From the sequence record MW879344.1: DNA of 64,000 nucleotides; one strand, written 5' to 3'. The notes under the pieces were generated by a model. The model made no database searches. It had not been told where the DNA came from and saw only the letters and a list, made by a program, of their open reading frames with translations. The position numbers and the translations under genes were made by a program. The first letter of the stretch is position 1, and each line of letters begins with the position of its first letter. Positions 1 through 64,000 of this stretch are shown here, piece after piece.

Positions 1-54
1 CTTCAGCGATTCTTTATCAAGAACGGCGTTCTCGTGAAAAAGAGGAACGTAAAA

Positions 55-243
55 ATGACGAAAGCGGAACTACTGGAAATTCTTAAAGATTATTCAGATG
101 ATTCATGTATTGAAGTAGTTCATGGTGGTGCACATTTTGATATTACGTGTGTAGTACCTTATAATGATAATGGAACTATTATCGCTGAATTAGGAATTTT
201 TGATCAAAAAACTATTCCTGAATCTGCAAAAAGGGTAATTTAA
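55..243 (+). CDS. hypothetical protein
   Basis: ORF; ATG at 55 follows GAGGA SD. Confidence 0.75.
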   Translation: MTKAELLEILKDYSDDSCIEVVHGGAHFDITCVVPYNDNGTIIAELGIFDQKTIPESAKRVI

Positions 244-375
244 ATGTCAATAAAAATTGATCCAGAAACTCAAACTGCGGTAGACCCTGAAAGTATTGGT
301 AAGGGTATGTGGAAACGTGCAGTACTAGCAATTTGTGTTATTGCTGCAATTATTGTCACTGCAAAAATTCTGTAA
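244..375 (+). CDS. small protein with C-terminal hydrophobic segment (43 aa)
   Basis: ORF MSIKIDPETQ...IIVTAKIL abutting previous stop; below ORF-track cutoff. Confidence 0.55.
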   Translation: MSIKIDPETQTAVDPESIGKGMWKRAVLAICVIAAIIVTAKIL

Positions 376-454
376 AAAGTACTTGACAGATATTGATAAT
401 TTTGATATTATATCTGTCAAGGAATTTTTAATTAAGAACAAAAAAGGTACTTAC

Positions 455-670
455 ATGAAAACTCTGTATTGCTGGGTCGCTGGTTTAATTAGTGTGATGG
501 TTGGTATAATGATAACCTCTATCCGAATGGCAACATGGCCTCAAGGTAATATGTATTATCTATCATATGATGAACGGCTGTTTGTCGGTTTGTGGGGTGG
601 TGGTCTATTTTGTATGTGGGTGCTTATAATTGCACTTATTGTTTGGTTAGTTGTAAAAGGTACTGACTAA
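455..670 (+). CDS. small membrane protein
   Basis: ATG 455 after AAGG; two hydrophobic segments. Confidence 0.7.
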   Translation: MKTLYCWVAGLISVMVGIMITSIRMATWPQGNMYYLSYDERLFVGLWGGGLFCMWVLIIALIVWLVVKGTD

Positions 671-1077
671 TGAATGAAGTAATTGAAACTTGGCTTAATA
701 AGGCAAAAACGTATCCACCTGCGGAAATCTTTTTTGAAAAATACGGAAAAGAAGCAAAAGCAGAAGAACGCCTGAAAGGTGTTTGTGAAGAAGTATATCG
801 TTTCTGTTTCCCTGAAAACCAAAAAAATCCATTAGGTGATTTGGGTGCTTCCTATCGTGATTTTGAAGTAGCTTATATTATGGGTTTTGAAGGTATGAAG
901 CCAGAATATATTCAAAAAGTAAAAGATAAATTTCTCGAAGATGTGAAATTTGCAATTACTGCATTGGATAATCTGTTTAAAAAAGATCAAGTACTTCAAC
1001 AGTATTATGCACCGTGGAAAGTTAAATTCTCTGAAATTAATTCTATTGTGTTCGATATGACTAAGGATTATCTATGA
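670..1077 (+). CDS. hypothetical protein
   Basis: ORF coupled to upstream stop. Confidence 0.8.
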   Translation: MNEVIETWLNKAKTYPPAEIFFEKYGKEAKAEERLKGVCEEVYRFCFPENQKNPLGDLGASYRDFEVAYIMGFEGMKPEYIQKVKDKFLEDVKFAITALDNLFKKDQVLQQYYAPWKVKFSEINSIVFDMTKDYL

Positions 1078-1373
1078 AAAAGTTTCATCATGAACATCAA
1101 ATTCATTTAGTATCACCTTGCATTGAACTTATTACCAATAATTCAGATTATTGGGAAGTACGTGAACGCTTGGATGATAATATGAATGGTGAAGTATCAT
1201 TGGTATGGGATCAGTATAATAGAAATCTTTTAAATCTCAGTATTAAAGTACGTTCAGCCGATATTAATTATGCTGAAAAGCTTGATAAAGCTATTGACGA
1301 TTTAGCTGGGTACTGTTATGATTACGAATGTAATATCCGTATCGGCGGTGAAATTGTTCGGAGTGAAGTATGA
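1074..1373 (+). CDS. hypothetical protein
   Basis: ORF, ATGA overlap. Confidence 0.75.
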   Translation: MKKFHHEHQIHLVSPCIELITNNSDYWEVRERLDDNMNGEVSLVWDQYNRNLLNLSIKVRSADINYAEKLDKAIDDLAGYCYDYECNIRIGGEIVRSEV

Positions 1374-1606
1374 AACTTGTAGCAATCGAACGAATTGGTG
1401 ATTTTTCTATGCCGTACTTGAAATTGTTCAAAGGTTCAGAAGATTCACCATCACCTGAAGTAGTACTGGCAGAATTGGAAGCAGTTAATTATCAAATTAA
1501 TGTATTCTCAGATCAGGATGAAAAATTAGATAAACAAATGACTCGTATTCTTAACCGTAATGGTTATACGGAGTTTGAACCACCAACGGTCACGATTAGT
1601 GACTAA
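1370..1606 (+). CDS. hypothetical protein
   Basis: ORF, ATGA overlap, GGAG SD. Confidence 0.75.
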   Translation: MKLVAIERIGDFSMPYLKLFKGSEDSPSPEVVLAELEAVNYQINVFSDQDEKLDKQMTRILNRNGYTEFEPPTVTISD

Positions 1607-1613
1607 TTAATTT

Positions 1614-1729
1614 GCAGTGATCGTCTAGAGGCTTAGGACACGAAAAAGCGATTCTTGGTTAAGAATCTTACGGCATCAATAAACTTTCATTTCACGAACG
1701 TAACGCAGGTTCGAATCCTGCTCACTGCA
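1614..1729 (+). tRNA. tRNA-Glu(TTC) interrupted by a 43-nt insert (1643-1685) in the anticodon stem
   Basis: Acceptor GCAGTGA/TCACTGC, T-arm GCAGG-TTCGAAT-CCTGC; removing 1643-1685 restores CG|TTC/GAACG stem around TTC (1691-1693). Confidence 0.8.
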
Positions 1730-1747
1730 CTAATATTGGAGTAATAT

Positions 1748-2050
1748 ATGAAAAGTATTCTTCTCTTTGAGTACTTCGCAACTGGCGAAGGTTGGCGTAC
1801 TGTAATCCGTTTCTATAATCAGAATCGTATTTCTGATGAGGCTGCACTGGAAACATTAAAATCAGAATTCGATCCATATTTTCATGTAGGATTTGAATTG
1901 CATGATATTAGTACTGTCAAGGATAACGCATCATTAATGCGTACTTTGAAAGAACATGTTCCAATTTTGTACAATTATGTTATGTTACCAGATGATGAAT
2001 ATCATCCAGTAATTAATGTAAAATATGAAGGTTATGTAAACTATTCATAA
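1748..2050 (+). CDS. hypothetical protein
   Basis: ORF with GGAG SD. Confidence 0.8.
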   Translation: MKSILLFEYFATGEGWRTVIRFYNQNRISDEAALETLKSEFDPYFHVGFELHDISTVKDNASLMRTLKEHVPILYNYVMLPDDEYHPVINVKYEGYVNYS

Positions 2051-2059
2051 AAGTAATTT

Positions 2060-2185
2060 GTGGGGTTAGCTCAGTCTGGTAGAGCAGCGAAAGAAAAAAC
2101 AATGGAATCTTGAAAAGGATTCTAACAGCATTATATCTTCTACTGTAAATTCGCAGGTCGGTGAGTTCGAATCCACCATCCCACA
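2060..2185 (+). tRNA. tRNA-Tyr(GTA)-like, short variable loop, interrupted by ~51-nt insert (~2092-2142)
   Basis: Acceptor GTGGGGT/ATCCCAC, D-stem GCTC/GAGC, GCGAA/TTCGC stem and CT-GTA-AA loop after removing insert. Confidence 0.75.
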
Positions 2186-2195
2186 CAAATTTGTC

Positions 2196-2224
2196 TTGAC
2201 ATGGTGTATCCTGTGTGTTATATT
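2196..2224 (+). promoter_or_regulatory. sigma70-type promoter
   Basis: TTGACA-N17-TATATT. Confidence 0.65.
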
Positions 2225-2258
2225 ACTATCATCAATTAAACGAGATAGGATTTAAATT

Positions 2259-2531
2259 ATGGACGGGATTGCAATGCGTATTCAAGTCTTACCGAATGGT
2301 TTGATTATTGGTCATGTTGTTCCAAAAGAACATCCAGCGAATCGCTGTTATAATTTGGAACCTAACCATGTATATGAACTTCAAATTGATCTTACTTATG
2401 GTAACGATAAATTGAAAAACATTGGCGAAGCTGATTTTAAAACTTCTGATGTTGATCCTCGTGGTTGTAGTATCGACCACTTGATTGCAGTAAGCAGTGG
2501 GCGTCATTTAACCGTGAATGATGGGAAATAA
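2259..2531 (+). CDS. hypothetical protein
   Basis: ORF downstream of promoter, AGGA SD. Confidence 0.75.
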   Translation: MDGIAMRIQVLPNGLIIGHVVPKEHPANRCYNLEPNHVYELQIDLTYGNDKLKNIGEADFKTSDVDPRGCSIDHLIAVSSGRHLTVNDGK

Positions 2532-2533
2532 AA

Positions 2534-2899
2534 ATGAAAGTATTCATTGATGATATTCGTGACCCAAAAAATTACTTGACACCAGAACAGGCTGATGGTA
2601 TTATTTGGATCAAAGAGTGGTGGTCAGCAAAACGCTTTTTGATTGATCATGCTGCTGAAATTGAAGTGATTCATTTTGACCATTACATGGATGAACCAAC
2701 GTTAACTGGTAAAGATTTATTCTTTATGGTTGCTGGGGATTGTATGTGGGGTGGAAAAGAAACATGGATTAAACTACAGAAAATTTATTTACATTCTTCT
2801 GATGTTGATATGGTTGAAGAACTTGTTGAAGAATATAGTACTGAATTGGCTGAAGCTGGTGTTGAGCTTATTGATAACCATCAAGAAAGGAACTACTAA
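2534..2899 (+). CDS. cyclic-phosphate processing receiver-like domain protein
   Basis: MKVFIDDIRDP...IHFDHY...GKD...IYLHSSD matches the LDDxRxP / DHD / HS pattern. Confidence 0.7.
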   Translation: MKVFIDDIRDPKNYLTPEQADGIIWIKEWWSAKRFLIDHAAEIEVIHFDHYMDEPTLTGKDLFFMVAGDCMWGGKETWIKLQKIYLHSSDVDMVEELVEEYSTELAEAGVELIDNHQERNY

Positions 2900-3256
2900 A
2901 TGAAAGTTTATGTAGATGATATTCGTAATCCACAAAACCATCTAAGTTCTGAACAGGCAGCCGATGTAGTATGGATTAAAGAATGGTGGGATGCACGTAA
3001 CTTTATCTTTTATAATAATTTAGAAATTGAAGTGATTCATTTAGATAATTATCTAGGTGACCGTACCCACACTGGGGCTGATTTACTTCAAATGATTACA
3101 TATAGGTTTCGCCGTGGGGAATTCCCTAAGTTGAAACAAATTTATCTTCACAGTTCTGATAAAGATATTGTGAATAAACTGTATGACAAACATATTGAAC
3201 GTTGTACAGAAGCTGGTGTTGAATTAATTAAAAATTCACGTCCAAACCGTAGTTAA
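2900..3256 (+). CDS. cyclic-phosphate processing receiver-like domain protein (tandem paralog)
   Basis: MKVYVDDIRNP...IHLDNYLG...GAD...IYLHSSD; clear paralog of 2534-2899. Confidence 0.7.
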   Translation: MKVYVDDIRNPQNHLSSEQAADVVWIKEWWDARNFIFYNNLEIEVIHLDNYLGDRTHTGADLLQMITYRFRRGEFPKLKQIYLHSSDKDIVNKLYDKHIERCTEAGVELIKNSRPNRS

Positions 3257-3262
3257 ACAAAT

Positions 3263-3384
3263 GGCGAGTTAGCTCAGTTGGTAGAGCAGGAAAAAAACCG
3301 ATTCTTGTATTGAATCGTACAGCAAACAATACTATTGCACTTTTAATGCCCTTGTCGGGGGTTCAATTCCCTCACTCGCCACCA
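3263..3384 (+). tRNA. tRNA-Lys(TTT) interrupted by a 46-nt insert (3291-3336) in the anticodon stem
   Basis: Acceptor GGCGAGT/ACTCGCC+ACCA; removing 3291-3336 gives GG|GCA-CT-TTT-AA-TGCCC. Confidence 0.85.
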
Positions 3385-3392
3385 AAACATCA

Positions 3393-3444
3393 AATATTCG
3401 AACCTATATGATAAATAAAAATAAATTATATAGGTTCGAATATT
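3393..3444 (+). promoter_or_regulatory. 17-bp inverted repeat over HNH ribosome-binding region, ATAAATA in the loop
   Basis: AATATTCGAACCTATAT (3393-3409) / ATATAGGTTCGAATATT (3428-3444); ATAAATA 3411-3417; ATG 3445. Confidence 0.7.
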
Positions 3445-4056
3445 ATGAATATATGTTTACAATGTAATCAAGAAATTGATGATAAGAAAAAGTTTTGTAA
3501 TAAATCTTGTGCGGCAAAGTACAATAATTCTCATAGAATATTGTCGGAAGAAACAAAATCTAAAATTTCTAAATCTTTAAAAGATCGAGAAGCTAAATTT
3601 ATTGAAACTGAAAATGTTAAGGCTGGTAGACTTCGAGCAGGTGCAAAACGTAGTGAATATGCGATTGGAAAATTATTATCTGATGATTTTGAATCATTAA
3701 GTGTTATAAGAAAGAAAAAACGTGTAAAAATGGAACAAGATAATAAATGTTTAATATGTGATTTATCTGAATGGCGTGGTTCTTTATTAACATTGGAAGT
3801 AGATCATATAGATGGAAATAACATGAATAATAGTAGAGATAATTTAAGAGCTTTATGTCCTAATTGTCATTCACAAACTGAAACGTGGCGTGGGAAAAAT
3901 AGTAAAAAAGTTATTTCAGATGAACTTTTAATTGAGATTATTTCAGTTTCTTCATCTATTGCAGAAGTTATTCGAAATACCAATATGTCTAAATCAAAAA
4001 CTTCGTATAATAAAATCCGTGCTATTATGGAAATGAATAAACTATCATTTAACTAA
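3445..4056 (+). CDS. HNH homing endonuclease with N-terminal Zn-binding motif
   Basis: LEVDHIDGNNMNN...NLRALCPNCHSQT; CxxC...FCNKSC. Confidence 0.9.
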   Translation: MNICLQCNQEIDDKKKFCNKSCAAKYNNSHRILSEETKSKISKSLKDREAKFIETENVKAGRLRAGAKRSEYAIGKLLSDDFESLSVIRKKKRVKMEQDNKCLICDLSEWRGSLLTLEVDHIDGNNMNNSRDNLRALCPNCHSQTETWRGKNSKKVISDELLIEIISVSSSIAEVIRNTNMSKSKTSYNKIRAIMEMNKLSFN

Positions 4057-4065
4057 GGTATAATT

Positions 4066-4272
4066 ATGTTCCTTGATGAAATTAAATCTGTTCCATTCCC
4101 AAGCTATAAAGCTTTGGAAAAATCACGTAACGAATCGTCTAAGTCTGTTAATCCAACAACTTATGATCGTTATGAAAAGTACCATTATCCTGCTGGTACA
4201 GAATTACGTTTAGCAAAAGCTATTGATTCTGTAATTGTAAAAATTAAAAAGGTAATTAACTATGTCGGTTAA
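4066..4272 (+). CDS. hypothetical protein
   Basis: ORF, AAGG SD. Confidence 0.7.
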   Translation: MFLDEIKSVPFPSYKALEKSRNESSKSVNPTTYDRYEKYHYPAGTELRLAKAIDSVIVKIKKVINYVG

Positions 4273-4672
4273 ATTCACACCAGTAGTAACTACATTGAAA
4301 AATACACTTGTTGTTGAATTGGAATACGAGCATGGTGATGCAGATGCAACTACCTTTGAATATGTAAATATTCCAGTACTTCCTGAACAAAAAGAAAGTA
4401 TTGGTGTGTTACTTTCAATGATTGAGCACGGTCTTGAATGTCAAAATGCTGAACGTTATGATGAAGATAGTGATCCAGTATTTGAAGATGACACTGTTTC
4501 ATTATTAGTAATGGACGGTGGCGAAATTAGCTTTACATATAATGGTATTAATGTTAACATTGGCAATGTTGGTGATTGTACCGTTGATGGTCAATTTAAT
4601 GCATCGGGCGGTATTAATGCGGTTTATTACTACGATGAAAATGCTATTAAATACAGTGTAACTGAATATTAA
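4262..4672 (+). CDS. hypothetical acidic protein
   Basis: ORF overlapping upstream stop. Confidence 0.8.
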   Translation: MSVKFTPVVTTLKNTLVVELEYEHGDADATTFEYVNIPVLPEQKESIGVLLSMIEHGLECQNAERYDEDSDPVFEDDTVSLLVMDGGEISFTYNGINVNIGNVGDCTVDGQFNASGGINAVYYYDENAIKYSVTEY

Positions 4673-4687
4673 AATTTGCGGGAACGC

Positions 4688-4717
4688 TTGACAAACTGCC
4701 AAAGACCCCGCTATAAT
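4688..4717 (+). promoter_or_regulatory. sigma70-type promoter
   Basis: TTGACA-N18-TATAAT. Confidence 0.65.
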
Positions 4718-4730
4718 AGAGGGGTTCTTT

Positions 4731-4883
4731 ATGAAGCATTATTATGATGTATTAGTGACGGTAGTTGTCTTATTCGGTCTTGCAACTTGTTTGTTTAAAA
4801 GTATAATTGTGGCATTTATTGGAATAGCAATATTCTTTTTAGGATGCCTTGTTGAATATCTTATCAATAGGAACAAAACATGA
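4731..4883 (+). CDS. small membrane protein (50 aa)
   Basis: MKHYYDVLVT... after GAGGGG SD; hydrophobic. Confidence 0.6.
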   Translation: MKHYYDVLVTVVVLFGLATCLFKSIIVAFIGIAIFFLGCLVEYLINRNKT

Positions 4884-5221
4884 AACACTTCTTGGAAGTA
4901 CTGTTCGTAGCAATTGCAATTTTGGCGGGTTTATTAGGTCACGTTGGTCTTGCGATTTGGGCAGGTATGTTTGGTGTGATTATGTGGTTTATTATCCCAA
5001 ATCCAACGTACCAACCACAAGTTCCTGTAGTACCAAAAATTAATGGTATTGAAGTGGAATTTAAATATCGTTCAGATGAAGAAGGTAAAACGTTCACCAT
5101 CGTTGTGCCAAATAATGGTGATGAAGAAATTGTTAATGTGGTTAAGTACATTAACAATTTAACAGGTACAGAAACCTCGGCTGAACGTTTAGAGATTTTA
5201 TCTACTAGGTACTTAATTTAA
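4880..5221 (+). CDS. membrane-anchored hypothetical protein
   Basis: N-terminal hydrophobic helices; ATGA overlap. Confidence 0.75.
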   Translation: MKHFLEVLFVAIAILAGLLGHVGLAIWAGMFGVIMWFIIPNPTYQPQVPVVPKINGIEVEFKYRSDEEGKTFTIVVPNNGDEEIVNVVKYINNLTGTETSAERLEILSTRYLI

Positions 5222-5265
5222 AAGTACTTTAATAGTGAAAGCCCTTATTAAAGGGCTTTTTAATT

Positions 5266-5351
5266 GGGGATATGGCGAAATTGGTAAGACGCACCACACT
5301 CAAAATGTGGCGGTTTAATCCGTGTCGGTTCGACTCCGACTATCCCCACCA
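5266..5351 (+). tRNA. tRNA-Leu(CAA)
   Basis: GGGGATA/TATCCCC, CCACA-CT-CAA-AA-TGTGG, long variable arm, ACCA. Confidence 0.95.
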
Positions 5352-5362
5352 AAAAAAAAAGA

Positions 5363-5465
5363 TTGACAGTGCTACAAATTTTAAGTAAGATAGAGTCATT
5401 GAGTTCAGCAAGTTTAAAAAATCTTTAAAAAACTGCTTGACAAGTGATTACAAATTCGATACTAT
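5363..5465 (+). promoter_or_regulatory. tandem sigma70-type promoters with A-rich UP tracts
   Basis: TTGACA-N17-TAAGAT (5363-5391) and TTGACA-N17-TACTAT (5437-5465). Confidence 0.75.
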
Positions 5466-5551
5466 GTATCACATCGACGGATGTAAAACGTATCTCTTGG
5501 TACTCAACGTTGAGTACTGTTTTAGAAAATAATATATAAGGGCTTTAAAAA

Positions 5552-5773
5552 ATGGCTAAGAACACTATTACTGATATTGGCGAAGTTGAACGTACTGTGA
5601 ACTACATCAAGTTCCAGATCTCTCAAGCTGACGAACAGCTTGCTCCATTCGCTAACAGCGATAAGCCAAAGATCTGCTATGCACATCTGTTGGATTGGAA
5701 AAAACAGTTGCAGTCTGAACTGTATGAAATCCGTCAGGCTCAGCAGAAAGCACGTCACAACACGCACAAGTAA
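5552..5773 (+). CDS. small helical protein, probably early
   Basis: First ORF after tandem promoters; host-like codon use. Confidence 0.8.
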   Translation: MAKNTITDIGEVERTVNYIKFQISQADEQLAPFANSDKPKICYAHLLDWKKQLQSELYEIRQAQQKARHNTHK

Positions 5774-5833
5774 TGAGCCATGCCGCTAACATCGTTAGCG
5801 GCGTCTTTTAAGTGATAAAAAGAGTATAAAAAT

Positions 5834-6076
5834 ATGAAAAGTGCAACTACTTTAAAGAACATGCATACTCGCATTGAGTTACTTAAATCACAACGTGATT
5901 TAGCATGGATTGAATGGCATAAGTTAAATGATTTGGAACAGCGTAACAAAGAGCAAGGTAAAGCATTGTCTCAAACTTTCGCCCTTATCACTAAACTGAC
6001 ATATGAAATTCGCGGTCTGCAAATCACCTTTGGTGAACTGAAAGAACAAGTCATCAAAGAAATCATTTTGTCTTAA
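5834..6076 (+). CDS. hypothetical coiled-coil protein
   Basis: ORF with heptad-like pattern. Confidence 0.75.
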   Translation: MKSATTLKNMHTRIELLKSQRDLAWIEWHKLNDLEQRNKEQGKALSQTFALITKLTYEIRGLQITFGELKEQVIKEIILS

Positions 6077-6092
6077 CTAAAATGGGGTTGTT

Positions 6093-6554
6093 ATGGGTGC
6101 AATTATTCTGTACAGTATTTTAGGTTTTCTCGGTGTATTCACTTTGTATATGTTCGTTGTAACATCTGCAATGGGTACTGAACGTTTAAAAACTTCACAG
6201 TACTTTATGTCTTCATTAAGTTATAGTGAAGAAGCTACAGTAAAAATCAATCTTTTGATTGATAAGTATCAAGCTGGCTTACTTAAAGCTAAGCTTAAAT
6301 CAAATGTTATAGAATTCACCGAAATGGAAGGTAATGCACTGGCTGGTGAGATTTATATTGCAAATAAGTACTTCTCGTATGGTCAGTTGTATCGTTATGG
6401 TGCAAATGGAAATACTAAGTGGCAATGCAATAAACCAGATTTAAAAACTTTCAAGCGTATTATTAAACTTGAAAAACAACTTGATATTACTGATGAAGTT
6501 CCAGTACAAAAAAGTACTAGTAAGTCATCAGAAGAACAGGTTATTCTGGACTAA
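6093..6554 (+). CDS. membrane-anchored hypothetical protein
   Basis: N-terminal TM segment. Confidence 0.8.
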   Translation: MGAIILYSILGFLGVFTLYMFVVTSAMGTERLKTSQYFMSSLSYSEEATVKINLLIDKYQAGLLKAKLKSNVIEFTEMEGNALAGEIYIANKYFSYGQLYRYGANGNTKWQCNKPDLKTFKRIIKLEKQLDITDEVPVQKSTSKSSEEQVILD

Positions 6555-6590
6555 GGGCAGTAATGCCCTATTTTAATTGAGAGATTTAAT

Positions 6591-7274
6591 ATGAATATCA
6601 TTGAACGAGCAAAACATATTGTTTCCGTTTCTGAATTTGAAAGTAATGTTAATCCAATAGAAATGAAAAAGATTAAAGCAGTTTGTCCATACGATGAACA
6701 ATATATTTTACGTATGGTGGTAAGTACCGATGGTTTGACCTATCACTTACCTATTGAATTACGATGGATGTATCCATTGTATATTGCAGCTTTAAAACAT
6801 CAAACTGAAGTAATTGGGATAAAACATCCGTTTTGTTATATTACTGTTCGTCATGGTTTAGTTAAATCAATAACTGATGACGAATGGCACGTTGATGGAT
6901 TCAGTACTAAAATTGTTCATGTACCTGAACAGAACTACATTTGGTCTAACAGTATTCCTACCGAATACACCAATGTTTCTGTTAAGTTCCCTGATGATTT
7001 TGATTCTAATATTCATAATGTGAATCATTACTTACAAAAGTTTGTCCATAATGATGAAGTTCAGCAGTGTAAAGAAAATGTGTTGTATTGTTTAGACCCA
7101 TATATCTTACATCGTCGTCCATCATCAAGTACTGGTGAAGTACGTACTTTTGTTCGTATCTCATTTGTTCCAATTGAAATCAATGATGTTAATAACACCC
7201 AAAATAAGTTATTACCACGTACTTATAACAACGATGGGGTTCAAGTACGAAATAAATTGAGAACGTATGGCTAA
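6591..7274 (+). CDS. 2OG-Fe(II) oxygenase-like protein
   Basis: WHVDG (HxD), LHRRP (H), RTFVRISF (R) facial-triad pattern. Confidence 0.65.
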   Translation: MNIIERAKHIVSVSEFESNVNPIEMKKIKAVCPYDEQYILRMVVSTDGLTYHLPIELRWMYPLYIAALKHQTEVIGIKHPFCYITVRHGLVKSITDDEWHVDGFSTKIVHVPEQNYIWSNSIPTEYTNVSVKFPDDFDSNIHNVNHYLQKFVHNDEVQQCKENVLYCLDPYILHRRPSSSTGEVRTFVRISFVPIEINDVNNTQNKLLPRTYNNDGVQVRNKLRTYG

Positions 7275-7680
7275 AATTATTTGTGGATTTCCTGGTATAG
7301 GTAAGAGTAGTATTAAAAATATCGGCAAAGTACTTGATTTGGATAGTTCTTTGTATACCAAGAATTCTTTATTTCCTGCTAATTATATTGTTGATATTGT
7401 ATCTGCAATGGATGAATATGATTATATTTTGGTAAGTACGCATGACGTACTTAGAAAAGAATTACAATCAATGGGTATTAGTTATACTAATGTATATCCA
7501 GAGATTGATTTAGGTGAAGAATACCACGACCGTTATGTTCAACGCGGAAGTCCTGAAAGTTTTATTAATTTTATTGATGAAAATTGGGATGACTTCATAT
7601 ACGAATTGCAGTATGATGATTCTGAATATGTTGAACTGGAAAGCGGTCAATTTCTTTCAGATATTATAGCAAATATTTGA
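7267..7680 (+). CDS. small P-loop NTPase/kinase-like protein
   Basis: Walker A GFPGIGKSS; DLDSS. Confidence 0.75.
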   Translation: MAKIICGFPGIGKSSIKNIGKVLDLDSSLYTKNSLFPANYIVDIVSAMDEYDYILVSTHDVLRKELQSMGISYTNVYPEIDLGEEYHDRYVQRGSPESFINFIDENWDDFIYELQYDDSEYVELESGQFLSDIIANI

Positions 7681-7706
7681 AACGAAAGAAAAAATTGTGG
7701 TATAAT
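7678..7706 (+). promoter_or_regulatory. TGAAAC-N17-TATAAT promoter class
   Basis: Same pattern at 7862-7890, 13345-13373, 17383-17411, 26431-26459, 41636-41664. Confidence 0.7.
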
Positions 7707-7723
7707 ATAGTACATAAGGCAAC

Positions 7724-7840
7724 GGAATCTTACAGCAAAAATACTAATTTTTGATGAAAACGAAACGACGAGGTTCGAATCCTCACCCACGAATTGCCTT
7801 ATTATTAGTGGGAGCACGGTGCTGGATAAACAAAGATTCC
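7724..7840 (+). ncRNA. module-clamped, permuted tRNA-like RNA (degenerate)
   Basis: GGAATC-TTACAGCAA...GAGG-TTCGAAT-CCTC-ACCCAC...GTGGG...AAACAAA-GATTCC. Confidence 0.65.
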
Positions 7841-7861
7841 AGAATTTAAGTTAGAAAATTA

Positions 7862-7890
7862 TGAAACAAATCAAAAATTTGTGGTATAAT
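7862..7890 (+). promoter_or_regulatory. TGAAAC-N17-TATAAT promoter class
   Basis: TGAAAC 7862-7867, TGG-TATAAT ending 7890. Confidence 0.7.
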
Positions 7891-7902
7891 ATAAGAAGTA
7901 AA

Positions 7903-8010
7903 GCGGGATGGTGATTGATGAAAGCTATTATTTGATTCTAGAAAATCATAATAAGCGAGTAAGAGAACAGGGTTCTTAATATCACGAGGGTTCGATCCCC
8001 TGTCGCTGCA
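7903..8010 (+). ncRNA. tRNA-like RNA with elongated central arm
   Basis: T-arm AGGG-TTCGATC-CCCT, imperfect acceptor GCGGGAT/GTCGCTGC, long central hairpin. Confidence 0.45.
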
Positions 8011-8023
8011 CAAAGCAACAAAC

Positions 8024-8141
8024 GAAATCTCACAGCAAACAAAACAATTTTTTTCCTTGCATAGAAAAACGGTGGGGTTCGATTCCCCAACATCCAAGTT
8101 GCTTTTAGGATGTGTCTGGAAGGCCGTATGACAAAGATTTC
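8024..8141 (+). ncRNA. module-clamped, permuted tRNA-like RNA (degenerate)
   Basis: GAAATCT-CACAGCAA...TGGGG-TTCGATT-CCCCA-ACATCC...GGATGT...ACAA-AGATTTC. Confidence 0.65.
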
Positions 8142-8317
8142 AGTTCCTATCAACTAAAAAGGATAGCATATAATGAGTTCTGAAGAAAATTTAGAATTAT
8201 TAAATAAAATAATGAATGCCATTGCAAATGGTAAGTTGAATGAAACAATGACTGAACTTGGTTACGAAGTAACTAAGAGTACTGATAAAAGTACAGAATG
8301 GTCATTAAAACAATAAT

Positions 8318-8391
8318 GTTCTGTTAGACAAATTGGTAAAGTCACCACCCTTTCAAGGTGGGGTTTACGGGTTCGACCCCCGTACAGAACG
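8318..8391 (+). tRNA. tRNA-Glu(TTC), uninterrupted
   Basis: GTTCTGT/ACAGAAC, CCACC-CT-TTC-AA-GGTGG; no encoded CCA. Confidence 0.92.
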
Positions 8392-8396
8392 CTAAA

Positions 8397-8506
8397 GGAT
8401 TCGCACAGCAACAATAAAATCTTAAAATTCAATTGGTGAAAACAACCTTGCAGTTCGATTCTGCTTCCACAATGCGTGGATCTGGTCGATAGAAAAAACC
8501 GAATCC
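8397..8506 (+). ncRNA. module-clamped, permuted tRNA-like RNA (degenerate)
   Basis: GGATTCG-CACAGCAA...GCAG-TTCGATT-CTGC-TTCCAC...GTGGA...AAAAAAC-CGAATCC. Confidence 0.6.
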
Positions 8507-8545
8507 TGATTTTAATTAAGAAGTACTAAAGAATTTGATACACAC

Positions 8546-8698
8546 GGATTTATACAGCAAACATAATCCTAAAATAAAACATACGATAATGTTACTAACT
8601 CGGAATTCGTTCCCTTCGTTAGTACTTGGCAACTTGGGTACTTAAATAAGTTGTATCACCTCACGTGTATCGGATTAGAGGTGATTATAAATAAATCC
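8546..8698 (+). ncRNA. module-clamped multi-hairpin RNA
   Basis: GGATTTA-TACAGCAA...three hairpins...TAAATCC. Confidence 0.6.
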
Positions 8699-8734
8699 AG
8701 TAACACAAAAGTACCTTGAACGGTACTTTTTTAT

Positions 8735-8827
8735 GGTAGGTTGGCAGAGTTTGGCTTATTGCACTTGTCTTGAAAACAAGCGGGGGTTAACAGCCCTCCG
8801 AGGGTTCAAATCCCTCACCTACCTCCA
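8735..8827 (+). tRNA. tRNA-Ser(TGA)
   Basis: GGTAGGT/ACCTACC, CTTGT-CT-TGA-AA-ACAAG, long variable arm, CCA. Confidence 0.93.
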
Positions 8828-8838
8828 ATACAATAAAG

Positions 8839-9156
8839 GTGAACATGATGGATTCAGTTGGTTTAATCGTTGTGTTTTTAGAACAACGTGTTCGTGGTTC
8901 TAATGAAATGCATTATGTAGTACAAGTTACTGAAGAAGGAACTTGTGACGTTCATGTTACTGACTCATGGAGTTTTAAGTCATGGGAAGATTTAAAAGAA
9001 ACGCATCCTACTTTCAAAAGTTTGTTATATGAATTTTTTAATTCTTGCAATTGGGCACCTTATGTAAACGAAAAAGAAATTTGGGCTGATGAAGTAATCG
9101 GCGGCGAAGGTCTTTATGATGATGATGATTCACATGTATTAAGTACTGATTTGTAA
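8839..9156 (+). CDS. hypothetical acidic protein
   Basis: ORF with AAGG SD; start codon among GTG/ATG uncertain. Confidence 0.75.
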   Translation: MNMMDSVGLIVVFLEQRVRGSNEMHYVVQVTEEGTCDVHVTDSWSFKSWEDLKETHPTFKSLLYEFFNSCNWAPYVNEKEIWADEVIGGEGLYDDDDSHVLSTDL

Positions 9157-9164
9157 AGTTCAAT

Positions 9165-9239
9165 GGGGTACGTAGCTCAGTCTGGTAGAGCAGCCATGCG
9201 AAAACGGTGTGTCGGTGGTTCGAATCCACTCGCTCCCCA
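9165..9239 (+). pseudogene. degenerate tRNA (Phe-like T-arm, anticodon unresolved)
   Basis: Intact D-arm and GGTGG-TTCGAAT-CCACT; mismatched acceptor and anticodon stems. Confidence 0.6.
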
Positions 9240-9243
9240 CTAA

Positions 9244-9300
9244 GGAATCTAGCAGCAACCATAACCCAATCAAACTTTTAATTTGACAATTATGGATTCC
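9244..9300 (+). ncRNA. module RNA carrying an isolated Lys(TTT)-type anticodon stem-loop
   Basis: GGAATC-TAGCAGCAA...TCAAA-CTTTTAA-TTTGA...GATTCC. Confidence 0.7.
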
Positions 9301-9478
9301 CGTTATTTTTAAGGATGTGATATGTCTAAAGAACAAGATGAATTTGAAAAAGAATATCTTATAAGTAAGCGTATTGATCCAAAAGCAACATTTTATATAA
9401 AATCTCGTAGAAAGAAAAATGGTTATAGAACTCGTGAATTGAATAATAAATTTCAAGAATTTCTTAAACGATTTAAAG

Positions 9479-9570
9479 GGTAAAGTGGCAGAGCGGCTGA
9501 ATGCAACCGCTTGGAAAGCGGTCAGGTTAGGTAATCCCTAGCCTCGTAGGTTCAAATCCTATCTTTACCG
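9479..9570 (+). tRNA. tRNA-Ser(GGA)
   Basis: GGTAAAG/CTTTACC, ACCGC-TT-GGA-AA-GCGGT, long variable arm, G73. Confidence 0.92.
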
Positions 9571-9622
9571 CAAAGTAATAACTCCTTATTAAAGTGAAGT
9601 ACAAAAACAATAGGAGAATATT

Positions 9623-9979
9623 ATGTACGAGAAAGATGATGGTCCATTAACTGATGAACAAATTCGTATCATCCGTGAAATGAATAGCCATCTGAATCAA
9701 ACTGATTTAGAAATTGATTTAAATTGGTTGAACAGTGATATACAAGGAAATGCAATGTATTACGACTATTATTACAAAGTTGACGGTGATCTTCGTCGTT
9801 ATACCAGTAATCAAGAGTTAACGGATGCGGAAATCAATAATATTTTTGGTGCAAGCAAACAAGTAGTAATGCTTACTCCAATTGTATTTGAACGTGACGT
9901 AACTACTGAAGACAAATCTGGTAAAAAGATTAAAAGTACTGAAAAAGTACATGTTGGCTTCTTAGGATATGTGGAATAA
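9623..9979 (+). CDS. hypothetical protein
   Basis: ORF with AGGAG SD. Confidence 0.75.
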   Translation: MYEKDDGPLTDEQIRIIREMNSHLNQTDLEIDLNWLNSDIQGNAMYYDYYYKVDGDLRRYTSNQELTDAEINNIFGASKQVVMLTPIVFERDVTTEDKSGKKIKSTEKVHVGFLGYVE

Positions 9980-9981
9980 AA

Positions 9982-10668
9982 ATGTCAAAAAAGACTGATA
10001 AAGAAGTAAAAGATACAAAAGAAAAGTACACTGTTGTTAAACACGGTTCACTAACACTAGTGAATACACCAACAGTAAAAACTTTCTATATGAATGGTTC
10101 TATTGATCATCCTACATTAACTAAGTTCCAAAAGTTCTTAGAAGATACATGTACGGAAAATAATAAAATTGATACCGAAGAAACTGAACGCAAAGAAAAG
10201 GATGAATTTAAAAAGATTCATGATCCTGAATCTAAGCCAGAGTTTGTTCCTGCTAAACGTAAAGTTGAGCGTATCAATCTGGTTATCAATAGTGGTGGTG
10301 GTTTAGTTGCAGTAATGCTAGAAGTTGTAGCACTAATGAAAACTTCACCAATTCCAATTGATACCTACTGTTTTGGTTCTGCAATGAGTGCAGCTTTCTT
10401 TATCTTCTTACATGGCAAACGCCGTTTTGTTGGTGAAGGTGCCTCATTTATGACACATAGCATTGGTGCTATGGCATGGGATAATGTACCAAACATGACA
10501 ATTCGTATGGAGTACTTGGTTAAACAAAACGAGTACGCACAACAGGAAATTGCTAAACGTACTGGAATTCCTCTTGAAAAATTAAAAGAGAAAGAACATC
10601 TCGATTGGTACTTGACTGCTGAAGAAGCGTTAGATGTTAAAATCGGTGAATATTTGATCCGAGATTAA
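9982..10668 (+). CDS. clpP: ClpP-family protease subunit
   Basis: INSGGG, GSAMSAA (catalytic Ser), FMTHS (catalytic His). Confidence 0.88.
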   Translation: MSKKTDKEVKDTKEKYTVVKHGSLTLVNTPTVKTFYMNGSIDHPTLTKFQKFLEDTCTENNKIDTEETERKEKDEFKKIHDPESKPEFVPAKRKVERINLVINSGGGLVAVMLEVVALMKTSPIPIDTYCFGSAMSAAFFIFLHGKRRFVGEGASFMTHSIGAMAWDNVPNMTIRMEYLVKQNEYAQQEIAKRTGIPLEKLKEKEHLDWYLTAEEALDVKIGEYLIRD

Positions 10669-10714
10669 ATATAAATTCTGGATTCGAAAGAATCCTTTTT
10701 TAAGTGAGATGATT

Positions 10715-10939
10715 ATGGACAATCAACACAAACATATTAAAGGGTATCGTGACCTTTCACAAAAAGAAGTGGATGCGATGAATGAGATTAAACAACTGGC
10801 TGCCATCGTTGGAGAGTTGATAGAAAAACTTGAAAGTACTGAATCAGTAGATAAACGTTGGCTTGCAATTGCAAAGACGGATTTACAAAAAGGATTCATG
10901 TCAGCAGTACGAAGTGTGGCTAAACCAGATTCCTTCTAA
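10715..10939 (+). CDS. acb2: anti-CBASS protein Acb2 (cyclic nucleotide sponge)
   Basis: MDNQHKHIKGYRDLS...RWLAIAKTDLQKGFM...PDSF closely matches the Acb2 family. Confidence 0.9.
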   Translation: MDNQHKHIKGYRDLSQKEVDAMNEIKQLAAIVGELIEKLESTESVDKRWLAIAKTDLQKGFMSAVRSVAKPDSF

Positions 10940-10948
10940 GGAACAAAG

Positions 10949-11329
10949 ATGTATACAACGGTTAATCATGCTGATATAATTGATGATATTATAACTGAAA
11001 TACTTGAAATTTATACATGTCGAGTTGAAATTTATAAAGATGGTCATTTATTCACTCAGTACGGGTATAATACTAAACATAATGTGAATTATCATATAAA
11101 TGTAAAGTACTATAATGATAATCCAAGTAATGGTGATAAAGCGAATAGCTTAATGGTAGAATTTAAATTTACCAATAGAGTTCCGAAGGGACTGAAAAAT
11201 CATTACAAGTTATCTATACCTGAAATAACAAGTCTTACAGAAGAACGGCATTTTCAATTAATGTTTGTCACTGATGATATGTATTTGGATTATGAAGTTA
11301 TAAATAAATTACGTACACATATTGTGTAA
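10949..11329 (+). CDS. hypothetical protein, EExxFQ paralog family
   Basis: C-terminal TEERHFQL motif. Confidence 0.75.
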   Translation: MYTTVNHADIIDDIITEILEIYTCRVEIYKDGHLFTQYGYNTKHNVNYHINVKYYNDNPSNGDKANSLMVEFKFTNRVPKGLKNHYKLSIPEITSLTEERHFQLMFVTDDMYLDYEVINKLRTHIV

Positions 11330-11341
11330 AAAAAAAGTTTT

Positions 11342-11393
11342 AGAATCTAACAGCAATCAAAACTCATTGGATATATGAAAAAAGATAGATTCT
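11342..11393 (+). ncRNA. minimal module RNA
   Basis: AGAATCT-AACAGCAA...TCAT-loop-ATGA-AAAAAGAT-AGATTCT. Confidence 0.65.
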
Positions 11394-11400
11394 AGTATTT

Positions 11401-11473
11401 GGGAATATAATTCAGTTGGTAGAATGCTCGACCGATAATCGAGTCGCCGCTGGTTCGAGTCCAGCTATTCCCA
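11401..11473 (+). tRNA. tRNA-Ile(GAT)
   Basis: GGGAATA/TATTCCC, CTCGA-CC-GAT-AA-TCGAG (C33). Confidence 0.9.
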
Positions 11474-11573
11474 CGAAGTAGTTCAGTACTGAAAAATGTA
11501 CAGTGAAATTATTCAACACTATAGGTAGCACTTTGAATGAATCAGTAAGCCTATAAGTAACTACAATAAATTT

Positions 11574-11700
11574 GGAATTCAACAGCAATTCACTTACTAA
11601 AAACAGCTACCTCACGGTTTGTAGGTTCAAGTCCTACCTTGTACTTTCGAGTACATGTGGTGAAAATGGTAAACACGGCTGTCCAAAAGAAATGAATTCC
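11574..11700 (+). tRNA. circularly permuted tRNA gene, Leu(TAA)-like
   Basis: 3' half 11596-11644, T-TTCG-A linker, 5' half 11651-11682; GCTGT/ACAGC anticodon stem; flanked by GGAATTC/GAATTCC. Confidence 0.75.
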
Positions 11701-11753
11701 AGTATTAATTAAGACATAAATATTCTTATACACTTTTTTGTAAGGATATAATT

Positions 11754-12353
11754 ATGGAAATGAAAAAGTTGATGGAAGATATTTCTGCCATCATGGAAGG
11801 ACAATTACCTGGTTATTATTATCATGGAAGTTCTGCCCCAATATCAAATTTTAGTGATGAGTTTGTTGGTAGAGGAAATGATGAATACGGTCCGGGAATA
11901 TATTTTAGTTCAGTTCCAAATACTTCTATAGGTTATGCAAAAGATGGCGGTTCTAATGGAATGGTATATCAGTGCGAAATCAATTTAAGAAAAGAACTAT
12001 CTAAAAAAACTAGAGTTAATAAAGCAGTACTATTAAAATTAATGCAAAATACACCTGATGAAGATGCATATACTAACTGGAATGAAAATAAAAATGTTGC
12101 TTATAGAACAGCATTACAGGGTTATGTAGATGAAGGTAATATGTATGATGCGTTAATGGGTGTTTGGTACGATTGGTATAGAGAATATCCTGTTCAATTC
12201 GTGCGTTCACTAGTACAGTTAGGATATGATGGATACATATATACTTTTGCAAGCGGTGAACGTTTTATTATAGTATATAATCCAGCAAGTATAAAAGTTG
12301 TAAACACATTCAATCCAGAAGAAGCTATGCAGAAACTGATTGGAAGTGAATAA
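11754..12353 (+). CDS. ADP-ribosyltransferase-fold protein (ART-PolyVal-like), possibly virion-packaged
   Basis: YYHGS, GPGIYFS, YA, late E motifs; ATAAATA at 11716-11722. Confidence 0.6.
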   Translation: MEMKKLMEDISAIMEGQLPGYYYHGSSAPISNFSDEFVGRGNDEYGPGIYFSSVPNTSIGYAKDGGSNGMVYQCEINLRKELSKKTRVNKAVLLKLMQNTPDEDAYTNWNENKNVAYRTALQGYVDEGNMYDALMGVWYDWYREYPVQFVRSLVQLGYDGYIYTFASGERFIIVYNPASIKVVNTFNPEEAMQKLIGSE

Positions 12354-12361
12354 TAAGATTT

Positions 12362-12479
12362 GGAATTCAACAGCAAATCATTCTAAACCCGTAGCATGTC
12401 GTAGGTTCAAGTCCTACCAGTACTTTCGAGTACTGTAGCTCAGTTGGTAGAGCAGCCACCTTAAAAAGAAATGAATTCC
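12362..12479 (+). tRNA. circularly permuted tRNA-like gene, anticodon unresolved
   Basis: T-arm and CAGTACT, TTCG, AGTACTG and D-arm GCTC/GAGC; flanked by GGAATTC/GAATTCC. Confidence 0.7.
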
Positions 12480-12511
12480 AGTATTAATTAAAACAACATG
12501 AGTATAAATCA

Positions 12512-12961
12512 ATGTCTGATAAGCATCAATTTAAAGTAAACATCGGTGATTGGTCACAAGATGGTCATAATCAATATGATGTTTTAGTTCTTAACAGTAC
12601 TAAACCAGTAGATGAAGTACAAAAAGCATTTAAAAAAGCTGCAACTGATTTACATTTACTAGTAAATGGTCGTTTTCTAATTGCAGATGAATTTGAAGAT
12701 TGTAGTCTATCTGAAGACCATGCAGAAGTTCTTAAAAATGCAGGTGTAAAATTTGATGATTTAGTGTATAATGATGGCGATGATGAAGAACCAAATTATA
12801 TTATTGAAGGTTCAAGTGATATGACTATCCTTGTGATGCGGATCGCCCAACTTGAATTGGACTTTGAATTTGAAATTACGAATGATGCAATTCCGAACTT
12901 TAACGGGTTCTGGACAGAAGAACAAATGCCATCAATCGGATATGGTTTGTATAACATATAA
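12512..12961 (+). CDS. hypothetical acidic protein
   Basis: ORF. Confidence 0.8.
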   Translation: MSDKHQFKVNIGDWSQDGHNQYDVLVLNSTKPVDEVQKAFKKAATDLHLLVNGRFLIADEFEDCSLSEDHAEVLKNAGVKFDDLVYNDGDDEEPNYIIEGSSDMTILVMRIAQLELDFEFEITNDAIPNFNGFWTEEQMPSIGYGLYNI

Positions 12962-12971
12962 AACAAGTTTT

Positions 12972-13034
12972 GGAATCTAGCAGCACCCATAAAATGAAAT
13001 CAACTGTTAATTGAAAAATTCAAAAATGGATTCC
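12972..13034 (+). ncRNA. module RNA carrying an isolated Asn(GTT)-type anticodon stem-loop
   Basis: GGAATC-TAGCAGCA...TCAA-CTGTTAA-TTGA...GATTCC. Confidence 0.7.
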
Positions 13035-13054
13035 AGCCTATTTCGGAGTAAAAA

Positions 13055-13324
13055 ATGTATTATGCTCGATTAGAATATCCAAACAATGGATATGAGATTG
13101 AAAGAATACGTCTTAAAGCCTTAGATCGCAAAAAGTACTACCCAGTAGTTTCGATTGATATTGGTAGTTCAAGTACTCGCATATATCTTGAAGGTGATAA
13201 GAATGCATATAATAGTGTGAACTTTGAATTCTATACCAAACATGGTGATGAATATATTCTTGAAGATATTTTCGAAGACCCTGATTTAAATCCGTACTTG
13301 GATGATGATGATGAAGAATATTAA
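13055..13324 (+). CDS. hypothetical protein
   Basis: ORF with GGAG SD. Confidence 0.8.
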   Translation: MYYARLEYPNNGYEIERIRLKALDRKKYYPVVSIDIGSSSTRIYLEGDKNAYNSVNFEFYTKHGDEYILEDIFEDPDLNPYLDDDDEEY

Positions 13325-13392
13325 ATAAAAATACCACAAATAAATGAAACGCTTCAAAAAATTGTGGTATAATATAAGTAAGTTAAACAAGA

Positions 13393-13464
13393 GGTTATGT
13401 CGTATAAAGGTTATTACGGAGAGCTGTTAACTCTTTTATCTTGGTTCGATTCCAAGCATGACCG
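13393..13464 (+). tRNA. tRNA-Asn(GTT)
   Basis: GGTTATG/CATGACC, GAGAG-CT-GTT-AA-CTCTT. Confidence 0.9.
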
Positions 13465-13581
13465 CAAAAAGTTAAATTCACCAGGCGTACTATGGTGGGA
13501 AAGGTATCATGATACCAATTCGAATAGAATACGTATTAAACCCTTGAACGGTTTTCTGTAAACTCAATTTAACAAATAATT

Positions 13582-13636
13582 AAGAATCTAACAGCAATCA
13601 AAACTCATTCGATTATATGAAAAAAGATAGATTCTT
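13582..13636 (+). ncRNA. minimal module RNA
   Basis: Near-copy of 11342-11393. Confidence 0.65.
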
Positions 13637-13641
13637 GTTTT

Positions 13642-13714
13642 AGGAGTATGGTGTAATTGGTTAGCACACGTGACTTTGACTCACGTAGTTGAGGTTCGAG
13701 TCCTTATATTCCTG
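13642..13714 (+). tRNA. tRNA-Gln(TTG)
   Basis: AGGAGTA/TATTCCT, CGTGA-CT-TTG-AC-TCACG. Confidence 0.9.
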
Positions 13715-13865
13715 CAAATTAAAATTTCATTCATTTCCTTGTGTGAAACAAGCTGGTATGATTCCCCTTGCTTGTAAAATTATCGAACGGGAACCGCGTT
13801 GCACCTGTACAGGTCAGATTGTAAAGATCGAGTATGTACAGTACTGAGAGCGGCAGTACAATAAA

Positions 13866-13947
13866 GCGGGATTAGCTCAGTGGTAGAGCACTTGCCTTCC
13901 AAGCAAGAGGCGAATAGGTTCCATCGGTTCGAATCCGATATTCCGCT
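13866..13947 (+). tRNA. tRNA-Gly(TCC) with enlarged variable region
   Basis: GCGGGAT/ATTCCGC, U73, CTTGC-CT-TCC-AA-GCAAG, ~15-nt variable region. Confidence 0.85.
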
Positions 13948-14065
13948 CAAACTAAACAAACAATAAGGTGATTTTTATGCTATAGAATCCTAGTACTGGT
14001 CCTCCTAAAGAATTTAATTCTGATATAAACAACTCAAAATTAAACTACTATAGGAAGAACATACC

Positions 14066-14392
14066 ATGTTAAACAAAGAACAATATATTACTGTAAAAAA
14101 TACTTGGAAAGCTGTAAAAGAACATAACATTTTTGATCATGTGATCTATAATGTACTTCGTGGAGTCCCATCTGATACTGGTTTCGCACCAATTACAGAC
14201 AGGGGTCGTTTACACGCTAACAACAATGACCCGTTCAATATGTACAATTACGCAGTTCGTGAAATTCATTATGAATTAAACGAAAAACGGTACAATTACG
14301 AAAAGACAGTAAAGCATTATTCTGAACTATTCGGCATTGAATTTACAAAAGAACTCATCGAAGAAATTGTTTCTTTGATTAAAGTTAAATAA
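14066..14392 (+). CDS. hypothetical protein
   Basis: ORF with AGGA SD. Confidence 0.8.
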   Translation: MLNKEQYITVKNTWKAVKEHNIFDHVIYNVLRGVPSDTGFAPITDRGRLHANNNDPFNMYNYAVREIHYELNEKRYNYEKTVKHYSELFGIEFTKELIEEIVSLIKVK

Positions 14393-14400
14393 CAGAATTA

Positions 14401-14457
14401 AAGAATCCAGCAGCAACTAAAACTCATTCGCTTAATATGAAAAAGAAACGGATTCTT
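14401..14457 (+). ncRNA. minimal module RNA
   Basis: AAGAATCC-AGCAGCAA...TCAT-loop-ATGA...GGATTCTT. Confidence 0.65.
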
Positions 14458-14477
14458 GTTTTTATTTGGAAAACGAT

Positions 14478-14705
14478 ATGAAACGTAACTACTTCCATTT
14501 TGTTACTTTTACTAAACCAAAGGTATCTACAGCTAAAAGTGCAGACGATGTAGCACAATTAATTGAAGATACTATCAATAAAATGCAAGAAGATGGTGAA
14601 AAATATGGAGAAATTCATATTGATATGCCAGAAGACTTAACACCAGAAGAACAACAAATGTTCATAGAAGAAATTATGAAACGATTTGGTGGAACTGATG
14701 AGTAA
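14478..14705 (+). CDS. hypothetical protein
   Basis: ATG 14478 after TGGA. Confidence 0.7.
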   Translation: MKRNYFHFVTFTKPKVSTAKSADDVAQLIEDTINKMQEDGEKYGEIHIDMPEDLTPEEQQMFIEEIMKRFGGTDE

Positions 14706-14952
14706 TTCATTTTATGAAGATTTAAGATTTAGATATATTGAAGTGCTTGATTGTCAAGCATATTGTAATCCTGATGAACCTACTAGCAACAAACATTTAG
14801 TATGGATGTTATTAGAACTAAGTAATCCTAATATGTCTGAAACAAAGAAACACAGATGGTTAGGATACATACAAGGTTGTATGGTTTCTAAAGGACTAAT
14901 CAATGTTCAAGAAGAACGTGAATTAACCAGAGATGTATTTCAAGGTAAATAA
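14698..14952 (+). CDS. hypothetical protein
   Basis: ORF with KHRWLGYIQG motif. Confidence 0.75.
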   Translation: MSNSFYEDLRFRYIEVLDCQAYCNPDEPTSNKHLVWMLLELSNPNMSETKKHRWLGYIQGCMVSKGLINVQEERELTRDVFQGK

Positions 14953-14953
14953 T

Positions 14954-15163
14954 ATGAAAAAATATTTTGTACGCTACACTTATCCTAGTACGGAATATAG
15001 TCAAGAACTTCATGACTTTGAACGAATAGAAACAAGTGATATTATTAGTACTGAACACGAATTTGAAGATATTTCGGATGTTCGTGAAAAATTAAGAAGT
15101 GTATTTTCATGGCGTAATATTCAAGAACATGAATTTGACGTTATAGCATTGAACGTGCTATAA
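14954..15163 (+). CDS. hypothetical protein
   Basis: ORF, AAGG SD. Confidence 0.7.
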   Translation: MKKYFVRYTYPSTEYSQELHDFERIETSDIISTEHEFEDISDVREKLRSVFSWRNIQEHEFDVIALNVL

Positions 15164-15168
15164 TAAAT

Positions 15169-15240
15169 GGAGCTATCGTATATCGGTTAGTATACTCCCC
15201 TGTCACGGGAGAGAGGCGGGTTCGATTCCCGCTAGTTCCG
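15169..15240 (+). tRNA. tRNA-Asp(GTC)
   Basis: GGAGCTA/TAGTTCC, CTCCC-CT-GTC-AC-GGGAG, G73. Confidence 0.93.
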
Positions 15241-15257
15241 CAAAAATAAGGAAAAAT

Positions 15258-15521
15258 ATGAATAAGAAAGCTAAAAAACGTATTTTTAATACTGTGATAG
15301 AAACATCATCAGAACATTGTAAGTACAATTACTGGTATCATAATCTTCTTAGAAAAACAATTTTACTTATGTCTAAAGGAAAGTATCGTAAATCTGAGAA
15401 AGAGATTATACGAATACTTACTGCAAGACATGGTAAACCTAGATATAATCCTACACCAGAACAACATGATGAAATGGTTCGTTTAGAACAAAGTGTTGGT
15501 CTAATGTGTGGTGTTAAATAA
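15258..15521 (+). CDS. basic hypothetical protein
   Basis: ORF with AAGGA SD. Confidence 0.7.
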   Translation: MNKKAKKRIFNTVIETSSEHCKYNYWYHNLLRKTILLMSKGKYRKSEKEIIRILTARHGKPRYNPTPEQHDEMVRLEQSVGLMCGVK

Positions 15522-15524
15522 ATT

Positions 15525-15915
15525 GGTAATAAAGAGTGTAAGGGTTAGTACTTAGTATCATATCCCCCCCTCTACTTTCATCCCCCATAAATTGGGTTCT
15601 AGTCGTAGACACAAAGAAGTACTTTATTACCCGCGATTTTCCCGAAAGGGTGACGATGTGAATAGTGCATATCCTTGTAGTATGGGACAGTACTACATTT
15701 TTATAAATAAATTGGAATAGAGAATGAGACTGCCCTCACTATTCGACGCTTTAAGTAGCTAGCAGACGTTTACTGCATGTAATAAATATGATAGTAGGTT
15801 GCAATTCATATTGTTGTGCGGTATCATGCAACCACTTTGGATAAAGGTCAAGAAACTAGATTCTCTTTATCGACGCTTTAAGTAGCTTTCTAGAGAGTAC
15901 TTTCGGGTACTCATC
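15525..15915 (+). ncRNA. structured non-coding region with 18-nt direct repeat
   Basis: GGTAATAAAG/CTTTATTACC stem; TCGACGCTTTAAGTAGCT at 15743 and 15870; no ORF. Confidence 0.5.
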
Positions 15916-15933
15916 CCAAATAATATAAACACT

Positions 15934-16007
15934 GTTCTCGTAGCTCATTCGGATAGAGCGTCACGCTACGAACGTGAAGGTAGTAGGTTCGATCCCTTCC
16001 GAGAACG
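15934..16007 (+). tRNA. tRNA-Arg(ACG)
   Basis: GTTCTCG/CGAGAAC, TCACG-CT-ACG-AA-CGTGA. Confidence 0.9.
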
Positions 16008-16026
16008 CACATTAAAGGTCATTAAG

Positions 16027-16248
16027 ATGAAATCACTAGTAACTATGGTAAAAGACAAAAAAGTCTATTTTAGCCATTATCAAAACAACGAGTTATGGTA
16101 CAGTACTGAATGCGGATTTATGTTTCCGGTTCCGGTATCTGATACTGGTAACGCAGAATTTAAACAAGAAGATAAAGCCACTTTCTTTATGCGTTGGATT
16201 CGCAAACATCTTGAAATGATCGAGAATGAGCGAGTTCAGTTTGAATGA
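16027..16248 (+). CDS. hypothetical protein
   Basis: ORF with AAGG SD. Confidence 0.8.
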   Translation: MKSLVTMVKDKKVYFSHYQNNELWYSTECGFMFPVPVSDTGNAEFKQEDKATFFMRWIRKHLEMIENERVQFE

Positions 16249-16562
16249 GAGAACCAATGTCTGATGAGAACTGGAAAGAAGTACATACTATAATTAATAA
16301 TTACATAACCAACGGTGAAAATACCGTCTATGGATATGTAACGTATGATTACTTTCCAAAGTACTGTTATATGATGGGAACTGGCTTTAGTTTTACAAAT
16401 GAATACGTTCATTTTAACGGAAGCCGACGCATTATAGATCAAGTACTGTCAGAAGAATCTTTCTTTCAACAAAGTACAATCTATGATTTTTACGACCTAA
16501 CACTCGAAGAAATCATAGCATTAAAAGAAATCTATAAATTTATGCTAGGGGATTTTCCGTGA
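16245..16562 (+). CDS. hypothetical protein, EExxFQ family
   Basis: SEESFFQQSTIYDFYDL. Confidence 0.75.
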   Translation: MREPMSDENWKEVHTIINNYITNGENTVYGYVTYDYFPKYCYMMGTGFSFTNEYVHFNGSRRIIDQVLSEESFFQQSTIYDFYDLTLEEIIALKEIYKFMLGDFP

Positions 16563-16981
16563 GGAAAATCCCTTTTTCGTTTCTGGAGTTTATGTTGAAC
16601 AATATTAATACATTACTTAGACAATATATTAAGATTATTAAATCGTTTGACCATCCTATAACCCGCGACGAAATTGAAATTTATGGTTTTAATAATTGTA
16701 TTAGAAATTTAAGAACTACACCGTGTAATACTAGTACTGATTTGTTATTTGATTTTGGTAGATATACACATGATAAAAAGTTTAATCATATTGGAATAAT
16801 AAAAGTATCTAGTGAATTATTATGGTACATTTATTTTGGTGGAAATATAAGATTCAAAACTGACCTTACTGAAGAAGAAATATTTCAACAAAGTACTGTT
16901 AATAACTTCTATGATTTGGAACCTGATGTTGCATCAAATATATCAGAGTTGATTTCATTATTAGAACACTTATGGAAATAA
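16559..16981 (+). CDS. hypothetical protein, EExxFQ family
   Basis: TEEEIFQQSTVNNFYDL. Confidence 0.75.
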   Translation: MRKIPFSFLEFMLNNINTLLRQYIKIIKSFDHPITRDEIEIYGFNNCIRNLRTTPCNTSTDLLFDFGRYTHDKKFNHIGIIKVSSELLWYIYFGGNIRFKTDLTEEEIFQQSTVNNFYDLEPDVASNISELISLLEHLWK

Positions 16982-16984
16982 ATT

Positions 16985-17410
16985 ATGAATGTATTTGAAA
17001 CGTGTTTTTTATATGCAAGTAATGGTAACCAAAATAAAACAATTAGAAGTGTAAATGATGAAAAAATTCTATTCATGTACAAAGTCATAACCGAATATGA
17101 TTCTTCAATTGAACAGAATGTGTGTATTTTAATGATTACTGTGTTTGAGGAAAGTGAAACATTAATATTTGCCTTTGGCATATCTGAACAATATCCAGAT
17201 ATTGGAATTTCAATTATGAAAGTACAAGGTAATAAAACCTTACATTGCAGTGATGTAAGTACTGTAGAAGATTTAGAAGCACGTTTGTTTCAATTGGAAA
17301 CAGTAGTTGATGTATATGATTTAGATACTTCTTTATTGGATAAAATGAATATTATTCGTGAAGTATTTTTAAATAAAAAAGATGAAACGGTGCTGAATAA
17401 TCTGGTATAA
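16985..17410 (+). CDS. hypothetical protein, EExxFQ family
   Basis: LEARLFQLETVVDVYDL. Confidence 0.75.
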   Translation: MNVFETCFLYASNGNQNKTIRSVNDEKILFMYKVITEYDSSIEQNVCILMITVFEESETLIFAFGISEQYPDIGISIMKVQGNKTLHCSDVSTVEDLEARLFQLETVVDVYDLDTSLLDKMNIIREVFLNKKDETVLNNLV

Positions 17411-17433
17411 TATCAGTACCTTAGAAATAAATT

Positions 17434-17510
17434 CGGGGTGTAGCTCAGTTGATTAGAGTGCATATTTTGGGGATATGAAGCCGCTGGTTTGAGTCCAGCC
17501 ATCCCGACCA
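17434..17510 (+). tRNA. tRNA-Pro(TGG)
   Basis: CGGGGTG/CATCCCG, CATAT-TT-TGG-GG-ATATG, ACCA. Confidence 0.88.
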
Positions 17511-17519
17511 ATACAAAAT

Positions 17520-17591
17520 CTCCGATTGGGTCATTGGTTGATCGCATAGTTTGGGACTATGATTAAGGGTGTTCGATTCACTCATTGGAGA
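17520..17591 (+). tRNA. tRNA-Pro(TGG), second divergent copy
   Basis: CTCCGAT/ATTGGAG, CATAG-TT-TGG-GA-CTATG. Confidence 0.8.
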
Positions 17592-17658
17592 CTAACTGTA
17601 GGTTTTGAGTTCAAAACCTACAACATTGATAAATATTCCATAACAGGGAGATTTATCA

Positions 17659-18255
17659 ATGAAAATAAATTTTACGAAAGAGCAGCTTTTGAAAGCATCT
17701 ATTGGTATAACAAGAAAAGTTCATCTTTATAGGAATTTAGGTATTGCGAATACAAATAGTACAACATCTAATAAAATAAAACAACTGTGTTTAGATAATG
17801 GTATTGATATAGAACAAATAATACACGACAATTTGTATGAATATAAATCATGTCCAGTGTGTGGAAATGAGTTTAAAGTTTCTAAACAATATGAAACACA
17901 TAGTCCAAAAACCACTTGCTCACATTCTTGCTCTAATACCTACTTCAGAAGTGGTATTAATAATGGTTCTCATGCCAAAGCCCTATCAACAGATAAAATT
18001 AGGAAGGCTAAAGAAAATTCTCAATACAGAACACTGTGTTTTCATTATCATGAAAAGAAATGTGTAGTATGTGGGGAGAAAAATATAGTTGCTGTTCATC
18101 ATTATGATGAAAATCATTATAATAATGAACCATCAAATTTAATACCATTATGTCCAACGCATCATGTTTATATGCATAGTAGTTTCAAACATTTAATTGA
18201 AGAACAAGTACACCAATATGTACTTAACTGGAAAAATAACAATAATGTACTATAG
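17659..18255 (+). CDS. HNH homing endonuclease
   Basis: CVVCG...AVHHYDENHYNNEPSNLIPLCPTHH; ATAAATA 17629-17635. Confidence 0.88.
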   Translation: MKINFTKEQLLKASIGITRKVHLYRNLGIANTNSTTSNKIKQLCLDNGIDIEQIIHDNLYEYKSCPVCGNEFKVSKQYETHSPKTTCSHSCSNTYFRSGINNGSHAKALSTDKIRKAKENSQYRTLCFHYHEKKCVVCGEKNIVAVHHYDENHYNNEPSNLIPLCPTHHVYMHSSFKHLIEEQVHQYVLNWKNNNNVL

Positions 18256-18598
18256 AATATGCACAAAACCTTATTCTGACAGAGTTATTACCATGACGCA
18301 TTTGAGGGGTTTTTATGGTGACTGGATAGAAGAATTTGGAATGAATTATAATGTTGATACTAAAGAATGGATGTTATGGTATTTGGAAAACAGAGAAAAA
18401 ATTTATTTAGATTTTATATTATTAGATAAAAATATAGATCAATTTGAATTAGAAAATTATCCAGTTCCTTTAAAATCATTACAAATAATACAAGAATATA
18501 TGTTATTCTTTTTATTACATGACAATAATCCATCATTTGTATTAAATGAAAAATTACAAATTGTAAGATATAATTATAAAGAAATAATATCGGAATAA
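18245..18598 (+). CDS. hypothetical protein
   Basis: ORF; start uncertain. Confidence 0.6.
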   Translation: MYYRICTKPYSDRVITMTHLRGFYGDWIEEFGMNYNVDTKEWMLWYLENREKIYLDFILLDKNIDQFELENYPVPLKSLQIIQEYMLFFLLHDNNPSFVLNEKLQIVRYNYKEIISE

Positions 18599-18604
18599 AG
18601 TACT

Positions 18605-18934
18605 ATGAAACGCAATAGACAAATGATATTAAGTACTGATTCAGTAACTGACGTTAAAGTTACTAAAATCAAAAATAAGTACCATGCACGACTATTCGTT
18701 AATGGTATCTTATCTGATGAAATGGCATGTTCCTTACGTTCAGATATTGGTTGGATTTGTCGAGAAATGATGCGTTGGTGTGATAAGTTAGGTGCAGGTA
18801 ATGCACATACTACATCAGCTAGACGTAGACACAATGAAGATTCTGCTCCACGTGGTAAAGTATATTACTACAATGAGATTCAAAATAATATTCAAAAACA
18901 TAAGGCTAAGAATAATGGAAAATTATCTTCCTAA
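18605..18934 (+). CDS. hypothetical protein
   Basis: ORF. Confidence 0.75.
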   Translation: MKRNRQMILSTDSVTDVKVTKIKNKYHARLFVNGILSDEMACSLRSDIGWICREMMRWCDKLGAGNAHTTSARRRHNEDSAPRGKVYYYNEIQNNIQKHKAKNNGKLSS

Positions 18935-19301
18935 ATCCGAATTAATAGTTGGAAGAACTTATAGTGGTTCATGTCGTAATTCTGATACGGCTGTATGGAC
19001 TGGTACACAGTTTACTTATGAACGAGAAAAATTTGGTTCAACCTATAATGATAGTGTTAATCATCCAGAAGATGATGATAACTATGATTTGTTTTATCCC
19101 ACAGAACTTTTGAAAGAAACATATCTACCTAAGTATAAATTAGTAATAGGTGCGTGGTATCACGGATATGGTTGCTCATCACAAGCAATGTGGATTGGTA
19201 ATATGTTTATGTATAATTATGGAAATACTGAAAAAGAAGCAAAACATGTTGATGATAGTACTGAAAATTGCTTTATTCCGTACAGAAAAATAGATACTTA
19301 A
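18915..19301 (+). CDS. hypothetical protein with internal two-domain duplication
   Basis: YLPKSELIVGRTYSG...AVWTG and YLPKYKLVIGAWYHG...AMWIG. Confidence 0.75.
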   Translation: MENYLPKSELIVGRTYSGSCRNSDTAVWTGTQFTYEREKFGSTYNDSVNHPEDDDNYDLFYPTELLKETYLPKYKLVIGAWYHGYGCSSQAMWIGNMFMYNYGNTEKEAKHVDDSTENCFIPYRKIDT

Positions 19302-19308
19302 AATCAGT

Positions 19309-19386
19309 GGTGGCTATAAGCATAGTTGGTTAATGTTCCTGCCTGTGACGCAGATGACGTGGGTTCGACTCCCACTAGCCACACCA
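19309..19386 (+). tRNA. tRNA-His(GTG)
   Basis: G-1 plus GTGGCTA/TAGCCAC, CT-GTG-AC loop, ACCA. Confidence 0.88.
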
Positions 19387-19403
19387 ACAATAGGAGTACT
19401 ATC

Positions 19404-19670
19404 ATGAGCGTAGAAAAAATCCTCAGTAAAATGAGACAAAATAAAAGAGATTGGTCAATGCCGAAACTACTTACAGTAGCAAGTAAGCTGAACATCCCGT
19501 ACTCGAATCATAGATCAAGTCATTATATATTCAAGTACGAAGGTATAACAGATAATCTGAGTATCCCCGAAAATAAAAAAGATATTCATCCAGATTATAT
19601 AACAAAATTCCTGAGATTCGTAGATAGAGTACTGGAATTGCAATCAAATAATGGGTCTGTAGCTCAGTAG
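19404..19670 (+). CDS. HicA-family RNase-like protein
   Basis: SSHYIFKY...LSIP...IHPDYITKFL pattern; AGGAG SD; no HicB next to it. Confidence 0.65.
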   Translation: MSVEKILSKMRQNKRDWSMPKLLTVASKLNIPYSNHRSSHYIFKYEGITDNLSIPENKKDIHPDYITKFLRFVDRVLELQSNNGSVAQ

Positions 19671-19730
19671 GTTTAGAGCGTTGGTTTGAAACACCAAAGG
19701 TCGAGGGTTCGATTCCCTCTGGACCCACCA
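19653..19730 (+). tRNA. tRNA-Phe(GAA)
   Basis: GGGTCTG/TGGACCC, TTGGT-TT-GAA-AC-ACCAA, ACCA. Confidence 0.9.
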
Positions 19731-19800
19731 TAAAAAACTTGACTTCAGATAGTCAGTGTGATATAATTTCTACACTGATTAATGATAAAGGAAATGAATA

Positions 19801-20238
19801 ATGTCATCGCAAGTAAAAGCTACCATTGAGTTCGTTAAATCCAATTCAATTGAAAATACACGTGAAGTAGAAAGTGTATCTATTGTTGGTAAAAGTAAAG
19901 AAGCTTTGCATTCACAAGTTTCTTCCATGATCGACACGTGGGTAAGTACTATCAAAGATGATTCAGGTGCTGTTGTTTTTCAGTGTTATCTGAAAAATGT
20001 AAAATACAATGATATTAATATTGCAAGTAAACCAGTACTGGATGCTTCAGTATTAATGACTAAGGATGAAATGTTCGATTTCATTTCTAACAATCAAGTA
20101 TACATCACACCAGACACTCGTTTTTGGGTAGATGATGAAGGTAATGATGTAAAAATCACTACTAGTATTCAAATTAATAATAAGTCATATGATGGCATGA
20201 CACTTGAAGATGCGATTTTAAGCTACATCAATAGCTAA
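19801..20238 (+). CDS. hypothetical protein
   Basis: ORF after TTGACT...TATAAT promoter. Confidence 0.8.
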   Translation: MSSQVKATIEFVKSNSIENTREVESVSIVGKSKEALHSQVSSMIDTWVSTIKDDSGAVVFQCYLKNVKYNDINIASKPVLDASVLMTKDEMFDFISNNQVYITPDTRFWVDDEGNDVKITTSIQINNKSYDGMTLEDAILSYINS

Positions 20239-20427
20239 AAATGAACTTCCTCAAGCGACTGTTCTGTGGTCACTATATTAGTATGGAAGTGTGTAAGATA
20301 CAGTATCACACTTCTAGTACTGAACTAATTTATACTAAAATCTGTAAAGATTGTGGTAAAAAATTAGGAATATCCAGAACAAAAAACATTGATAAAAATG
20401 GCAATTCATGTTAGAATTGCTTTAATT

Positions 20428-20514
20428 GGGTCGTTCACTCAGTTGGTTAGAGTACCGGACTTTTAATCCGGCGGGTATATCCCATCGAAGGTTCGAATCC
20501 TTCACGGCCTACCA
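20428..20514 (+). tRNA. tRNA-Lys(TTT) with long variable arm
   Basis: CCGGA-CT-TTT-AA-TCCGG, GGG-TATAT-CCC variable hairpin, ACCA. Confidence 0.88.
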
Positions 20515-20534
20515 ATTTAAATAAGGAAACATTT

Positions 20535-21071
20535 ATGTTCAGTACTGAATTCATTCCTACTAGTATTAGCATGTCTTCACTTGTGGGTATTAGTGGTGAG
20601 TTCCCACGTGGTCGAGGAAACTATATTAGTACACGTAATAATCATACAGGCGAAAACTTTTCTATTATCAATCTAAGTTATGAAGATTTAGAAGATGCGA
20701 AAAGTTTAGGTCTTATCGGTGATACTATGCAAGCTGAAGTATATGGTGAAGGTACTGATAAAGTCGCTTTCATTATTGATGAACGTTTTCCTCCAATCTG
20801 CCTTACTCCTGAATGGTGGTATGGTAGCCGTCATCATTTCAAAATACCAGTACTTCGTCGTAAGTTTGGTGTTCCTGATGGTGTGTGTTTGTGTGAATTT
20901 GTTCCATCACGTGCTTCGGCTATTCATTTCCATAATTATGGGTACTCACAGATACCAGGGTACTTTGTTAAGAATGGTACATGTACCGAATGTAAAACTG
21001 AAGTTCGTACTGTAGACATTGATAAACGTCAATCTATGGTTGGTAACATAGTAACTATTAAAGGTGCATAA
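20535..21071 (+). CDS. hypothetical protein with CxC/CxxC motif
   Basis: VCLCEF...TCTECK. Confidence 0.8.
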   Translation: MFSTEFIPTSISMSSLVGISGEFPRGRGNYISTRNNHTGENFSIINLSYEDLEDAKSLGLIGDTMQAEVYGEGTDKVAFIIDERFPPICLTPEWWYGSRHHFKIPVLRRKFGVPDGVCLCEFVPSRASAIHFHNYGYSQIPGYFVKNGTCTECKTEVRTVDIDKRQSMVGNIVTIKGA

Positions 21072-21198
21072 TGAAACCTGAACAATGGATCATTGATGAC
21101 ATGCGTAGTATGCGTTCTATTAAGGAGCGTACTGAAATTGAACAATCATATCTTGAATTACTTCAATGGTATTGTTCAGTACTTAACGGGAAGGATAA

Positions 21199-21513
21199 AT
21201 GAATTTAACTTTAATTATCGTTGCTGGTATGTTAGTACTGGCAGCAGGATTGATATACTTAGCTAATAAAAAGATTGCAGCTAATGTATATACAAGAACA
21301 TATCTTGAAATTCATGGACAAGATCCTGCGAATGCAAAGAAAAGTCCATATAGTATTGTTCGAACATATAACCGTTGGGATGAATCTCGTTATACAGTAG
21401 TTGAGAAGGGGAAACCCGTTTCACCAGTACTGACTTCATTGAATGAAGCTAAAAAATCAATGTGGGAACTTGAATCATTAAACAATTATGATAAATCCAA
21501 GTTTAAGGATTAA
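21199..21513 (+). CDS. TM-anchored protein, tandem paralog 1
   Basis: N-terminal TM; KKSPY motif. Confidence 0.8.
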   Translation: MNLTLIIVAGMLVLAAGLIYLANKKIAANVYTRTYLEIHGQDPANAKKSPYSIVRTYNRWDESRYTVVEKGKPVSPVLTSLNEAKKSMWELESLNNYDKSKFKD

Positions 21514-21515
21514 TT

Positions 21516-21839
21516 ATGTCACTAACAACCTTAGTATTTTTGATGTTTGGTGCAGCGTGTATTACACTGATTGCAAACAAAATGATTGCAGCGACTATCT
21601 ATAATCGTAGTACTGGTAACTTTGGTAAGAAAAGTCCATATGGACTTTCTCGTGAACAAGGTGTAGATAAAAAGTGGGGATATTGCATCACTAAACATGG
21701 AAAAATCCTCCGTGGCAATGATGGTTATGGATCAGCACCAGTATATCTATCTATAGCAGAAGCAGTCAAAGACATGAATGTTATGGAAGCAATTGAGGGT
21801 TATAAACTGACCACAATTAATTTAGAGGAAAATACATGA
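21516..21839 (+). CDS. TM-anchored protein, tandem paralog 2
   Basis: KKSPYG...WGYCITK...IEGYKLT. Confidence 0.8.
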   Translation: MSLTTLVFLMFGAACITLIANKMIAATIYNRSTGNFGKKSPYGLSREQGVDKKWGYCITKHGKILRGNDGYGSAPVYLSIAEAVKDMNVMEAIEGYKLTTINLEENT

Positions 21840-22147
21840 ATATTTTAATTATTTGTACTACTATCATGTTTATTTCTGCATTAATTGCATTAATGGTTAA
21901 TCGTTCAATTGCAGCACGTATATATGAGCGTACTATATTAGATTTAGCACAATCTGATCTACCAGATAGCCCATATGGTGTTAGTCGTGAGCCACGTGGT
22001 GACGGTTCTTGGGGATATTGTATTACCAAAAATGGTAAAATAGTATTCAGTAGTGATACTGCACAAATATTTCCAAGTATTGGTACAATTATCAATGAAA
22101 TTAATAAACTTGAAAAAATTGAAGGATATAAACTAACTCGTGTTTAA
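21836..22147 (+). CDS. TM-anchored protein, tandem paralog 3
   Basis: DSPYG...WGYCITK...IEGYKLT. Confidence 0.8.
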   Translation: MNILIICTTIMFISALIALMVNRSIAARIYERTILDLAQSDLPDSPYGVSREPRGDGSWGYCITKNGKIVFSSDTAQIFPSIGTIINEINKLEKIEGYKLTRV

Positions 22148-22322
22148 ATCTAAATGCCCTCGCTGTGGCTGTACTGGTATTCATGCCTGTATGGGCGACA
22201 CAGCGAAATTAAAAAAGGTTGACATGGCCTCAATAAGCATGTATAGTACCTTGGAAGAAGCGATTGAACACATTCGACGTGAGGAAGCCAAAAAATGCAA
22301 GACCAAAAAGAAAAAACGGTAG
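22140..22322 (+). CDS. small Cys-rich protein
   Basis: CPRCGC..HAC. Confidence 0.6.
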   Translation: MFKSKCPRCGCTGIHACMGDTAKLKKVDMASISMYSTLEEAIEHIRREEAKKCKTKKKKR

Positions 22323-22513
22323 CCGTTATCGAGTATTTTGAACTGGCATATGGTGCTGAAGAACGACGATTGTTTCAAGTGTTTGAAAATACCGCTTCAT
22401 TTGAGAAGTATTGCATTGATAACAATATAGAGATCCGTAAAACTGGTTATGGAACTTATTACTCTGATGCAACTTATGCATACAATGTTAAAGTTATGGT
22501 GGTCAACCAATGA
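22295..22513 (+). CDS. hypothetical protein
   Basis: ORF. Confidence 0.65.
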   Translation: MQDQKEKTVAVIEYFELAYGAEERRLFQVFENTASFEKYCIDNNIEIRKTGYGTYYSDATYAYNVKVMVVNQ

Positions 22514-22764
22514 TTTTAAGTACTGGTGAAGCTGCATTAGCACTGTTAGTATGGCAATCGTTTCTTACCTTACTAGCTTATATGCAATATTTGGTTGATA
22601 GTTCTAAAAAAGATTATCGTGAATATCTGGCACTCGTCGAGCGTACTAAAGGTAAATTCAGAAAACAATTATATACAATTTATGATTGCATTGATAATAT
22701 TTTAGGATTTTGGATAGTTGGTTGTTTACCAAGCATAGGATTTTTGATTTATATTTTCAAATAA
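22510..22764 (+). CDS. small membrane protein
   Basis: Two hydrophobic segments. Confidence 0.7.
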   Translation: MILSTGEAALALLVWQSFLTLLAYMQYLVDSSKKDYREYLALVERTKGKFRKQLYTIYDCIDNILGFWIVGCLPSIGFLIYIFK

Positions 22765-22820
22765 TCCTTTACAGTACTGACAGTACTGACAGTTCGTAGT
22801 ACTATTTTAATTAAGAAATT

Positions 22821-22905
22821 GGCATCGTCGCATAGCGGCAATTGCAGGAGACTGTAAATCTCTCGCCTTCGGGCTTCGTTGGTTCGAGTCCAACCGGTGC
22901 CACCA
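22821..22905 (+). tRNA. tRNA-Tyr(GTA), canonical class II
   Basis: GGCATCG/CGGTGCC, CT-GTA-AA, variable arm, ACCA. Confidence 0.95.
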
Positions 22906-22931
22906 ATTCAACTCTTTATAAAGGAAATTAT

Positions 22932-23207
22932 ATGTTCAATCCATATATTTCATATGTACCAATGAGTGAAGAAGAAGCAAAAAATGTTAAACCACGAGAA
23001 ATACTGAATGACCATTATACGTGGGTACAAGGTACTTCTATGGTAGGAAGTAAAGTAGTGAAACGTTCAGGTAGGCCGTTTAAAAGTCAACTTAAATGTA
23101 ATACATGTACGGGTATAGTCCGTAATCCACACACCCATCTATGGGCATTAACATTTGCTGATGATGATAGTATTGTGGATGTTAAGCAACTAAAACTGGA
23201 GTCTTAA
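22932..23207 (+). CDS. hypothetical protein
   Basis: ATG 22932 after AAGGA. Confidence 0.75.
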   Translation: MFNPYISYVPMSEEEAKNVKPREILNDHYTWVQGTSMVGSKVVKRSGRPFKSQLKCNTCTGIVRNPHTHLWALTFADDDSIVDVKQLKLES

Positions 23208-23407
23208 TGGTTCATGTGATAAAATACACCGAATCCGAACGTGGATGGGGTGGTGAAGTATGGTATCGTGAATTCAGTACTGAAAAAGATGCACGTGCAG
23301 AAGTTATGGATACCAATAAAGATTTACCTGAAGCTGTTCCAGACTGGTATATTCAAGCTGAATATATTGGTGAAATGGAAAAAGCACCAGAAGGTTATAA
23401 GTTTTAA
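23207..23407 (+). CDS. hypothetical protein
   Basis: ORF, GGAG SD. Confidence 0.75.
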   Translation: MVHVIKYTESERGWGGEVWYREFSTEKDARAEVMDTNKDLPEAVPDWYIQAEYIGEMEKAPEGYKF

Positions 23408-23503
23408 CAATATTCTCAGGTTAAGCAGGAAACATTCGTAAAGTACTGCGTTCATACACCAATGAGCCTGAATTTTTAATTAATCCAGTGTAGGATATAT
23501 CTA

Positions 23504-23815
23504 ATGAAATATATTTTAGTACTTATCTCTGCTTTACTCATAACTGGTTGTGAACCAGTAAGTGCTGATAATACCAGTACTAACGCTCCTAAACAAAATA
23601 ATTCCAAATATGATTCTAATGAATCAAACTTCGATCCAGTTCGTCTATCTGAAAATACAGTTGTTTTGTATGGTACTAGTAACAATCAAGTACTTCTAAA
23701 ACGAGTGGAAGATGTTGATGGTACATGCTGGGTAACTTTGAATACCAAAAATTGGGATTCATCGGTTAGTTGTGTACGAAAAGAACATACACAAACAGAA
23801 ACAACTGCACACTAA
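23504..23815 (+). CDS. putative lipoprotein
   Basis: Signal peptide with LITGC lipobox. Confidence 0.7.
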   Translation: MKYILVLISALLITGCEPVSADNTSTNAPKQNNSKYDSNESNFDPVRLSENTVVLYGTSNNQVLLKRVEDVDGTCWVTLNTKNWDSSVSCVRKEHTQTETTAH

Positions 23816-23891
23816 AATTTACATCATTCATAAGTACTTCAATTCTAAATAATTAGCAGACAACAAGTTCTGTTTTTATTATGGAGTACTT

Positions 23892-24080
23892 ATGAGCATT
23901 TTAATTAAGATTTGGTCAGTGATTGTATTGGTAGTAGGTAAGATTTGGGCAGAATTGACCAAAGAGCCAGCTAATAATGTGCTAGATACTGATGCACCAG
24001 CAGATGAACCTGCTAGTGAAGAACCAGTTCAACCAGCACCGGAAGCCACCGTTGACAATACAGAGGAACCTAAGCAATAA
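23892..24080 (+). CDS. small membrane-anchored acidic protein
   Basis: GGAG SD; TM then Pro/Glu-rich tail. Confidence 0.7.
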   Translation: MSILIKIWSVIVLVVGKIWAELTKEPANNVLDTDAPADEPASEEPVQPAPEATVDNTEEPKQ

Positions 24081-24125
24081 AAAGGGAAAAGATTTCCCTT
24101 GACAGCCAAAAGGATTTAATATAGA

Positions 24126-24737
24126 ATGAGTGGATTGACAAACAGAAACAACCTTGTTGATTATTTTCATAGACATTTAAGTTCATTTGTGGTAGAATCA
24201 TCATCACCATCACAAACAGTACTCGTAAAGGGTACTGATTTGAAAATTATCAATAATATTGATGGTACGATTGAATTCTACAAAAAACTCTCAGGTGAAT
24301 ATTCATATCAATATATGGATGATTCACCTTGGAATCCAAGTAGAAGTACTTACACAAATGTTGCCAACATCGAAAGATTAGCATTAGTCATGGTTAATAC
24401 TGATACACATTTCTCAATGGTATCTGCTAGTAATGATGAATGGGCTACTGTTAATAAAAAGGTTCGAGAAGTTAGAATTAAAGATAGTTTTCAAAGTCAT
24501 TATGAAGAATATTATGACATTGATACAGTACTCAATATGAAGTACAAAAAATTACCCATCTCTGAAGAAGAACACTTTCAACGAACAGCATCTGATGATT
24601 TGATATTAGATTTGAAACAATGCTTGAAAGTTAAAGAAATGTGTGATAAGATTAAAGCTGTTGGTGAAGTTGTTGAAGTTTCACCAGTACTGAAAATTAA
24701 TTTATTGTTCGAAGAAAATTTACGCGAGGGTGCCTGA
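24126..24737 (+). CDS. hypothetical protein, EExxFQ family
   Basis: SEEEHFQRT; 3' end overlaps tRNA-Cys. Confidence 0.7.
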   Translation: MSGLTNRNNLVDYFHRHLSSFVVESSSPSQTVLVKGTDLKIINNIDGTIEFYKKLSGEYSYQYMDDSPWNPSRSTYTNVANIERLALVMVNTDTHFSMVSASNDEWATVNKKVREVRIKDSFQSHYEEYYDIDTVLNMKYKKLPISEEEHFQRTASDDLILDLKQCLKVKEMCDKIKAVGEVVEVSPVLKINLLFEENLREGA

Positions 24738-24801
24738 GATGGCTTAAAGGATCGAATTGCAAATTCGAAGATCGTGGGTTCGAATCCCACCCCTTGCTCC
24801 A
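24724..24801 (+). tRNA. tRNA-Cys(GCA)
   Basis: GCGAGGG/CCCTTGC, U73, TCGAA-TT-GCA-AA-TTCGA, CCA. Confidence 0.92.
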
Positions 24802-24816
24802 TTTAAAGGAAAGATT

Positions 24817-25182
24817 ATGCACCACTTTGCATCGCTTGATGAAATAGCTAGTTTCTTTTATAATAATTACTATCAATTCTTTAGATATGATGATAAAACC
24901 ATTGATTATGGTGGCGTAACATATATGATGGAATTTGCGGAAAGTTCACCAGTACCAGTACTGAAGCTTTCTTATATTAATCCAGATGATGATACTGAAC
25001 AAGTACTACTATGTGTAGTAGATTTCGGTTTAGTTATTCATTCGGAAAGAAGTGTTGATAATCGTCCAGATATTTTTGAGTACGTTGACATTATCAAAGA
25101 AGAATTGTTCGGCTTGAATTTGTTTGACTTAGCTAAGTTTAACACTATATTTGAGCGATACAAAAATGATATGGGCTGTTAA
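24817..25182 (+). CDS. hypothetical protein
   Basis: ATG 24817 after AAGGA. Confidence 0.75.
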   Translation: MHHFASLDEIASFFYNNYYQFFRYDDKTIDYGGVTYMMEFAESSPVPVLKLSYINPDDDTEQVLLCVVDFGLVIHSERSVDNRPDIFEYVDIIKEELFGLNLFDLAKFNTIFERYKNDMGC

Positions 25183-25249
25183 CTCAGTAGGTTAGAGTAG
25201 CCGACTCTTAATCGGTTTGTCCAGGGTTCGAATCCCTGACAGCCCACCA
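25173..25249 (+). tRNA. tRNA-Lys(CTT)
   Basis: GCCGA-CT-CTT-AA-TCGGT, ACCA. Confidence 0.95.
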
Positions 25250-25317
25250 GATTTCACTTGACAGTCGTGAAATTTCGTGCGATAATAATCGCACATTTTA
25301 AGTAAGAGGATTAAAAC

Positions 25318-25521
25318 ATGAATATTTCACGTTTGAATGAAATTCAAGTTGAATTGATGAAAATTCAACATGAGCTTCAAACCGTTATTCGAGTTGATGA
25401 TTCAATACAAAAATCAGTAAATTATGCACAGCGTTTTATCGTTGGTGGTATTGCAGACGCACGTAATGAATTGCAGTACTTAATAAAATCGATAGAAGCA
25501 ACTGGTAATCATTGTGATTAA
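25318..25521 (+). CDS. small helical protein
   Basis: After TTGACA promoter, GAGGA SD. Confidence 0.75.
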   Translation: MNISRLNEIQVELMKIQHELQTVIRVDDSIQKSVNYAQRFIVGGIADARNELQYLIKSIEATGNHCD

Positions 25522-25533
25522 TTAGTACTCAAA

Positions 25534-25606
25534 GGTCAGTTAGTTCAGTTGGTAGAACGCTTCACTCATAATGAAGAAGTCACTGGATCGTAGCCAGTAC
25601 TGACCA
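25534..25606 (+). tRNA. tRNA-CAT (Met or Ile2) with atypical T-loop
   Basis: GGTCAGT/ACTGACC, CTTCA-CT-CAT-AA-TGAAG, T-loop ATCGTAG. Confidence 0.8.
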
Positions 25607-26350
25607 CTAATTATATTTTTCATCCCAAATGCGAATTCTCTCTAAAAGTTCTTCATATGTAATACTAGAAGTACTATGCTTTATAGTATTATTAGTTTGA
25701 AGCATTATTGAGCAATTAGCAGGATGTTTAAGTATGGATGGATCTACTTTATTGTGGTATCCATCATGAACTGAATACATATGATCACGAGAAACGCCTT
25801 TTGGATTTTTCTTTGGATGAAACATACCATGTTCTTCTAATAAAGTTAAATCATATTCATTTGGATAATTTCTTAAATCATGTGTAAAATTACAAAGACC
25901 ACGATATTCAGTTATTGTTCTACAGGACGGACATAATTCATGTTGAAATCTACCTAGTGATATTTCTTCATTATTACACTTAGGACAATTTCTTATATTA
26001 ACAAATTTACGTGGACGATGTGGAGATATTTTAGTACTACAATCTTCACACAGTTTTCTTTTTTTGTCAGTACTTGTTTTTTCTAATTTACAGAATTGAC
26101 AACAAAATTGATAAATTGTGGTCATTGATTTTGAAATTGATTTAGCTCTTTTTATTTGTTGCTCTTTAGTTCTATGTAAATTATTATAAGTTGCAGCACA
26201 AGAACGATTACAAAATTCTTTTCTGAATGATATAAAATTATTACACGTCAAGCATTTTTTTTCTTGGCATTTTTCAAAATGTGAGTTAAGATTTGCGGTG
26301 GTTAATTTTATCTTGCATTTTAAACAAGAACAATATAAATGATATTTCAT
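25607..26350 (-). CDS. HNH-type homing endonuclease with several CxxC motifs
   Basis: SRDHMYS...HPANCSIMLQTNN; TATAAATA upstream (26368-26375, minus). Confidence 0.75.
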   Translation of the reverse strand: MKYHLYCSCLKCKIKLTTANLNSHFEKCQEKKCLTCNNFISFRKEFCNRSCAATYNNLHRTKEQQIKRAKSISKSMTTIYQFCCQFCKLEKTSTDKKRKLCEDCSTKISPHRPRKFVNIRNCPKCNNEEISLGRFQHELCPSCRTITEYRGLCNFTHDLRNYPNEYDLTLLEEHGMFHPKKNPKGVSRDHMYSVHDGYHNKVDPSILKHPANCSIMLQTNNTIKHSTSSITYEELLERIRIWDEKYN

Positions 26351-26475
26351 AAATTCTCCTTTTGATATATTTATAAGAATCTATAAAATATAAGTTCATA
26401 ACAAACCGCTGCAAAAAAATGAAAAAAATTTGAAACGGTAGGAAAAAATGTGGTATAATATACACATAAAGAAAT

Positions 26476-26553
26476 TGCGATGTAGAGAAACGGTTATCTC
26501 GCAGGGTTCATATCCCTGAAACAGCATGGGTTCAACTCCCGCCATCGCATCCA
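26476..26553 (+). tRNA. tRNA-Met(CAT), initiator-like
   Basis: CAGGG-TT-CAT-AT-CCCTG (three G-C pairs), TGCGATG/CATCGCA, CCA. Confidence 0.85.
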
Positions 26554-26555
26554 AC

Positions 26556-26631
26556 CTTATATAAAGCCAATGCATTTCGGGGTGTGTTACGTCTGCCTGA
26601 TAATCGACTTTATATAAGCTAGGACGTAACA
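26556..26631 (+). ncRNA. predicted H-type pseudoknot between tRNA-Met and tRNA-Ala
   Basis: 11-bp stem 26556-66/26608-18 interleaved with 9-bp stem 26585-93/26623-31. Confidence 0.55.
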
Positions 26632-26635
26632 AATT

Positions 26636-26708
26636 GGGGCTATAGCTCAGTAGGGAGAGCGTCTGCTTTGCACGTAGAAGGTCATCGGTTCGATTCCGAT
26701 TAGCTCCA
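26636..26708 (+). tRNA. tRNA-Ala(TGC)
   Basis: GGGGCTA/TAGCTCC with G3-U70; TT-TGC-AC loop. Confidence 0.93.
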
Positions 26709-26906
26709 CAGACAATATACTTATCGTCTAATATTCAGGTTGCGTATTGTCCAAATAAGGGATACAATAGCTGGACAGGATACTGATTCGCTCGCAGGAG
26801 GTTTCGGGGATACAAGTGAAATTCTTGTTGAGTATACCAATTTTAAGTAACACCATAGTAAAAAAGTAACTAAGAGTCCTAAACAAATAACTAATGAGGT
26901 ATTATC

Positions 26907-27623
26907 ATGCAAGTACAATTCCAAACCGTTCTATTTGATTCTGAAGATTATCGTTTCGCAGTAGTAGTTGAAGAAACCCTAGTGATTGTAACCTCAAAAG
27001 GTGAAATCGAGCTAGAGTTCGATTCTGAAGCGGAAGCACTAGCAGGTCAGCTAGAACTCGGTGAAGTACTAGATGCTGCTAAAGGTTCTAACATCGCTTC
27101 TGTAATTCAGGACGCTGCTGAAACTGTTTCTGGTCTAGTTTCTGGTCTAGTTTCTGGTCTATTCGGCAAAACTGGTTTCGGTTCAGTTAAATCTAAAGTA
27201 GCTGGTAAAGCTGCTAAAGCAACCGCTGGTATTGATGAGCGTGTAAATGAGTTCCTACGTCAACTTGACGAAGCGATCAAAGGTGCAGAACAAGCTGTTC
27301 CAGCTCGTGCAGATACCCGCCGTGCTTCCACCGCTGAAGCAGAAGATGTATTCGGTACTTCTCGCACTCGTCGTGCAGTAGATGCTGATGCAGTAGTAAG
27401 TACTCTATCTGATGCTGATCTACAAGCAGTTATCAGTACTAAAGCAGACCAACTAATTGCTACTAACCGTCAGGTTCAGGGTCTAGTTGCAAATCTACGC
27501 CGCTTCCATAGCGAAGAAGAAGTGCAAGAAGCTATCGATGCACACAAAGAAATGGTATTCAACGTTGCTCGTGCGAACGATGAACTAACCGTTAACGAAG
27601 TGTTCAATCACCTTCTACGTTAA
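26907..27623 (+). CDS. Ala/Glu-rich protein with strong codon bias
   Basis: GAGG SD; VSGL x3 repeat. Confidence 0.85.
   Translation: MQVQFQTVLFDSEDYRFAVVVEETLVIVTSKGEIELEFDSEAEALAGQLELGEVLDAAKGSNIASVIQDAAETVSGLVSGLVSGLFGKTGFGSVKSKVAGKAAKATAGIDERVNEFLRQLDEAIKGAEQAVPARADTRRASTAEAEDVFGTSRTRRAVDADAVVSTLSDADLQAVISTKADQLIATNRQVQGLVANLRRFHSEEEVQEAIDAHKEMVFNVARANDELTVNEVFNHLLR
27126..27161 (+). repeat. 12-nt tandem repeat x3 (GTTTCTGGTCTA)
   Basis: Direct reading. Confidence 0.9.
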
Positions 27624-27634
27624 TATCCAAAATT

Positions 27635-27657
27635 AAGGCAGCCAATGGCTGCCTTTT
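27635..27657 (+). terminator. intrinsic terminator
   Basis: AAGGCAGCC-AAT-GGCTGCC-TTTT. Confidence 0.8.
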
Positions 27658-27672
27658 GTCATTTGAGGTTAT

Positions 27673-28212
27673 ATGAAAATAACAGAGCAGTACCGAACAC
27701 TAGGTGTTCAAAATTTCTATTCATGTCCTTCTATCCAGAAAACATATCAAAACCCACACGGTCAATTCATCATCGAATGCCTGAATAACTCATTCTATCA
27801 ATACTTCACAGAAAACGCCTCAGTACTCGATCTAGGCTCAGGAAATGGCCTTATCAGTCATGCTCTCAAAACATGTGGAGTCCACAACATTGAAGGTTCA
27901 GACAAATACATGTATGAACGTTATACAGAAGAAACTGGTTTTAAATGCTATCCATATTCATTCGAAGACATTTCCGATTTTAATTGTACGTTTGAAAAAG
28001 AATATGATGTTATCATATGTAGCTATGCATTTGATCTTGTTCCTGAATCATATCGGCAAAAACTGTTATATGCATTAAGTACTTATACCGAAACACTAAT
28101 ACTAATAAGACCTAACTCACATGAGTTGATTTCTGATATATGGAAATTAGAGTATAAAAACAGAACGGGAAAATCTAGAGTTACGATGTATCAAAAAGAA
28201 AGGCACTCATAA
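27673..28212 (+). CDS. class I SAM-dependent methyltransferase-like protein
   Basis: VLDLGSGNG motif I; YDVIICSYAF. Confidence 0.8.
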   Translation: MKITEQYRTLGVQNFYSCPSIQKTYQNPHGQFIIECLNNSFYQYFTENASVLDLGSGNGLISHALKTCGVHNIEGSDKYMYERYTEETGFKCYPYSFEDISDFNCTFEKEYDVIICSYAFDLVPESYRQKLLYALSTYTETLILIRPNSHELISDIWKLEYKNRTGKSRVTMYQKERHS

Positions 28213-28226
28213 GAGTGCCTTTTTTT
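28199..28226. terminator. bidirectional intrinsic terminator
   Basis: AAAGGCACTC-ATAA-GAGTGCC-TTTTTTT between convergent genes. Confidence 0.85.
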
Positions 28227-29358
28227 ATGCCTTACCAGCGATAACAACTTTACCAGCAAAATCTTCATTGCTATATAATGTAATATTATCTGAACTATCT
28301 ACTTCTATTGTTATTGAAACCATTTCAGAACCATCATATACTGAAACGGATGGATTTGATTTATCATGTATACTAAATGGTATTTCCATTTTATATGAAG
28401 AACCATCATCAGACCACACTAAACTAGTACTGAATACTGATAATTGATCCGTTGGTCCAATTATAACAATATCCATATCCTCTGCAACTAATTGAGTTAC
28501 TGAAATGTCACCAGTACTGTTTACATGTACTTCAGGATTATATACTACCCCATTTGGATTTTGAATTTGAACTACCAAATCAGCACCACGATTATGTACA
28601 CTTTCAGGTAATGTATATGTAAATGTTCCATCACCATTATCTACAAATTGTGCAGATGCTACAGGTATATTAGTTACAAAATCAGTATCAGTTCCAGATG
28701 GTAAAACATCAAAAGGTACTGTTGCAGTATTATAATGTGGTGATGTTATTACAATAGTACCTACACCAGTATTTTCAAATACGACATTATCGAAGGTGAA
28801 TACTCTGTTAACTACATTAGTAGTATATATTAAACCTTCTGGTGTAGTTAATGTAACGATCATTCCATCTTCATTTAATGCACCACTAATTGCACTTACC
28901 GAACCAGTTACTGTAGTACTATCAACAGTAACCGTATTAACGATAATAGTTCCTAAGTCTGGAATTGGTATGTCACATTCAGGGGTATACATATCATAAA
29001 GATATGTTCCATCACTCAAAACAACTTTATTAGATAAAAACCGGATTACAAATCCTTGTTCAGATAAAGAATCGTTATAGCCACGAACAAAGAAAGAATT
29101 TTTTGGAATCATATCCAATAAATTATCATCCGATAAACTATAATCGAGTACTCTATTACTTGTGTTATAACCAGTTAATTGTACTTTTTGATACACCATA
29201 TTAGATACGGGATCAATCAAGTCGAACATATGAATAGATCTTTGCTTATATATTCGCATATTTTTTAGCTTAGTCCCATCCTTTAATAATGCTCCACTCA
29301 CAATAAATCCACATACTCCGTATGGATAATCATTTATGCCAGCAATAGGTTTAGCCAT
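28225..29358 (-). CDS. probable virion structural protein (beta-rich, Ig-like)
   Basis: Thr/Val/Ser-rich beta pattern; late-type ATAAATA at 29384-29390 (minus). Confidence 0.6.
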   Translation of the reverse strand: MAKPIAGINDYPYGVCGFIVSGALLKDGTKLKNMRIYKQRSIHMFDLIDPVSNMVYQKVQLTGYNTSNRVLDYSLSDDNLLDMIPKNSFFVRGYNDSLSEQGFVIRFLSNKVVLSDGTYLYDMYTPECDIPIPDLGTIIVNTVTVDSTTVTGSVSAISGALNEDGMIVTLTTPEGLIYTTNVVNRVFTFDNVVFENTGVGTIVITSPHYNTATVPFDVLPSGTDTDFVTNIPVASAQFVDNGDGTFTYTLPESVHNRGADLVVQIQNPNGVVYNPEVHVNSTGDISVTQLVAEDMDIVIIGPTDQLSVFSTSLVWSDDGSSYKMEIPFSIHDKSNPSVSVYDGSEMVSITIEVDSSDNITLYSNEDFAGKVVIAGKA

Positions 29359-29533
29359 ATGTACCCTCCTAGTTATTATCCTGTATTTATTTGATACCGT
29401 ATGATTTTCCTTGACTTTTCCAACTCATTGTAGTATAATCTTTTTGTAATGAGAAACCCTATTGACAGTGATTAATGGGGTTGACATACCATTCATTTAA
29501 TGTATAATGAATGAAAATTAATTGAGGTGATGT

Positions 29534-30112
29534 ATGACACGTTTAATTATCCGTGAAGAAAAAATGAAAATCCGCTTGCATCAAGATGAAGCTGAGTCAT
29601 TTATGGCTAAAGCTGCTGCGAAAGCAGAGAAGTACACCAAGCTTGCACCGGATGGAAAATCACCATATGGTTTCAATCATGCACACTCGCATCTTGTAGG
29701 AATGGCTGCTGAACATGCATCATGGGTTCTTTTTACTGAAATTGAAGAAATGTTAGGAATTGATTTAAAGATTGATCCTGCCTTTCAAGATGAACGCCGT
29801 GAAGGAGAATGTGACCTTTATGTAGGTGGTAAACGTATTGAAGTAAAAGGTATTAAGTACGGTTCATGGTTGCGATTTGGTCCATGTGTAAGTGCTCGTC
29901 AACTTCCAAAAATAAAAAAGAAAGCTGACATTGTACTGTGGGCGTTGTATAATGAACGTTGTCAGGAATTTACATTTGAAGGATACAACTTAGTATCTGA
30001 AATTGAAACTATTCCTACTATCATGACTGGTGCTGAAGGTCGTGAAAAGATTGAAAACTATCCAGTACTAAGCATTATTAAACCACTACAGGAGCTTACA
30101 TTTGATGGTTAG
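29534..30112 (+). CDS. PD-(D/E)XK nuclease-like protein
   Basis: GMAAE...CDLYVGGKRIEVKG. Confidence 0.55.
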   Translation: MTRLIIREEKMKIRLHQDEAESFMAKAAAKAEKYTKLAPDGKSPYGFNHAHSHLVGMAAEHASWVLFTEIEEMLGIDLKIDPAFQDERREGECDLYVGGKRIEVKGIKYGSWLRFGPCVSARQLPKIKKKADIVLWALYNERCQEFTFEGYNLVSEIETIPTIMTGAEGREKIENYPVLSIIKPLQELTFDG

Positions 30113-30299
30113 GGTAACAGTTATTAATAAAAATGACCTATCACGAAAGGATTACACGTTTCTAGTATTACCCCGTAAAGACGAATGGGTAGTACTAGAT
30201 AGTGGAGACTTATTTTCCGTGCATAGTATTGTACATCTATGTTCAGGGGATTCAGAATATAATCCTCCACGAACTGAAATTTATGTAATTCCAGAATAA
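30102..30299 (+). CDS. hypothetical protein
   Basis: ORF. Confidence 0.65.
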   Translation: MMVRVTVINKNDLSRKDYTFLVLPRKDEWVVLDSGDLFSVHSIVHLCSGDSEYNPPRTEIYVIPE

Positions 30300-30305
30300 G
30301 GTAAA

Positions 30306-30623
30306 TTGAAAATGAAAAGTATTGGTATTTTGTTTCTTGTATTAGTGTGTACATTTCTTTACAAAACCGCACATGCAAGTACTGTACCAGTTTATCATAG
30401 TGCGTATTGTTCAGGATACGCATCTAAGATGGCAGCGACATATCGTATGCAGTACTATTACAAAATGCAAAAGTTTTATGATAGTCAAGTTAGTTCTACA
30501 ATTGAACATGATGGTCTACTCAATGAGTACTATCAAAGTGGTTCAGAAGCAGTGAAAGATAATGTATCTATTTCTCATAACTTAAATGATAAGTGTGAGG
30601 AACAATTTAAAAGGAATAAATGA
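30306..30623 (+). CDS. exported hypothetical protein
   Basis: Signal peptide ending AHA. Confidence 0.7.
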   Translation: MKMKSIGILFLVLVCTFLYKTAHASTVPVYHSAYCSGYASKMAATYRMQYYYKMQKFYDSQVSSTIEHDGLLNEYYQSGSEAVKDNVSISHNLNDKCEEQFKRNK

Positions 30624-31105
30624 TGTGGCAAGTAATAGTATTTTTTATTTTGTTCCAAATCTTCTATTCTATAGCTAATAATGCATTTGTGTTTCGTTCA
30701 ATATATGCATTCAAATTGGCTCAGAAATTAGGTTGGAAGTCGTTTTTTAAATTCTATTTCGAATCGTACCTAGTTTATGGTGATGCAATAAATGCATTCG
30801 AACACTTCTTACCAGAAGTAAATGATAGGTTGGAAAAGTTGTTAGCACTAGCATTAAATGGTGAAGCACAGGCAACAATCTCATGGGATCGTTGGGGTGA
30901 ACAGAAATACTTGAACATCCAAGCACCACGGAATTTTGATACTAATAGTAGTTCAATTTCATTCTATTATTTGGTTGGAAAAATTAATAGTAATGAAAAA
31001 TACCTACTATCACCAAGCGTATTTTTCATTGCTAATAAATTGATCAAGAAGTTGGAAGACAAAAAGGCTCAAGAAAAGTTAGATAGTCAAAAACGTACCA
31101 TTTAA
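30620..31105 (+). CDS. membrane-anchored hypothetical protein
   Basis: N-terminal TM. Confidence 0.75.
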   Translation: MMWQVIVFFILFQIFYSIANNAFVFRSIYAFKLAQKLGWKSFFKFYFESYLVYGDAINAFEHFLPEVNDRLEKLLALALNGEAQATISWDRWGEQKYLNIQAPRNFDTNSSSISFYYLVGKINSNEKYLLSPSVFFIANKLIKKLEDKKAQEKLDSQKRTI

Positions 31106-31166
31106 CTTGACTTGTAAAAATGATAGTGTATAATACTTGTATATTAACAAATGTGAGGGTTCCATT

Positions 31167-31667
31167 ATGTCAGCAGTACTAGCAACCAATATGACCAACA
31201 ATATGTCAAACCGTGCAGGTTACCTCACCTTCAATGAAATTATGGATGAAAATTTGATGTACTATACATTCAAAGATTGTATTAAGTACAATAAAGAAGG
31301 ATTCCACAGTTGGATCTGTTATTGGGAAGGTTCACCAATTGCAGTACAATGTACAGTTAAAGCATCAGTACTTGCAAATGGTTTTACAAAGGTCGCAATT
31401 CTATCGAAAGAATTGAAAACTATTGATGAAATTGGTATGTATCCAGCTAAGCAGCATCATTGCTTAGGCCACGTAATTAATGGTCGCTTCTTAAATGAAA
31501 AAGGTGTACAAAGCTTTGTAACTAAATCAATGGTGGATGGTCTACCAGTTGAAGTTGCACAGTCAAATACAGTGCTAAAATCCTCTGACAAGAAAGTTCT
31601 ATCAGCATCTGAGGTAGATCATTTCAAAAAAGTTATGGCAGAAAATTGGGGCTGTACATTCAAATAA
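31167..31667 (+). CDS. hypothetical protein
   Basis: After TTGACT...TATAAT, GAGG SD. Confidence 0.8.
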   Translation: MSAVLATNMTNNMSNRAGYLTFNEIMDENLMYYTFKDCIKYNKEGFHSWICYWEGSPIAVQCTVKASVLANGFTKVAILSKELKTIDEIGMYPAKQHHCLGHVINGRFLNEKGVQSFVTKSMVDGLPVEVAQSNTVLKSSDKKVLSASEVDHFKKVMAENWGCTFK

Positions 31668-31706
31668 TTTGGTTGGGGCGAAAGCCCCATATTTAAATGG
31701 TGACAT

Positions 31707-32153
31707 ATGAAAAAGTCTACAATCTTTACTATAGTGTTCTTACTATTCACAATTGAAGTAGCAATGAGTTTCGCTCAACTAAACAAAACATATCATTTTT
31801 ATGCATATACAATTCAATCCAAGTATGTAGTACTATCTGTTATTTCATACTTGTTGTTCACAGCATTCTCAGGATTATACTTCATGAATATGCCTGATGG
31901 ACAGAATGCTGAACGAACACATTATCTTGAAGTTTATGGTCCAAAGAAGTTTAACCTCCTTTATACCTATCACTTCATTATATTCACCGTAATAATGTTC
32001 CATGTTGGGAATTGGCCTTGGACTATTATGGGTATCCTACTCTTTATGATATGGAACTGGATACGAGTTAAGCAGAATAACTATATTACGGCAGCTAACT
32101 TAGAACAACTCAAAGAAGCTGCAAAGCAAAAACCAACAGTTACATTAGAATGA
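31707..32153 (+). CDS. multi-pass membrane protein
   Basis: Four hydrophobic segments. Confidence 0.75.
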   Translation: MKKSTIFTIVFLLFTIEVAMSFAQLNKTYHFYAYTIQSKYVVLSVISYLLFTAFSGLYFMNMPDGQNAERTHYLEVYGPKKFNLLYTYHFIIFTVIMFHVGNWPWTIMGILLFMIWNWIRVKQNNYITAANLEQLKEAAKQKPTVTLE

Positions 32154-32163
32154 GGATATAATT

Positions 32164-32592
32164 ATGTTTTCGAATATTGTATCTAAATCATTAGCAGTGA
32201 TATATCTTTTTTTAGGAGTATCATTGTATGGAGCATTTGTTGAAATGTTTCAATGGAATACTTATCTAGCAAGCCAATGGTTTATTGTAACTAATGTATT
32301 CATGGCTCTAGTAGTGTTCTGTTCATTTTGTTCAATAATCGCATTGGGTATGGTATATTGTGAAATTGATGCAGAGGCTAAACGTTTTAAAGTACAAATG
32401 TACACACTACTATCAGACAACCTATACAGTTCATTTTGGTATATATTACCATTTATCATAACTGTAGTATGTTTCCAATTAGCTATGTATCTATTCGCTG
32501 GTGGATTTTTGATGATTGGTCTGTGTGTACTAGCATTCTATTTGTTACATAAAAACATTATCAAAAAAGCTACAATTACAGCATTAAAATAA
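32164..32592 (+). CDS. multi-pass membrane protein
   Basis: Four hydrophobic segments. Confidence 0.75.
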   Translation: MFSNIVSKSLAVIYLFLGVSLYGAFVEMFQWNTYLASQWFIVTNVFMALVVFCSFCSIIALGMVYCEIDAEAKRFKVQMYTLLSDNLYSSFWYILPFIITVVCFQLAMYLFAGGFLMIGLCVLAFYLLHKNIIKKATITALK

Positions 32593-32665
32593 TGAAATAC
32601 CAGTTGACAGCGGTCATGTCAACTGGTATAGTACTTGTATATTAAATGAGATGAGAGGCCACAAA

Positions 32666-32914
32666 ATGGAAATCCAACACCTTGTTAACACAGTAAAAGA
32701 GAATGAAATTAAAATCGAAGAACTTCGTCAGTCTATTAAAGATCTGTACGAGGATAACAGTATTCGTTTTTCTGAATCTAAAAATACTGTCACTCCTGAA
32801 ATTCAGGAAAACTATAAAAAAATTGATAGTACTTTTACTGCTAAAGCTAAACTTGAAGCAGAAGTTCGTAGTTTGCAGAAACAAATTCTATCTGTCGTGT
32901 TGGGAGAACAATAA
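32666..32914 (+). CDS. coiled-coil protein
   Basis: Heptad pattern; GAGG SD. Confidence 0.75.
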   Translation: MEIQHLVNTVKENEIKIEELRQSIKDLYEDNSIRFSESKNTVTPEIQENYKKIDSTFTAKAKLEAEVRSLQKQILSVVLGEQ

Positions 32915-33537
32915 TGGCTAAGTATAGTGCTGCTAAAATTGAAGTTGCTCGTAAGTTAAGTACTAGTAAGTATCGTTATTATAGTATCTTTCCAACAGCA
33001 TTATCACAATTAGATCATATCTTTTTTGTGATCGGCAATGGTATTGGTTTCGACCCCAAAGATGGAGTGTACTTCGAAAATCTTAGTATCGAGGATGCCA
33101 AAAAAGAAAGGGCAAATCGTATTATTCGTTGCCATGAACGCATGAAAGAAATGCGTGATATTTTCGGTGAAGGTGGTTCCCGTTTTGATGAAATTTATCA
33201 AGAAGAAATACAAGAACTGGAAAAAGATTTTGAACCAATGCCAGCCAGTTATTATTTTGATGCTGATGCAATGGCAGCAGAACAAATTGCACATAATGAA
33301 ACAGCAAAACATAAAGGACAACCATATCCTGTTTGTGGTTACTCCATCATTATGCATGTTCAACCAGATACAAACAAAACAACGTTAGCATTGGCAATAG
33401 CCTGTACTAAAGGTTGGTTGAAAGTAGTTCAACATGAACTTACTTCTGAACAGAATGACGAACAGAAAGCAGTACTTGAAAAATGGATTGCTTTCTTTAA
33501 TGAAACAATTGAACGTTTGGAGAATAAAAATGCTTAA
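32914..33537 (+). CDS. hypothetical protein
   Basis: ORF coupled to upstream stop. Confidence 0.8.
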   Translation: MAKYSAAKIEVARKLSTSKYRYYSIFPTALSQLDHIFFVIGNGIGFDPKDGVYFENLSIEDAKKERANRIIRCHERMKEMRDIFGEGGSRFDEIYQEEIQELEKDFEPMPASYYFDADAMAAEQIAHNETAKHKGQPYPVCGYSIIMHVQPDTNKTTLALAIACTKGWLKVVQHELTSEQNDEQKAVLEKWIAFFNETIERLENKNA

Positions 33538-33652
33538 ACCATTAATCCTGTTAATTGTAGTACTGGCAGTCGGTATTGGTATCGGCTATAAAATTGGTCA
33601 AAAATCACCATCAGTTGGTGACTGTGTAAATTCTATTATTGGGAGCAACTAA
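33530..33652 (+). CDS. small membrane protein
   Basis: MLKPLILLIVV... after GGAG. Confidence 0.6.
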   Translation: MLKPLILLIVVLAVGIGIGYKIGQKSPSVGDCVNSIIGSN

Positions 33653-34131
33653 TGAACATTAGTACTAATTCGTGGCATTACAAAATGAATGAGTTTGTGT
33701 ATGAGTTCTTGAACAAGAACGTAGCAACCTCACTCTGTGGTTATTTCTGGCAGACTGTGTTTGCTCCGATCATTACTCTAACGTTAGCTATTGTTGGATT
33801 GATTGTCATTTCCATTCTAAGTTGGGGTGCGTTATATCTAGTAGGTGCACTATTCTCTAACTTCTTAGTATGGATCAATGTTCTACCTGAAGCGTTCCAA
33901 CTTGTGAAAAACGTATTCAACTGGCGGTTCATTCCAATGTCAATCCTTTTTGACGTGTTAGTGATTGCAGTGTTCTATGGTAAGTACAAATACTCATCTT
34001 ACAAAGAACGTAAAATTGAAGAAGCTAAAGAAAAAGGTGCTCCGATTGATTCAAAACCACTATTGGTTATTGAGTATATCAAAGCTAAAAAACGTAAAAT
34101 ATGCCCATTGATCAATTTCACTGATGATTAA
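33652..34131 (+). CDS. membrane protein
   Basis: Hydrophobic core, basic tail. Confidence 0.8.
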   Translation: MNISTNSWHYKMNEFVYEFLNKNVATSLCGYFWQTVFAPIITLTLAIVGLIVISILSWGALYLVGALFSNFLVWINVLPEAFQLVKNVFNWRFIPMSILFDVLVIAVFYGKYKYSSYKERKIEEAKEKGAPIDSKPLLVIEYIKAKKRKICPLINFTDD

Positions 34132-34195
34132 TTGTAGTATAGTGCCAGTTAAATCTGGCACATTTTAAGTTAGTTCAATACAACAGGGGGTCATT

Positions 34196-34537
34196 ATGGC
34201 TCTATTCAAAAAAGGAGATGAGGTTTGTTTTGTATATGAAAAACAGATACTTACCGGAATCGTAAAAACTATTGGTTTATTGATTGGTATTAAAGTACAA
34301 TCAGGAGAAGTACTGTACGCATCAGAACAGTACGTTGCACCAATAGATGCAAAATTTTGTGTAGTTGAAACAGATCCAGAATATTCTAATTATTCTAAGA
34401 TTCGTTTAGATTACACTACTTATACCACAAGAAACAAAACATGGAATAATTGGAGTAATCAATCCTCTTGGATAAAAGAATCATTTGATCCAGTTGAACT
34501 ATGTTTAAAAACAACTGTCTATGGACTGGAGATATAA
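34196..34537 (+). CDS. hypothetical protein
   Basis: ORF. Confidence 0.75.
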   Translation: MALFKKGDEVCFVYEKQILTGIVKTIGLLIGIKVQSGEVLYASEQYVAPIDAKFCVVETDPEYSNYSKIRLDYTTYTTRNKTWNNWSNQSSWIKESFDPVELCLKTTVYGLEI

Positions 34538-34809
34538 TGGTTTACATTTTTAGCATTAACTTAACACCAGATGATGACTACTATGATTTTCTTGTAAGTA
34601 TTGTCCAAGAAGATTATTTCAAAGAACATGGCTGTCTAAATGATAAACATCTTGAGGATGAACTGTTTGATAGCATCCCTGATTTTTATGAAATCATGGA
34701 AAGTGTTTTTGAAACTGAATTATCATTATCTTCAGCACGTTCTGCATTAATTAATGCAGGGTTAATTGAAAGTACTGATCTTCATTCATTTATTGAATCA
34801 TGTAAGTAA
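34537..34809 (+). CDS. acidic hypothetical protein
   Basis: ATG 34537 after GGAG. Confidence 0.75.
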   Translation: MVYIFSINLTPDDDYYDFLVSIVQEDYFKEHGCLNDKHLEDELFDSIPDFYEIMESVFETELSLSSARSALINAGLIESTDLHSFIESCK

Positions 34810-34819
34810 GGGGTTATAT

Positions 34820-35365
34820 ATGTCTTTTAAAACTGGTCAGTGGATTGTATTAAAAGATCCTGATAATTTCAGCAAAGCTCACGGACAGAATGAAGAAATT
34901 GCTCGTGCTATTAATGGAGAAGCTATCAAAATTACGGTTATGGATCGTGATGGAGATGTACGCCGTTTTGTTAATGCTGATGGTAATCAGTTTGATATGG
35001 GACTATATCGTGCTGAACTTGAACGTTTTTTTGAACCGTTCGACAAGACTGAAGTATTTGGTAAGTTTAAATTGATTATTACTTATATTGAGAATGGTAA
35101 AACACTGGAAGAAGAAGGTGTTACGAACATTGAACTTACACATGATACAGTATCTTACAAATACAACCGTAAGAAAATGGGATTTTTAACCTATAAAGGT
35201 GAAGTTTCATTGAAGATCGATGAACTGAAGCAAATCACAGTCAGTACTCCAGCATCTGAACGTGTGTTTCACATCGAAAATGGTGTTGTAATTCGTGAGC
35301 ATATCATGTATGATAATAATCGTAAGTTTAAGAAATTCTCATTAAGGAGTAAAGGTGACAACTAA
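34820..35365 (+). CDS. hypothetical protein
   Basis: ATG 34820 after AGGGG. Confidence 0.8.
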   Translation: MSFKTGQWIVLKDPDNFSKAHGQNEEIARAINGEAIKITVMDRDGDVRRFVNADGNQFDMGLYRAELERFFEPFDKTEVFGKFKLIITYIENGKTLEEEGVTNIELTHDTVSYKYNRKKMGFLTYKGEVSLKIDELKQITVSTPASERVFHIENGVVIREHIMYDNNRKFKKFSLRSKGDN

Positions 35366-35499
35366 TTCATGGTGGGTTCGTTTTAAGAAAAAAATGAATG
35401 AACCTGTAACAATGTATCATTTTCATATAGCTATGGCATTCCTTATAGGGTACTTCGCAGCCACTATGGTCATGATAATTTTAATGTTGGGACGTTAAT

Positions 35500-35817
35500 A
35501 TGAGCAAATTCTTTGTTGTTCGGGTACAAACTAATTCTGATTATAACCATATCCGCATGGATAAATGGAATACGCCAGTACGAACCAATATATTTTCGGA
35601 ATGTACTAATTTTGAAAGCAAAGAATCTGCTCTAGCAATGATAGAGAAGTTCATGCTGGTTAGTACTTTCTATCCTCATGAAGTACTATGTTGTGATTTA
35701 GAAAATAATCCACCAGTATCTGTGGTGGCGATTTGTACATTTGTAAAGAAAAACAATGGTAAATTCGGATTACATGTACAGGATTTAACTGTTGGGGCAA
35801 GCCATCGATCAAGCTAA
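35500..35817 (+). CDS. hypothetical protein
   Basis: ORF. Confidence 0.7.
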   Translation: MSKFFVVRVQTNSDYNHIRMDKWNTPVRTNIFSECTNFESKESALAMIEKFMLVSTFYPHEVLCCDLENNPPVSVVAICTFVKKNNGKFGLHVQDLTVGASHRSS

Positions 35818-35896
35818 AAAATGTTTAAAATGGCTTGACAACAATGGAATTCAATGATATAGTACTTGTCATAATTTGCTTATTAAGAGGTTTAAT

Positions 35897-36307
35897 ATGG
35901 CATCAGCTTTAATCAATAAACTTTCTGAAAAAAATAAGTACGATGAACTCGACCCACGATTAAATCGTATCATGTTTTTAATCGATATTTTCAAAGAACG
36001 TGAAGAAAAGTATCGTGAAGTTATTAAAGTTCGTAAAAATCAAGAACGTGCGTTTGAATTAAGTAATTCTAAACGGCAAAACTATTCAGTAGTTTATACT
36101 GAACATACCGTTTTCGGTCGTACTATGAAGTTATGTGATAGTACTGAGGGTGATTTGGAATATAAACTGATTGAATTTGGTCGTAAGATTTCAAAGATCA
36201 TCAGTGCTACACCGGAAATGGTTCAAAATGAAAAGGTTGCAAGCTTCCTTTATAATATGGAATTCAAGTCAAACGAATATAAAAACAAGCATCAATATGA
36301 TCATTAA
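35897..36307 (+). CDS. hypothetical protein
   Basis: After TTGACA promoter, GAGG SD. Confidence 0.8.
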   Translation: MASALINKLSEKNKYDELDPRLNRIMFLIDIFKEREEKYREVIKVRKNQERAFELSNSKRQNYSVVYTEHTVFGRTMKLCDSTEGDLEYKLIEFGRKISKIISATPEMVQNEKVASFLYNMEFKSNEYKNKHQYDH

Positions 36308-36321
36308 ATAAAAAAAAAGAC

Positions 36322-36444
36322 TTGACACCACCGTTCATTATGATATACTGAACAGGCTAAGAAGGAAGTTCACCACGAAGCCATACCGAGGCTTCAAAAT
36401 AAAATAAAATAGTACTTGACAGACGAAACGCTAGATGGTACTAT
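36322..36444 (+). promoter_or_regulatory. two sigma70-type promoters
   Basis: TTGACA...TATACT (36322-36349) and TTGACA-N17-TACTAT (36416-36444). Confidence 0.75.
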
Positions 36445-36450
36445 GTAGTC

Positions 36451-37385
36451 TCTAAAGAAGACATACGATTAACTAGAAAGAGGATTGAACGCAAATGTAA
36501 CAGTTTAACTATAATCTTTTATAATATAACCTAGTCGAATCTAAAAAATTTATTCAGCAGTAACCGTTGCAGGGTGGAATGTCTCTACTCTGACAAACAA
36601 TGAGGGATACGATCATGAAGTAATTTAAACACTTTAAACATCGATCTTAAATATTGCCTGAGTTAAAGTGCAGTACGGGACGGCGATAAGCAAAGTTGCC
36701 TTCTACTATGATCTGCATGACTACATTGCAAATGAACGTGTATCCAATGAAAGGATACAAGTGGAGAGGAAACCGATTCACGTGGTACAACCAGTAATCG
36801 GCAGAGAATCGTTGAAGCTGTTCATGTTGACTTCGCCATTCAAAGTAATGGCAAGCTACTTAGTACTGGAAGTATATTTTGTCGTATCATCACATTATAG
36901 GGGACATGAAGCCCGTATAATGGGGGTTACGCGGGGATTGCCAGCAGGATTAAGTAGACAATATGAGGGAAACACTACTAACTGAACACGGTTAGATGAA
37001 GTCAATGAAGTGACTTTCCCCTGATACGTCAGTGGGTTCCGGTAGACGCAGGCCGGAGAGTGTTTCAAACAAGTGCAAGTTGTACAGCGTAGGTACAACA
37101 CCCTTTCGAGGGAAGCTGTGAGAAGCGGCACTTGTCGAACATCCCGAACGATGTTCACACAAAGACTTGCAGTACTACGAAGTTTAATGCTATAATCAGT
37201 TCGGTGAGGACTAGCATTAAGCGATTTCAACGCCCCTACGGTACGTACCATAATGTCGTACCTGTTCTGTGGCAGAGCATATCCGACTAGCTTAGAACTA
37301 GATGCTCAATTACCTACAAGGGTCAACCCAAGTGAGGTAAAGATGTTTCGGATTCCAACCCGCCGGAGGTGTTCCGGCAACTTTT
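36451..37385 (+). ncRNA. candidate large structured ncRNA (~930 nt)
   Basis: Promoter-led, GC-richer than flanks, more than 10 hairpins, terminal GCCGGA/TCCGGC hairpin then T-tract. Confidence 0.7.
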
Positions 37386-37400
37386 AATTTAGAGGTAGTT

Positions 37401-37868
37401 ATGTTTACAAACTTCCGTTATATTCGTTGGGACCGAGTTTTTTCATATATCATTCTTCCGTTTTTGTGCTGTTTAATCTTATATTTTCTTTGGATGTTTT
37501 TCACATCAATAACAAAGATACGTGAAAATTACATCAATCGTACTGAAACTTTTCACATAACAGCAAATGTTGTTAAAATAAAATATGATGAAGTTTATAC
37601 TGCTCGTCATAATAAACGCCGACATACCTATTATCCAGTACTGGTAGAAGATTCAAATGGTGTACAATATCAATACACATTTGATACTCGTACAAATGAT
37701 AACTGGAGTCCATCAATTGGTACACAAGTTTATAAAGATTGTTGGACAGAAGTTGATGGTAAAAAGTTGTGCAGTGAATATTGGAATGAAGATTTTGAGT
37801 ATGTAAAAACTAAAAAACAGCTTGACACCAACCGCCCAAGTAGTGTATCATCTAAATCAATCAATTAA
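37401..37868 (+). CDS. membrane-anchored hypothetical protein
   Basis: GAGG SD, N-terminal TM. Confidence 0.8.
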   Translation: MFTNFRYIRWDRVFSYIILPFLCCLILYFLWMFFTSITKIRENYINRTETFHITANVVKIKYDEVYTARHNKRRHTYYPVLVEDSNGVQYQYTFDTRTNDNWSPSIGTQVYKDCWTEVDGKKLCSEYWNEDFEYVKTKKQLDTNRPSSVSSKSIN

Positions 37869-38057
37869 GTGAGGTAATTATCATGAAAGAATATATTGTA
37901 GAGTACTTTTTACCAAAAAGTTCAATTCCTTTAGCAACTCGTCAATTCGCACATTCCGAAGCAAATGCACGAAGTGCTGCTAAAGCAGAAAAGGGACAGG
38001 ATATAATTATTCGTAGCACCCGCCTTGCATAATAACTATTAAGTAAGTAAAATTGAG

Positions 38058-38083
38058 AAAAAGCCAGTTAACGCTGGCTTTTT
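38058..38083 (+). terminator. intrinsic terminator
   Basis: AAAAAGCCAG-TTAACG-CTGGCTTTTT. Confidence 0.8.
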
Positions 38084-38127
38084 CTGTTGGATAAAATCAA
38101 TTGTTGTAATTTTGTACGGAGAAAAAT

Positions 38128-39120
38128 GTGAGCATCAAAAAGCTAAACTTAGATGAAATTCAGGATGAGATTCTAGATGAGTGTTTTAACAGTGAAGATA
38201 AAACACTTGACTCGTTAGTTGTCGATGAAGATGATTTCGAAGTAGAAAGTACCGAAGAAGTTATCGATACTGGTCTAACTATGGATAAGATTAAATCCAA
38301 AGTAAAAACAGAGCAGTACATCAGTAATGAAGTTTTAGTTCGTAATGTACAGAATAATATTGATGTTGAACGTTCAAAAGAACTTCTAATCATGTTCAAC
38401 AGTGGCTTAGTGTATAACGAAGCAAAGAACTGTACTTGTAACATTCCGTTCCAAGATAAAGTACAATACGGTTTTGAAGGATTAATGAAAGCTATCTATG
38501 GTTTCAATACAAACTTCAAAACAATGTTCAGTACTTATGCAACTACCGCGATCCGTCAACATATGTACCGAAACGGAAACAACGATGTGCGTATGGTAGC
38601 GTTACCAGAGCATCTATCAATGCACAATATCCGCATCCAGAGCTTCATTGAGAAGACCATGCAGGACAGTACTGGCTACCCTACGCACGAACAGATCTCA
38701 GAGGGTACGGGCATTGACATTCGTTCAGTGAAGCGTATAATGAACTACAACAGCAACACATTCAGCATCGACACCCCAATGAATCGCGGTGGGGATGAAG
38801 GGTCACAACAGACTCTAAAAGATATGATTCCTGGTGAAAGTGGGGATTACATCGTAGATGAACGTTGTGTAAGTAAAGACTTCCTAAGCACAATGGAAGA
38901 TATTATGAATGAACTAGAAGAACATGAACGTGTATTGTTAGGTTTAGTTCATGGTTTAGATGGTTATCGTATTCATACATTTGATGAAATTATTAGTACT
39001 GGATATATCGACAGTACTGGTAAGTATGTTTCATCTAAAGCAACATTATCTCGCCGTTATAGTGCTGTGATGGATAAAGTACGCCGCATTGTTGAACGTA
39101 AACAAATCAGTTTTGACTAA
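38128..39120 (+). CDS. sigma70-family RNA polymerase sigma factor
   Basis: Region 2 NSGLV..EAK, GLMKAI..F..FSTYATTAIR; region 3 PTHEQI, SIDTP; region 4-like LEEHER...TFDEI. Confidence 0.85.
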   Translation: MSIKKLNLDEIQDEILDECFNSEDKTLDSLVVDEDDFEVESTEEVIDTGLTMDKIKSKVKTEQYISNEVLVRNVQNNIDVERSKELLIMFNSGLVYNEAKNCTCNIPFQDKVQYGFEGLMKAIYGFNTNFKTMFSTYATTAIRQHMYRNGNNDVRMVALPEHLSMHNIRIQSFIEKTMQDSTGYPTHEQISEGTGIDIRSVKRIMNYNSNTFSIDTPMNRGGDEGSQQTLKDMIPGESGDYIVDERCVSKDFLSTMEDIMNELEEHERVLLGLVHGLDGYRIHTFDEIISTGYIDSTGKYVSSKATLSRRYSAVMDKVRRIVERKQISFD

Positions 39121-39132
39121 GAGAGGTTATGC

Positions 39133-39570
39133 ATGTTTTTAGATTGTCCTGATATTCTTTCAGATAAAATGATTGACAATAATGAATTAGTTCATATTGT
39201 AATTAAACAAAAACGAAATCGTAAGTTGCCACAAGAACAACGAAGTGTTTTGACTAAAGCATATAGCCGTTATGTTAAAAAATTACATAAACGTCAGGCT
39301 GAAGTACTGAAGAAAAAAGAACAAAGTAAGGCACAAAAGTATAATTCTGCACGTCCACACGGTTTTCGTTATCGTTCTGCAAAAGAAATTTCAGAATTGA
39401 TGATTAAAAATCCTGTAGTACTGGCTAAAGCAAAAACTTATCTAAGTAAGAAAGTTCGTTCTCGTGCTACAGACACATTTTTGCAAAAAATGGATTCAGC
39501 CTTAGCATTATATTGTGCAAAAACTGGTGATGTAAAAATCAAATATAAGTTGGATATTCTAAATCCATAA
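39133..39570 (+). CDS. basic hypothetical protein
   Basis: GAGG SD, Lys/Arg-rich. Confidence 0.8.
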   Translation: MFLDCPDILSDKMIDNNELVHIVIKQKRNRKLPQEQRSVLTKAYSRYVKKLHKRQAEVLKKKEQSKAQKYNSARPHGFRYRSAKEISELMIKNPVVLAKAKTYLSKKVRSRATDTFLQKMDSALALYCAKTGDVKIKYKLDILNP

Positions 39571-39581
39571 GGGTTATAATA

Positions 39582-40289
39582 ATGTCACATAAAGATAAAC
39601 GTTCTGTAAGTACTGATGCGTTAGATACGCTTGGTACTATTCATACACGCGATGAACATCGTGATGCAATCCATCTTGGAGTAGAACCAGTTATTGCTGG
39701 TGAAGATATTGCAGTTGGTGCTAATATTGGTATTGGGACTGATGGTAAAGCATATGCTACTGATTTCCGTTCAGATATTAAAGCTGTAGGTATTTCTGAT
39801 CCATTCCTACGCAATCGTATCAATGAAGGAGAAAGTTTCTGGTTAGTTGTATATCCACGTAAGATTACATCACTTCGTCATGTGTGGTCACATCCAGACT
39901 TTGATTCAGATGAACCAGTACTAGATATTTCTTCACTAAGTTCAGAAGAAATTATGGCTGAAGTACAAAAACGTTTAGTACAATCATCTACTCCACCAGT
40001 ACAATCATCTGCTGCACCAGAACTCGATGAAAGTCTTCGTATTGCGGAAGCATTTACATGGATTGACAATTATGCCGACAACTTAGGCTTAAATGTTGAG
40101 GAACTAATTGATTATGCTGATTCATGGGTGAACTCTCAAAAACGTGGAAGTTTTGGTGAGTACTTATGTAAAGGTGGATTACTAGAAGGTGAATGGGTAT
40201 CTGATGAGTTTTGGGATAACTATGATGTATATCGTAGTACTAAAACTTTAGATGAACATCGTGGTTCCTTCTTTACATGTTCATGTTAA
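39582..40289 (+). CDS. hypothetical protein
   Basis: ORF. Confidence 0.85.
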   Translation: MSHKDKRSVSTDALDTLGTIHTRDEHRDAIHLGVEPVIAGEDIAVGANIGIGTDGKAYATDFRSDIKAVGISDPFLRNRINEGESFWLVVYPRKITSLRHVWSHPDFDSDEPVLDISSLSSEEIMAEVQKRLVQSSTPPVQSSAAPELDESLRIAEAFTWIDNYADNLGLNVEELIDYADSWVNSQKRGSFGEYLCKGGLLEGEWVSDEFWDNYDVYRSTKTLDEHRGSFFTCSC

Positions 40290-40487
40290 AGGTATAATAT
40301 GAATAAAACATTATCTCCAGTATCAAAGATAATTGATTTACACTTGATGCCAGTTAAGAACTTGAATCAAGGAACCGGTAAGTTAGGTTTAGAGAATCAC
40401 AAAACTGAAACTATCATTGATACTACCAAAATGACTTCTGATGAAAAGAATGAATATCTGAAGAAGTTTAATAAATGAGGCAATAAT

Positions 40488-40706
40488 ATGAAAATCTTTA
40501 TTGCATTTATTGTATGTGTAATTTTAATATTCAGTATTTTGATTACAGTAATAGATCATAAACCAAAAATTACAGCATACGAATCTCAAGAAAGTACTGA
40601 GCAAAAGAAAGAAGATGAAGATGATTGTACCTATACGATGTGTAATTCATTCGGTGGTGGTATTGCTGGTGATACACTAGCAATCGGATTTATGTTCGGG
40701 GATTAA
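40488..40706 (+). CDS. small exported/membrane protein
   Basis: GAGG SD, N-terminal TM. Confidence 0.7.
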   Translation: MKIFIAFIVCVILIFSILITVIDHKPKITAYESQESTEQKKEDEDDCTYTMCNSFGGGIAGDTLAIGFMFGD

Positions 40707-40949
40707 TATGGAAAAAGAAAAAGAACGTATTGGATTAGTTGTAAGTATTAGTGTAGTACTTAAATTAAATCCAATACAGACTCAAGTTCAAAGCTTTATG
40801 TTTGAAGATATTGAAAAAGGTCGTGAGTTTGCGAAAAAACATACTACTTTGAGTACACAATTAATTGCAATTATTTAAAAAAAGGGTTGACTTCGGTCAG
40901 CCCTTTTTTGTACAATATGTATTATAAAAAATAAATCGAGATATTACTA

Positions 40950-41384
40950 ATGACACGTATAAACTTAGTGCACGTAAAAGAACTTTCAGACCAACATTTA
41001 ATGGCAGAATATCGTGAATTACCACGTGTATTCGGTGCAGTTCAGAAGCATATTGCTGCTGGTAAGAAGATTAAAGATTTTAAAATCAACCAAACTTATA
41101 TTCTTGGTACTGGTCATGTAACGTTCTTCTATGATAAATTGTTATTCTTATCATTACGACATGAACAAATAGTACTTGAATGTTTAAAACGTGGAATAAA
41201 AATTAGTAATATTGATAAGTATGATGTTTCTAATTTTCCTCCTGTGTGGTGTAATGATTATATTCCAACAGAAGCAGAAATAAGTATTTCACGTGCTCGT
41301 TTGATTGAAAAATTAAAAATGAAACCTTCTTGGTACAGGTTCAGTACTGATTCAGTTCCTAAGTATTTTGAAGATATGCTATAA
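40950..41384 (+). CDS. denV: pyrimidine-dimer DNA glycosylase / endonuclease V
   Basis: MTRINL...[15 protein letters not shown]...[13 protein letters not shown]. Confidence 0.95.
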
Positions 41385-41447
41385 CTTTGACTTTTTCTCA
41401 GTACGGGTAACTATACTAATTCCTGTTAGAAAAACAGTAGGTGTATA

Positions 41448-41630
41448 TTGATAAGTCAATATCTGGTAGAACACCTGAAAGAAAAAAGTTTTAAAATTGT
41501 CAATTATGATAATAGTGAAGTTGTGGTAAAAGGTAAAGCATTTCTTTCAAGGGCTGAAAAGTTTTTGGATAAAGTGAAAGATCCTCGTTACAGTACGAAT
41601 AAGAAAAACAATCTGATTATAGGTGGTTAA
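41448..41630 (+). CDS. hypothetical protein
   Basis: Short ORF with AGGTG SD. Confidence 0.5.
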   Translation: MISQYLVEHLKEKSFKIVNYDNSEVVVKGKAFLSRAEKFLDKVKDPRYSTNKKNNLIIGG

Positions 41631-41697
41631 TTAAATGAAACCACGAATTTTTTTATGGTATAATGGTGTATAGAAAGTATTATTTTAAAGGTAGCTT

Positions 41698-42295
41698 ATG
41701 ATCTACGGTATTGCAACGTATGATTCAATGATACCTACAACAAAACATCCATTATACAAAACATGGCATAATATGTTAAAACGCTGTTATTCTGCGAAAT
41801 ATCAGGAACAGCGTCCAACATATAAAGGAACTACAGTTTCTGATGAATGGCTACTATTTTCAAATTTTGAAAAATGGTGTGATTGCAAATTTATAGTTGG
41901 TTATGTTTTGGATAAGGATTTTATTGCAGGTGATTTGAAAATCTATTCACCCAAAACCTGTGCATTCATACCAAAGGAACTAAACACCTCAATTTTAGAA
42001 AGAGATTATAGTTCAGCATATCCATTAGGAGTAAGTTTAATCACTCAAAAAAAATGGTATTGCTTTTTCATCTAGAATTTCGATGTTTGGAAAAGAAAAA
42101 CATTTAGGAAATCGAGAATCAGAAAAAGATGCACATAAGTTATGGCAAATAGCTAAAAAAGATTATTTCATTAAACTTCTTGAAATTCATAAACAATTAG
42201 ATGATAATGTTTTAGATGGATTACGACGAAGGATTTCTATATTAGAAAATGATATAGAAAATGATCTGATAACAAAAAGTATTAATAAAGTATAA
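41698..42295 (+). pseudogene. HNH-type homing endonuclease split by a frameshift in an A8 run (42047-42054)
   Basis: HPLYKTWHNMLKRCY...LDKD...YSPKTCAFIP; deleting one A fuses it to FGKEKHLG... Confidence 0.7.
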
Positions 42296-42334
42296 CTCTG
42301 ATTGACAAGGGTTCCCCTTGATGAGTATATCCTG

Positions 42335-42785
42335 ATCCTATCGAAAATGTAGATGGCAGATGAGAAGTTCAATCAGTTCGGACAGCAAAAGAAACCCGTT
42401 AGATGTTGGCATAGTTTGTACCACTCACGGCAATGCGGCTGTATAAAGAAATTATTCTAGTGTATAATTTCCGTGATAGACATTTATGGCATACCCATAC
42501 TACATAAAAGGGAGAATGCTTAATTTTGGTAACAGTATAGATCCGTCCAAAATTTATGTATTCAAGTACTAGGATTGATTGTATAGTCCAAGTATTAAGT
42601 GAGCTAAAACCTCGACCGTTGTTAGAACTGAAATAGGAAGAAACAGAATAACCCGCTTCCGTACTGTAAAAGTAATTTTCAATACAATATTGCCGACGAC
42701 TATCATCGTCAGATTTCGTTCCCCTGCGGGGGGATGAAATTGCCTCAACAAATCTCGTCAGTACAATAGTATTGAACGTACATTT
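42335..42785 (+). ncRNA. candidate structured ncRNA (~450 nt)
   Basis: Promoter-like TTGACA at 42302, no convincing ORF, several hairpins. Confidence 0.4.
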
Positions 42786-42907
42786 AGAAATTGATTTTCT
42801 GTGAACGAAGTGAAAGAAAATCCTTGACTTGCTTCAGCAAGGCGAGTAAAATATCTCGTATTGAAGCAGTGAACCGTTTTATAATATTAACCAATGAGGT
42901 AATTCCG

Positions 42908-43702
42908 ATGGGCGACATTTATTTCAAATTAGCAAAAGAAGATGTAACTGGTGACAAATTACGTAAAATGGATTTGACTGATATGGATCGTCGTGATCGT
43001 GAAGACCTGTGTGAAATTCCTGGTGTACGTGAAGAACTTATTGCTATTAATATTCCAAGCCGTCTGCAAGAAACATTGCATCGCCAGAAACACCTTTCAG
43101 TAGATGAATGTATTTCTATCCTGCGTAATAGTGATCGTGTATGGGATAGTATTAGTACTATGCACCTTGATTATCCAGCAGAGGCATTGATGGAATTGGG
43201 TAACAAACTTGATTTGTACTGCATTGAGAATCAGAAAAACATCACGCCAGAATTCGTGAATAAGTTCGGTTCAAAAATGGATATTTCTACATTCATTCGT
43301 ATCCGTGAAGAACGTGGTGATATTGCAGATTTTCTTCAATGTGCACCAGTTATGAAAGTTGGGATTCAAGGTCGTATCCGCTGGACATATTCAAAAGAAA
43401 TGGCACGTAACGTTATGTTGCAGTACGCACCTAATCGTGTAGAACAAATTGATGCTGCACTTGATGAAGTCTACAGTACTATCATCAACAAAGAAACGTT
43501 GACTCGCAATTATGATATTGGTGGTTCACATAGTACTACTGATATTATGCGTTTCTTCAATCGTCACTACAACGAAGATAGTACTTTTACATGGGATGCT
43601 TTTGTAGAAAAATCTAAAGACATTGATGTTTCAGCATTGGCTGATGTATTCTGGTCAGATTTCTTACTGCCAAAATTGACTCAAGCACTCACTGCTGAAT
43701 AA
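42908..43702 (+). CDS. helical-repeat protein, paralog family
   Basis: ATG 42908 after GAGG; FxxKFxxKMD repeats. Confidence 0.75.
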   Translation: MGDIYFKLAKEDVTGDKLRKMDLTDMDRRDREDLCEIPGVREELIAINIPSRLQETLHRQKHLSVDECISILRNSDRVWDSISTMHLDYPAEALMELGNKLDLYCIENQKNITPEFVNKFGSKMDISTFIRIREERGDIADFLQCAPVMKVGIQGRIRWTYSKEMARNVMLQYAPNRVEQIDAALDEVYSTIINKETLTRNYDIGGSHSTTDIMRFFNRHYNEDSTFTWDAFVEKSKDIDVSALADVFWSDFLLPKLTQALTAE

Positions 43703-43771
43703 AAACCCCTTGACATGGCACGGTCACCGTGCCATAATGTATGTACTTTAAATGAACAGGACATAAAAATT

Positions 43772-44812
43772 ATGTTAGCTTTCAAATCAGATAAAACTAG
43801 CCTCCTTGACCTGAGTGTAGAAGAAATTCGTCGTTTAGCATGGCGTCATATGGATTTCAGCGACTTCGAAGATGAAATCAATGATAAGAAGTTTCTTATC
43901 CGTATGCGTCTTGCGGATAAAAATATGTTCTCTTATATTCTTACACGTGATGAAGTATGTTTCTTAAACAAAGAAACTATTGGATTCATGTTAGAATCAT
44001 TGGGTTCTGATTTCACTGAAGAAGTGAATGCAAACATGTTCAGGGATAATGCTCAATACCCAATCGAGTTTCTTGAGCGTTATAACCGTAATATCCCCAT
44101 GTACCATGTTGAGCATCAGAAGTGCATCACTCCTGAATTCTTGTCTAAGTACAAGAATCGCATGGATCTCAGTAACTTCTGGAGCCGTTTCAGCCGTAAC
44201 CACGATGTTAGTACTTATGCAGTTTGGGCTAACTATAACGATGGTGAATTCCGTTCTGATATGGAAGAATACTGTGTAACTCGTTACTATACAGCGGCAC
44301 AACTTGCTTCTTGTGGTATGACAGCACCTGAATACTACAATAACATCATGAATGAACAGCGTGTTATGTCAGGTGATCCGTGTTCTGATGGTCAACGCTC
44401 TTATGCTATCTGGTTGCGTAAATATCGTCGCACTTTCAAAGATGAAACGGGTTATCCAACATGGGATCAACTGCTTCAATTATTTGAACAGCATCCTCGC
44501 ATGAACAACAATGGTTATATTGATTGGTTGTTTGATCGTGCAGTTCGTCACGATGATGAATATATTTCTGAATATCGTGAAACTCTGGAAATTGGTGAAG
44601 TGTCTGAACGTGCTTACGCAAATGAAACTGGTGAGACACCAGACGGCGAAGCAGTAGATGTTGAAGAAGGTTGTCAGTGTGATTCATGTGTAGCGGATCG
44701 TGAACGTGCTCGCCAACGTCAATCACAAGAAGCACCTATCGATCTTTCAGAAGCAGTGACTGTAGCAATGTCACCAATGACTTCAGAAGTTCGTCAACCA
44801 ACCGAAAGCTAA
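43772..44812 (+). CDS. helical-repeat protein, paralog family
   Basis: FLERY...FLSKYKNRMD repeats; DPCSDG motif; acidic tail. Confidence 0.8.
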   Translation: MLAFKSDKTSLLDLSVEEIRRLAWRHMDFSDFEDEINDKKFLIRMRLADKNMFSYILTRDEVCFLNKETIGFMLESLGSDFTEEVNANMFRDNAQYPIEFLERYNRNIPMYHVEHQKCITPEFLSKYKNRMDLSNFWSRFSRNHDVSTYAVWANYNDGEFRSDMEEYCVTRYYTAAQLASCGMTAPEYYNNIMNEQRVMSGDPCSDGQRSYAIWLRKYRRTFKDETGYPTWDQLLQLFEQHPRMNNNGYIDWLFDRAVRHDDEYISEYRETLEIGEVSERAYANETGETPDGEAVDVEEGCQCDSCVADRERARQRQSQEAPIDLSEAVTVAMSPMTSEVRQPTES

Positions 44813-44831
44813 TATAATTTTAGTACTTAAT

Positions 44832-44858
44832 AATGCCGAACAAGTTGTTCGGCATTTT
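44832..44858 (+). terminator. intrinsic terminator
   Basis: AATGCCGAAC-AAGTT-GTTCGGCATTTT. Confidence 0.8.
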
Positions 44859-44882
44859 CTTTTTTATCAAAGGTAAACTTTA

Positions 44883-45407
44883 ATGACAACAATTATTGTT
44901 ACACGTAATACTAATATTGGTTCTATCAATGAACTTATTGAACTTATTAATAAACATGGTTCAGAAAATATAACTATCAAAAGTATGTATAACCTTCTAA
45001 GTTCATCCAATTGCTCAGTACAGGAACTTTATAATCTACTACAAGTACTTAATAGTGAATCAGCAGGGGTTCTGATTAACAACATCCTTGATGACAATCG
45101 ACTATACAATAAAGTACTAGAAAATTCAGAGTTCACTGAAACACAAATCAATGAACACTTATATGACATTGCTGTTGCAAAGAAAGCACACATTCAGAAT
45201 GTCCGTACCTCCACTACTATTGAACAATTGAACAAACTGGCTGAAGCTAATATTGCACCATTGTATTACGTGGAAGTACTACCTGTTATTGATCTTCCAT
45301 TCATTCAAAAATATGGTGAACAAATGGATTTATTGGGCGTAGTTCGTAATTCACGTAACCCTGCTGTAGTTGCTTTTGCACAAAACCTATTGAATAATAA
45401 GGAATAA
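44883..45407 (+). CDS. helical-repeat protein
   Basis: FIQKYGEQMD motif shared with neighbours. Confidence 0.75.
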   Translation: MTTIIVTRNTNIGSINELIELINKHGSENITIKSMYNLLSSSNCSVQELYNLLQVLNSESAGVLINNILDDNRLYNKVLENSEFTETQINEHLYDIAVAKKAHIQNVRTSTTIEQLNKLAEANIAPLYYVEVLPVIDLPFIQKYGEQMDLLGVVRNSRNPAVVAFAQNLLNNKE

Positions 45408-45410
45408 TAA

Positions 45411-46211
45411 ATGTTTAATATTTCAGTTAAATCTAATGTTGAATTAGATGAAGTTATCAAAGATATTGGATCATACACGTTTGAACGTGAAGTAATTACC
45501 AAAGAAGTTTTCGTATCAATGGTAGAAAAGTTGAATCCTACAGACTATCGTCGGTTATATTATAATAATGTACTTGAACATTTTACGGCGAACTGTGGTC
45601 AGATTGATGATGAAATTGCACAAGTACTACTATCTGGAAACATTGATCTAAATTCAGTAGTTGGTTGTACTAAACTATCACTAGAAATGATTGTAGATAT
45701 TTTGACTAATCATTTGGACGAACTATCCCCATCAGTTATGATTGAAGCACAACATATCAGTACTGAACAATTGGATTTATTACTTAACAGTGAAGACCAT
45801 GAATTAGATGTGTATTCTTTAGGTGAAGCAATTGCTACATCTGGTAATGTTGAACTGGCTAAGCATGTTGTTATGAATTGGGATAAGTTTGACAACCTAG
45901 ATGATATTGATGGTTTCCGTACTGAACTATTCAATGGTTTCGGTTCAGTTATGATTGACCATGATGATGAGCTTATTATCTTTGGTCTTAATCGCCCAAG
46001 TATGTGTGCTGAAGAACTACGTGAACATGAACCATGTTCGGAAGGTTGGAAACGTGTTCTAAAATGGACACCACGAAATGGTCAATCATATACTTGGAAT
46101 TCATTTATTGCATTCCACCTTCTTGCAAACCAAGACGATCTTGATAATGCTAAATCAGATTTAACATGGTTAGCAGAAGTAGTTGCAGATGATAATTCAT
46201 ACTTTTATTAA
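45411..46211 (+). CDS. helical-repeat protein, paralog family
   Basis: ELREHEPCSEGW...YTWNSF. Confidence 0.8.
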   Translation: MFNISVKSNVELDEVIKDIGSYTFEREVITKEVFVSMVEKLNPTDYRRLYYNNVLEHFTANCGQIDDEIAQVLLSGNIDLNSVVGCTKLSLEMIVDILTNHLDELSPSVMIEAQHISTEQLDLLLNSEDHELDVYSLGEAIATSGNVELAKHVVMNWDKFDNLDDIDGFRTELFNGFGSVMIDHDDELIIFGLNRPSMCAEELREHEPCSEGWKRVLKWTPRNGQSYTWNSFIAFHLLANQDDLDNAKSDLTWLAEVVADDNSYFY

Positions 46212-46276
46212 AATCTGCTTGACTTATGAACAATTAATGTAGTACTATGGACTCTCACATTAGAAGGGAGTCCATA

Positions 46277-46789
46277 ATGATTAAGTTAGAGTTCAATTCA
46301 GAACCAGTGGTAGCGTATCGCAACACTTGCTGCATGTGCTGTGGAATACCACAAGTGTCCAACCAGCACTTTTTAAAACCCAATGGGAAGCCTGTACAGG
46401 TCACTAGCGACCATGTGCTGCTGAAGTCGTTGGGTGGCTCAGCTAAGGCCGAAAACCTCGTGGTGATGTGCTACGATTGCAATCAGTTGAGGGCAAATCT
46501 CTTTGCTGAACTGGAACAGTTTATTGATTGGTATTGGAGTGGGAAAGAACTACCAACTGAAAAAAACTTCAGTTATATAAAAGATAATCCTAAGTACAAA
46601 CGTAATTACCGATTCACATTTGAAACTCCAGAGAAGCATGTAACACACAAGACACCATCTAGTACTGGTGTTGTGCTACCAAGCAAAAATACATCAGTAC
46701 CCCTAAATGTTATTGTAATGAATGGTGTTAAGTATCAAGAATACAAACATCCTTTATTTGGTAACAGCCTAATTAAGATAGAGGATTAA
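46277..46789 (+). CDS. HNH endonuclease-domain protein
   Basis: CCMCC...TSDHVLLKSLGGS...NLVVMCYDCN. Confidence 0.85.
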   Translation: MIKLEFNSEPVVAYRNTCCMCCGIPQVSNQHFLKPNGKPVQVTSDHVLLKSLGGSAKAENLVVMCYDCNQLRANLFAELEQFIDWYWSGKELPTEKNFSYIKDNPKYKRNYRFTFETPEKHVTHKTPSSTGVVLPSKNTSVPLNVIVMNGVKYQEYKHPLFGNSLIKIED

Positions 46790-46792
46790 AAT

Positions 46793-47029
46793 ATGACTTT
46801 TGATATATTCATGGTTATGGTTATTATCTTTGTTCCATCCATATTTTGTTTAGTACGTTATCCAAATGAAATTGTAAAGATTTTCGTACTGAACTTTGTA
46901 TTGGGTTATTTGTGGGTAATGCATCCACCTGTGTACGGTTGGTTAAATGGTGCATTTCATTTCTTAGCATGGATCGGTTGGTTCATGTTACTTGATACAG
47001 ATAATAATCTGAAAAAGGAATCTAAATGA
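46793..47029 (+). CDS. small membrane protein (T4 Imm-like pattern possible)
   Basis: IFVLNFVLG...W hydrophobic pattern. Confidence 0.6.
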   Translation: MTFDIFMVMVIIFVPSIFCLVRYPNEIVKIFVLNFVLGYLWVMHPPVYGWLNGAFHFLAWIGWFMLLDTDNNLKKESK

Positions 47030-47355
47030 CATTATTCGGATTTGTAGTAGGTACTACATTGATAAACACATTGTTTTTATTTGATGTGTATGTAACTAAG
47101 TACAGCCAACGTATGTCTCTTTGGGGAAGTACTATGGCAGTAGTACTACAACAAAGTGGATTGTTCAAATTAGTTCCAATCATTACTCTTTTAAATTTAT
47201 GGGTGATTGGTATGTTATTCAGTGATGGTATTACATTTGTACAATTCATTGTAAGTATTGCATTCTGGTGCTGGTTCATGCTATTATATGTTTCCAGTAC
47301 TTTCATGTATTATAAATGGGGTATTGATAAGATTCCTAATCCAAATAAGAAATAA
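47026..47355 (+). CDS. membrane protein
   Basis: Three hydrophobic segments. Confidence 0.75.
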   Translation: MTLFGFVVGTTLINTLFLFDVYVTKYSQRMSLWGSTMAVVLQQSGLFKLVPIITLLNLWVIGMLFSDGITFVQFIVSIAFWCWFMLLYVSSTFMYYKWGIDKIPNPNKK

Positions 47356-47406
47356 CAAAACGGGATGCTTAGGCGTCCCTTTTTTATTTGACAGAAAGAG
47401 GCAATT

Positions 47407-47661
47407 ATGTTAAAGTACAAAATAATTCTTAAAGGTTTACAACCTAAGCAGGATGATTATATTGTAGAAGAATTGTTCATTTGTGCAGAAACTGAAATTC
47501 AAATTGAAGCATTAATTGCTGATGCAATATATGAACTTCGAAATCAGAAGAAGTACTATAAGATGAAATATGTATCTAAGGAATTGTGCAATGACGATGA
47601 AAAGTGTGTATGCGGAGTTGAACAGGTACAAAGCGAATTGGAAAACCCGTCAGGACGTTAA
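47407..47661 (+). CDS. hypothetical protein
   Basis: GAGG SD. Confidence 0.7.
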   Translation: MLKYKIILKGLQPKQDDYIVEELFICAETEIQIEALIADAIYELRNQKKYYKMKYVSKELCNDDEKCVCGVEQVQSELENPSGR

Positions 47662-47851
47662 TAGTTCTTGTACAAGGATTTTAAATAAACTTACTCAAAT
47701 GCGTAGTTTACGTAGAAAAGAATTAGCAAAAGCAAGTACTGAAGCTGAAAAGACAGCAGTACATAAAAAATATGACAATCAAATTAAGTTTTATGATTTT
47801 CTGTTATATACTATTAAATTAGAATATTATGAAATTGTGGGTAAGCTATGA
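47570..47851 (+). CDS. hypothetical protein
   Basis: ORF; start uncertain. Confidence 0.6.
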   Translation: MYLRNCAMTMKSVYAELNRYKANWKTRQDVNSSCTRILNKLTQMRSLRRKELAKASTEAEKTAVHKKYDNQIKFYDFLLYTIKLEYYEIVGKL

Positions 47852-48049
47852 TATACCAAATGATTATACGAGAACTAAATCGTATCCGTAACGAAGGTAC
47901 TGATATTGGTAAAGCAATAAAGTACTGTACTGAAAATGCATTTGATTTAGTACAAATGCACGATGATGGTAAAACTGTTAATGAATTGGTGAAGATATGT
48001 TTAGCACATAAATAAAATTACCGGAAATCATTATTATAAGGATATAAAC

Positions 48050-48322
48050 ATGATTCGACCAGATATGAACGTTATTCAACGTTGGAATACCGTTAAGGTT
48101 TCTGATCTTCCAGAACTTCTAAAATCACAGGGATTTCATTTTGTAAAATCTTTTAGTACTGATGAACATAGGATTTTTGTTAGTCAAGATAATTCATTGA
48201 TGATAATCTTTGAACGTAATGTAGGGAAAGTGTATAGTACTCGAAATCGTAAACAGTCTTTACATTCATTCACTGTAGTACCAGAAGGTCCAAAGTTAAA
48301 TCAAATAAAACGTGCTGAATAA
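48050..48322 (+). CDS. hypothetical protein
   Basis: AAGGA SD. Confidence 0.75.
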   Translation: MIRPDMNVIQRWNTVKVSDLPELLKSQGFHFVKSFSTDEHRIFVSQDNSLMIIFERNVGKVYSTRNRKQSLHSFTVVPEGPKLNQIKRAE

Positions 48323-48404
48323 AAACAAAAAAGGGGTTGACTTAGGTCAGCCCCTTTGCTATTATACTAGCATTGAAACGGATAACCTTTTAAGTGAGAT
48401 ACTA

Positions 48405-49274
48405 ATGTCTACTCCAACAGTTAAAAACATTAAATTTAAACCTTCATATGTAATGAATTTCAACACTAATGTTAACGGTATTCGTTTTACCAAAAACGTT
48501 GAAAAGGTTATTGAAGTTATGAAGCGGGATGGTTTAAAGTGTCATTGTTGTGAAGAAAGTTCAGTATTTTTTAAAGTTATTGATAACGATTATATGGCTG
48601 CGTTTGTTGATCGTGATGGACAACACGTTCGCCTTACGTTAGACCATGATCATTTAGATTCAATGGGTGGTTCAGATACCATCGATAACTTTCATGTTCT
48701 TTGTGAGCAATGTAATCTTCTTCGTGATGATCGTTTTGCCGAGTACAGTACTTTTAAATCATGGTATGATGAAAAGAAATTGTCTGGTAAAAAGATTTGC
48801 AAACCAAACATGCGTAACTATTCTCGTATAGATTTTGAATACATGATCAAACATCGTTTATCTGAAATCAATTTCAGTGCTGGTGTTCCAGCACCAATGA
48901 AAATACAATTGCGTAATTATGTATTATCTCACAACAAATTGAGTGGACGCTACACCGCTAGTGCATTAAAGCGTATTAGTTCAAAGCATATGAATAATTT
49001 CTTATCTAAACTCGTACATGAAATTGCAGCTAAGCGAACTAATTCAGATATTCTTACAAATATCAGTACTCTTAATTTCTATCCTAAAGTTACTAAAGGA
49101 ACAACTTCCAAAGAATTTTTAGATAAGTTGGATAATAATTTTAAAATGCATTTGAAAAATACCGTTAAAATGTATTCATCTTCAGAAGTACAACAGAAAG
49201 TACTTAATGTACATACATCACGAACCGGAATCTGGACACGAATTACTGAAGCATTCAAAATATTGTTTTGTTAA
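48405..49274 (+). CDS. HNH endonuclease-domain protein
   Basis: CHCC...TLDHDHLDSMGGS...NFHVLCEQCN. Confidence 0.8.
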   Translation: MSTPTVKNIKFKPSYVMNFNTNVNGIRFTKNVEKVIEVMKRDGLKCHCCEESSVFFKVIDNDYMAAFVDRDGQHVRLTLDHDHLDSMGGSDTIDNFHVLCEQCNLLRDDRFAEYSTFKSWYDEKKLSGKKICKPNMRNYSRIDFEYMIKHRLSEINFSAGVPAPMKIQLRNYVLSHNKLSGRYTASALKRISSKHMNNFLSKLVHEIAAKRTNSDILTNISTLNFYPKVTKGTTSKEFLDKLDNNFKMHLKNTVKMYSSSEVQQKVLNVHTSRTGIWTRITEAFKILFC

Positions 49275-49337
49275 AAACAGCTTGACTCCCTTCGGGGAGT
49301 CTGGTATACTGTCTTCATCAAGTGAGGGGAGTAGAAA

Positions 49338-50120
49338 ATGATTGATCGTCGTGAAGTGCTAAAACTGCGTATCGCTGAAAACTTTAATGCTATGATGGAT
49401 ACGCTTGAATGTGTCCTGAATCCGTTGAATCCTATTAAGTCAATGACTGTAACAGGTGCGAGTGGTATTGGTAAATCATACAATCTGATTCTGCGTCTTA
49501 AAGAAGCTGATGAAACTGGATATTGTAATTTCCATTACCTGAACAGTAAATGTACGACTCTAGGTTTATATGAGGCGTTGTGGAATGCACGTGAAGTTGG
49601 GTCAGTACTGTTACTGGATGACGTTGACGTTTTCGATACAGAAGATAAGTTGAACTTATTGAAAGCGGCATTGGAAACTGATGAAGAACGTATTATTACT
49701 TATATGAGTACTTCACGTCATTTGGTTGATAATGATATTCCAACACAATTTGATTTTCGTGGTAAGATTATCTTTATCACGAACAAAGATCTTGTTAAGA
49801 TCTCTGAATCAAATTCATCTTTGTCTCCACATGTGGATGCATTGATGACTCGTGGTGTGTTTGTTGATTTGGAAATTCACGACAATGAAAGTATCATGGT
49901 TCACATTGAGAACATCATGAACAGTACTAACATTGTTGCTAAGTTCGGTATTGATCAAAATGGGGCAACAAGTATTTTAAACTTCATGCTAAAGAATGCT
50001 GCGAATCTTCGTAAACCGTCTTTACGTATGCCTGTTCAGTTAGCAGGGTTGTATATTCAGTATCCTGATAAGTGGGAGATACATGCAACTAAAATGTATG
50101 TAAAAACTAAGAAGGTGTAA
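49338..50120 (+). CDS. AAA-like P-loop ATPase
   Basis: Walker A GASGIGKS, Walker B LLLDDVD. Confidence 0.85.
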   Translation: MIDRREVLKLRIAENFNAMMDTLECVLNPLNPIKSMTVTGASGIGKSYNLILRLKEADETGYCNFHYLNSKCTTLGLYEALWNAREVGSVLLLDDVDVFDTEDKLNLLKAALETDEERIITYMSTSRHLVDNDIPTQFDFRGKIIFITNKDLVKISESNSSLSPHVDALMTRGVFVDLEIHDNESIMVHIENIMNSTNIVAKFGIDQNGATSILNFMLKNAANLRKPSLRMPVQLAGLYIQYPDKWEIHATKMYVKTKKV

Positions 50121-50121
50121 T

Positions 50122-50469
50122 ATGGGTGAAATGTTTTTAAATTATGCATATGTTAATGTGTCATTATGGACTATAGTAGCACTCATTATGTTCGTAGGGT
50201 ACTGGACTTATGCAGATTATTATACTAATCTTTCAAAACAGATACGTGAAGTATTTGCTGCAATTAGTATAGGACAATTCGGGTGTGGTATGTTTTTCTT
50301 ACTCATCGGTCTTGGTATTGAAGACGACAAAATGAATGCAGTGAATGTTGGTGTATGTGTGTTCACAGCAATTAGCACTGTTGTTTATTCAGTACTTCTA
50401 TTTGTATTCTTATCGAAGTACTTCGAACAATCACGTAAGTACTTTGGTCGTAAACGAAACAAAATTTAA
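50122..50469 (+). CDS. 3-TM membrane protein, array member
   Basis: C-terminal RKYFGRKR. Confidence 0.75.
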   Translation: MGEMFLNYAYVNVSLWTIVALIMFVGYWTYADYYTNLSKQIREVFAAISIGQFGCGMFFLLIGLGIEDDKMNAVNVGVCVFTAISTVVYSVLLFVFLSKYFEQSRKYFGRKRNKI

Positions 50470-50482
50470 GGGTAATGAAAAA

Positions 50483-51283
50483 ATGATTAAACTTATTCTG
50501 AACAGTACTAAACTTTCTGATCTAACTTCTGACCAGTTGAAATTTCTTGACTGGAAAGCATTGTCACGCGATGATGTAACTGAATCTGATAATGAATTCG
50601 TCGCGGCGAATCTCAATAAATTCAGTACGAACCTGAAAAAGCATCTGATTACATCAGGACGCATCAATTCGTCAGCAATGGATCATGATCAGTGGATTGC
50701 ATTCATTCAAGAACACTCGTACTACTCAAGTGATATTGACGTATTCAAACACGTTCAACTTCCGTACAGTGTAGTCAACCAACTTCTTACTGATACCAGC
50801 CATCGTTACCGTAGCCGTATCGTAAGTACACAATCATGTGTTCCTATTGAAGTGGCGATTGAGCAAGTATCCGCATCTGAAATGAATGATATTCTATTCA
50901 GCAATTCAAATCCAGCGATTGTTGATTTCATTCAAACGCCTGAAGGTGCAGAAGCAGTTAAGAAACGTGGTAAATCATTCTTGAATTCATTACGTTACTT
51001 GACCAGTGCTGAGGGTGAACGCCTTGGTGTGCGAGTTCGCAACCACACAATTAGTGTAGAAGTACTTCGCCGTGCTAATGCATGTGATGATGGTTGTAAC
51101 TATGCTCGTCGTATTTTGAAAGAACTTGATCTTCCATCCATTAAATGGGATGATGCAGTACTGCGTATTCGCAATAGTTCTAAACTTCAAGGCCGTCAAG
51201 CATTACGTAGTTACATTCAGTGGATTGTAGAAAGTCGTGATCGTGTTGAATCCGCTGCTGCTCGTGTTGAAGCTCAGGGTTAA
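50483..51283 (+). CDS. helical-repeat protein, paralog family
   Basis: LRRANACDDG...IKWDD. Confidence 0.8.
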   Translation: MIKLILNSTKLSDLTSDQLKFLDWKALSRDDVTESDNEFVAANLNKFSTNLKKHLITSGRINSSAMDHDQWIAFIQEHSYYSSDIDVFKHVQLPYSVVNQLLTDTSHRYRSRIVSTQSCVPIEVAIEQVSASEMNDILFSNSNPAIVDFIQTPEGAEAVKKRGKSFLNSLRYLTSAEGERLGVRVRNHTISVEVLRRANACDDGCNYARRILKELDLPSIKWDDAVLRIRNSSKLQGRQALRSYIQWIVESRDRVESAAARVEAQG

Positions 51284-51331
51284 CATCTAATATAAAAAAC
51301 TCCCTGCGGGGAGTTTTTCTTTGAGGTTATT

Positions 51332-51676
51332 ATGTCAGAATTTTTCATATACTTATGTAATGGAATATTAATTTCAGAATTCGTTTTCGGTGCATTGATT
51401 GCAGTTGGTTGGTTATGTTGTGCCAATTATTATTTCTACATTGAAGATATTATAACTAATGTAGGAATTGGAATAATCTATCTCTATTTGGGAATATTTG
51501 CATTCTTATCAATAGTTCTGTCTCTCATGGATGGATGGAAAGGATTTACCTTTATATCAATAATTGGAACTATATTGACTGGTATAGTACTAATTGTATG
51601 CTTTATTGTTAATGTAGTACCTACTGTACTTAAACTCCGTCAGTACTTTGCTAATAAAAGAGGTCGCCGTATATGA
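51332..51676 (+). CDS. 3-TM membrane protein, array member
   Basis: LRQYFANKRG. Confidence 0.75.
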   Translation: MSEFFIYLCNGILISEFVFGALIAVGWLCCANYYFYIEDIITNVGIGIIYLYLGIFAFLSIVLSLMDGWKGFTFISIIGTILTGIVLIVCFIVNVVPTVLKLRQYFANKRGRRI

Positions 51677-52035
51677 TAGATTTTATCGCATCTATATTCC
51701 AACAGATTGGAATGTATCCACATATTTTAAGCATCCCACTATATGCATTCACTATATGCATTGGAATGTTTATAATCGGATGGTTCTTTAGTACTGATTA
51801 TTATGATAAGATTGCTGAAGACTATGACGATGATGATATGCCAGGTATAGTATGTGTGTTATTGATATGTTTACTGACTATAGCATGGCACGTAGTTAAT
51901 TACGTATATGGACTAGATAATACTTTTAATATAATTAGTAATCTAGTAGCATGGGTAGTGTTCGTTATACCGATTGTATATGGTTCGTTAGATTCATTTC
52001 GTCTTAAAATTCGTAAAAAACGAGGTAAGTCATGA
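51673..52035 (+). CDS. 3-TM membrane protein, array member
   Basis: WFFSTDYYD; basic tail. Confidence 0.75.
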   Translation: MIDFIASIFQQIGMYPHILSIPLYAFTICIGMFIIGWFFSTDYYDKIAEDYDDDDMPGIVCVLLICLLTIAWHVVNYVYGLDNTFNIISNLVAWVVFVIPIVYGSLDSFRLKIRKKRGKS

Positions 52036-52373
52036 GTATTTGGGAATGGGTTGTACAAAATTCTATTGTGCTAACTGCACCATTGTTTTTGTATATTACA
52101 TTGTATGCATTCACAACAATAACTTGGTTGTTTGCAACTGATTTTTATGACAGTTTTAAATACAATTACTCAAATAACTTTGGGATGTTTCATACCTTGT
52201 TGTGGGGAGGATTAGCAACAATCCCAATTGGCTACTATTGGACATGGGTTAATCCCTTTACCTTTATAATCAATGGGTATATTTCATTAATACTTATAGT
52301 GATTTTTATTGCTAAGATACATTCAACAGCCAATTCTATTCACCAGTACTTTCGTTCTAAACGAGGAAAATAA
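52032..52373 (+). CDS. 3-TM membrane protein, array member
   Basis: WLFATDFYD; HQYFRSKRG. Confidence 0.75.
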   Translation: MSIWEWVVQNSIVLTAPLFLYITLYAFTTITWLFATDFYDSFKYNYSNNFGMFHTLLWGGLATIPIGYYWTWVNPFTFIINGYISLILIVIFIAKIHSTANSIHQYFRSKRGK

Positions 52374-52705
52374 TGTTAATACCAATTCTTTATACATACA
52401 ATGTTTTATTCACTGCACTAATAGTAGTACTTATTTTAGATTGGTTGTTTGCACTGGATAAAATAAATCCAGTACTAGATAAGTGGGTACATGATGAATC
52501 TTATCTATTACCAGTGATGGGAGTTGAAGTTATTGCTTTATTCTCATTAGTATTTGCACTAATCACTGATTTAAATTTGTTCATGTACTTTAGTCTAGCT
52601 TGTTCATTAATGTCCATTGGTATTTTACTAATTGGTACGTGTGGATATAGTTGTTACATCGTACTTGCTAAGGTACGTCAGTACTTTATTGAACGAAAAG
52701 CGTAA
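52373..52705 (+). CDS. 3-TM membrane protein, array member
   Basis: WLFALD; VRQYFIERK. Confidence 0.75.
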   Translation: MLIPILYTYNVLFTALIVVLILDWLFALDKINPVLDKWVHDESYLLPVMGVEVIALFSLVFALITDLNLFMYFSLACSLMSIGILLIGTCGYSCYIVLAKVRQYFIERKA

Positions 52706-52771
52706 AATGCCTTGACATGGGAGACTTTATCCCCTATAATGTACCCATCAACTGACAGAGAGGAACACAAA

Positions 52772-53065
52772 ATGCAAGAAGATATTATTGTTGAAGTAGC
52801 GAAACGTACCATTGTTGAAATCAAAGAGCAAGTGCTGTCTACCCCGTTTGTAGCTGCACCATTCGCTGTGTATGGTCTAATCGCAAGTTCATTTTTCGCC
52901 ACGTTTATTTGTATTCTGGCGATCATCGGCTTCGTAGCGTACCAAGAGTACAAACAATACGAAGAAGAATTACTTGCTGGTAATCTGGAAGTACCTAACA
53001 AGGTAGATCCTATCGAAACTGAAGTTCAGAAACAGGCCGATACTGAAAGTACGGATCAGAAGTAA
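52772..53065 (+). CDS. membrane-anchored acidic protein
   Basis: After TTGACA...TATAAT, GAGG SD. Confidence 0.75.
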   Translation: MQEDIIVEVAKRTIVEIKEQVLSTPFVAAPFAVYGLIASSFFATFICILAIIGFVAYQEYKQYEEELLAGNLEVPNKVDPIETEVQKQADTESTDQK

Positions 53066-53120
53066 TTTTCAAAATCCCCTACATCGGTAGGGGATTTTTA
53101 ATTAAGATGAAGGTGCAACA

Positions 53121-53753
53121 ATGAAGCGTACTAAAAATATTAATCATAAGCGTTTTCGTAAAGTACATAAATTCTGGAAATATAGTGCGTTGTTTGTAGC
53201 GATTGGAAGTACTTTCTTCCTAACTGCGTGTGATGATTTTCAGGAAGAAAATGTTTCTGTTTATAAAACAATTCAGGATTGTGAAAAAGGTGCAAGTACT
53301 CAAGCTGATAAAGATCGTTGTGCATTAGATTATCAAAATGCATTAGGTCAAGCTGAGAAGGTTGCACCTAAGTATGATTCAAAAGGTTCATGTGAAGAAG
53401 AATTTGGTTATGATCAATGTAAGCCAAGTTCACAAACAGCTTCACATAGTTCAGGTTTTATGTGGTTCCCAATAATGAGCGGTTATAGTTCCTCACATGC
53501 GAACTATCCAAGTCAACCATTGTATTCAAGTTCACGTTATTCATCTCCGATGTATAACAAGTTCGTTGACGCAAAAGGTAATTCGTTTGGGAACTTTACC
53601 CATGCAGGTAAAGCAAGTGTATCTCGTTCAGCATTAGCACCTAAACCTGCTATGACAACAACAACACGTGGTGGATTTGGAAGTACTGTACACGCACAGT
53701 CCTCTGCTAAATCTGTTTCTCATTCATCTGGTGGTCGTAGCTTTGGGGGTTAA
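53121..53753 (+). CDS. DUF1190 (YgiB-like) lipoprotein
   Basis: MKRTKNINH..FRK, LTAC lipobox, APKY...CEEEFG, RGGFG...SFGG tail. Confidence 0.85.
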   Translation: MKRTKNINHKRFRKVHKFWKYSALFVAIGSTFFLTACDDFQEENVSVYKTIQDCEKGASTQADKDRCALDYQNALGQAEKVAPKYDSKGSCEEEFGYDQCKPSSQTASHSSGFMWFPIMSGYSSSHANYPSQPLYSSSRYSSPMYNKFVDAKGNSFGNFTHAGKASVSRSALAPKPAMTTTTRGGFGSTVHAQSSAKSVSHSSGGRSFGG

Positions 53754-53754
53754 T

Positions 53755-54237
53755 ATGGAACACAAAATTGTTGGTCATAGTACTGATGAATCAATACAAA
53801 CAACTTTCTATATCATCAATAGTACTAATACTGATAAAGTACTGTTCGATTCTATGGGTGGATTGCAGTTTGAACCAATCACCTATAAAAATGAATGGGC
53901 TAATGTAATGAACTTTACAACTGCTAAAGCTGCTTATTCATATATTAAGCATTTGTATAGCAAAGATAGTATCATTACTAAGCATTATAACTTAGCAGTT
54001 ATGGGTCGTACTATCATCGAAACTGTAAACTCCGTGGTTTACAGTACGTACTTGACACATAAAGAACATACTGATGCACAGAATTATGGTCACATGGATA
54101 CATTTGAACATTTCTATTCATCTATACATCCTGAATGGTCAGAAAGTAAAATGCGTGAAGAACGCAGTACTGAAGCACCTGAGTATATTTCTTCAGTACT
54201 TCAAAATGCCTTCGAGTTGTACAAGCAACTGTTGTAA
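53755..54237 (+). CDS. hypothetical protein
   Basis: ATG 53755. Confidence 0.75.
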   Translation: MEHKIVGHSTDESIQTTFYIINSTNTDKVLFDSMGGLQFEPITYKNEWANVMNFTTAKAAYSYIKHLYSKDSIITKHYNLAVMGRTIIETVNSVVYSTYLTHKEHTDAQNYGHMDTFEHFYSSIHPEWSESKMREERSTEAPEYISSVLQNAFELYKQLL

Positions 54238-54240
54238 TTA

Positions 54241-54266
54241 AAAAAGCCCCAATAAGGGGCTTTTTT
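54241..54266. terminator. bidirectional intrinsic terminator
   Basis: AAAAAGCCCC-AATAA-GGGGCTTTTTT between convergent genes. Confidence 0.85.
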
Positions 54267-55401
54267 ATGATAATGAAGGAGTAACTAATGGTTGGAAACC
54301 AATAACTACCTTACTACTTCCATAATTTGGAAGTAATGAATAATTGCCACTATTACCACAACCATATATTTTAAAATCGGTTATAAAATATGTAGTACCT
54401 GTACCGAAATGAATAATATCTTTGAGTTGGGATATTATAGCAGGATCAGTACCAGGAACTTGTGTAAATGAAGACATATAATTATTCCAAGGTGCAGCAA
54501 TAGTATTTGCTCCACCAATTGGATATGTCGAAGTTTGATAACCACTGAAATAAAGATTATTATCTGTACCAATTATGTGAGTACAACTTTGATAACTATG
54601 TATTGATTTTATAGTTGACAAATTAAATGGAAGTACTATCCAGTCGGTAACACCAGAAGTTAAACCATTACCTAGTTGACCATTAGAATTTTGTCCTTGT
54701 ACATACCACGTACCATCACTTTTCTTTACAAATAATGCACCATACATTACGTATACATCAACAACATCTGTGTTTAATGTTATAAATGATGGATTAGTCG
54801 ATGGATTAGCTGAACCTAATAAATTTGTTCCATTATATCCAGAACCAACTATTGTACCATCATTTTTTAATACAAATAAGTTATCAATAATATCATCTTT
54901 TGTGAATATATCTTTCACATTAGTCAATGGTAGTTTAATAAAAGATTGACTTGTTGTAGTAGTTCCATTTCCATATGAACCATATCCATTTCCACCAACT
55001 GCCCAAACTTCACCAACAGTATTCAAAACAAATATAGAACTAGAACTTACACACATTTTTTTAACAATACCAAATGAGTTAAAACTTGAGCTAACATTGC
55101 TCCAAGGTACGGTTGTACGTATTCCAAATGGATTTGATGATCCGCTCCACCAGTAAGTACCATCATTCTTGAGTACAAATGACCAACTAGTATTACTCCA
55201 TACATCTTTAACATCTGAAATTGTTTTTACAAATCCAGTAAATGGTACACCTAAACCTAACCTAGAATCATCACCCATTCCATATAACGAATTTGTTGAA
55301 TCCTGAGAAAGTAGCCCTAAACTAATTCTACTAGTAACAAACTTTTTATAGAATCTTTTTTCGCGTATTGTAGTATTACTTATTATTGGGAAAGGTAACA
55401 T
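54265..55401 (-). CDS. MLPFP-family, RCC1-like beta-propeller protein
   Basis: VWAVGGNGYGSYG, GQNSNGQLG repeats. Confidence 0.8.
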   Translation of the reverse strand: MLPFPIISNTTIREKRFYKKFVTSRISLGLLSQDSTNSLYGMGDDSRLGLGVPFTGFVKTISDVKDVWSNTSWSFVLKNDGTYWWSGSSNPFGIRTTVPWSNVSSSFNSFGIVKKMCVSSSSIFVLNTVGEVWAVGGNGYGSYGNGTTTTSQSFIKLPLTNVKDIFTKDDIIDNLFVLKNDGTIVGSGYNGTNLLGSANPSTNPSFITLNTDVVDVYVMYGALFVKKSDGTWYVQGQNSNGQLGNGLTSGVTDWIVLPFNLSTIKSIHSYQSCTHIIGTDNNLYFSGYQTSTYPIGGANTIAAPWNNYMSSFTQVPGTDPAIISQLKDIIHFGTGTTYFITDFKIYGCGNSGNYSLLPNYGSSKVVIGFQPLVTPSLS

Positions 55402-55412
55402 ATATATTCCTC

Positions 55413-56255
55413 TTATTGATTATTTGTTAATTGATTAGGGAATGATCTACCTGCACCCCATATAACTCGTACTCCACCTTGGCATGTAGTAGAATTTGAA
55501 CCCCCTGCACCACGATAGTTAGTACTTCCCATATTTGAAGAACCAGCAGCACCTTCATTTCCCCGACCTCCACCAGTACCATTGTTACCTTGACCATACA
55601 TAGCAGTTCCACCACCTGAACCACCATATGACTGTGAACCTAGACCAGAACCGCCACCGCCGCCAGCACCACCAGCACCAGTTCCTCCTGATCCTCCTGA
55701 ATATACACCACCATTTCCTCCTGAACCAGAATATCCTCCAGCACCACCGGAACCACCTCTGCCGTTTCCATATTGTCCAGCACCACCGGAACCACCATTA
55801 GCACCCCCATCATTTATAGTACTTGCAGATTTACCACCTGTACCACCTGTACCTGCATATGGTGTTGTACCACCCGTACCACCATTCGCTATAACTAATG
55901 TATCAGTATTTCTTCTAATTGCACTTAATGTTCCACCGCCCCCAGTACTACCTATTGAATTAACTGGTGCACCTCTAGAACCAACAATTATTGTTAAGGT
56001 TTCGCCTGGAGTTACAGGAATATTATTTCTAAAACTTAGTCCACCGCCTCCGCCTCCGCCACCAGCAGGATATGAACCTGATCCACTAGGTGGACCATAA
56101 TATGTATTTGAACCACCACCACCACCGATAACAACTGCACTGATAGAATAAACATCATGAGGTACTGTAAAATTAAATGTTCCAGTACTAATCCATTCTT
56201 GTTGACCTTTAGGTGGAAGTTTGTTAGTATTACTTATTATTGGAAATGGTAACAT
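55413..56255 (-). CDS. MLPFP-family, glycine-rich fibre-type protein
   Basis: FTVP..VYSISAVVIGGGGG...GGVRVIWG. Confidence 0.8.
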   Translation of the reverse strand: MLPFPIISNTNKLPPKGQQEWISTGTFNFTVPHDVYSISAVVIGGGGGSNTYYGPPSGSGSYPAGGGGGGGGLSFRNNIPVTPGETLTIIVGSRGAPVNSIGSTGGGGTLSAIRRNTDTLVIANGGTGGTTPYAGTGGTGGKSASTINDGGANGGSGGAGQYGNGRGGSGGAGGYSGSGGNGGVYSGGSGGTGAGGAGGGGGSGLGSQSYGGSGGGTAMYGQGNNGTGGGRGNEGAAGSSNMGSTNYRGAGGSNSTTCQGGVRVIWGAGRSFPNQLTNNQ

Positions 56256-56269
56256 TTTTTTCTCCTTAA

Positions 56270-57433
56270 TTAAAATGGCATCCCATTCATTTTTGTTAAT
56301 GTAGTTCGTACTATATTTCCATCAGGCAACTGTGTTCCGTTACCAGTAGCTCCCCCCGCACCCCATAAATCACCAGAATTTGTTAATATTAATATCTTGG
56401 ACCAATCTTTTGAAATAGTATTAATATTATCTATACCTCCTAATGCTGTAAGATTTAGAGTATATACTGAACTTATTGGTGTAGTTGTATTACCATTGCC
56501 TATTTGTCCATATTCATTTCGACCACAATGACGTATTGTACCATTGCTTAAATATAATGGTGAACCTGAATTAGCATTAGTTGTATTACATTGAGTATAA
56601 AATCTTTGTACTGGATTAAATGATATAGAATTATTAATTATAGGAACAGTACTTGACGTTGGTGAAAGACTACCAACACCAGCTTGACCAGAACCATTAT
56701 TACCAGACCAATATATTTGCCCACTCAATAAGTAATACCATGTTGTAGTATATGTAGCTCCAATTTCAAAAACACCGGTTCTAGATTGTGTTGGTGTAGT
56801 TATAATTGCAGTACTTCCTACCCCACCTTCCCCATAGCTATTTTGACCACAAAATAAAACATTGTTAAATGAATCAATAAAATGTGTCCCAACAAAAGAA
56901 CAACGTAATTTTTTAATTCCATTAAGAGTACTATGTATCGTAAGACTTAAAATATCTGAACCTGAACTACCATTACCAATTTCACCATATGTATTTCGAC
57001 CACAATAAACATATTGACCACTTGTAGTTAAAATTCTAATACATTGACCAATATAACAATCTGCAATATCATATACACTTACACCAATTGCAGAAAAATA
57101 TTGTGTTACGTTTAACCATGTAGTAGTATTAGTACCAATTTGTGGAAATGCAACAGCACTTCCAGAATAATAAATTTGTAAATCAGTTCCTAAAACTAAT
57201 GTTCCATGTACGCCTAAAAAATATTTCCATACTCCATTTTTACATACTGTAAAAGTAGGAACATTTGAAGTTGTACCTAAACCTAGTTGTGAATAATTAT
57301 TTTGACCATATCCATATAATGTATTATCTTTTAAAAACATTGTGTTAGTATAATTCGTTTGAAGTGGTCTGTCAAACGGTTCTAATGGAGGTCTTGTATT
57401 TCCATATACTACTAGTACTGGACTCGGAAACAT
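56270..57433 (-). CDS. MLPFP-related (MFPSP), RCC1-like protein
   Basis: GQNNYSQLG, GRNTYGEIG, GRNEYGQIG. Confidence 0.8.
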   Translation of the reverse strand: MFPSPVLVVYGNTRPPLEPFDRPLQTNYTNTMFLKDNTLYGYGQNNYSQLGLGTTSNVPTFTVCKNGVWKYFLGVHGTLVLGTDLQIYYSGSAVAFPQIGTNTTTWLNVTQYFSAIGVSVYDIADCYIGQCIRILTTSGQYVYCGRNTYGEIGNGSSGSDILSLTIHSTLNGIKKLRCSFVGTHFIDSFNNVLFCGQNSYGEGGVGSTAIITTPTQSRTGVFEIGATYTTTWYYLLSGQIYWSGNNGSGQAGVGSLSPTSSTVPIINNSISFNPVQRFYTQCNTTNANSGSPLYLSNGTIRHCGRNEYGQIGNGNTTTPISSVYTLNLTALGGIDNINTISKDWSKILILTNSGDLWGAGGATGNGTQLPDGNIVRTTLTKMNGMPF

Positions 57434-57480
57434 ATTAAATCTCCTTTGTAAATTAATATCCAGTATTTACCTGTGTAATA

Positions 57481-57507
57481 AAAAAAGCCCATCCGTAGAT
57501 GAGCTTA
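57481..57507 (-). terminator. intrinsic terminator (minus)
   Basis: rc AAGCTCATCT-ACG-GATGGGCTTTTTT. Confidence 0.7.
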
Positions 57508-57510
57508 AAT

Positions 57511-58239
57511 TTAAATAGGATATATGTTGTTAATATCAAAGTTCTCTGTCCATACTGCTCCAGTTCGGAAACGCACTCTCTCGACAATACTATGTACTGT
57601 TCCAGATGGTGAGTTTACATGTCCACCAACACCACAAATAGTTGCAGATGCTGGAGATGCAACAGTGTAAGTAAATGAATCAACTAATATACCATTAATA
57701 AAAAAATAATTCATATTAGAAGTACTATCATATACATATGCAATATGTTTCCATGTGCTGGTGAACAACGATGAATAATTAGATTTAGGTCTAATAATAT
57801 TAGCACCGTTATTTTGATACCTCATACCTTGAGTATCTACACCATAAAACCATAATAAGTACTTGTTGTCATTTGGAGCTAATTGTCTATACATACCATA
57901 AGGTATAAATTCTATACCAGCAGTACTTGATTGTGAATACCACATATCTATAGTGAATGATGAAGTACTAAATGATGGTGGTATCTGTGAACTACCAGCC
58001 ACTAATAATGCACCATACAGTGCTATACCACTTCCATATGGAGAAGCAACACCAGTATTAAGAGTGGGATTAGGGGAGCTTGCATTTTGTTTATCTATAC
58101 TAATTATTTTACTTTTGTAGTCATTGAAATTGGTATTAGGAATAAAATTATTTGAATCAAATGCAAGTACTACATTGGAACCTGTGTACCAATTTTTGGC
58201 AACATTTCCATATTCCGATATTCTTGGAAATGGTAACAT
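57511..58239 (-). CDS. MLPFP-family, LamG/ConA-like lectin-fold protein
   Basis: FTIDMW, WKHIAYVYD, FFINGIL, VERVRF. Confidence 0.75.
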   Translation of the reverse strand: MLPFPRISEYGNVAKNWYTGSNVVLAFDSNNFIPNTNFNDYKSKIISIDKQNASSPNPTLNTGVASPYGSGIALYGALLVAGSSQIPPSFSTSSFTIDMWYSQSSTAGIEFIPYGMYRQLAPNDNKYLLWFYGVDTQGMRYQNNGANIIRPKSNYSSLFTSTWKHIAYVYDSTSNMNYFFINGILVDSFTYTVASPASATICGVGGHVNSPSGTVHSIVERVRFRTGAVWTENFDINNIYPI

Positions 58240-58248
58240 ACTATATCC

Positions 58249-59046
58249 TTATAAATCTGTTGTTTTTGAACTAGGAAATGCCCTTCCATTTCCCCATATA
58301 ATACGAACAGCCCCTGCTCCACCAGGACATAATGCAGTACCTCCACCACCTCCACCATATAAGCCGCCCCTTGATACTGTTGTACTTGTTGCAACACCAT
58401 CGGTTCCACCAGAACCACCTCTACCTACTGAACTCGATGCATTAGATGGAGAACCAGTTCTTGCCGCTCCACTTGCACCTTCACCAAGTAAACCAACTCC
58501 ACCACCAGAACCACCATAGAAGGTTGAACTAGATGTAAAAGCTACACCTGCTCCCCCTGCTCCACCCGTACCTGCACTAGATATAGTACCATTACCAATA
58601 CCACCATTACCAGAATATCCTCCAGCACCGCCACCACCACGTGATGAAGTATCGAATCCACCATTACCACCACCAGTACTGTTAACACCAATAGTACTAC
58701 TAGTGTCATTGTTATTACCACCTTTAGCAATTAATAATACTTCTGAAGTGCTAGCTCTTACTATTTTAGATGATACTGATACTGACCCAGCATTTGTTTG
58801 ATTCGCTGCGGTTATATTAAGTACTTCTCCTGGTGTTACTGGTATATTGTTTCTCCAGCGGAGATCACCACCAGCACCACCAATTACTGTATTTGAAATA
58901 TATCTACCTGAACCAGCACCTACGCATACGGCACATATACTATGAACTCCAGCAGGAACGGTAAAGGTTGTTGTTTGTGCAGTCCATTGTTGTTGACCAG
59001 TCGGTACTGATACTGTTGTGTGACTGATGATTGGAAATGGTAACAT
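58249..59046 (-). CDS. MLPFP-family, glycine-rich fibre-type protein
   Basis: FTVPAGVHSICAVCVGAG...GAVRIIWG; paralog of 55413-56255. Confidence 0.8.
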   Translation of the reverse strand: MLPFPIISHTTVSVPTGQQQWTAQTTTFTVPAGVHSICAVCVGAGSGRYISNTVIGGAGGDLRWRNNIPVTPGEVLNITAANQTNAGSVSVSSKIVRASTSEVLLIAKGGNNNDTSSTIGVNSTGGGNGGFDTSSRGGGGAGGYSGNGGIGNGTISSAGTGGAGGAGVAFTSSSTFYGGSGGGVGLLGEGASGAARTGSPSNASSSVGRGGSGGTDGVATSTTVSRGGLYGGGGGGTALCPGGAGAVRIIWGNGRAFPSSKTTDL

Positions 59047-59103
59047 ATTGAATTCCTTATTTTAAAATATTTACCCAAAATAATATTAATTTGAGTTAAG
59101 TTT

Positions 59104-60237
59104 TTATACACTTGGAAATGATGTTTGTCTTGAACCAAGTACAACATTCGTGGTAGTACTTCCTAATCTCCCATCAGCACTATAACCAGATGCATATTTC
59201 GTGTTATCAATCAAGTTTATAATTAACATACCAGCACGTATATTATCTGAATAATCACTAATTGTGGTAGGGAATGTATATGAAGTAAACACTGGAACAA
59301 TAGCAGTACTTCCAGTAGTACTTAAACTAGAATATGAATTTATTCCAGCGAACCATAAAGTACTAGGATCTGATTTAAGTACATAATATGTATTGTATTC
59401 TGAATCAACTGCGGATAATACGTTTGATGCCATTAGATAAGGATCACTGTAATATACATTACCTGTATTATTATTCCCTGCTTGTGCTTGTGACGAATTT
59501 CCAATAAAATATAAATTATCATTGGAATCTATATAGTTCAAATGCTTTCCACCAACTGAAAAAGATTTAACACCATTCAAAAATGGAGCACTTGTCCATA
59601 TTCTTTTAGTACTGTCAGTTGCATTCATTGGTATACCTGTAGCACTTACTGCACCACATGCTTGATAACTTCCATCCATCATCTTTGCATATGTACACAT
59701 ACCAGATGAACCAGTACCATAAGCATATCCAACTTCTTGAACTGAACTTAATGTCTTGGTTAAAGTACTGTACGAAGATACAGTAGTACCAAATTGATAA
59801 CTTGTATTATTTCCTATAAAATATAAATCACCATTCTTTAGAAGTACACAGGCACTTTGAAAAGAAGCACTTTTAATAGTCACTATATCACTTATGTTTG
59901 TTATACCAGCAGACCTAAATTGAGAAGTCAAATCTAATTTTTGATATGATGAACCAGTCATTCCCCAAAAGGAGTTATCACTACCGTATCCGTAAATTTT
60001 ATTACTTGCATAACATAACATGTAAGTGATATACTGACCAGTAAACACAGCATCTACCGATTCACCTGGTGGGGTTTGTTCGAACCATGCAGTACTGACT
60101 GGTGCATTTGACCAATATCTACCACGCACAAATACTCTTTTGTTTATAAAATATAATGTGTCAATTAACCCATTAAGTAATGGTTCTATTGGCTTATATC
60201 TACTATTCGTATTACTTATTATTGGAAATGGTAACAT
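59104..60237 (-). CDS. MLPFP-family, RCC1-like protein
   Basis: LYFIGNN repeats. Confidence 0.75.
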   Translation of the reverse strand: MLPFPIISNTNSRYKPIEPLLNGLIDTLYFINKRVFVRGRYWSNAPVSTAWFEQTPPGESVDAVFTGQYITYMLCYASNKIYGYGSDNSFWGMTGSSYQKLDLTSQFRSAGITNISDIVTIKSASFQSACVLLKNGDLYFIGNNTSYQFGTTVSSYSTLTKTLSSVQEVGYAYGTGSSGMCTYAKMMDGSYQACGAVSATGIPMNATDSTKRIWTSAPFLNGVKSFSVGGKHLNYIDSNDNLYFIGNSSQAQAGNNNTGNVYYSDPYLMASNVLSAVDSEYNTYYVLKSDPSTLWFAGINSYSSLSTTGSTAIVPVFTSYTFPTTISDYSDNIRAGMLIINLIDNTKYASGYSADGRLGSTTTNVVLGSRQTSFPSV

Positions 60238-60246
60238 TTTTTCTCC

Positions 60247-60504
60247 TTAATTAAAATCTGGTATTACTAATGGCCTATAAACACTATCATTTTGTGGGAA
60301 CATTAATCCTAAACCCCATACCTCTTGATAATCTGCACCTAAACTGTACGTAGTATCACCAAGTTGTCCGTACTGGTTATTGCCTCTAGTATATAATTGT
60401 CCATTTGTTCCAAGTACTGCAATGTGGGATGATCCAGCTATAAACTTTTGAATTCTGTAATTACTTTTTTGACGTAAATTACTTATGATTGGAAATGGTA
60501 ACAT
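60247..60504 (-). CDS. MLPFP-family, truncated single RCC1-like repeat
   Basis: GQLYTRGNNQYGQLG; only 85 aa. Confidence 0.65.
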   Translation of the reverse strand: MLPFPIISNLRQKSNYRIQKFIAGSSHIAVLGTNGQLYTRGNNQYGQLGDTTYSLGADYQEVWGLGLMFPQNDSVYRPLVIPDFN

Positions 60505-60518
60505 TTGTTGTTCTCCTA

Positions 60519-61676
60519 TTATTCTGGAACCTCTTGTGGTAAAAAATTATATGTAGTCGCATCTAACCACGTTACATTACCACAGGCATATAATATATTA
60601 TTCTGTACAACAAATGTAACACCTGTAGTATCAGCATTACCCGCTGAACAAAATGATGTAATTCCAGTACTAGGCAATGGCATAATAGTAAATCCAGTAC
60701 TCTTGTTAGTACTTGAACCTAAACTTGGCCCAGCACTTCCCGCTGAATATAAATTTGTACTACCTGCATCAGTATAAAATGATTGGTGACCAATTTCTAA
60801 ATATCCAGTACCAAATGAACTAAATGAATTTCCAGTTCCTCCAGCACCAACCCTAAACGTAGGTGTGTAGTTAGAACCATAAGGAGGTATAGCACCACCA
60901 GGATTCGTAGATGTGTATCCACAATATAATATTGCAGTATCATTCAATGTACTATCAGATGCAGCATATATTAATGTATGAATGTATCCCTCAAAGGCCA
61001 TGACAGGATATGTGTATCCAGCAGGTAATGTTATAGTAGTCCATGAAGCCATGTCAGTATTACTATTATTTCCCATCTTATAATTCTGTGCTAAACCCCT
61101 TGCATACAATATATTATTTGTACCTATACAAAACGTTCCAGCTAGATTACTGTGAACGTACTTCACCGATGAACGTGTTAACGTAAATGCAGTACTAGTA
61201 CTATTCAAGGCACCAACTCCTAAAGTATTATATGCGTTAAATCCTAAAGCATATAAGTTGTTATTCGTATTCAATAATACAAATGTTCCATATATGTTTA
61301 AACATATCTGCTTAACTGTCGTTGCAGGTGTTGAGGTTAATGTGTATAATCTATCATATACCGTCCACAAATAACTCGTACCACCATATCCTAATGCTCT
61401 ACCATATCCAGCACATAAGAATTGATCATCATATGTTTGTATTATAGTGTGATAATTGTTTAACCAAACCTCTTTAACATTCGTCCGTACTAGTACCCAA
61501 TTCTTATAATCACTAGGTGAAGCTATTCCAAAATTAGTATATTGATTTGAACCCCGCATGTATAAATTACCATTATCGTATAATAATGCAACAACTCTAC
61601 CTGATCCAAGTACTTTCTTTATTTTATTTTTTACTACTGTATTCCCATACTTATTCATTATTGGAAAGGGTAACAT
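60519..61676 (-). CDS. MLPFP-family, RCC1-like protein
   Basis: LYMRGSNQY, LYALGFNAYNTLG repeats. Confidence 0.8.
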   Translation of the reverse strand: MLPFPIMNKYGNTVVKNKIKKVLGSGRVVALLYDNGNLYMRGSNQYTNFGIASPSDYKNWVLVRTNVKEVWLNNYHTIIQTYDDQFLCAGYGRALGYGGTSYLWTVYDRLYTLTSTPATTVKQICLNIYGTFVLLNTNNNLYALGFNAYNTLGVGALNSTSTAFTLTRSSVKYVHSNLAGTFCIGTNNILYARGLAQNYKMGNNSNTDMASWTTITLPAGYTYPVMAFEGYIHTLIYAASDSTLNDTAILYCGYTSTNPGGAIPPYGSNYTPTFRVGAGGTGNSFSSFGTGYLEIGHQSFYTDAGSTNLYSAGSAGPSLGSSTNKSTGFTIMPLPSTGITSFCSAGNADTTGVTFVVQNNILYACGNVTWLDATTYNFLPQEVPE

Positions 61677-61781
61677 GTAAAATTCTCCTTATTTTTTACT
61701 ACTGTGTAGTAGTCACCTATAATCATCAGTATTTACCTCATTAAACAAAAATAGCTCAACCTAATATTGAGCTATATGTCG

Positions 61782-61880
61782 TTACACTAATTGTCTTATA
61801 CTTAGTTTCTGAATGTATCCATAAAATGTAGATACAGATGCACCACGTACATTATTACTTATTATTCGTAGTGGTAACAT
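61782..61880 (-). pseudogene. MLPFP-family relic (32 aa, MLPLRIISN...)
   Basis: Family leader with GGAG SD, early stop. Confidence 0.6.
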
Positions 61881-61889
61881 ATATCTCCC

Positions 61890-62555
61890 TTAACTTAATT
61901 TTGTTATCTTTATATATGCTAATGATCCTGAACTATAATAGTACTGACCACTCGCCGCATCTACATAGCCACCACCTATACTAAAGTAATCACCTCGACC
62001 AAATGCATATGCAGGATAATTCTGTGTTACTCCAGTACGTGCATTGTATATGCTCCAACCAATCCCACGTATGAATGTTATCTTTAATGTCTCCCAACCT
62101 AATGTATTCGCCCCATTCATCAGTACTCTATTAAAACTAGAACCCGTATCACAAAATATTTGAAAGTACGTGCTCGGATACTGATTCGCACTACACGATA
62201 TTCCCGCAACCCTGCGTGTACCATAATTTCCAGTCTGCCATAGTACCTGTAATGTTCCCGTATTACACTTGAACATGTAATCTATCTCGAAATCGATATT
62301 CCTTAAATCTAATTGTGAACCATCAGTAATTGCAGGTGATAAGTAATATCCATTGTTGAATACCATTACATTTCTATCTACTTCAGAATCATATTGTACT
62401 ATTCCCGCTGAACCACTCGATAACGGAAACTGTACCCCAGTACTGTCTATCATAGATGTACTTCCTATATCTTGTCTATCAAAATCTATATCCAATAGTA
62501 TATTAGCCGCTGGTGCAACATTTCCGTACTCGACTATTCTCGCAAATGGTAACAT
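61890..62555 (-). CDS. MLPFP-family (MLPFA), LamG/ConA-like protein
   Basis: FEIDYMF, WETLKITF, GSLAYIKI. Confidence 0.7.
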   Translation of the reverse strand: MLPFARIVEYGNVAPAANILLDIDFDRQDIGSTSMIDSTGVQFPLSSGSAGIVQYDSEVDRNVMVFNNGYYLSPAITDGSQLDLRNIDFEIDYMFKCNTGTLQVLWQTGNYGTRRVAGISCSANQYPSTYFQIFCDTGSSFNRVLMNGANTLGWETLKITFIRGIGWSIYNARTGVTQNYPAYAFGRGDYFSIGGGYVDAASGQYYYSSGSLAYIKITKLS

Positions 62556-62599
62556 CTCTATTCCTCTCCTTGAACCTAGTGTTAGGTCACTCCATTATT

Positions 62600-63682
62600 T
62601 TATTTCGGCTGCTCTAACTTATAGTACGATATAGAAGTACCCTGATTAACTAATAAATCAGAACCAGCTCCATATATCCCCGTACTCGTGTGCAATACCG
62701 TACTCGTGTTTGTACCTGTTAAATCAATTAATGATCCACTAAAAGATGTAATAGGATAATACTTCGTCCAGACCGTCTGATTCGATGAAGAACTTCCAGA
62801 ATATAAAGTCTGCCCACATCCCCATATACCATCACTTCCAATCACCGATGCTCCATATCCCCAACAATGTATCTTAGCAGGTAACAGTATTAAAGTATTC
62901 ATTAACTTCGTTAAACCCCTATTACCTGTACTTCCACTTAAACCTAAAGATATTAATGCATTCTGACCCCTGCCCCATATCTCTCCATTAAGAAGTACTA
63001 TATATACATTGTTAATTCCTCCTAATGCAAATGATACAGAAGTCGTTATACTAGTGTAAGTACTAAATGATGTACCACTGTTAGAAATCTGTAACTGTGC
63101 ATTTGAACCAGTACCAAATAATTCTGAACCCCGTACTATATAAGTGTTGGTACTGTTAATACTAAATGAATCTACATTACTAGAACTCAACGTTAGTACT
63201 GGACTTATCGCTGTACTTCCTGTACCTAAATTTGTACCAGTTAAATATAAATTCTTATTACTTAATAATACTCCTATACTACCAGTACTACTCTGTATAT
63301 CTGTAACAGTACTTCCATCTGAGGTTAAGGTGCTTAAATCATAAAACTCTGTCCATGTCAGTACTTGAGTAGATACAGAACTATCACCTATTATTGCTCC
63401 CCTCTTACCACTGTATAGGAGCTTCTTCCCCTTACGTATTATAGATGTGTATGTGTTGGAGTTCCTATTCAAATATATATCATCCACTCCAGTTGCACTC
63501 AATGTCCATGTAGTCCTCTGTGTGGTATCACCTAATCCTAATTGACCATTGGAATTTGTACCATAAGAGTATACATTTCCTGTGTTACTTAAAGCAAGAT
63601 AATATCCATTAGCACCAACGTATTTTACAATAGATACCTTCAATATTATATGTGTATTACTTATTATTGGAAATGGTAACAT
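62600..63682 (-). CDS. MLPFP-family, RCC1-like protein
   Basis: VYSYGTNSNGQLGLG, IWGRGQN. Confidence 0.8.
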   Translation of the reverse strand: MLPFPIISNTHIILKVSIVKYVGANGYYLALSNTGNVYSYGTNSNGQLGLGDTTQRTTWTLSATGVDDIYLNRNSNTYTSIIRKGKKLLYSGKRGAIIGDSSVSTQVLTWTEFYDLSTLTSDGSTVTDIQSSTGSIGVLLSNKNLYLTGTNLGTGSTAISPVLTLSSSNVDSFSINSTNTYIVRGSELFGTGSNAQLQISNSGTSFSTYTSITTSVSFALGGINNVYIVLLNGEIWGRGQNALISLGLSGSTGNRGLTKLMNTLILLPAKIHCWGYGASVIGSDGIWGCGQTLYSGSSSSNQTVWTKYYPITSFSGSLIDLTGTNTSTVLHTSTGIYGAGSDLLVNQGTSISYYKLEQPK

Positions 63683-63758
63683 TAATTATTCCCCCTTACC
63701 ATTGTATTCCGCGTGTAGCAGTCACTAGTCAATTATAATTATGTACTATAATATCTAA

Positions 63759-63765
63759 TATTTAC
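63759..63765 (-). promoter_or_regulatory. late-type promoter core GTAAATA
   Basis: Same core upstream of array genes at 57464-70, 59068-74, 61730-36; resembles T4 late TATAAATA. Confidence 0.6.
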
Positions 63766-64000
63766 CCCATAGAACTGCGTAGGAAGCTCTTAGAGAGCAT
63801 TAGTTTGATTCCTGTAGTATCGCAGTGCGATATCGAAAGGATTCAAACACGCCAAAATAGTGCTTTCTAAAAGTACTGGTTATTATTATAGTACTATATA
63901 TTTGTACAACATGTGGATGTTTACAGGTGTAAGTAGGTACAGTACTATAATACATTATCCAGTATATTCTAGTACTGTCAAGTACTACCCCCTGCCGCTA

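Follow-up and report, generated by a model that had tools for sequence, protein, structure and literature searches.

The window examined in this paper is a stretch of 64,000 nucleotides from sequence record MW879344.1 and represents DNA of Erwinia phage pEa_SNUABM_49, an Eneladusvirus with a genome of 358 kb. A candidate RNA lies at positions 36448-37389 of the + strand, inside a 1.1-kb gap without genes. The order of the locus is the RNA, an HTH_37 regulator (in most members), a conserved 49-aa protein (37883-38032, + strand; phrog_36312), and a phage sigma70-family factor (38128-39120, + strand), which was recognized by Pfam Sigma70_r2/r3 and by synteny and serves as the syntenic anchor. The 49-aa protein, always located between the RNA and the sigma gene, is a basic protein of beta-beta-alpha-beta form (AlphaFold pLDDT 93), with weak fold matches to T7 Gp2, RNAP epsilon, and the r-protein eL20/LX. 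A sequence-level link to Gp2 was considered and rejected: a PDB profile search gave nothing meaningful, the fold match is weak (E 0.3-3), and the 49-aa protein is basic whereas Gp2 is acidic.

The prediction of a primary structured RNA draws on its promoter and hairpin ends, the MFE z score, the lack of codon periodicity, the lack of an Rfam match, and the homologous CDS-free gaps in relatives. Its estimated start and end, taken from the promoter and the hairpin, agree with the 36451-37385 proposed in the first-pass annotation. The region is also GC-richer than its flanks, as had been noticed there, with a G+C content of 0.45-0.48 over 36750-37349 compared to 0.31-0.35 in the flanks. No shift in GC skew occurs at the locus, and neither tandem or dispersed repeats nor iterons were found beyond the duplicated promoter; a ToxI-like repeat RNA was rejected on this absence of repeats.

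Two near-consensus promoters had been reported upstream, and both are present and of the sigma70 type. P1 (36322-36349, + strand; TTGACA-16-TATACT, 11/12 match) carries an upstream A-tract and is kept in phages BF, CBB, GAP32, Kaldavass, and XbC2 (alignment A1). P2 (36416-36444, + strand; TTGACA-17-TACTAT, 10/12 match) is TG-extended and accompanied by a UP-like AAAAAGTAC tract, and its -35 and -10 columns are invariant in 8/8 aligned phages. P2 is likely the main start, from which the predicted RNA would measure ~940 nt, against ~1030 nt from P1. In the CBB paper, the region falls within the early-gene block, whose RpoD-like promoters have UP elements (PMC5259590). Two RNAs of PA5oct, a distantly related Pseudomonas jumbo phage, offer a further comparison. 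Its ncRNA001 and ncRNA002 (236-451 nt) are ORF-free, unannotated, and of unknown function, are located in the terminal repeat, and account for 2-5% of phage reads, being high from early infection (PMC7318152). They share no blastn similarity with the RNA described here, and PA5oct was not among the matches. Early and strong expression is therefore plausible, given the tandem 10-11/12 promoters with UP-like tracts, the early block of CBB, and the levels of the PA5oct ncRNAs.

At the other end, the GCCGGA/UCCGGC hairpin (37362-37378) is followed by AACUUUUAAUUU, and together they form an intrinsic-terminator-like element at 37362-37389 of the + strand. This terminal helix, listed in the first-pass annotation, is present. 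Its stem letters differ in BF, Yen9-04, CBB, and L030, which nevertheless still form a hairpin and retain the tail; the tail itself is U-rich and invariant. As a terminator, the hairpin is probably leaky. In CBB, Kaldavass, and XbC2-type members, the last domain of the RNA (D4) holds an 11-12/12 sigma70 promoter, and with a consensus promoter placed upstream of it in CBB-type genomes, the hairpin cannot be an efficient terminator, which would equally fit a cis-acting leader. Since the hairpin must leak in several relatives, the RNA may also serve as an exceptionally long 5' leader.

The region is non-coding. All six frames are stop-rich across 14 homologues, and substitutions show no preference for any codon position (p 0.5-0.98), compared to p<=2e-19 in the adjacent sigma gene. 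The overlapping ORFs had been discounted as genes at first reading; none of them is conserved, none shows codon periodicity, and the codon-type ORF conservation that would have spoken against an RNA is absent. The longest + strand ORF (36668-36985) is annotated in GenBank as pEaSNUABM49_00542, a hypothetical protein of 105 aa with a GTG start. Phage BF, although 98% identical, does not keep this frame open, a Pfam search of the product gave no match, and the CDS is most likely an annotation error within the RNA. Small ORFs are also annotated at the locus in BF, GAP32, and Kaldavass, and the annotated ORFs change strand and frame from genome to genome; the annotations of CBB and XbC2 leave a stretch of 1.2-1.6 kb without any CDS. 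The hypothetical-protein calls pEaSNUABM49_00542, BF_0505, GAP32_487A, and six Kaldavass ORFs are thus probably spurious, and an ncRNA feature should replace them.

The description of the region as highly structured was borne out. The MFE of the RNA is -282 kcal/mol, with z = -5.5 for the + strand and -3.6 for the - strand (20 shuffles each), and every helix listed at first reading was found in the sequence and in the MFE or constrained fold. Covariation among homologues was seen for GTATCC/GGATAC, CCGATT/AATCGG, GCCATT/AATGGC, AAGTGC/GCACTT, TTGTAC/GTACAA, CCCT-TTCG-AGGG, GAACATC/GATGTTC, TTAATGCTA/TAGCATTAA, and GAGCAT/ATGCTC. The TTACCT/AGGTAA helix is retained in homologues, but its changes are one-sided and of the G-U kind only. 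It can be seen that selection acts strongly on the structure of the + strand RNA over most of its length. The covariation statistics rest on ~6 deep lineages and so stay below R-scape-level rigour.

The RNA can be divided into several domains separated by AU-rich, single-stranded linkers. A 5'-terminal GUCU/AGAC hairpin (36448-36462, + strand) was identified from the fold and the alignment, and the 5' leader hairpins vary by lineage. It is followed by an invariant 24-nt block (36480-36503) and by D1 (36504-36722, + strand), recognized in the alignment as a variable set of modules with a conserved TCATGAAGTAATT strand at 36612-36626, which is replaced or expanded in Mimasvirus-type members. The D2 core (36723-36852, + strand) is supported by covariation. 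Its long-range helix 36732-36738/36819-36825 encloses the hairpins 36740-36758 and 36773-36801, with another hairpin next to it at 36835-36852; the ATGAAC/GTTCAT pairing is kept in 12 sequences and became the compensatory AAGAAC/GTTCTT in the CBB lineage, and the hairpin stems vary in sequence while retaining pairing. D2b (36853-36964, + strand), an extended irregular hairpin domain seen in the MFE/constrained fold, is the Eneladusvirus form. Its place is taken in Mimasvirus-type members by another module of ~230-300 nt, which also has a consistent fold with 59 pairs, 8 of them showing compensatory changes, and a consensus energy of -55 kcal/mol.

D3 (36965-37227, + strand) is the best-supported part. 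It comprises a five-way junction (36969-37066), a three-way junction (37069-37135) with an invariant AGCGUAG-type loop and a UUCG loop, a hairpin with a CCGAAC loop (37137-37156), an invariant single strand (37165-37181), and a helix at 37182-37222 that bears TGCTATAAT. In alignment A3 (12 sequences), compensatory changes occur in 34 of the 65 pairs of this domain of ~260 nt; 97.6% of alignment cells are paired, compared to 36-47% when partners are slid, and the observed covariation was reached by 0/500 shuffles. G-U is seen 71 times against 4 for A-C, and this bias, together with the promoters and the hairpin on the + strand, assigns the RNA to that strand. D4 (37228-37355, + strand) contains the hairpins 37240-37262, 37275-37307, and 37310-37340 and a conserved GGUAAAGAUGUUUCGG strand, and its GAGCA/TGCTC and GGGAA/TTCCC forms are compensatory. 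Three further structural candidates were rejected. A long-range AGUACU pairing between D2b and D3 (36861-68 with 37170-77) is lost in Yen9-04 and the Mimas group, a D2-D3 pseudoknot (GACUUCG/CGAAGUU) is broken in GAP32 and lacks its partner in the Yen9 phages, and a sarcin-ricin-like reading of AGUACUACGAAG is contradicted by Yen9 variants without the bulged G and by unpaired flanks.

The 24-nt block on the + strand is near-identical in all 15 lineages, including the short forms L033 and XaC1. Three positions vary, the third (CAG to CGG) in XaC1 only. It occurs in a single copy in the 64-kb window and was not found in 185,579 bacterial and archaeal genomes. The block consists of an SD-like GAGG, an 11-nt spacer, and an adjacent start and stop, AUG-UAA (36495-36500), and this arrangement within a leader is invariant in the 15 lineages. 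Start-stop mini-ORFs are known in E. coli, and an SD-like polypurine 5' stabiliser is known from the early RNA of Bacillus phage SP82. The likeness to such elements lies in the SD-like GAGG and AUG-UAA near the 5' end of an untranslated phage RNA; the difference lies in the SD-AUG spacing, which is 11 nt compared to 5-8 nt at the two neighbouring phage genes checked. As the spacer of the block is also invariant, ribosome binding alone is an insufficient explanation. The 3' half of the block (36491-36498) can pair with 36723-36729 according to RNAalifold, a predicted helix with one-sided changes only and no true covariation.

The RNA family was found in Eneladusvirus, Mimasvirus, Kaldavass, XaC1, and six metagenomic contigs, and the hosts are Enterobacterales and, as recorded, Xanthomonas. 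The RNA always precedes the 49-aa ORF and the gene of the phage sigma factor and, in most members, the HTH gene as well. Its length ranges from ~170 to 1250 nt, with whole modules gained or lost behind the 24-nt block. Yen9-03 lacks ~150 nt of D2 (the 5' half) that are present in Yen9-04, L030 has D2 and lacks D3, L033 and XaC1 possess only the block and short hairpins, and the XbC2 form is expanded to 1.25 kb. The locus is therefore a modular family of ~170-1250 nt, not one fixed 930-nt fold. A covariance model of D3 (R1) matched no further site in the 64-kb window and found nothing in L030, in L033, or in the sigma loci of 7t3, Hallingskeid, 121Q, and RaK2. Wider relatives were sought by viral-contig scans (two with the block and one with the D3 motif), a metagenome scan, and a genome scan, all of which returned this clade only; a match in L034, a G+C-rich bacterial contig, is due to chance. 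An origin from host sequence was rejected because blastn searches against 5,426 E. coli genomes and 72,556 plasmids gave no match.

Comparisons with known RNAs revealed no related family. The Rfam search proposed earlier as a check (4227 families, positions 36200-37600) gave no match even at E<=10, and the XbC2 and CBB homologues gave none at E<=1; the families without a match include GOLLD, ROOL, and 6S. The absence of group I/II, RNase P, and tmRNA signatures noted at first reading agrees with Rfam and with ARAGORN, which detected no tRNA or tmRNA within 27000-42000. As to introns, no host gene is interrupted, the ORFs on either side are complete and unrelated, and the same gap exists in all relatives, none with an intron-less allele. 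No description of this RNA was found in the searchable literature. The suggestion of a possibly new large RNA class is thus favoured by the non-coding character, the selection on + strand structure, the lack of an Rfam family, and the lack of a published description.

One likeness is to GOLLD and ROOL, whose models had no match at the gathering score or at E<=10 within 36200-37600. Like them, the RNA is phage-borne, 0.6-1 kb in size, and G+C-richer than its surroundings, with many covarying helices and multi-way junctions; neither they nor this RNA have a protein product or a known function. Differences are seen in the module content, which here varies strongly between close relatives, in the invariant 5' block and sigma-factor locus, and in the tRNA genes that often adjoin GOLLD and ROOL, whereas the nearest tRNA here ends at 26708, 9.7 kb upstream. 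Cryo-EM has revealed GOLLD and ROOL as RNA-only multimeric cages (bioRxiv 10.1101/2024.12.08.627333).

A second comparison concerns the sigma70 RNA polymerase and the promoter-like TGnTATAAT, which is conserved within D3 at a helix/loop boundary. 6S RNA is an open-promoter mimic that sequesters the sigma70 holoenzyme. A tie to this polymerase is also suggested here by the D3 motif and by the nearby phage sigma factor and protein of Gp2/epsilon-like fold; in contrast to 6S RNA, multi-way junctions replace the long rod with a large central bubble, and the RNA is five times larger. The D3 motif may belong to the RNA or be a genuine promoter in the DNA.

Resemblances to host ribosomal and regulatory RNAs were examined and rejected. 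The block shares a 10-mer with 16S nt 27-36, and such 10-mers occur at the chance rate (3 seen in 23S, ~2.6 expected). A 13-mer of the D3 single strand recurs in the rrnB pre-16S leader of E. coli, and a local alignment of the 5' 115 nt to this leader is no better than shuffles (~10% reach the score). The D3 single strand is also 12-bp complementary to the pre-16S 3' trailer; the exact trailer site exists in Enterobacter, Klebsiella, Citrobacter, Leclercia, and Shigella, and none of the loci listed (80 of 107) is from Erwinia, Serratia, Yersinia, or Pectobacterium. By hand count, ~13 GGA occur in 935 nt, about the expectation from composition, which does not indicate a CsrB-like sponge.

The reading that we favour, with belief and doubt in about equal measure, is an undescribed modular ncRNA family of the RaK2/GAP32-like jumbo-phage clade, an abundant early trans-acting scaffold or decoy with leaky read-through into takeover genes. 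According to this proposal, the host RNA polymerase would transcribe the RNA abundantly in the first minutes of infection, and the transcript would fold co-transcriptionally into the independent modules D1-D4 behind the 24-nt block. Most transcripts would end at, or be cut near, the 3' hairpin and U-tract, giving a stable RNA of ~0.9 kb, while a minority would read through and serve as mRNA of the takeover genes further on. The SD-like/AUG-UAA block would probably act as a 5' ribosome- or factor-binding stabiliser and supply one strand of the helix closing D1. Once released, the RNA would work in trans, binding proteins as a scaffold or decoy while the host is taken over, with transcription or translation factors as the most plausible partners because of the neighbouring genes. 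We infer this trans-acting role from size, complexity, and neighbourhood only. With its five-way and three-way junctions and invariant loops, the RNA appears to go beyond known cis-leaders and to resemble trans-acting RNAs, the basis for comparing size and complexity being OLE, GOLLD, ROOL, and RNase P. Against this reading, the natural loss of whole modules in Yen9-03 and L030 shows that no single large fold is essential.

A bolder form of this proposal, which inclines us more to doubt than to belief, envisages giant modular RNAs as a new class among phage RNAs. Made first in infection, such an RNA would form an RNP scaffold or decoy capturing the host transcription or translation machinery, could also assemble into a GOLLD/ROOL-like particle, and would have grown as structured modules accreted onto the leader of the sigma operon. 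In one specific version suggested by the sequence motifs, the decoy would hold sigma70 RNA polymerase through the TGnTATAAT fork of D3, or ribosomes through the SD/AUG-UAA block.

The main rival, unlikely on balance and still to be taken seriously, is a cis-acting giant 5' leader or attenuator of the early operon encoding the HTH regulator, the 49-aa protein, and the sigma factor, with the 3' hairpin and U-tract as a conditional terminator or processing site setting the output of takeover genes. In BF, the 49-aa ORF begins ~20 nt past the U-tract with no promoter of its own between it and the hairpin, so that the RNA is physically its 5' UTR; in CBB, the HTH gene begins ~30 nt past the U-tract, and the hairpin and tail persist even though an internal 12/12 promoter precedes them. 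In Hallingskeid, only a short leader lies between the promoter and a 48-aa homologue with sigma, and the RNA looks like an expansion of this leader; in XaC1, the block lies within a leader of ~170 nt before the ORF. Against a leader stands pEa_SNUABM_49 itself, which retains the full RNA despite a promoter at 37822-37851 that serves the 49-aa ORF and the sigma gene. The RNA precedes genes with a read-through hairpin and U-tract as an attenuator would, but Rfam matched no aptamer and no conserved anti-terminator pairing was found; the candidate UUUCGG/CCGGA pairing was rejected, being absent in CBB. Moreover, the bacterial leaders and riboswitches known to us are several-fold smaller and simpler than this RNA.

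It is improbable that the transcript is a precursor from which nucleases such as RNase E/G or RNase III release several stable small RNAs, each acting on its own. The gain and loss of whole modules between close relatives and the single-stranded linkers would suit such a precursor, but predicted long-range helices join the modules (the block with the strand 5' of D2, and ATGAAC/GTTCAT), and tRNA-like or RNase P substrate elements are absent.

More doubtful still is a DNA-level element or a replication primer RNA, that is, an origin with an R-loop primer, as known from ColE1 RNA II and the T4 origins, or a mere cluster of promoters. Strong promoters do precede an untranslated structured transcript, TGnTATAAT is kept inside D3, and the homologous regions contain more promoter-like sites than expected (13 vs 5.1+-2.0 in CBB, 10 vs 3.6+-1.7 in L030). 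The compensatory changes, however, tolerate G-U and thus reveal selection on RNA rather than on DNA hairpins. The helices are distant from every promoter-like site, Yen9-03 lost the TG of the extended -10 together with a change of its pairing partner, and the lack of a GC-skew shift and of iterons also argues against an origin. Last, a divergent member of a known large RNA family (GOLLD, ROOL, group I/II, RNase P, tmRNA, 6S) or a protein gene as annotated in GenBank, suggested by the size and the annotated ORFs, is largely refuted by the Rfam, ARAGORN, and codon results.

To our knowledge, large ornate non-coding RNAs are very rare, and RNase P, group II introns, OLE, GOLLD, ROOL, and omega RNAs have each led to new biochemistry. 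The RNA described here is a testable candidate for a new class of large viral RNA. The jumbo phages that carry the family infect Erwinia, Serratia, Yersinia, Pectobacterium, and Cronobacter and can be grown on common laboratory hosts, so its function is directly testable, which is hard for GOLLD and ROOL. Its natural variants, such as the 150-nt deletion of Yen9-03, the domain-poor L030, L033, and XaC1, and the 1.25-kb form of XbC2, provide an evolutionary dissection, and the series shows an RNA growing through module accretion. Host transcription takeover has, as far as we know, been explained by proteins only; the fixed place of the family before the phage sigma factor suggests that an RNA takes part in it.

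The 1.1-kb gap between protein genes at 36308-37400 houses a non-coding, structured RNA gene on the + strand, which lies behind tandem sigma70 promoters and heads an early sigma-factor locus. The segment 36300-37400 is 100% identical to MW879344.1 330349-331449 of pEa_SNUABM_49 (pEa49), an Eneladusvirus with a 358-kb genome and a jumbo phage of the RaK2/GAP32 group. The near-consensus promoters P1 (36322-36349) and P2 (36416-36444) are both on the + strand, and the RNA gene (estimated at 36448-37389) finishes with a conserved hairpin that is rich in G+C and runs into a U-rich tail (37362-37389, +). G+C is 0.45-0.48 inside the RNA region and 0.31-0.35 outside. Both the promoters and the higher G+C had been noticed in the first-pass annotation, and all helices listed there were located in the sequence and recur in the predicted fold.

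The region is a conserved structured RNA of the + strand. Compared with shuffled sequence, its MFE z is -5.5 on the + strand and -3.6 on the - strand. CDS-free homologous gaps are found at the same place with 98-100% identity in Serratia phage BF and six Erwinia phages, and with 68-74% identity in patches in phages of Yersinia (Yen9-03, Yen9-04), Pectobacterium (CBB), Cronobacter (GAP32), Xanthomonas (XbC2) and Erwinia (Kaldavass), as the hosts are named. DNA-pattern scans added six metagenomic relatives, and such a scan of 185,579 bacterial and archaeal genomes found none. A homologue alignment, suggested in the first-pass annotation as a check on its highly structured RNA, was run on domain D3 (36965-37227), where 12 sequences align cleanly, and covariation was found. 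The RNAalifold consensus contains 65 pairs in 11 helices, with compensatory double changes in 34 pairs. In an independent count, 97.6% of cells are paired; sliding the partners by 1-3 columns lowers this to 36-47% and the 34 compensated pairs to 3-7, and 0 of 500 shuffles attain the observed covariation. The ratio of G-U to A-C pairs in D3 is 71:4, indicating that the + strand is the functional strand. From 5' to 3', D3 opens with a five-way junction, followed by a three-way junction and a hairpin; an invariant single-stranded stretch then leads to a long hairpin, and the invariant loops of the domain include AGCGUAG-type, UUCG and CCGAAC.

Covariation extends beyond D3. In D2 (36723-36852), the long-range helix ATGAAC/GTTCAT is compensated to AAGAAC/GTTCTT in CBB and surrounds two hairpins whose stem sequences differ while pairing is kept; a third hairpin after this helix covaries too. 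Compensatory changes occur in both D4 (37228-37355) and the 3' hairpin. Mimasvirus-type members carry an insert of ~230-300 nt between D2 and D3, with a consistent fold of 59 pairs (consensus -55 kcal/mol) and 8 compensated pairs. Differences among the near-identical phages fall where the RNA tolerates them: BF has a 12-nt insertion (TGATACGTAAGT) within a D3 hairpin loop, and changes in the hairpin 36740-36758 are one-sided or in the loop.

All members share a 24-nt 5' block (36480-36503 in pEa49, its only copy in the 64-kb window), which begins 30-80 nt downstream of a sigma70 promoter and has only three variable positions over 15 lineages. It is laid out as an SD-like GAGG, an 11-nt spacer and AUG-UAA. 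A possible pairing partner for the 3' half of the block is ACA(N0-2)UUGC, just 5' of the D2 helix. Such a predicted pairing would close D1 (36504-36722) as a domain, which is consistent with the data but unproven, since both strands are invariant. The length following the block is highly variable. In XaC1 (L036 3430-3650), the block and one hairpin form a ~170-nt leader of a 93-aa ORF, and D2 and D3 are absent; in the metagenomic short form L033 (330-824), the block heads a non-coding stretch of ~320-380 nt that lacks D3 and has at most a weak D2-like stretch. The RNA measures ~520 nt in Yen9-03, ~575 nt in L030 (D2 present, D3 absent, in agreement with the D3 covariance model), ~670 nt in Yen9-04, ~940 nt in pEa49, ~1000 nt in CBB and GAP32, and ~1100-1250 nt in the XbC2 type.

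Downstream of the RNA and in the same orientation, every member encodes a 48-51-aa protein and a phage sigma70-family factor, and most members have an HTH_37 regulator between RNA and sigma factor. In pEa49 this slot is occupied by a 155-aa membrane-like ORF (37401-37868) with a hydrophobic N-terminal segment and no Pfam or PHROG match; missing from BF, it is apparently an insertion that only some pEa_SNUABM phages carry. BF has no gene in the slot, and its 49-aa ORF starts ~20 nt past the U-tract without its own promoter, an arrangement indicating co-transcription with the RNA. The 49-aa protein (37883-38032; phrog_36312) is basic, conserved and always located between the RNA and the sigma gene. 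Its predicted beta-beta-alpha-beta fold (pLDDT 93), common among small phage proteins, has the T7 Gp2 RNAP inhibitor as best full-length PDB match, weakly (TM 0.77/0.74, E 0.6), although Gp2 is acidic; RNAP epsilon/YkzG and ribosomal protein eL20/LX are also resembled, again with weak E-values. The protein could be an RNAP-binding or RNA-binding partner. A strong, bidirectional-looking terminator hairpin of 12 pairs (38056-38085) separates the 49-aa ORF from the sigma gene, in BF as well, so that the sigma gene needs its own promoter or anti-termination. Directly 3' of the sigma gene, 121Q has a CDS-free gap of 722 nt (L018 5973-6694) and RaK2 one of 370 nt (L019 5898-6266). The 121Q gap (MFE z = -3.4) opens with a terminator hairpin, then promoter-like TTTGTGATATAAT, and matches neither Rfam nor the D3 model; next to sigma, Asteriusvirus and Alcyoneusvirus may thus carry another, distinct ncRNA that is not annotated.

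According to the CBB paper (PMC5259590), this part of the genome is an early block transcribed by host RNAP from UP-element promoters. Host RNAP would transcribe the RNA abundantly as infection begins, and the RNA would fold one module after another. Most transcripts may end at, or be cut near, the 3' hairpin, giving a stable RNA of ~0.9 kb that would act in trans, its probable role in host takeover being to bind proteins as a scaffold or decoy, while leaky read-through would supply mRNA for the downstream genes. Action in trans is preferred, with roughly even confidence, because the size, multi-way junctions and many invariant loops far exceed those of known cis-leaders, and because pEa49 retains the full RNA despite a separate promoter (37822-37851) for the 49-aa ORF and sigma gene. 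These same two observations speak against the main rival, a giant cis-acting leader or attenuator, which is rather unlikely but draws support from the BF and CBB arrangements, where transcription has to pass the 3' hairpin. A sigma70 promoter in D4, upstream of this hairpin, scores 12/12 in CBB (L002 3363-3391), and the same columns score 11/12 in Kaldavass, XbC2 and three further loci (L010, L032, L015). This puts the hairpin and U-tract of all these phages in the HTH gene's 5' UTR. A precursor of several small RNAs is improbable.

Still less probable is that the region is an origin or primer RNA, or a cluster of promoters. The homologous regions are enriched in promoter-like sites, and the invariant D3 stretch 37165-37198 (TTG[CA]AGTACT[AG]CGAAGTT, 6 nt, TG[CT]TATAAT) looks like a sigma70 promoter. 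However, its "spacer" is just as invariant, a conservation that a promoter does not call for. The perfect extended -10 in the last D3 helix, TG[C/T]TATAAT, is present in 11 of the 12 sequences, with covariation confined to the free "n" position; in Yen9-03 its G is lost together with a change in the pairing partner, an argument for RNA pairing as the main constraint. The P1 transcript start (36347-36362, ACTGAACAGGCTAAGA) resembles the first D3 hairpin (36981-36996, ACTGAACACGGTTAGA), likewise in CBB, which may be coincidence or the remnant of an internal duplication. A 13-nt identity (TACGAAGTTTAAT) links 37176-37188 to the E. coli rrnB pre-16S leader (L037 327-340), so that the D3 motif is complementary to the 3' trailer of pre-16S rRNA over 12 bp; pre-16S rRNA mimicry or antisense pairing was judged chance or unsupported after controls. 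Repeat-based antitoxin mimicry, a CsrB-like sponge and several candidate tertiary pairings were also examined and dropped.

Scarcely any weight is left for a protein gene or a known RNA family. The region is not a protein gene: all six frames are broken by many stops in pEa49 and 13 homologues. The longest + strand ORF (36668-36985; 105 aa, GTG start, GenBank-annotated) has no Pfam match and is already shorter in BF despite 98% identity. Substitutions between pEa49 and six relatives are spread evenly over the three codon positions (p = 0.53-0.98), compared to a concentration at third positions in the control, the sigma gene 750 nt downstream (p <= 2e-19). The codon-type conservation that would contradict the first-pass non-coding assignment was thus looked for and none was found. 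No CDS is annotated here in CBB or XbC2, and the small ORFs of BF, GAP32 and Kaldavass differ in strand and frame between genomes. The GenBank "hypothetical protein" calls inside the RNA (36668-36985; BF_0505, L008 3097-3465; GAP32_487A, L004 2296-2463; six Kaldavass ORFs, L005 2436-3686) are probably spurious.

Over the window, Rfam 15 (4227 families) matches only tRNAs, the 22 genes (3263-26708) being all on the + strand; one of 119 nt (3263-3381) may hold an insertion or intron. At E<=10, 36200-37600 gives nothing credible, its three matches being eukaryotic snoRNA or miRNA models on the - strand (E 5-8). The XbC2 and CBB homologues match nothing at E<=1, nor do the short-form loci at gathering thresholds. 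ARAGORN finds no tRNA or tmRNA in the RNA region, in agreement with the tmRNA-signature absence noted at first pass, and E. coli genomes and plasmids show no similarity. The tests run placed the RNA in none of the known families considered. GOLLD and ROOL are the nearest analogues in size, ornateness and phage origin; the ncRNAs of jumbo phage PA5oct, abundant by RNA-seq, are a close but unrelated analogue. No description of the RNA was found in literature searches, which took in jumbo-phage transcriptomes, large-RNA surveys, two 2026 intergenic-mining preprints and the catalogue of candidate structured RNAs of phages (mean motif length 67 nt).

The more distant relatives 7t3, 121Q and RaK2 have no comparable gap upstream of sigma, and in Hallingskeid only a short leader accompanies the promoter, the 48-aa homologue and sigma. 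From these comparisons, the RNA looks like a lineage-specific expansion of a Hallingskeid-like leader by accretion of structured modules. The possibly new large RNA class of the first-pass annotation stands as an undescribed family, large, modular and covariation-supported, in cultivable jumbo phages. Compared with its near-identical sister Yen9-04, Yen9-03 has a clean ~150-nt deletion of the 5' half of D2, and is thereby a natural deletion mutant of the RNA.

Follow-up and report, generated by a model that had tools for sequence, protein, structure and literature searches.

A conserved N-terminal leader shared by proteins of unrelated fold in a gene array of the giant Erwinia phage pEa_SNUABM_49

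The Eneladusvirus Erwinia phage pEa_SNUABM_49, a giant phage with a 358-kb genome record, carries an array of genes in which one short N-terminal leader heads proteins of otherwise unrelated fold. Relatives package the array proteins and swap whole cassettes, so its genes probably encode exchangeable, plug-in binders carried on the particle. The window analyzed here comprises 64,000 nucleotides of record MW879344.1.

Organization of the array

Between positions 54265 and 63682 of the window, 10 ORFs and a 32-codon relic lie on the minus strand, each opening with an MLPFP-type leader, exactly as counted in the preliminary description (Table 1). The sequence TAAATA occurs four times on the minus strand of the array, always between genes and always as GGTAAATAYT; the chance of four such sites all falling within the 766 intergenic bases of the 10 kb is ∼3e-5. 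These sites correspond to the late cores that, in the preliminary description, split the array into sub-operons. Terminator-like hairpins stand directly before two of the four boxes. The CBB paper predicts [AC]TAAATA ahead of structural genes, and, going by these motifs only, the array would be expressed late. The near-identical pair of ∼50-nt junction blocks that had been described was likewise recovered, with one A in a run as the sole difference.

Table 1. Cassettes and junction features of the array in window coordinates
Feature	Position	Strand	Description	Remarks
Cassette R1	54265..55401	(-)	MLPFPIISN + RCC1-like propeller, 378 aa	PF25390 8.6e-19; phrog_4219 1e-87
Cassette G1	55413..56255	(-)	MLPFPIISN + glycine-rich domain, 280 aa	"PE-PGRS family protein" orthologue, 25.9 kDa, in virions
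Junction block copy 1	56227..56276	(-)	50 nt: preceding gene's end, Shine-Dalgarno site, 29 nt of leader	
Cassette R2	56270..57433	(-)	divergent leader MFPSPVLVVYGN + RCC1-like propeller, 387 aa	
Late-promoter-like core	57464..57471	(-)	GGTAAATA	upstream of R2
Intrinsic-terminator-like hairpin	57485..57506	(-)	hairpin + T run	after L1
Cassette L1	57511..58239	(-)	leader MLPFPRISEYGN + Laminin_G_3/ConA-like jelly roll, 242 aa	
Cassette G2	58249..59046	(-)	MLPFPIISH + glycine-rich domain, 265 aa	phrog_4474 1.8e-83
Late-promoter-like core	59068..59075	(-)	GGTAAATA	upstream of G2
Cassette R3	59104..60237	(-)	MLPFPIISN + RCC1-like propeller, 377 aa	
Junction block copy 2	60209..60257	(-)	49 nt	contigs of run X2 break here
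Truncated cassette	60247..60504	(-)	85 aa	RCC1 cassette c10 of sister isolates after internal deletion
Cassette R4	60519..61676	(-)	leader MLPFPIMNKYGN + seven-bladed RCC1-like propeller, 385 aa	41.6-kDa orthologue in virions
Late-promoter-like core	61730..61737	(-)	GGTAAATA	upstream of R4
Intrinsic-terminator-like hairpin	61751..61775	(-)	hairpin + T run	after relic
Relic	61782..61880	(-)	Shine-Dalgarno site + MLPLRIISN..., 32 codons	present in six of six isolates
Cassette L2	61890..62555	(-)	leader MLPFARIVEYGN + phrog_6011 "virion structural protein" domain, 221 aa	putative lectin-like
Cassette R5	62600..63682	(-)	MLPFPIISN + RCC1-like propeller, 360 aa	38.0-kDa orthologue in virions
Late-promoter-like core	63759..63766	(-)	GGTAAATA	upstream of R5, array head

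The leader peptide

Within the array the leader occurs as MLPFPIISN/H, MLPFPRISEYGN, MLPFARIVEYGN, MLPFPIMNKYGN, and MFPSPVLVVYGN. Its consensus is M-[LI]-P-F-x-[RKI]-[ILM]-x-x-Y-[GA]-N with a small residue at position 5, and most copies in pEa_SNUABM_49 take the short form MLPFPIISN. The array ORFs agree in 5 to 9 of 9 leader positions (the divergent MFPSP gene in 3 of 9), compared to an identity of ∼25% in the bodies. A scan of the whole 358-kb record yields nine matches to the leader DNA, every one within the array. In seven Rak2-like jumbo phage genomes, the leader heads 64 distinct genes, with 100% conservation of M1 and P3 and 97% conservation of F4. The codons of these leaders vary synonymously (CCA 42, CCT 15, CCG 7, and CCC 1; TAC 26 and TAT 24; GGA, GGG, GGT, and GGC) with the amino acids fixed; therefore, selection acts on the peptide.

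The leader is an independent module common to unrelated folds. Across phages it heads at least four of them (RCC1, Kelch, LamG-like, and Gly-rich), and the body classes show no shared profile similarity once the tag is trimmed (hhalign probability of ≤0.2%). An alignment of nine LamG-type members contains M1, L2, P3, F4, R6, Y10, and N12 as its only invariant columns, and M1, P3, and five glycines are invariant among 20 RCC1-type sequences. AlphaFold2 models predict the tag to be a flexible, disordered tail outside the fold: residues 1 to 13 of the R4 model have a pLDDT below 50 and no secondary structure, the first strand beginning at residue 19, and the first ten residues of the L1 model have a mean pLDDT of ∼49.

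Across five genomes scanned, the tag was not found in genes outside the family, the only carrier apart from the arrays being one dispersed 244-aa family member of CBB. Further leader-like matches in these genomes are chance occurrences in out-of-frame ORFs of 8 to 20 codons that lack a Shine-Dalgarno site. Genes for other virion proteins in the window (28225-29358, 26907-27623, and 48050-48322) likewise lack the tag and give no hint of a partner. A further match, of the PIISN type, was found on a cyanophage-like contig of 18.6 kb, in an orphan 109-aa ORF without homologues; ∼0.2 chance matches are expected.

Body domains and composition

The fold classes of the preliminary description stand for six RCC1-like ORFs, two Gly_rich_2 proteins, and one Laminin_G_3 protein; its second LamG protein, L2, has no Pfam match and is only plausibly LamG-like. 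The six RCC1-like ORFs match PF25390 with E-values from 2.8e-23 to 3e-08, every score lying below the curated cutoff of 150 bits, and R2 and the 85-aa truncated cassette exceed the cutoff of PF00415. The RCC1-type family profile finds the HERC1 RLD in the PDB at 7e-39, followed by RPGR, UVR8, and RCC1. R4 is modeled as a seven-bladed β-propeller (pLDDT of 86 and pTM of 0.88), with Foldseek TM scores of 0.72 to 0.76 to UVR8 and 0.63 to 0.67 to RCC1.

The glycine-rich proteins G1 and G2 score 24.0 and 18.2 bits against Gly_rich_2 (PF21722; cutoff of 24.3 bits). Both match phrog_4474 strongly, G1 at 1.5e-65 (G2 is listed in Table 1), and their neighbors in the protein atlas are Gly_rich_2 clusters at 0.97. 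L1 reaches 35.2 bits with Laminin_G_3 (PF13385; cutoff of 27.6 bits), and its AlphaFold2 model is a β-sandwich (pLDDT of 70.5) whose Foldseek matches, with TM scores of ∼0.45 to 0.54, are jelly rolls of the lectin-like type and a chain from a cyanophage tailspike. A sequence search of the PDB with the Gly-rich and LamG-type proteins gave no match. L2 is plausibly lectin-like. One of seven homologues reaches Laminin_G_3 with an E-value of 8.6e-4, and after trimming of the tag, L2 matches the L1 family weakly (hhalign probability of 12% and E-value of 0.0024). Four to five close homologues each were found for L2 and R4 by a word-indexed protein search. Searches with NCBIfam gave no match, and PADLOC returned weak, chance-level matches only.

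Array proteins contain 6 to 14% charged residues, compared to 23 ± 6% for 67 further ORFs in the window, and 46 to 67% S, T, N, G, Q, and Y, compared to 32%; their net charge is −4 to +6. The five full-length propellers have 9 to 12% charged residues and a net charge of 0 to +4, and the composition test did not find in them the basic surface or tail expected of an RCC1-type chromatin or DNA condensation factor. The fold types of the array are of peptide- or glycan-binding kinds. Smaller or other phages carry members of the same domain families without the tag; therefore, the tag has been joined to preexisting domains.

Cassette differences among isolates

Comparison of the array across isolates, proposed as a check in the preliminary description, reveals whole-cassette differences, six in all, among six isolates of one species. 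The accompanying claim that the array is shuffled by recombination at leader DNA holds for two of these six: the crossover behind the loss of c10 falls in the leader's first 17 nt, and the one behind the loss of c11 in a 70-nt stretch of identical sequence that comprises untranslated region and leader. The other four have their breakpoints elsewhere and consist of two stop-to-stop excisions, one replacement from a promoter to the next start, and one internal deletion. The truncation of c10 to 85 aa in pEa_SNUABM_49 results from an internal, frame-shifting deletion of 898 nt. R2 is found in pEa_SNUABM_49 only, where it stands in place of c7 of the sister isolates. L1 is missing from pEa_19, BF, and run X1, and the junction without L1 is also seen in an independent sequencing run. 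BF, isolated on Serratia, has the same cassette set as pEa_19, isolated on Erwinia, so no correspondence between array and isolation host is visible.

Virion association in relatives

Published proteomics supports virion association of the array proteins in relatives both close and distant, in agreement with the virion location supposed in the preliminary description. Mass spectrometry of CBB virions detected CBB_536, 537, 548, 549, 551, 552, and 553, i.e., 7 of the 10 CBB leader proteins, all seven of which open with MLPF.R..Y[GA]N. The GAP32 homologues of array proteins are also listed as structural. LC-MS/MS of pEa_12/47/50 found four "DNA condensation" proteins (41.6, 41.5, 40.2, and 38.0 kDa) and one "PE-PGRS" protein (25.9 kDa). 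At least five array orthologues are thus present in the virion proteomics of sister isolates, the entries being assigned by product name and mass rather than by accession; the two names are used for array genes only, and the masses fit. The pEa lists include some nonstructural proteins as well, and the proteomics of sister isolates, CBB, and GAP32 shows that the proteins occur in phage preparations but does not locate them on the particle.

Proposed role and alternative explanations

The explanation put forward here, to which we give about an even chance, describes the products of the array as late-expressed, particle-borne proteins in which a virion-incorporation tag is combined with interchangeable binding heads. 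Each protein would consist of a short N-terminal tag, a short linker, and one binding-type fold (a propeller of the RCC1-like or Kelch type, a jelly roll resembling ConA/LamG, or a domain rich in glycine). Most likely, all members of the family would be recruited by the tag to a single shared site on the virion during assembly, and the folds would then act as interchangeable heads. Composition and fold types may point to outward-facing binding of host-surface molecules. Each gene would form a self-contained cassette of Shine-Dalgarno site, leader, body, and stop, and some of the borders are marked by a terminator and a TAAATA promoter box. The junction and leader DNA common to all cassettes would allow homologous recombination to add, delete, and replace whole cassettes between closely related phages. 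We infer that the tag itself mediates incorporation, that the proteins take an external position on the particle, and that they function as adhesins. The length of the tag counts against the proposal, 12 residues being much shorter than known virion anchor domains.

The presence of the proteins in virions is equally compatible with a tag that works as the capsid-targeting sequence of T4 internal proteins does, carrying diverse cargo into the prohead core; the proteins would then be located within the head, in an inner body, and would enter the host by ejection, e.g., as antidefense factors. This alternative is unlikely, with several features on its side. The T4 internal proteins are diverse and hypervariable and have in common only an N-terminal targeting sequence of ∼10 residues (PMC3012670), the same architecture and locus plasticity as in the array. 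An inner body is present in 121Q and phAPEC6, and the authors of the phAPEC6 study guessed that RCC1-like proteins build it. Some leaders contain [ILM]-x-E at positions 7 to 9, resembling the T4 gp21 cleavage motif. However, only 12 of 64 leaders carry E at position 9, where the remainder have N, K, Q, S, T, D, or another residue, and the PIISN type lacks an acidic site, so conserved cleavage of the gp21 type is not found. The charge-poor, near-neutral array proteins are also unlike basic, DNA-embedded internal proteins, and their folds are lectin-like or propeller binding modules from families that occur untagged in smaller phages.

The junction repeat that contains the leader also includes the Shine-Dalgarno site, joined in some phages by a promoter and a terminator; recombination within the junction block is demonstrated, and five leader copies in the pEa_SNUABM_49 genome have almost identical codons. 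These observations would fit a tag without a role in virion assembly, kept for expression or handling (as a translation start context or a chaperone or modification signal) or maintained by repeated gene conversion homogenizing the junction. Across genera, however, the amino acids are fixed but the codons differ, and the untranslated portions of the junction lack conservation; therefore, DNA homogenization alone does not explain the tag. Its restriction to virion-found proteins, with the dispersed CBB member as the one exception to array placement in five genomes, further makes this account quite improbable. Mere tandem duplication and divergence of one ancestral gene, with the N terminus as its slowest-evolving part, agrees with the mutual paralogy of the RCC1-type members (phrog_4219) and with the literature reading of such arrays as "tandem duplication" and "DNA condensation proteins," but it is very hard to credit given one tag on at least four unrelated folds, the untagged existence of these domain families in other phages, and a low charge that counts against DNA condensation.

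A bolder form of the proposed particle-borne display is a long shot. Here, the disordered MLPF tag would be a universal "plug" into a peptide-binding site on a fiber protein or on the propellers of other members, so that Rak2-like jumbo phages would build mixed flexible surface "hairs" or tips from whichever cassettes their genomes contain, a combinatorial noncovalent display based on a 12-residue tag; if so, the tag could load arbitrary cargo onto particles. Fusion proteins of the leader-RCC1-Kelch type, present in two relatives, hint at a possible neighboring placement of family members.

If a 12-residue tag suffices for incorporation, this would explain a large misannotated family ("DNA condensation," "PE-PGRS," and "kelch-like") across a clade of 350-kb phages that includes biocontrol candidates for fire blight. 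The array proteins would then be candidate parts for the unexplained hairs on CBB and phAPEC6, and the tag would serve as a handle of very small size by which selected proteins could be displayed on the particles of jumbo phages. From the cassette map it can be seen in what respects nearly identical field isolates differ from each other, a point of importance when cocktail phages are chosen and tracked.

Relation to known systems

The T4 internal proteins with a capsid-targeting sequence (CTS) resemble the array in having a tag of ∼10 N-terminal residues on otherwise unrelated proteins at a hypervariable locus, and the array leaders are likewise short, conserved N-terminal tags on otherwise unrelated proteins. 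The CTS, MKTYQEFIAE, has no sequence likeness to the array tag. The array proteins differ in their unconserved cleavage motif, nonbasic composition, larger size (22 to 42 kDa), and binding-type folds. By itself, the CTS can direct the loading of foreign cargo into T4 (PMC3012670).

Modular receptor-binding proteins, such as the branched tailspike sets of CBA120/G7C and RaK2/K64-1, also place many binding heads on a shared attachment element and exchange cassettes at a conserved part. The known anchors of phage receptor-binding proteins are folded domains of ∼100 residues or more, whereas the shared part of the array proteins comprises 9 to 12 residues predicted to be disordered. A YGN-type tag is absent from RaK2 and K64-1. 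A precedent for a possible mode of action of the tag is the tail motif FNPVYPY of the adenovirus fiber, a short N-terminal peptide rich in proline and aromatic residues that is enough to dock the fiber onto the penton base. Virus and protein are unrelated in this case, with one fiber type per site and no cassette array. Hair-like fibers have been seen on CBB and phAPEC6 and are not reported for Eneladusvirus isolates, so a link between the array and virion "hairiness" cannot be drawn.

Arrays of RCC1-like or "DNA condensation protein" genes have already been reported for phAPEC6, 121Q, Salmonella phage Munch, and Pectobacterium phage CBB, confirming the guess in the preliminary description that such families were on record in related jumbo phages. 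The Rak2-like arrays belong to the same gene family and occupy the same genome-end position as the array of pEa_SNUABM_49. Published accounts explain them by tandem duplication and guess that they serve in DNA condensation or in the inner body; those for phAPEC6, 121Q, Munch, and CBB contain no mention that we could find of an N-terminal tag shared across unrelated folds. The arrays are thus known as "DNA condensation" gene repeats, and we found no description of the tag in the literature. The tag also starts CBB_536/537/548-554, 17 genes of Munch, and at least 11 genes of a 121Q-like contig. Compared to the Rak2-like arrays, the set of pEa_SNUABM_49 is distinguished by the orphan R2, the truncated c10, and the lack of a Kelch cassette.

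Architecture of the array

The window region shows 100% identity with Erwinia phage pEa_SNUABM_49 (MW879344.1, 358,049 bp, Eneladusvirus BF), with window base 1 corresponding to base 294,050 of the record and both ending together. The array lies on the minus strand, with a small membrane-protein gene cluster on one side and, on the other, the divergent early region with which the record begins. Its 10 ORFs and a 32-codon relic all start with the leaders listed in the preliminary description, whose anatomy (leader-headed ORFs, relic, and fold classes) proved largely right in ORF, Pfam, and PHROGs checks; the ∼50-nt near-identical junction block is likewise real. By Pfam and PHROGs, the array encodes six RCC1-like proteins, one of only 85 amino acids (the others are R1 to R5), and two Gly_rich_2/phrog_4474 proteins (G1 and G2). 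Pfam assigns one Laminin_G_3 protein (L1), and PHROGs assigns one phrog_6011 "virion structural protein" (L2), which has no Pfam match. The paralogue bodies are ∼25% identical, compared to 5 to 9 of 9 identical leader positions; the leader of the divergent MFPSP gene shares only 3 of 9 positions with its paralogues. A phmmer search with one RCC1 member as the query did not find the other full-length propellers of the genome. The 358-kb record contains nine occurrences of the leader DNA, every one within the array, which is a real, well-delimited feature.

Coordinates of the array, its surroundings, and related loci
Feature	Position	Strand	Remarks
Array	54265-63682	-	10 ORFs and relic
R1 and G1	54000-56255		divergent segment
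Junction block	56227-56276; 60209-60257		∼50 nt, near identical
Flanking cluster	51673-53753	opposite to array	four tandem small membrane-protein ORFs, three visibly similar; DUF1190-like protein with lipobox-like LTAC
Isolated "virion structural protein" gene	28225-29358	-	amid tRNA/early-gene region; AATAAATA box ∼20 nt ahead of Shine-Dalgarno site
Isolated "virion structural protein" gene	26907-27623	+	amid tRNA/early-gene region
Tag + RCC1-like + Kelch fusion	L006:6413-8416		IMG/VR contig of 355,155 bp
Tag + RCC1-like + Kelch fusion	L029:10478-12544		XbC2_591
Orphan 109-aa ORF	L031:13178-13507		starts MLPFPIISNPS; 18.6-kb IMG/VR contig, T4-like-cyanophage-like

The array of the related phage CBB adjoins a conserved neighborhood equivalent to the flanking cluster (CBB_539-547). 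The tag was not found on either of the two isolated "virion structural protein" genes.

The tag as a separate, conserved module

The tag, the common 9- to 12-residue N terminus, precedes propellers of the RCC1-like and Kelch types, LamG-type jelly rolls, Gly-rich domains, and some bodies with no assigned class. Comparison of the tag-trimmed class profiles with each other revealed no similarity, and smaller phages carry the same domain families without the tag. AlphaFold2 predicts R4 as a confident seven-bladed propeller with residues 1 to 13 disordered (pLDDT of <50) and L1 as a jelly roll with a low-confidence N terminus. The tag is a module separate from the fold. Two fusion proteins of 667 to 688 amino acids combine the tag with an RCC1-like and a Kelch propeller. 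Their interdomain linker (LMTTPNSVLWGN / LMSTPQSVLWTS) shows a faint likeness to a decayed leader, as though the fusions had arisen by read-through of two cassettes.

IMG/VR was searched with a degenerate DNA pattern for MLPFxRxxxY[GA]N, which matches only four contigs of 348 to 378 kb, and with a separate pattern for the MLPFPIISN (PIISN) type, which matches three jumbo contigs and one doubtful contig of 18.6 kb. The PIISN-type start on the latter belongs to an orphan ORF with no homologues within the phage collection and may represent chance (∼0.2 matches expected) or distant tag use. Jumbo genomes contain 8 to 13 tag genes each, nearly all within a single array. The count is ten in CBB, nine in XbC2, and at least two in GAP32. 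MIPFx[RK][IM]xxY[GA]N is present on all 17 Munch array genes, 16 of which are detected by the strict DNA pattern for the longer, YGN-type tag; this type is absent from RaK2 and K64-1. In a set of 64 distinct tag genes, M1 and P3 never vary, and conservation reaches 97% for F4 and 78% for each of Y10 and N12; position 2 is occupied by L or I and position 7 by I, M, or L. Synonymous codons vary freely while the residues stay conserved, which indicates selection on the tag peptide itself.

That such arrays had already been noted in related jumbo phages, as suggested beforehand, is borne out by the phAPEC6, 121Q, and Munch literature. Publications on these three phages and on CBB, the pEa phages, JP4, and fEgEco12 either describe the repeats or carry annotations of "chromosome condensation" proteins, but the N-terminal tag is mentioned in none of them.

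Virion association and orientation

In CBB virions, 7 of 10 tag proteins were detected by ESI-MS/MS; GAP32 homologues are listed as structural for two CBB tag proteins and a Rak2 counterpart for none. The proteins identified by LC-MS/MS of pEa_12, pEa_47, and pEa_50 include four annotated as "DNA condensation" and one as "PE-PGRS," names borne in these genomes by array genes only. The masses fit cassettes c3 (R4), c10 (truncated to the 85-aa ORF here) or c6 (R1), c7, c5 (R5), and c0 (G1). Absence from virions, which would have spoken against the proposed docking peptide, is thus not observed: the orthologues are present, as detected by MS in sister isolates, a result that concerns presence only. 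Tagged virion-protein cassettes form a family that spans the clade, with the array as its representative in Eneladusvirus; for this family, we hypothesize docking by the tag and adhesion by the heads.

An outward-facing position of the tag proteins is favored, at about even probability, because the putative cleavage residue of the tag is not conserved, the proteins are strikingly low in charged residues and high in S/T/N/G/Y, as in fibre or adhesin domains, and their folds are binding modules. The same features make it rather unlikely that the proteins are head internal and targeted in the manner of the T4 capsid targeting sequence, although the latter is the closest functional precedent and an inner body is present in phAPEC6 and 121Q.

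Promoter boxes and junctions

TAAATA occurs at four sites on the array coding strand, all in spacers and all reading GGTAAATAYT, two of them after terminator hairpins; the late-promoter-like boxes take the form GGTAAATA. The CBB paper predicted [AC]TAAATA ahead of structural genes and compared it to the T4 late promoter, and the TAAATA box is also present at cassette junctions in a 121Q-like contig (L009) and Munch (L025). Judged from these motifs, the array would be expressed late. In the latter two arrays, a single repeat type (terminator hairpin, TTAAATA...TATAAT, Shine-Dalgarno site, and leader) precedes nearly every cassette, compared to a promoter box at only 4 of 10 cassette borders in the window.

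Cassette exchange among isolates

Cassette order in six isolates of a single species (further assignments in this window: c12, R2; c9, L1; c1, G2; c2, R3; c4, L2)
Isolate	Order
p49 (this window)	c6 c0 c12 c9 c1 c2 c10(truncated) c3 relic c4 c5
p12	c6 c0 c7 c9 c1 c2 c3 relic c4 c11 c5
p47	c6 c0 c7 c9 c1 c2 c10 c3 relic c4 c5
p19 and BF	p47 order without c9
p44	without c6; with c11

The proposed shuffling at leader DNA holds for two events: p12 lost c10 through a crossover inside the initial 17 nt of the leader, and isolates with and without c11 differ by a crossover inside 70 nt of identical sequence that comprises untranslated region and leader. Other breakpoints lie elsewhere. Cassettes c9 and c6 are excised stop to stop, c12 takes the place of c7 over an interval that begins directly past the promoter box and extends to the start codon that follows, and the 85-aa ORF is c10 carrying an internal 898-nt deletion. 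The proposed recombination mechanism is largely right. The junction without c9 was also seen in an independent sequencing run.

R2 is without close relatives: the best match, at 41% identity, is in coliphages. The segment with R1 and G1 shows ∼92% identity with five sister isolates, compared to 98 to 99% elsewhere in the array. Together, the orphan R2 and this low identity point to a possible exchange with an unsampled relative. In the public run X2, contigs stop at the 50-nt block, with the sequence carrying on into the 3' end of R2; the repeat therefore breaks short-read assemblies, and the R2 cassette is present in a second sample.
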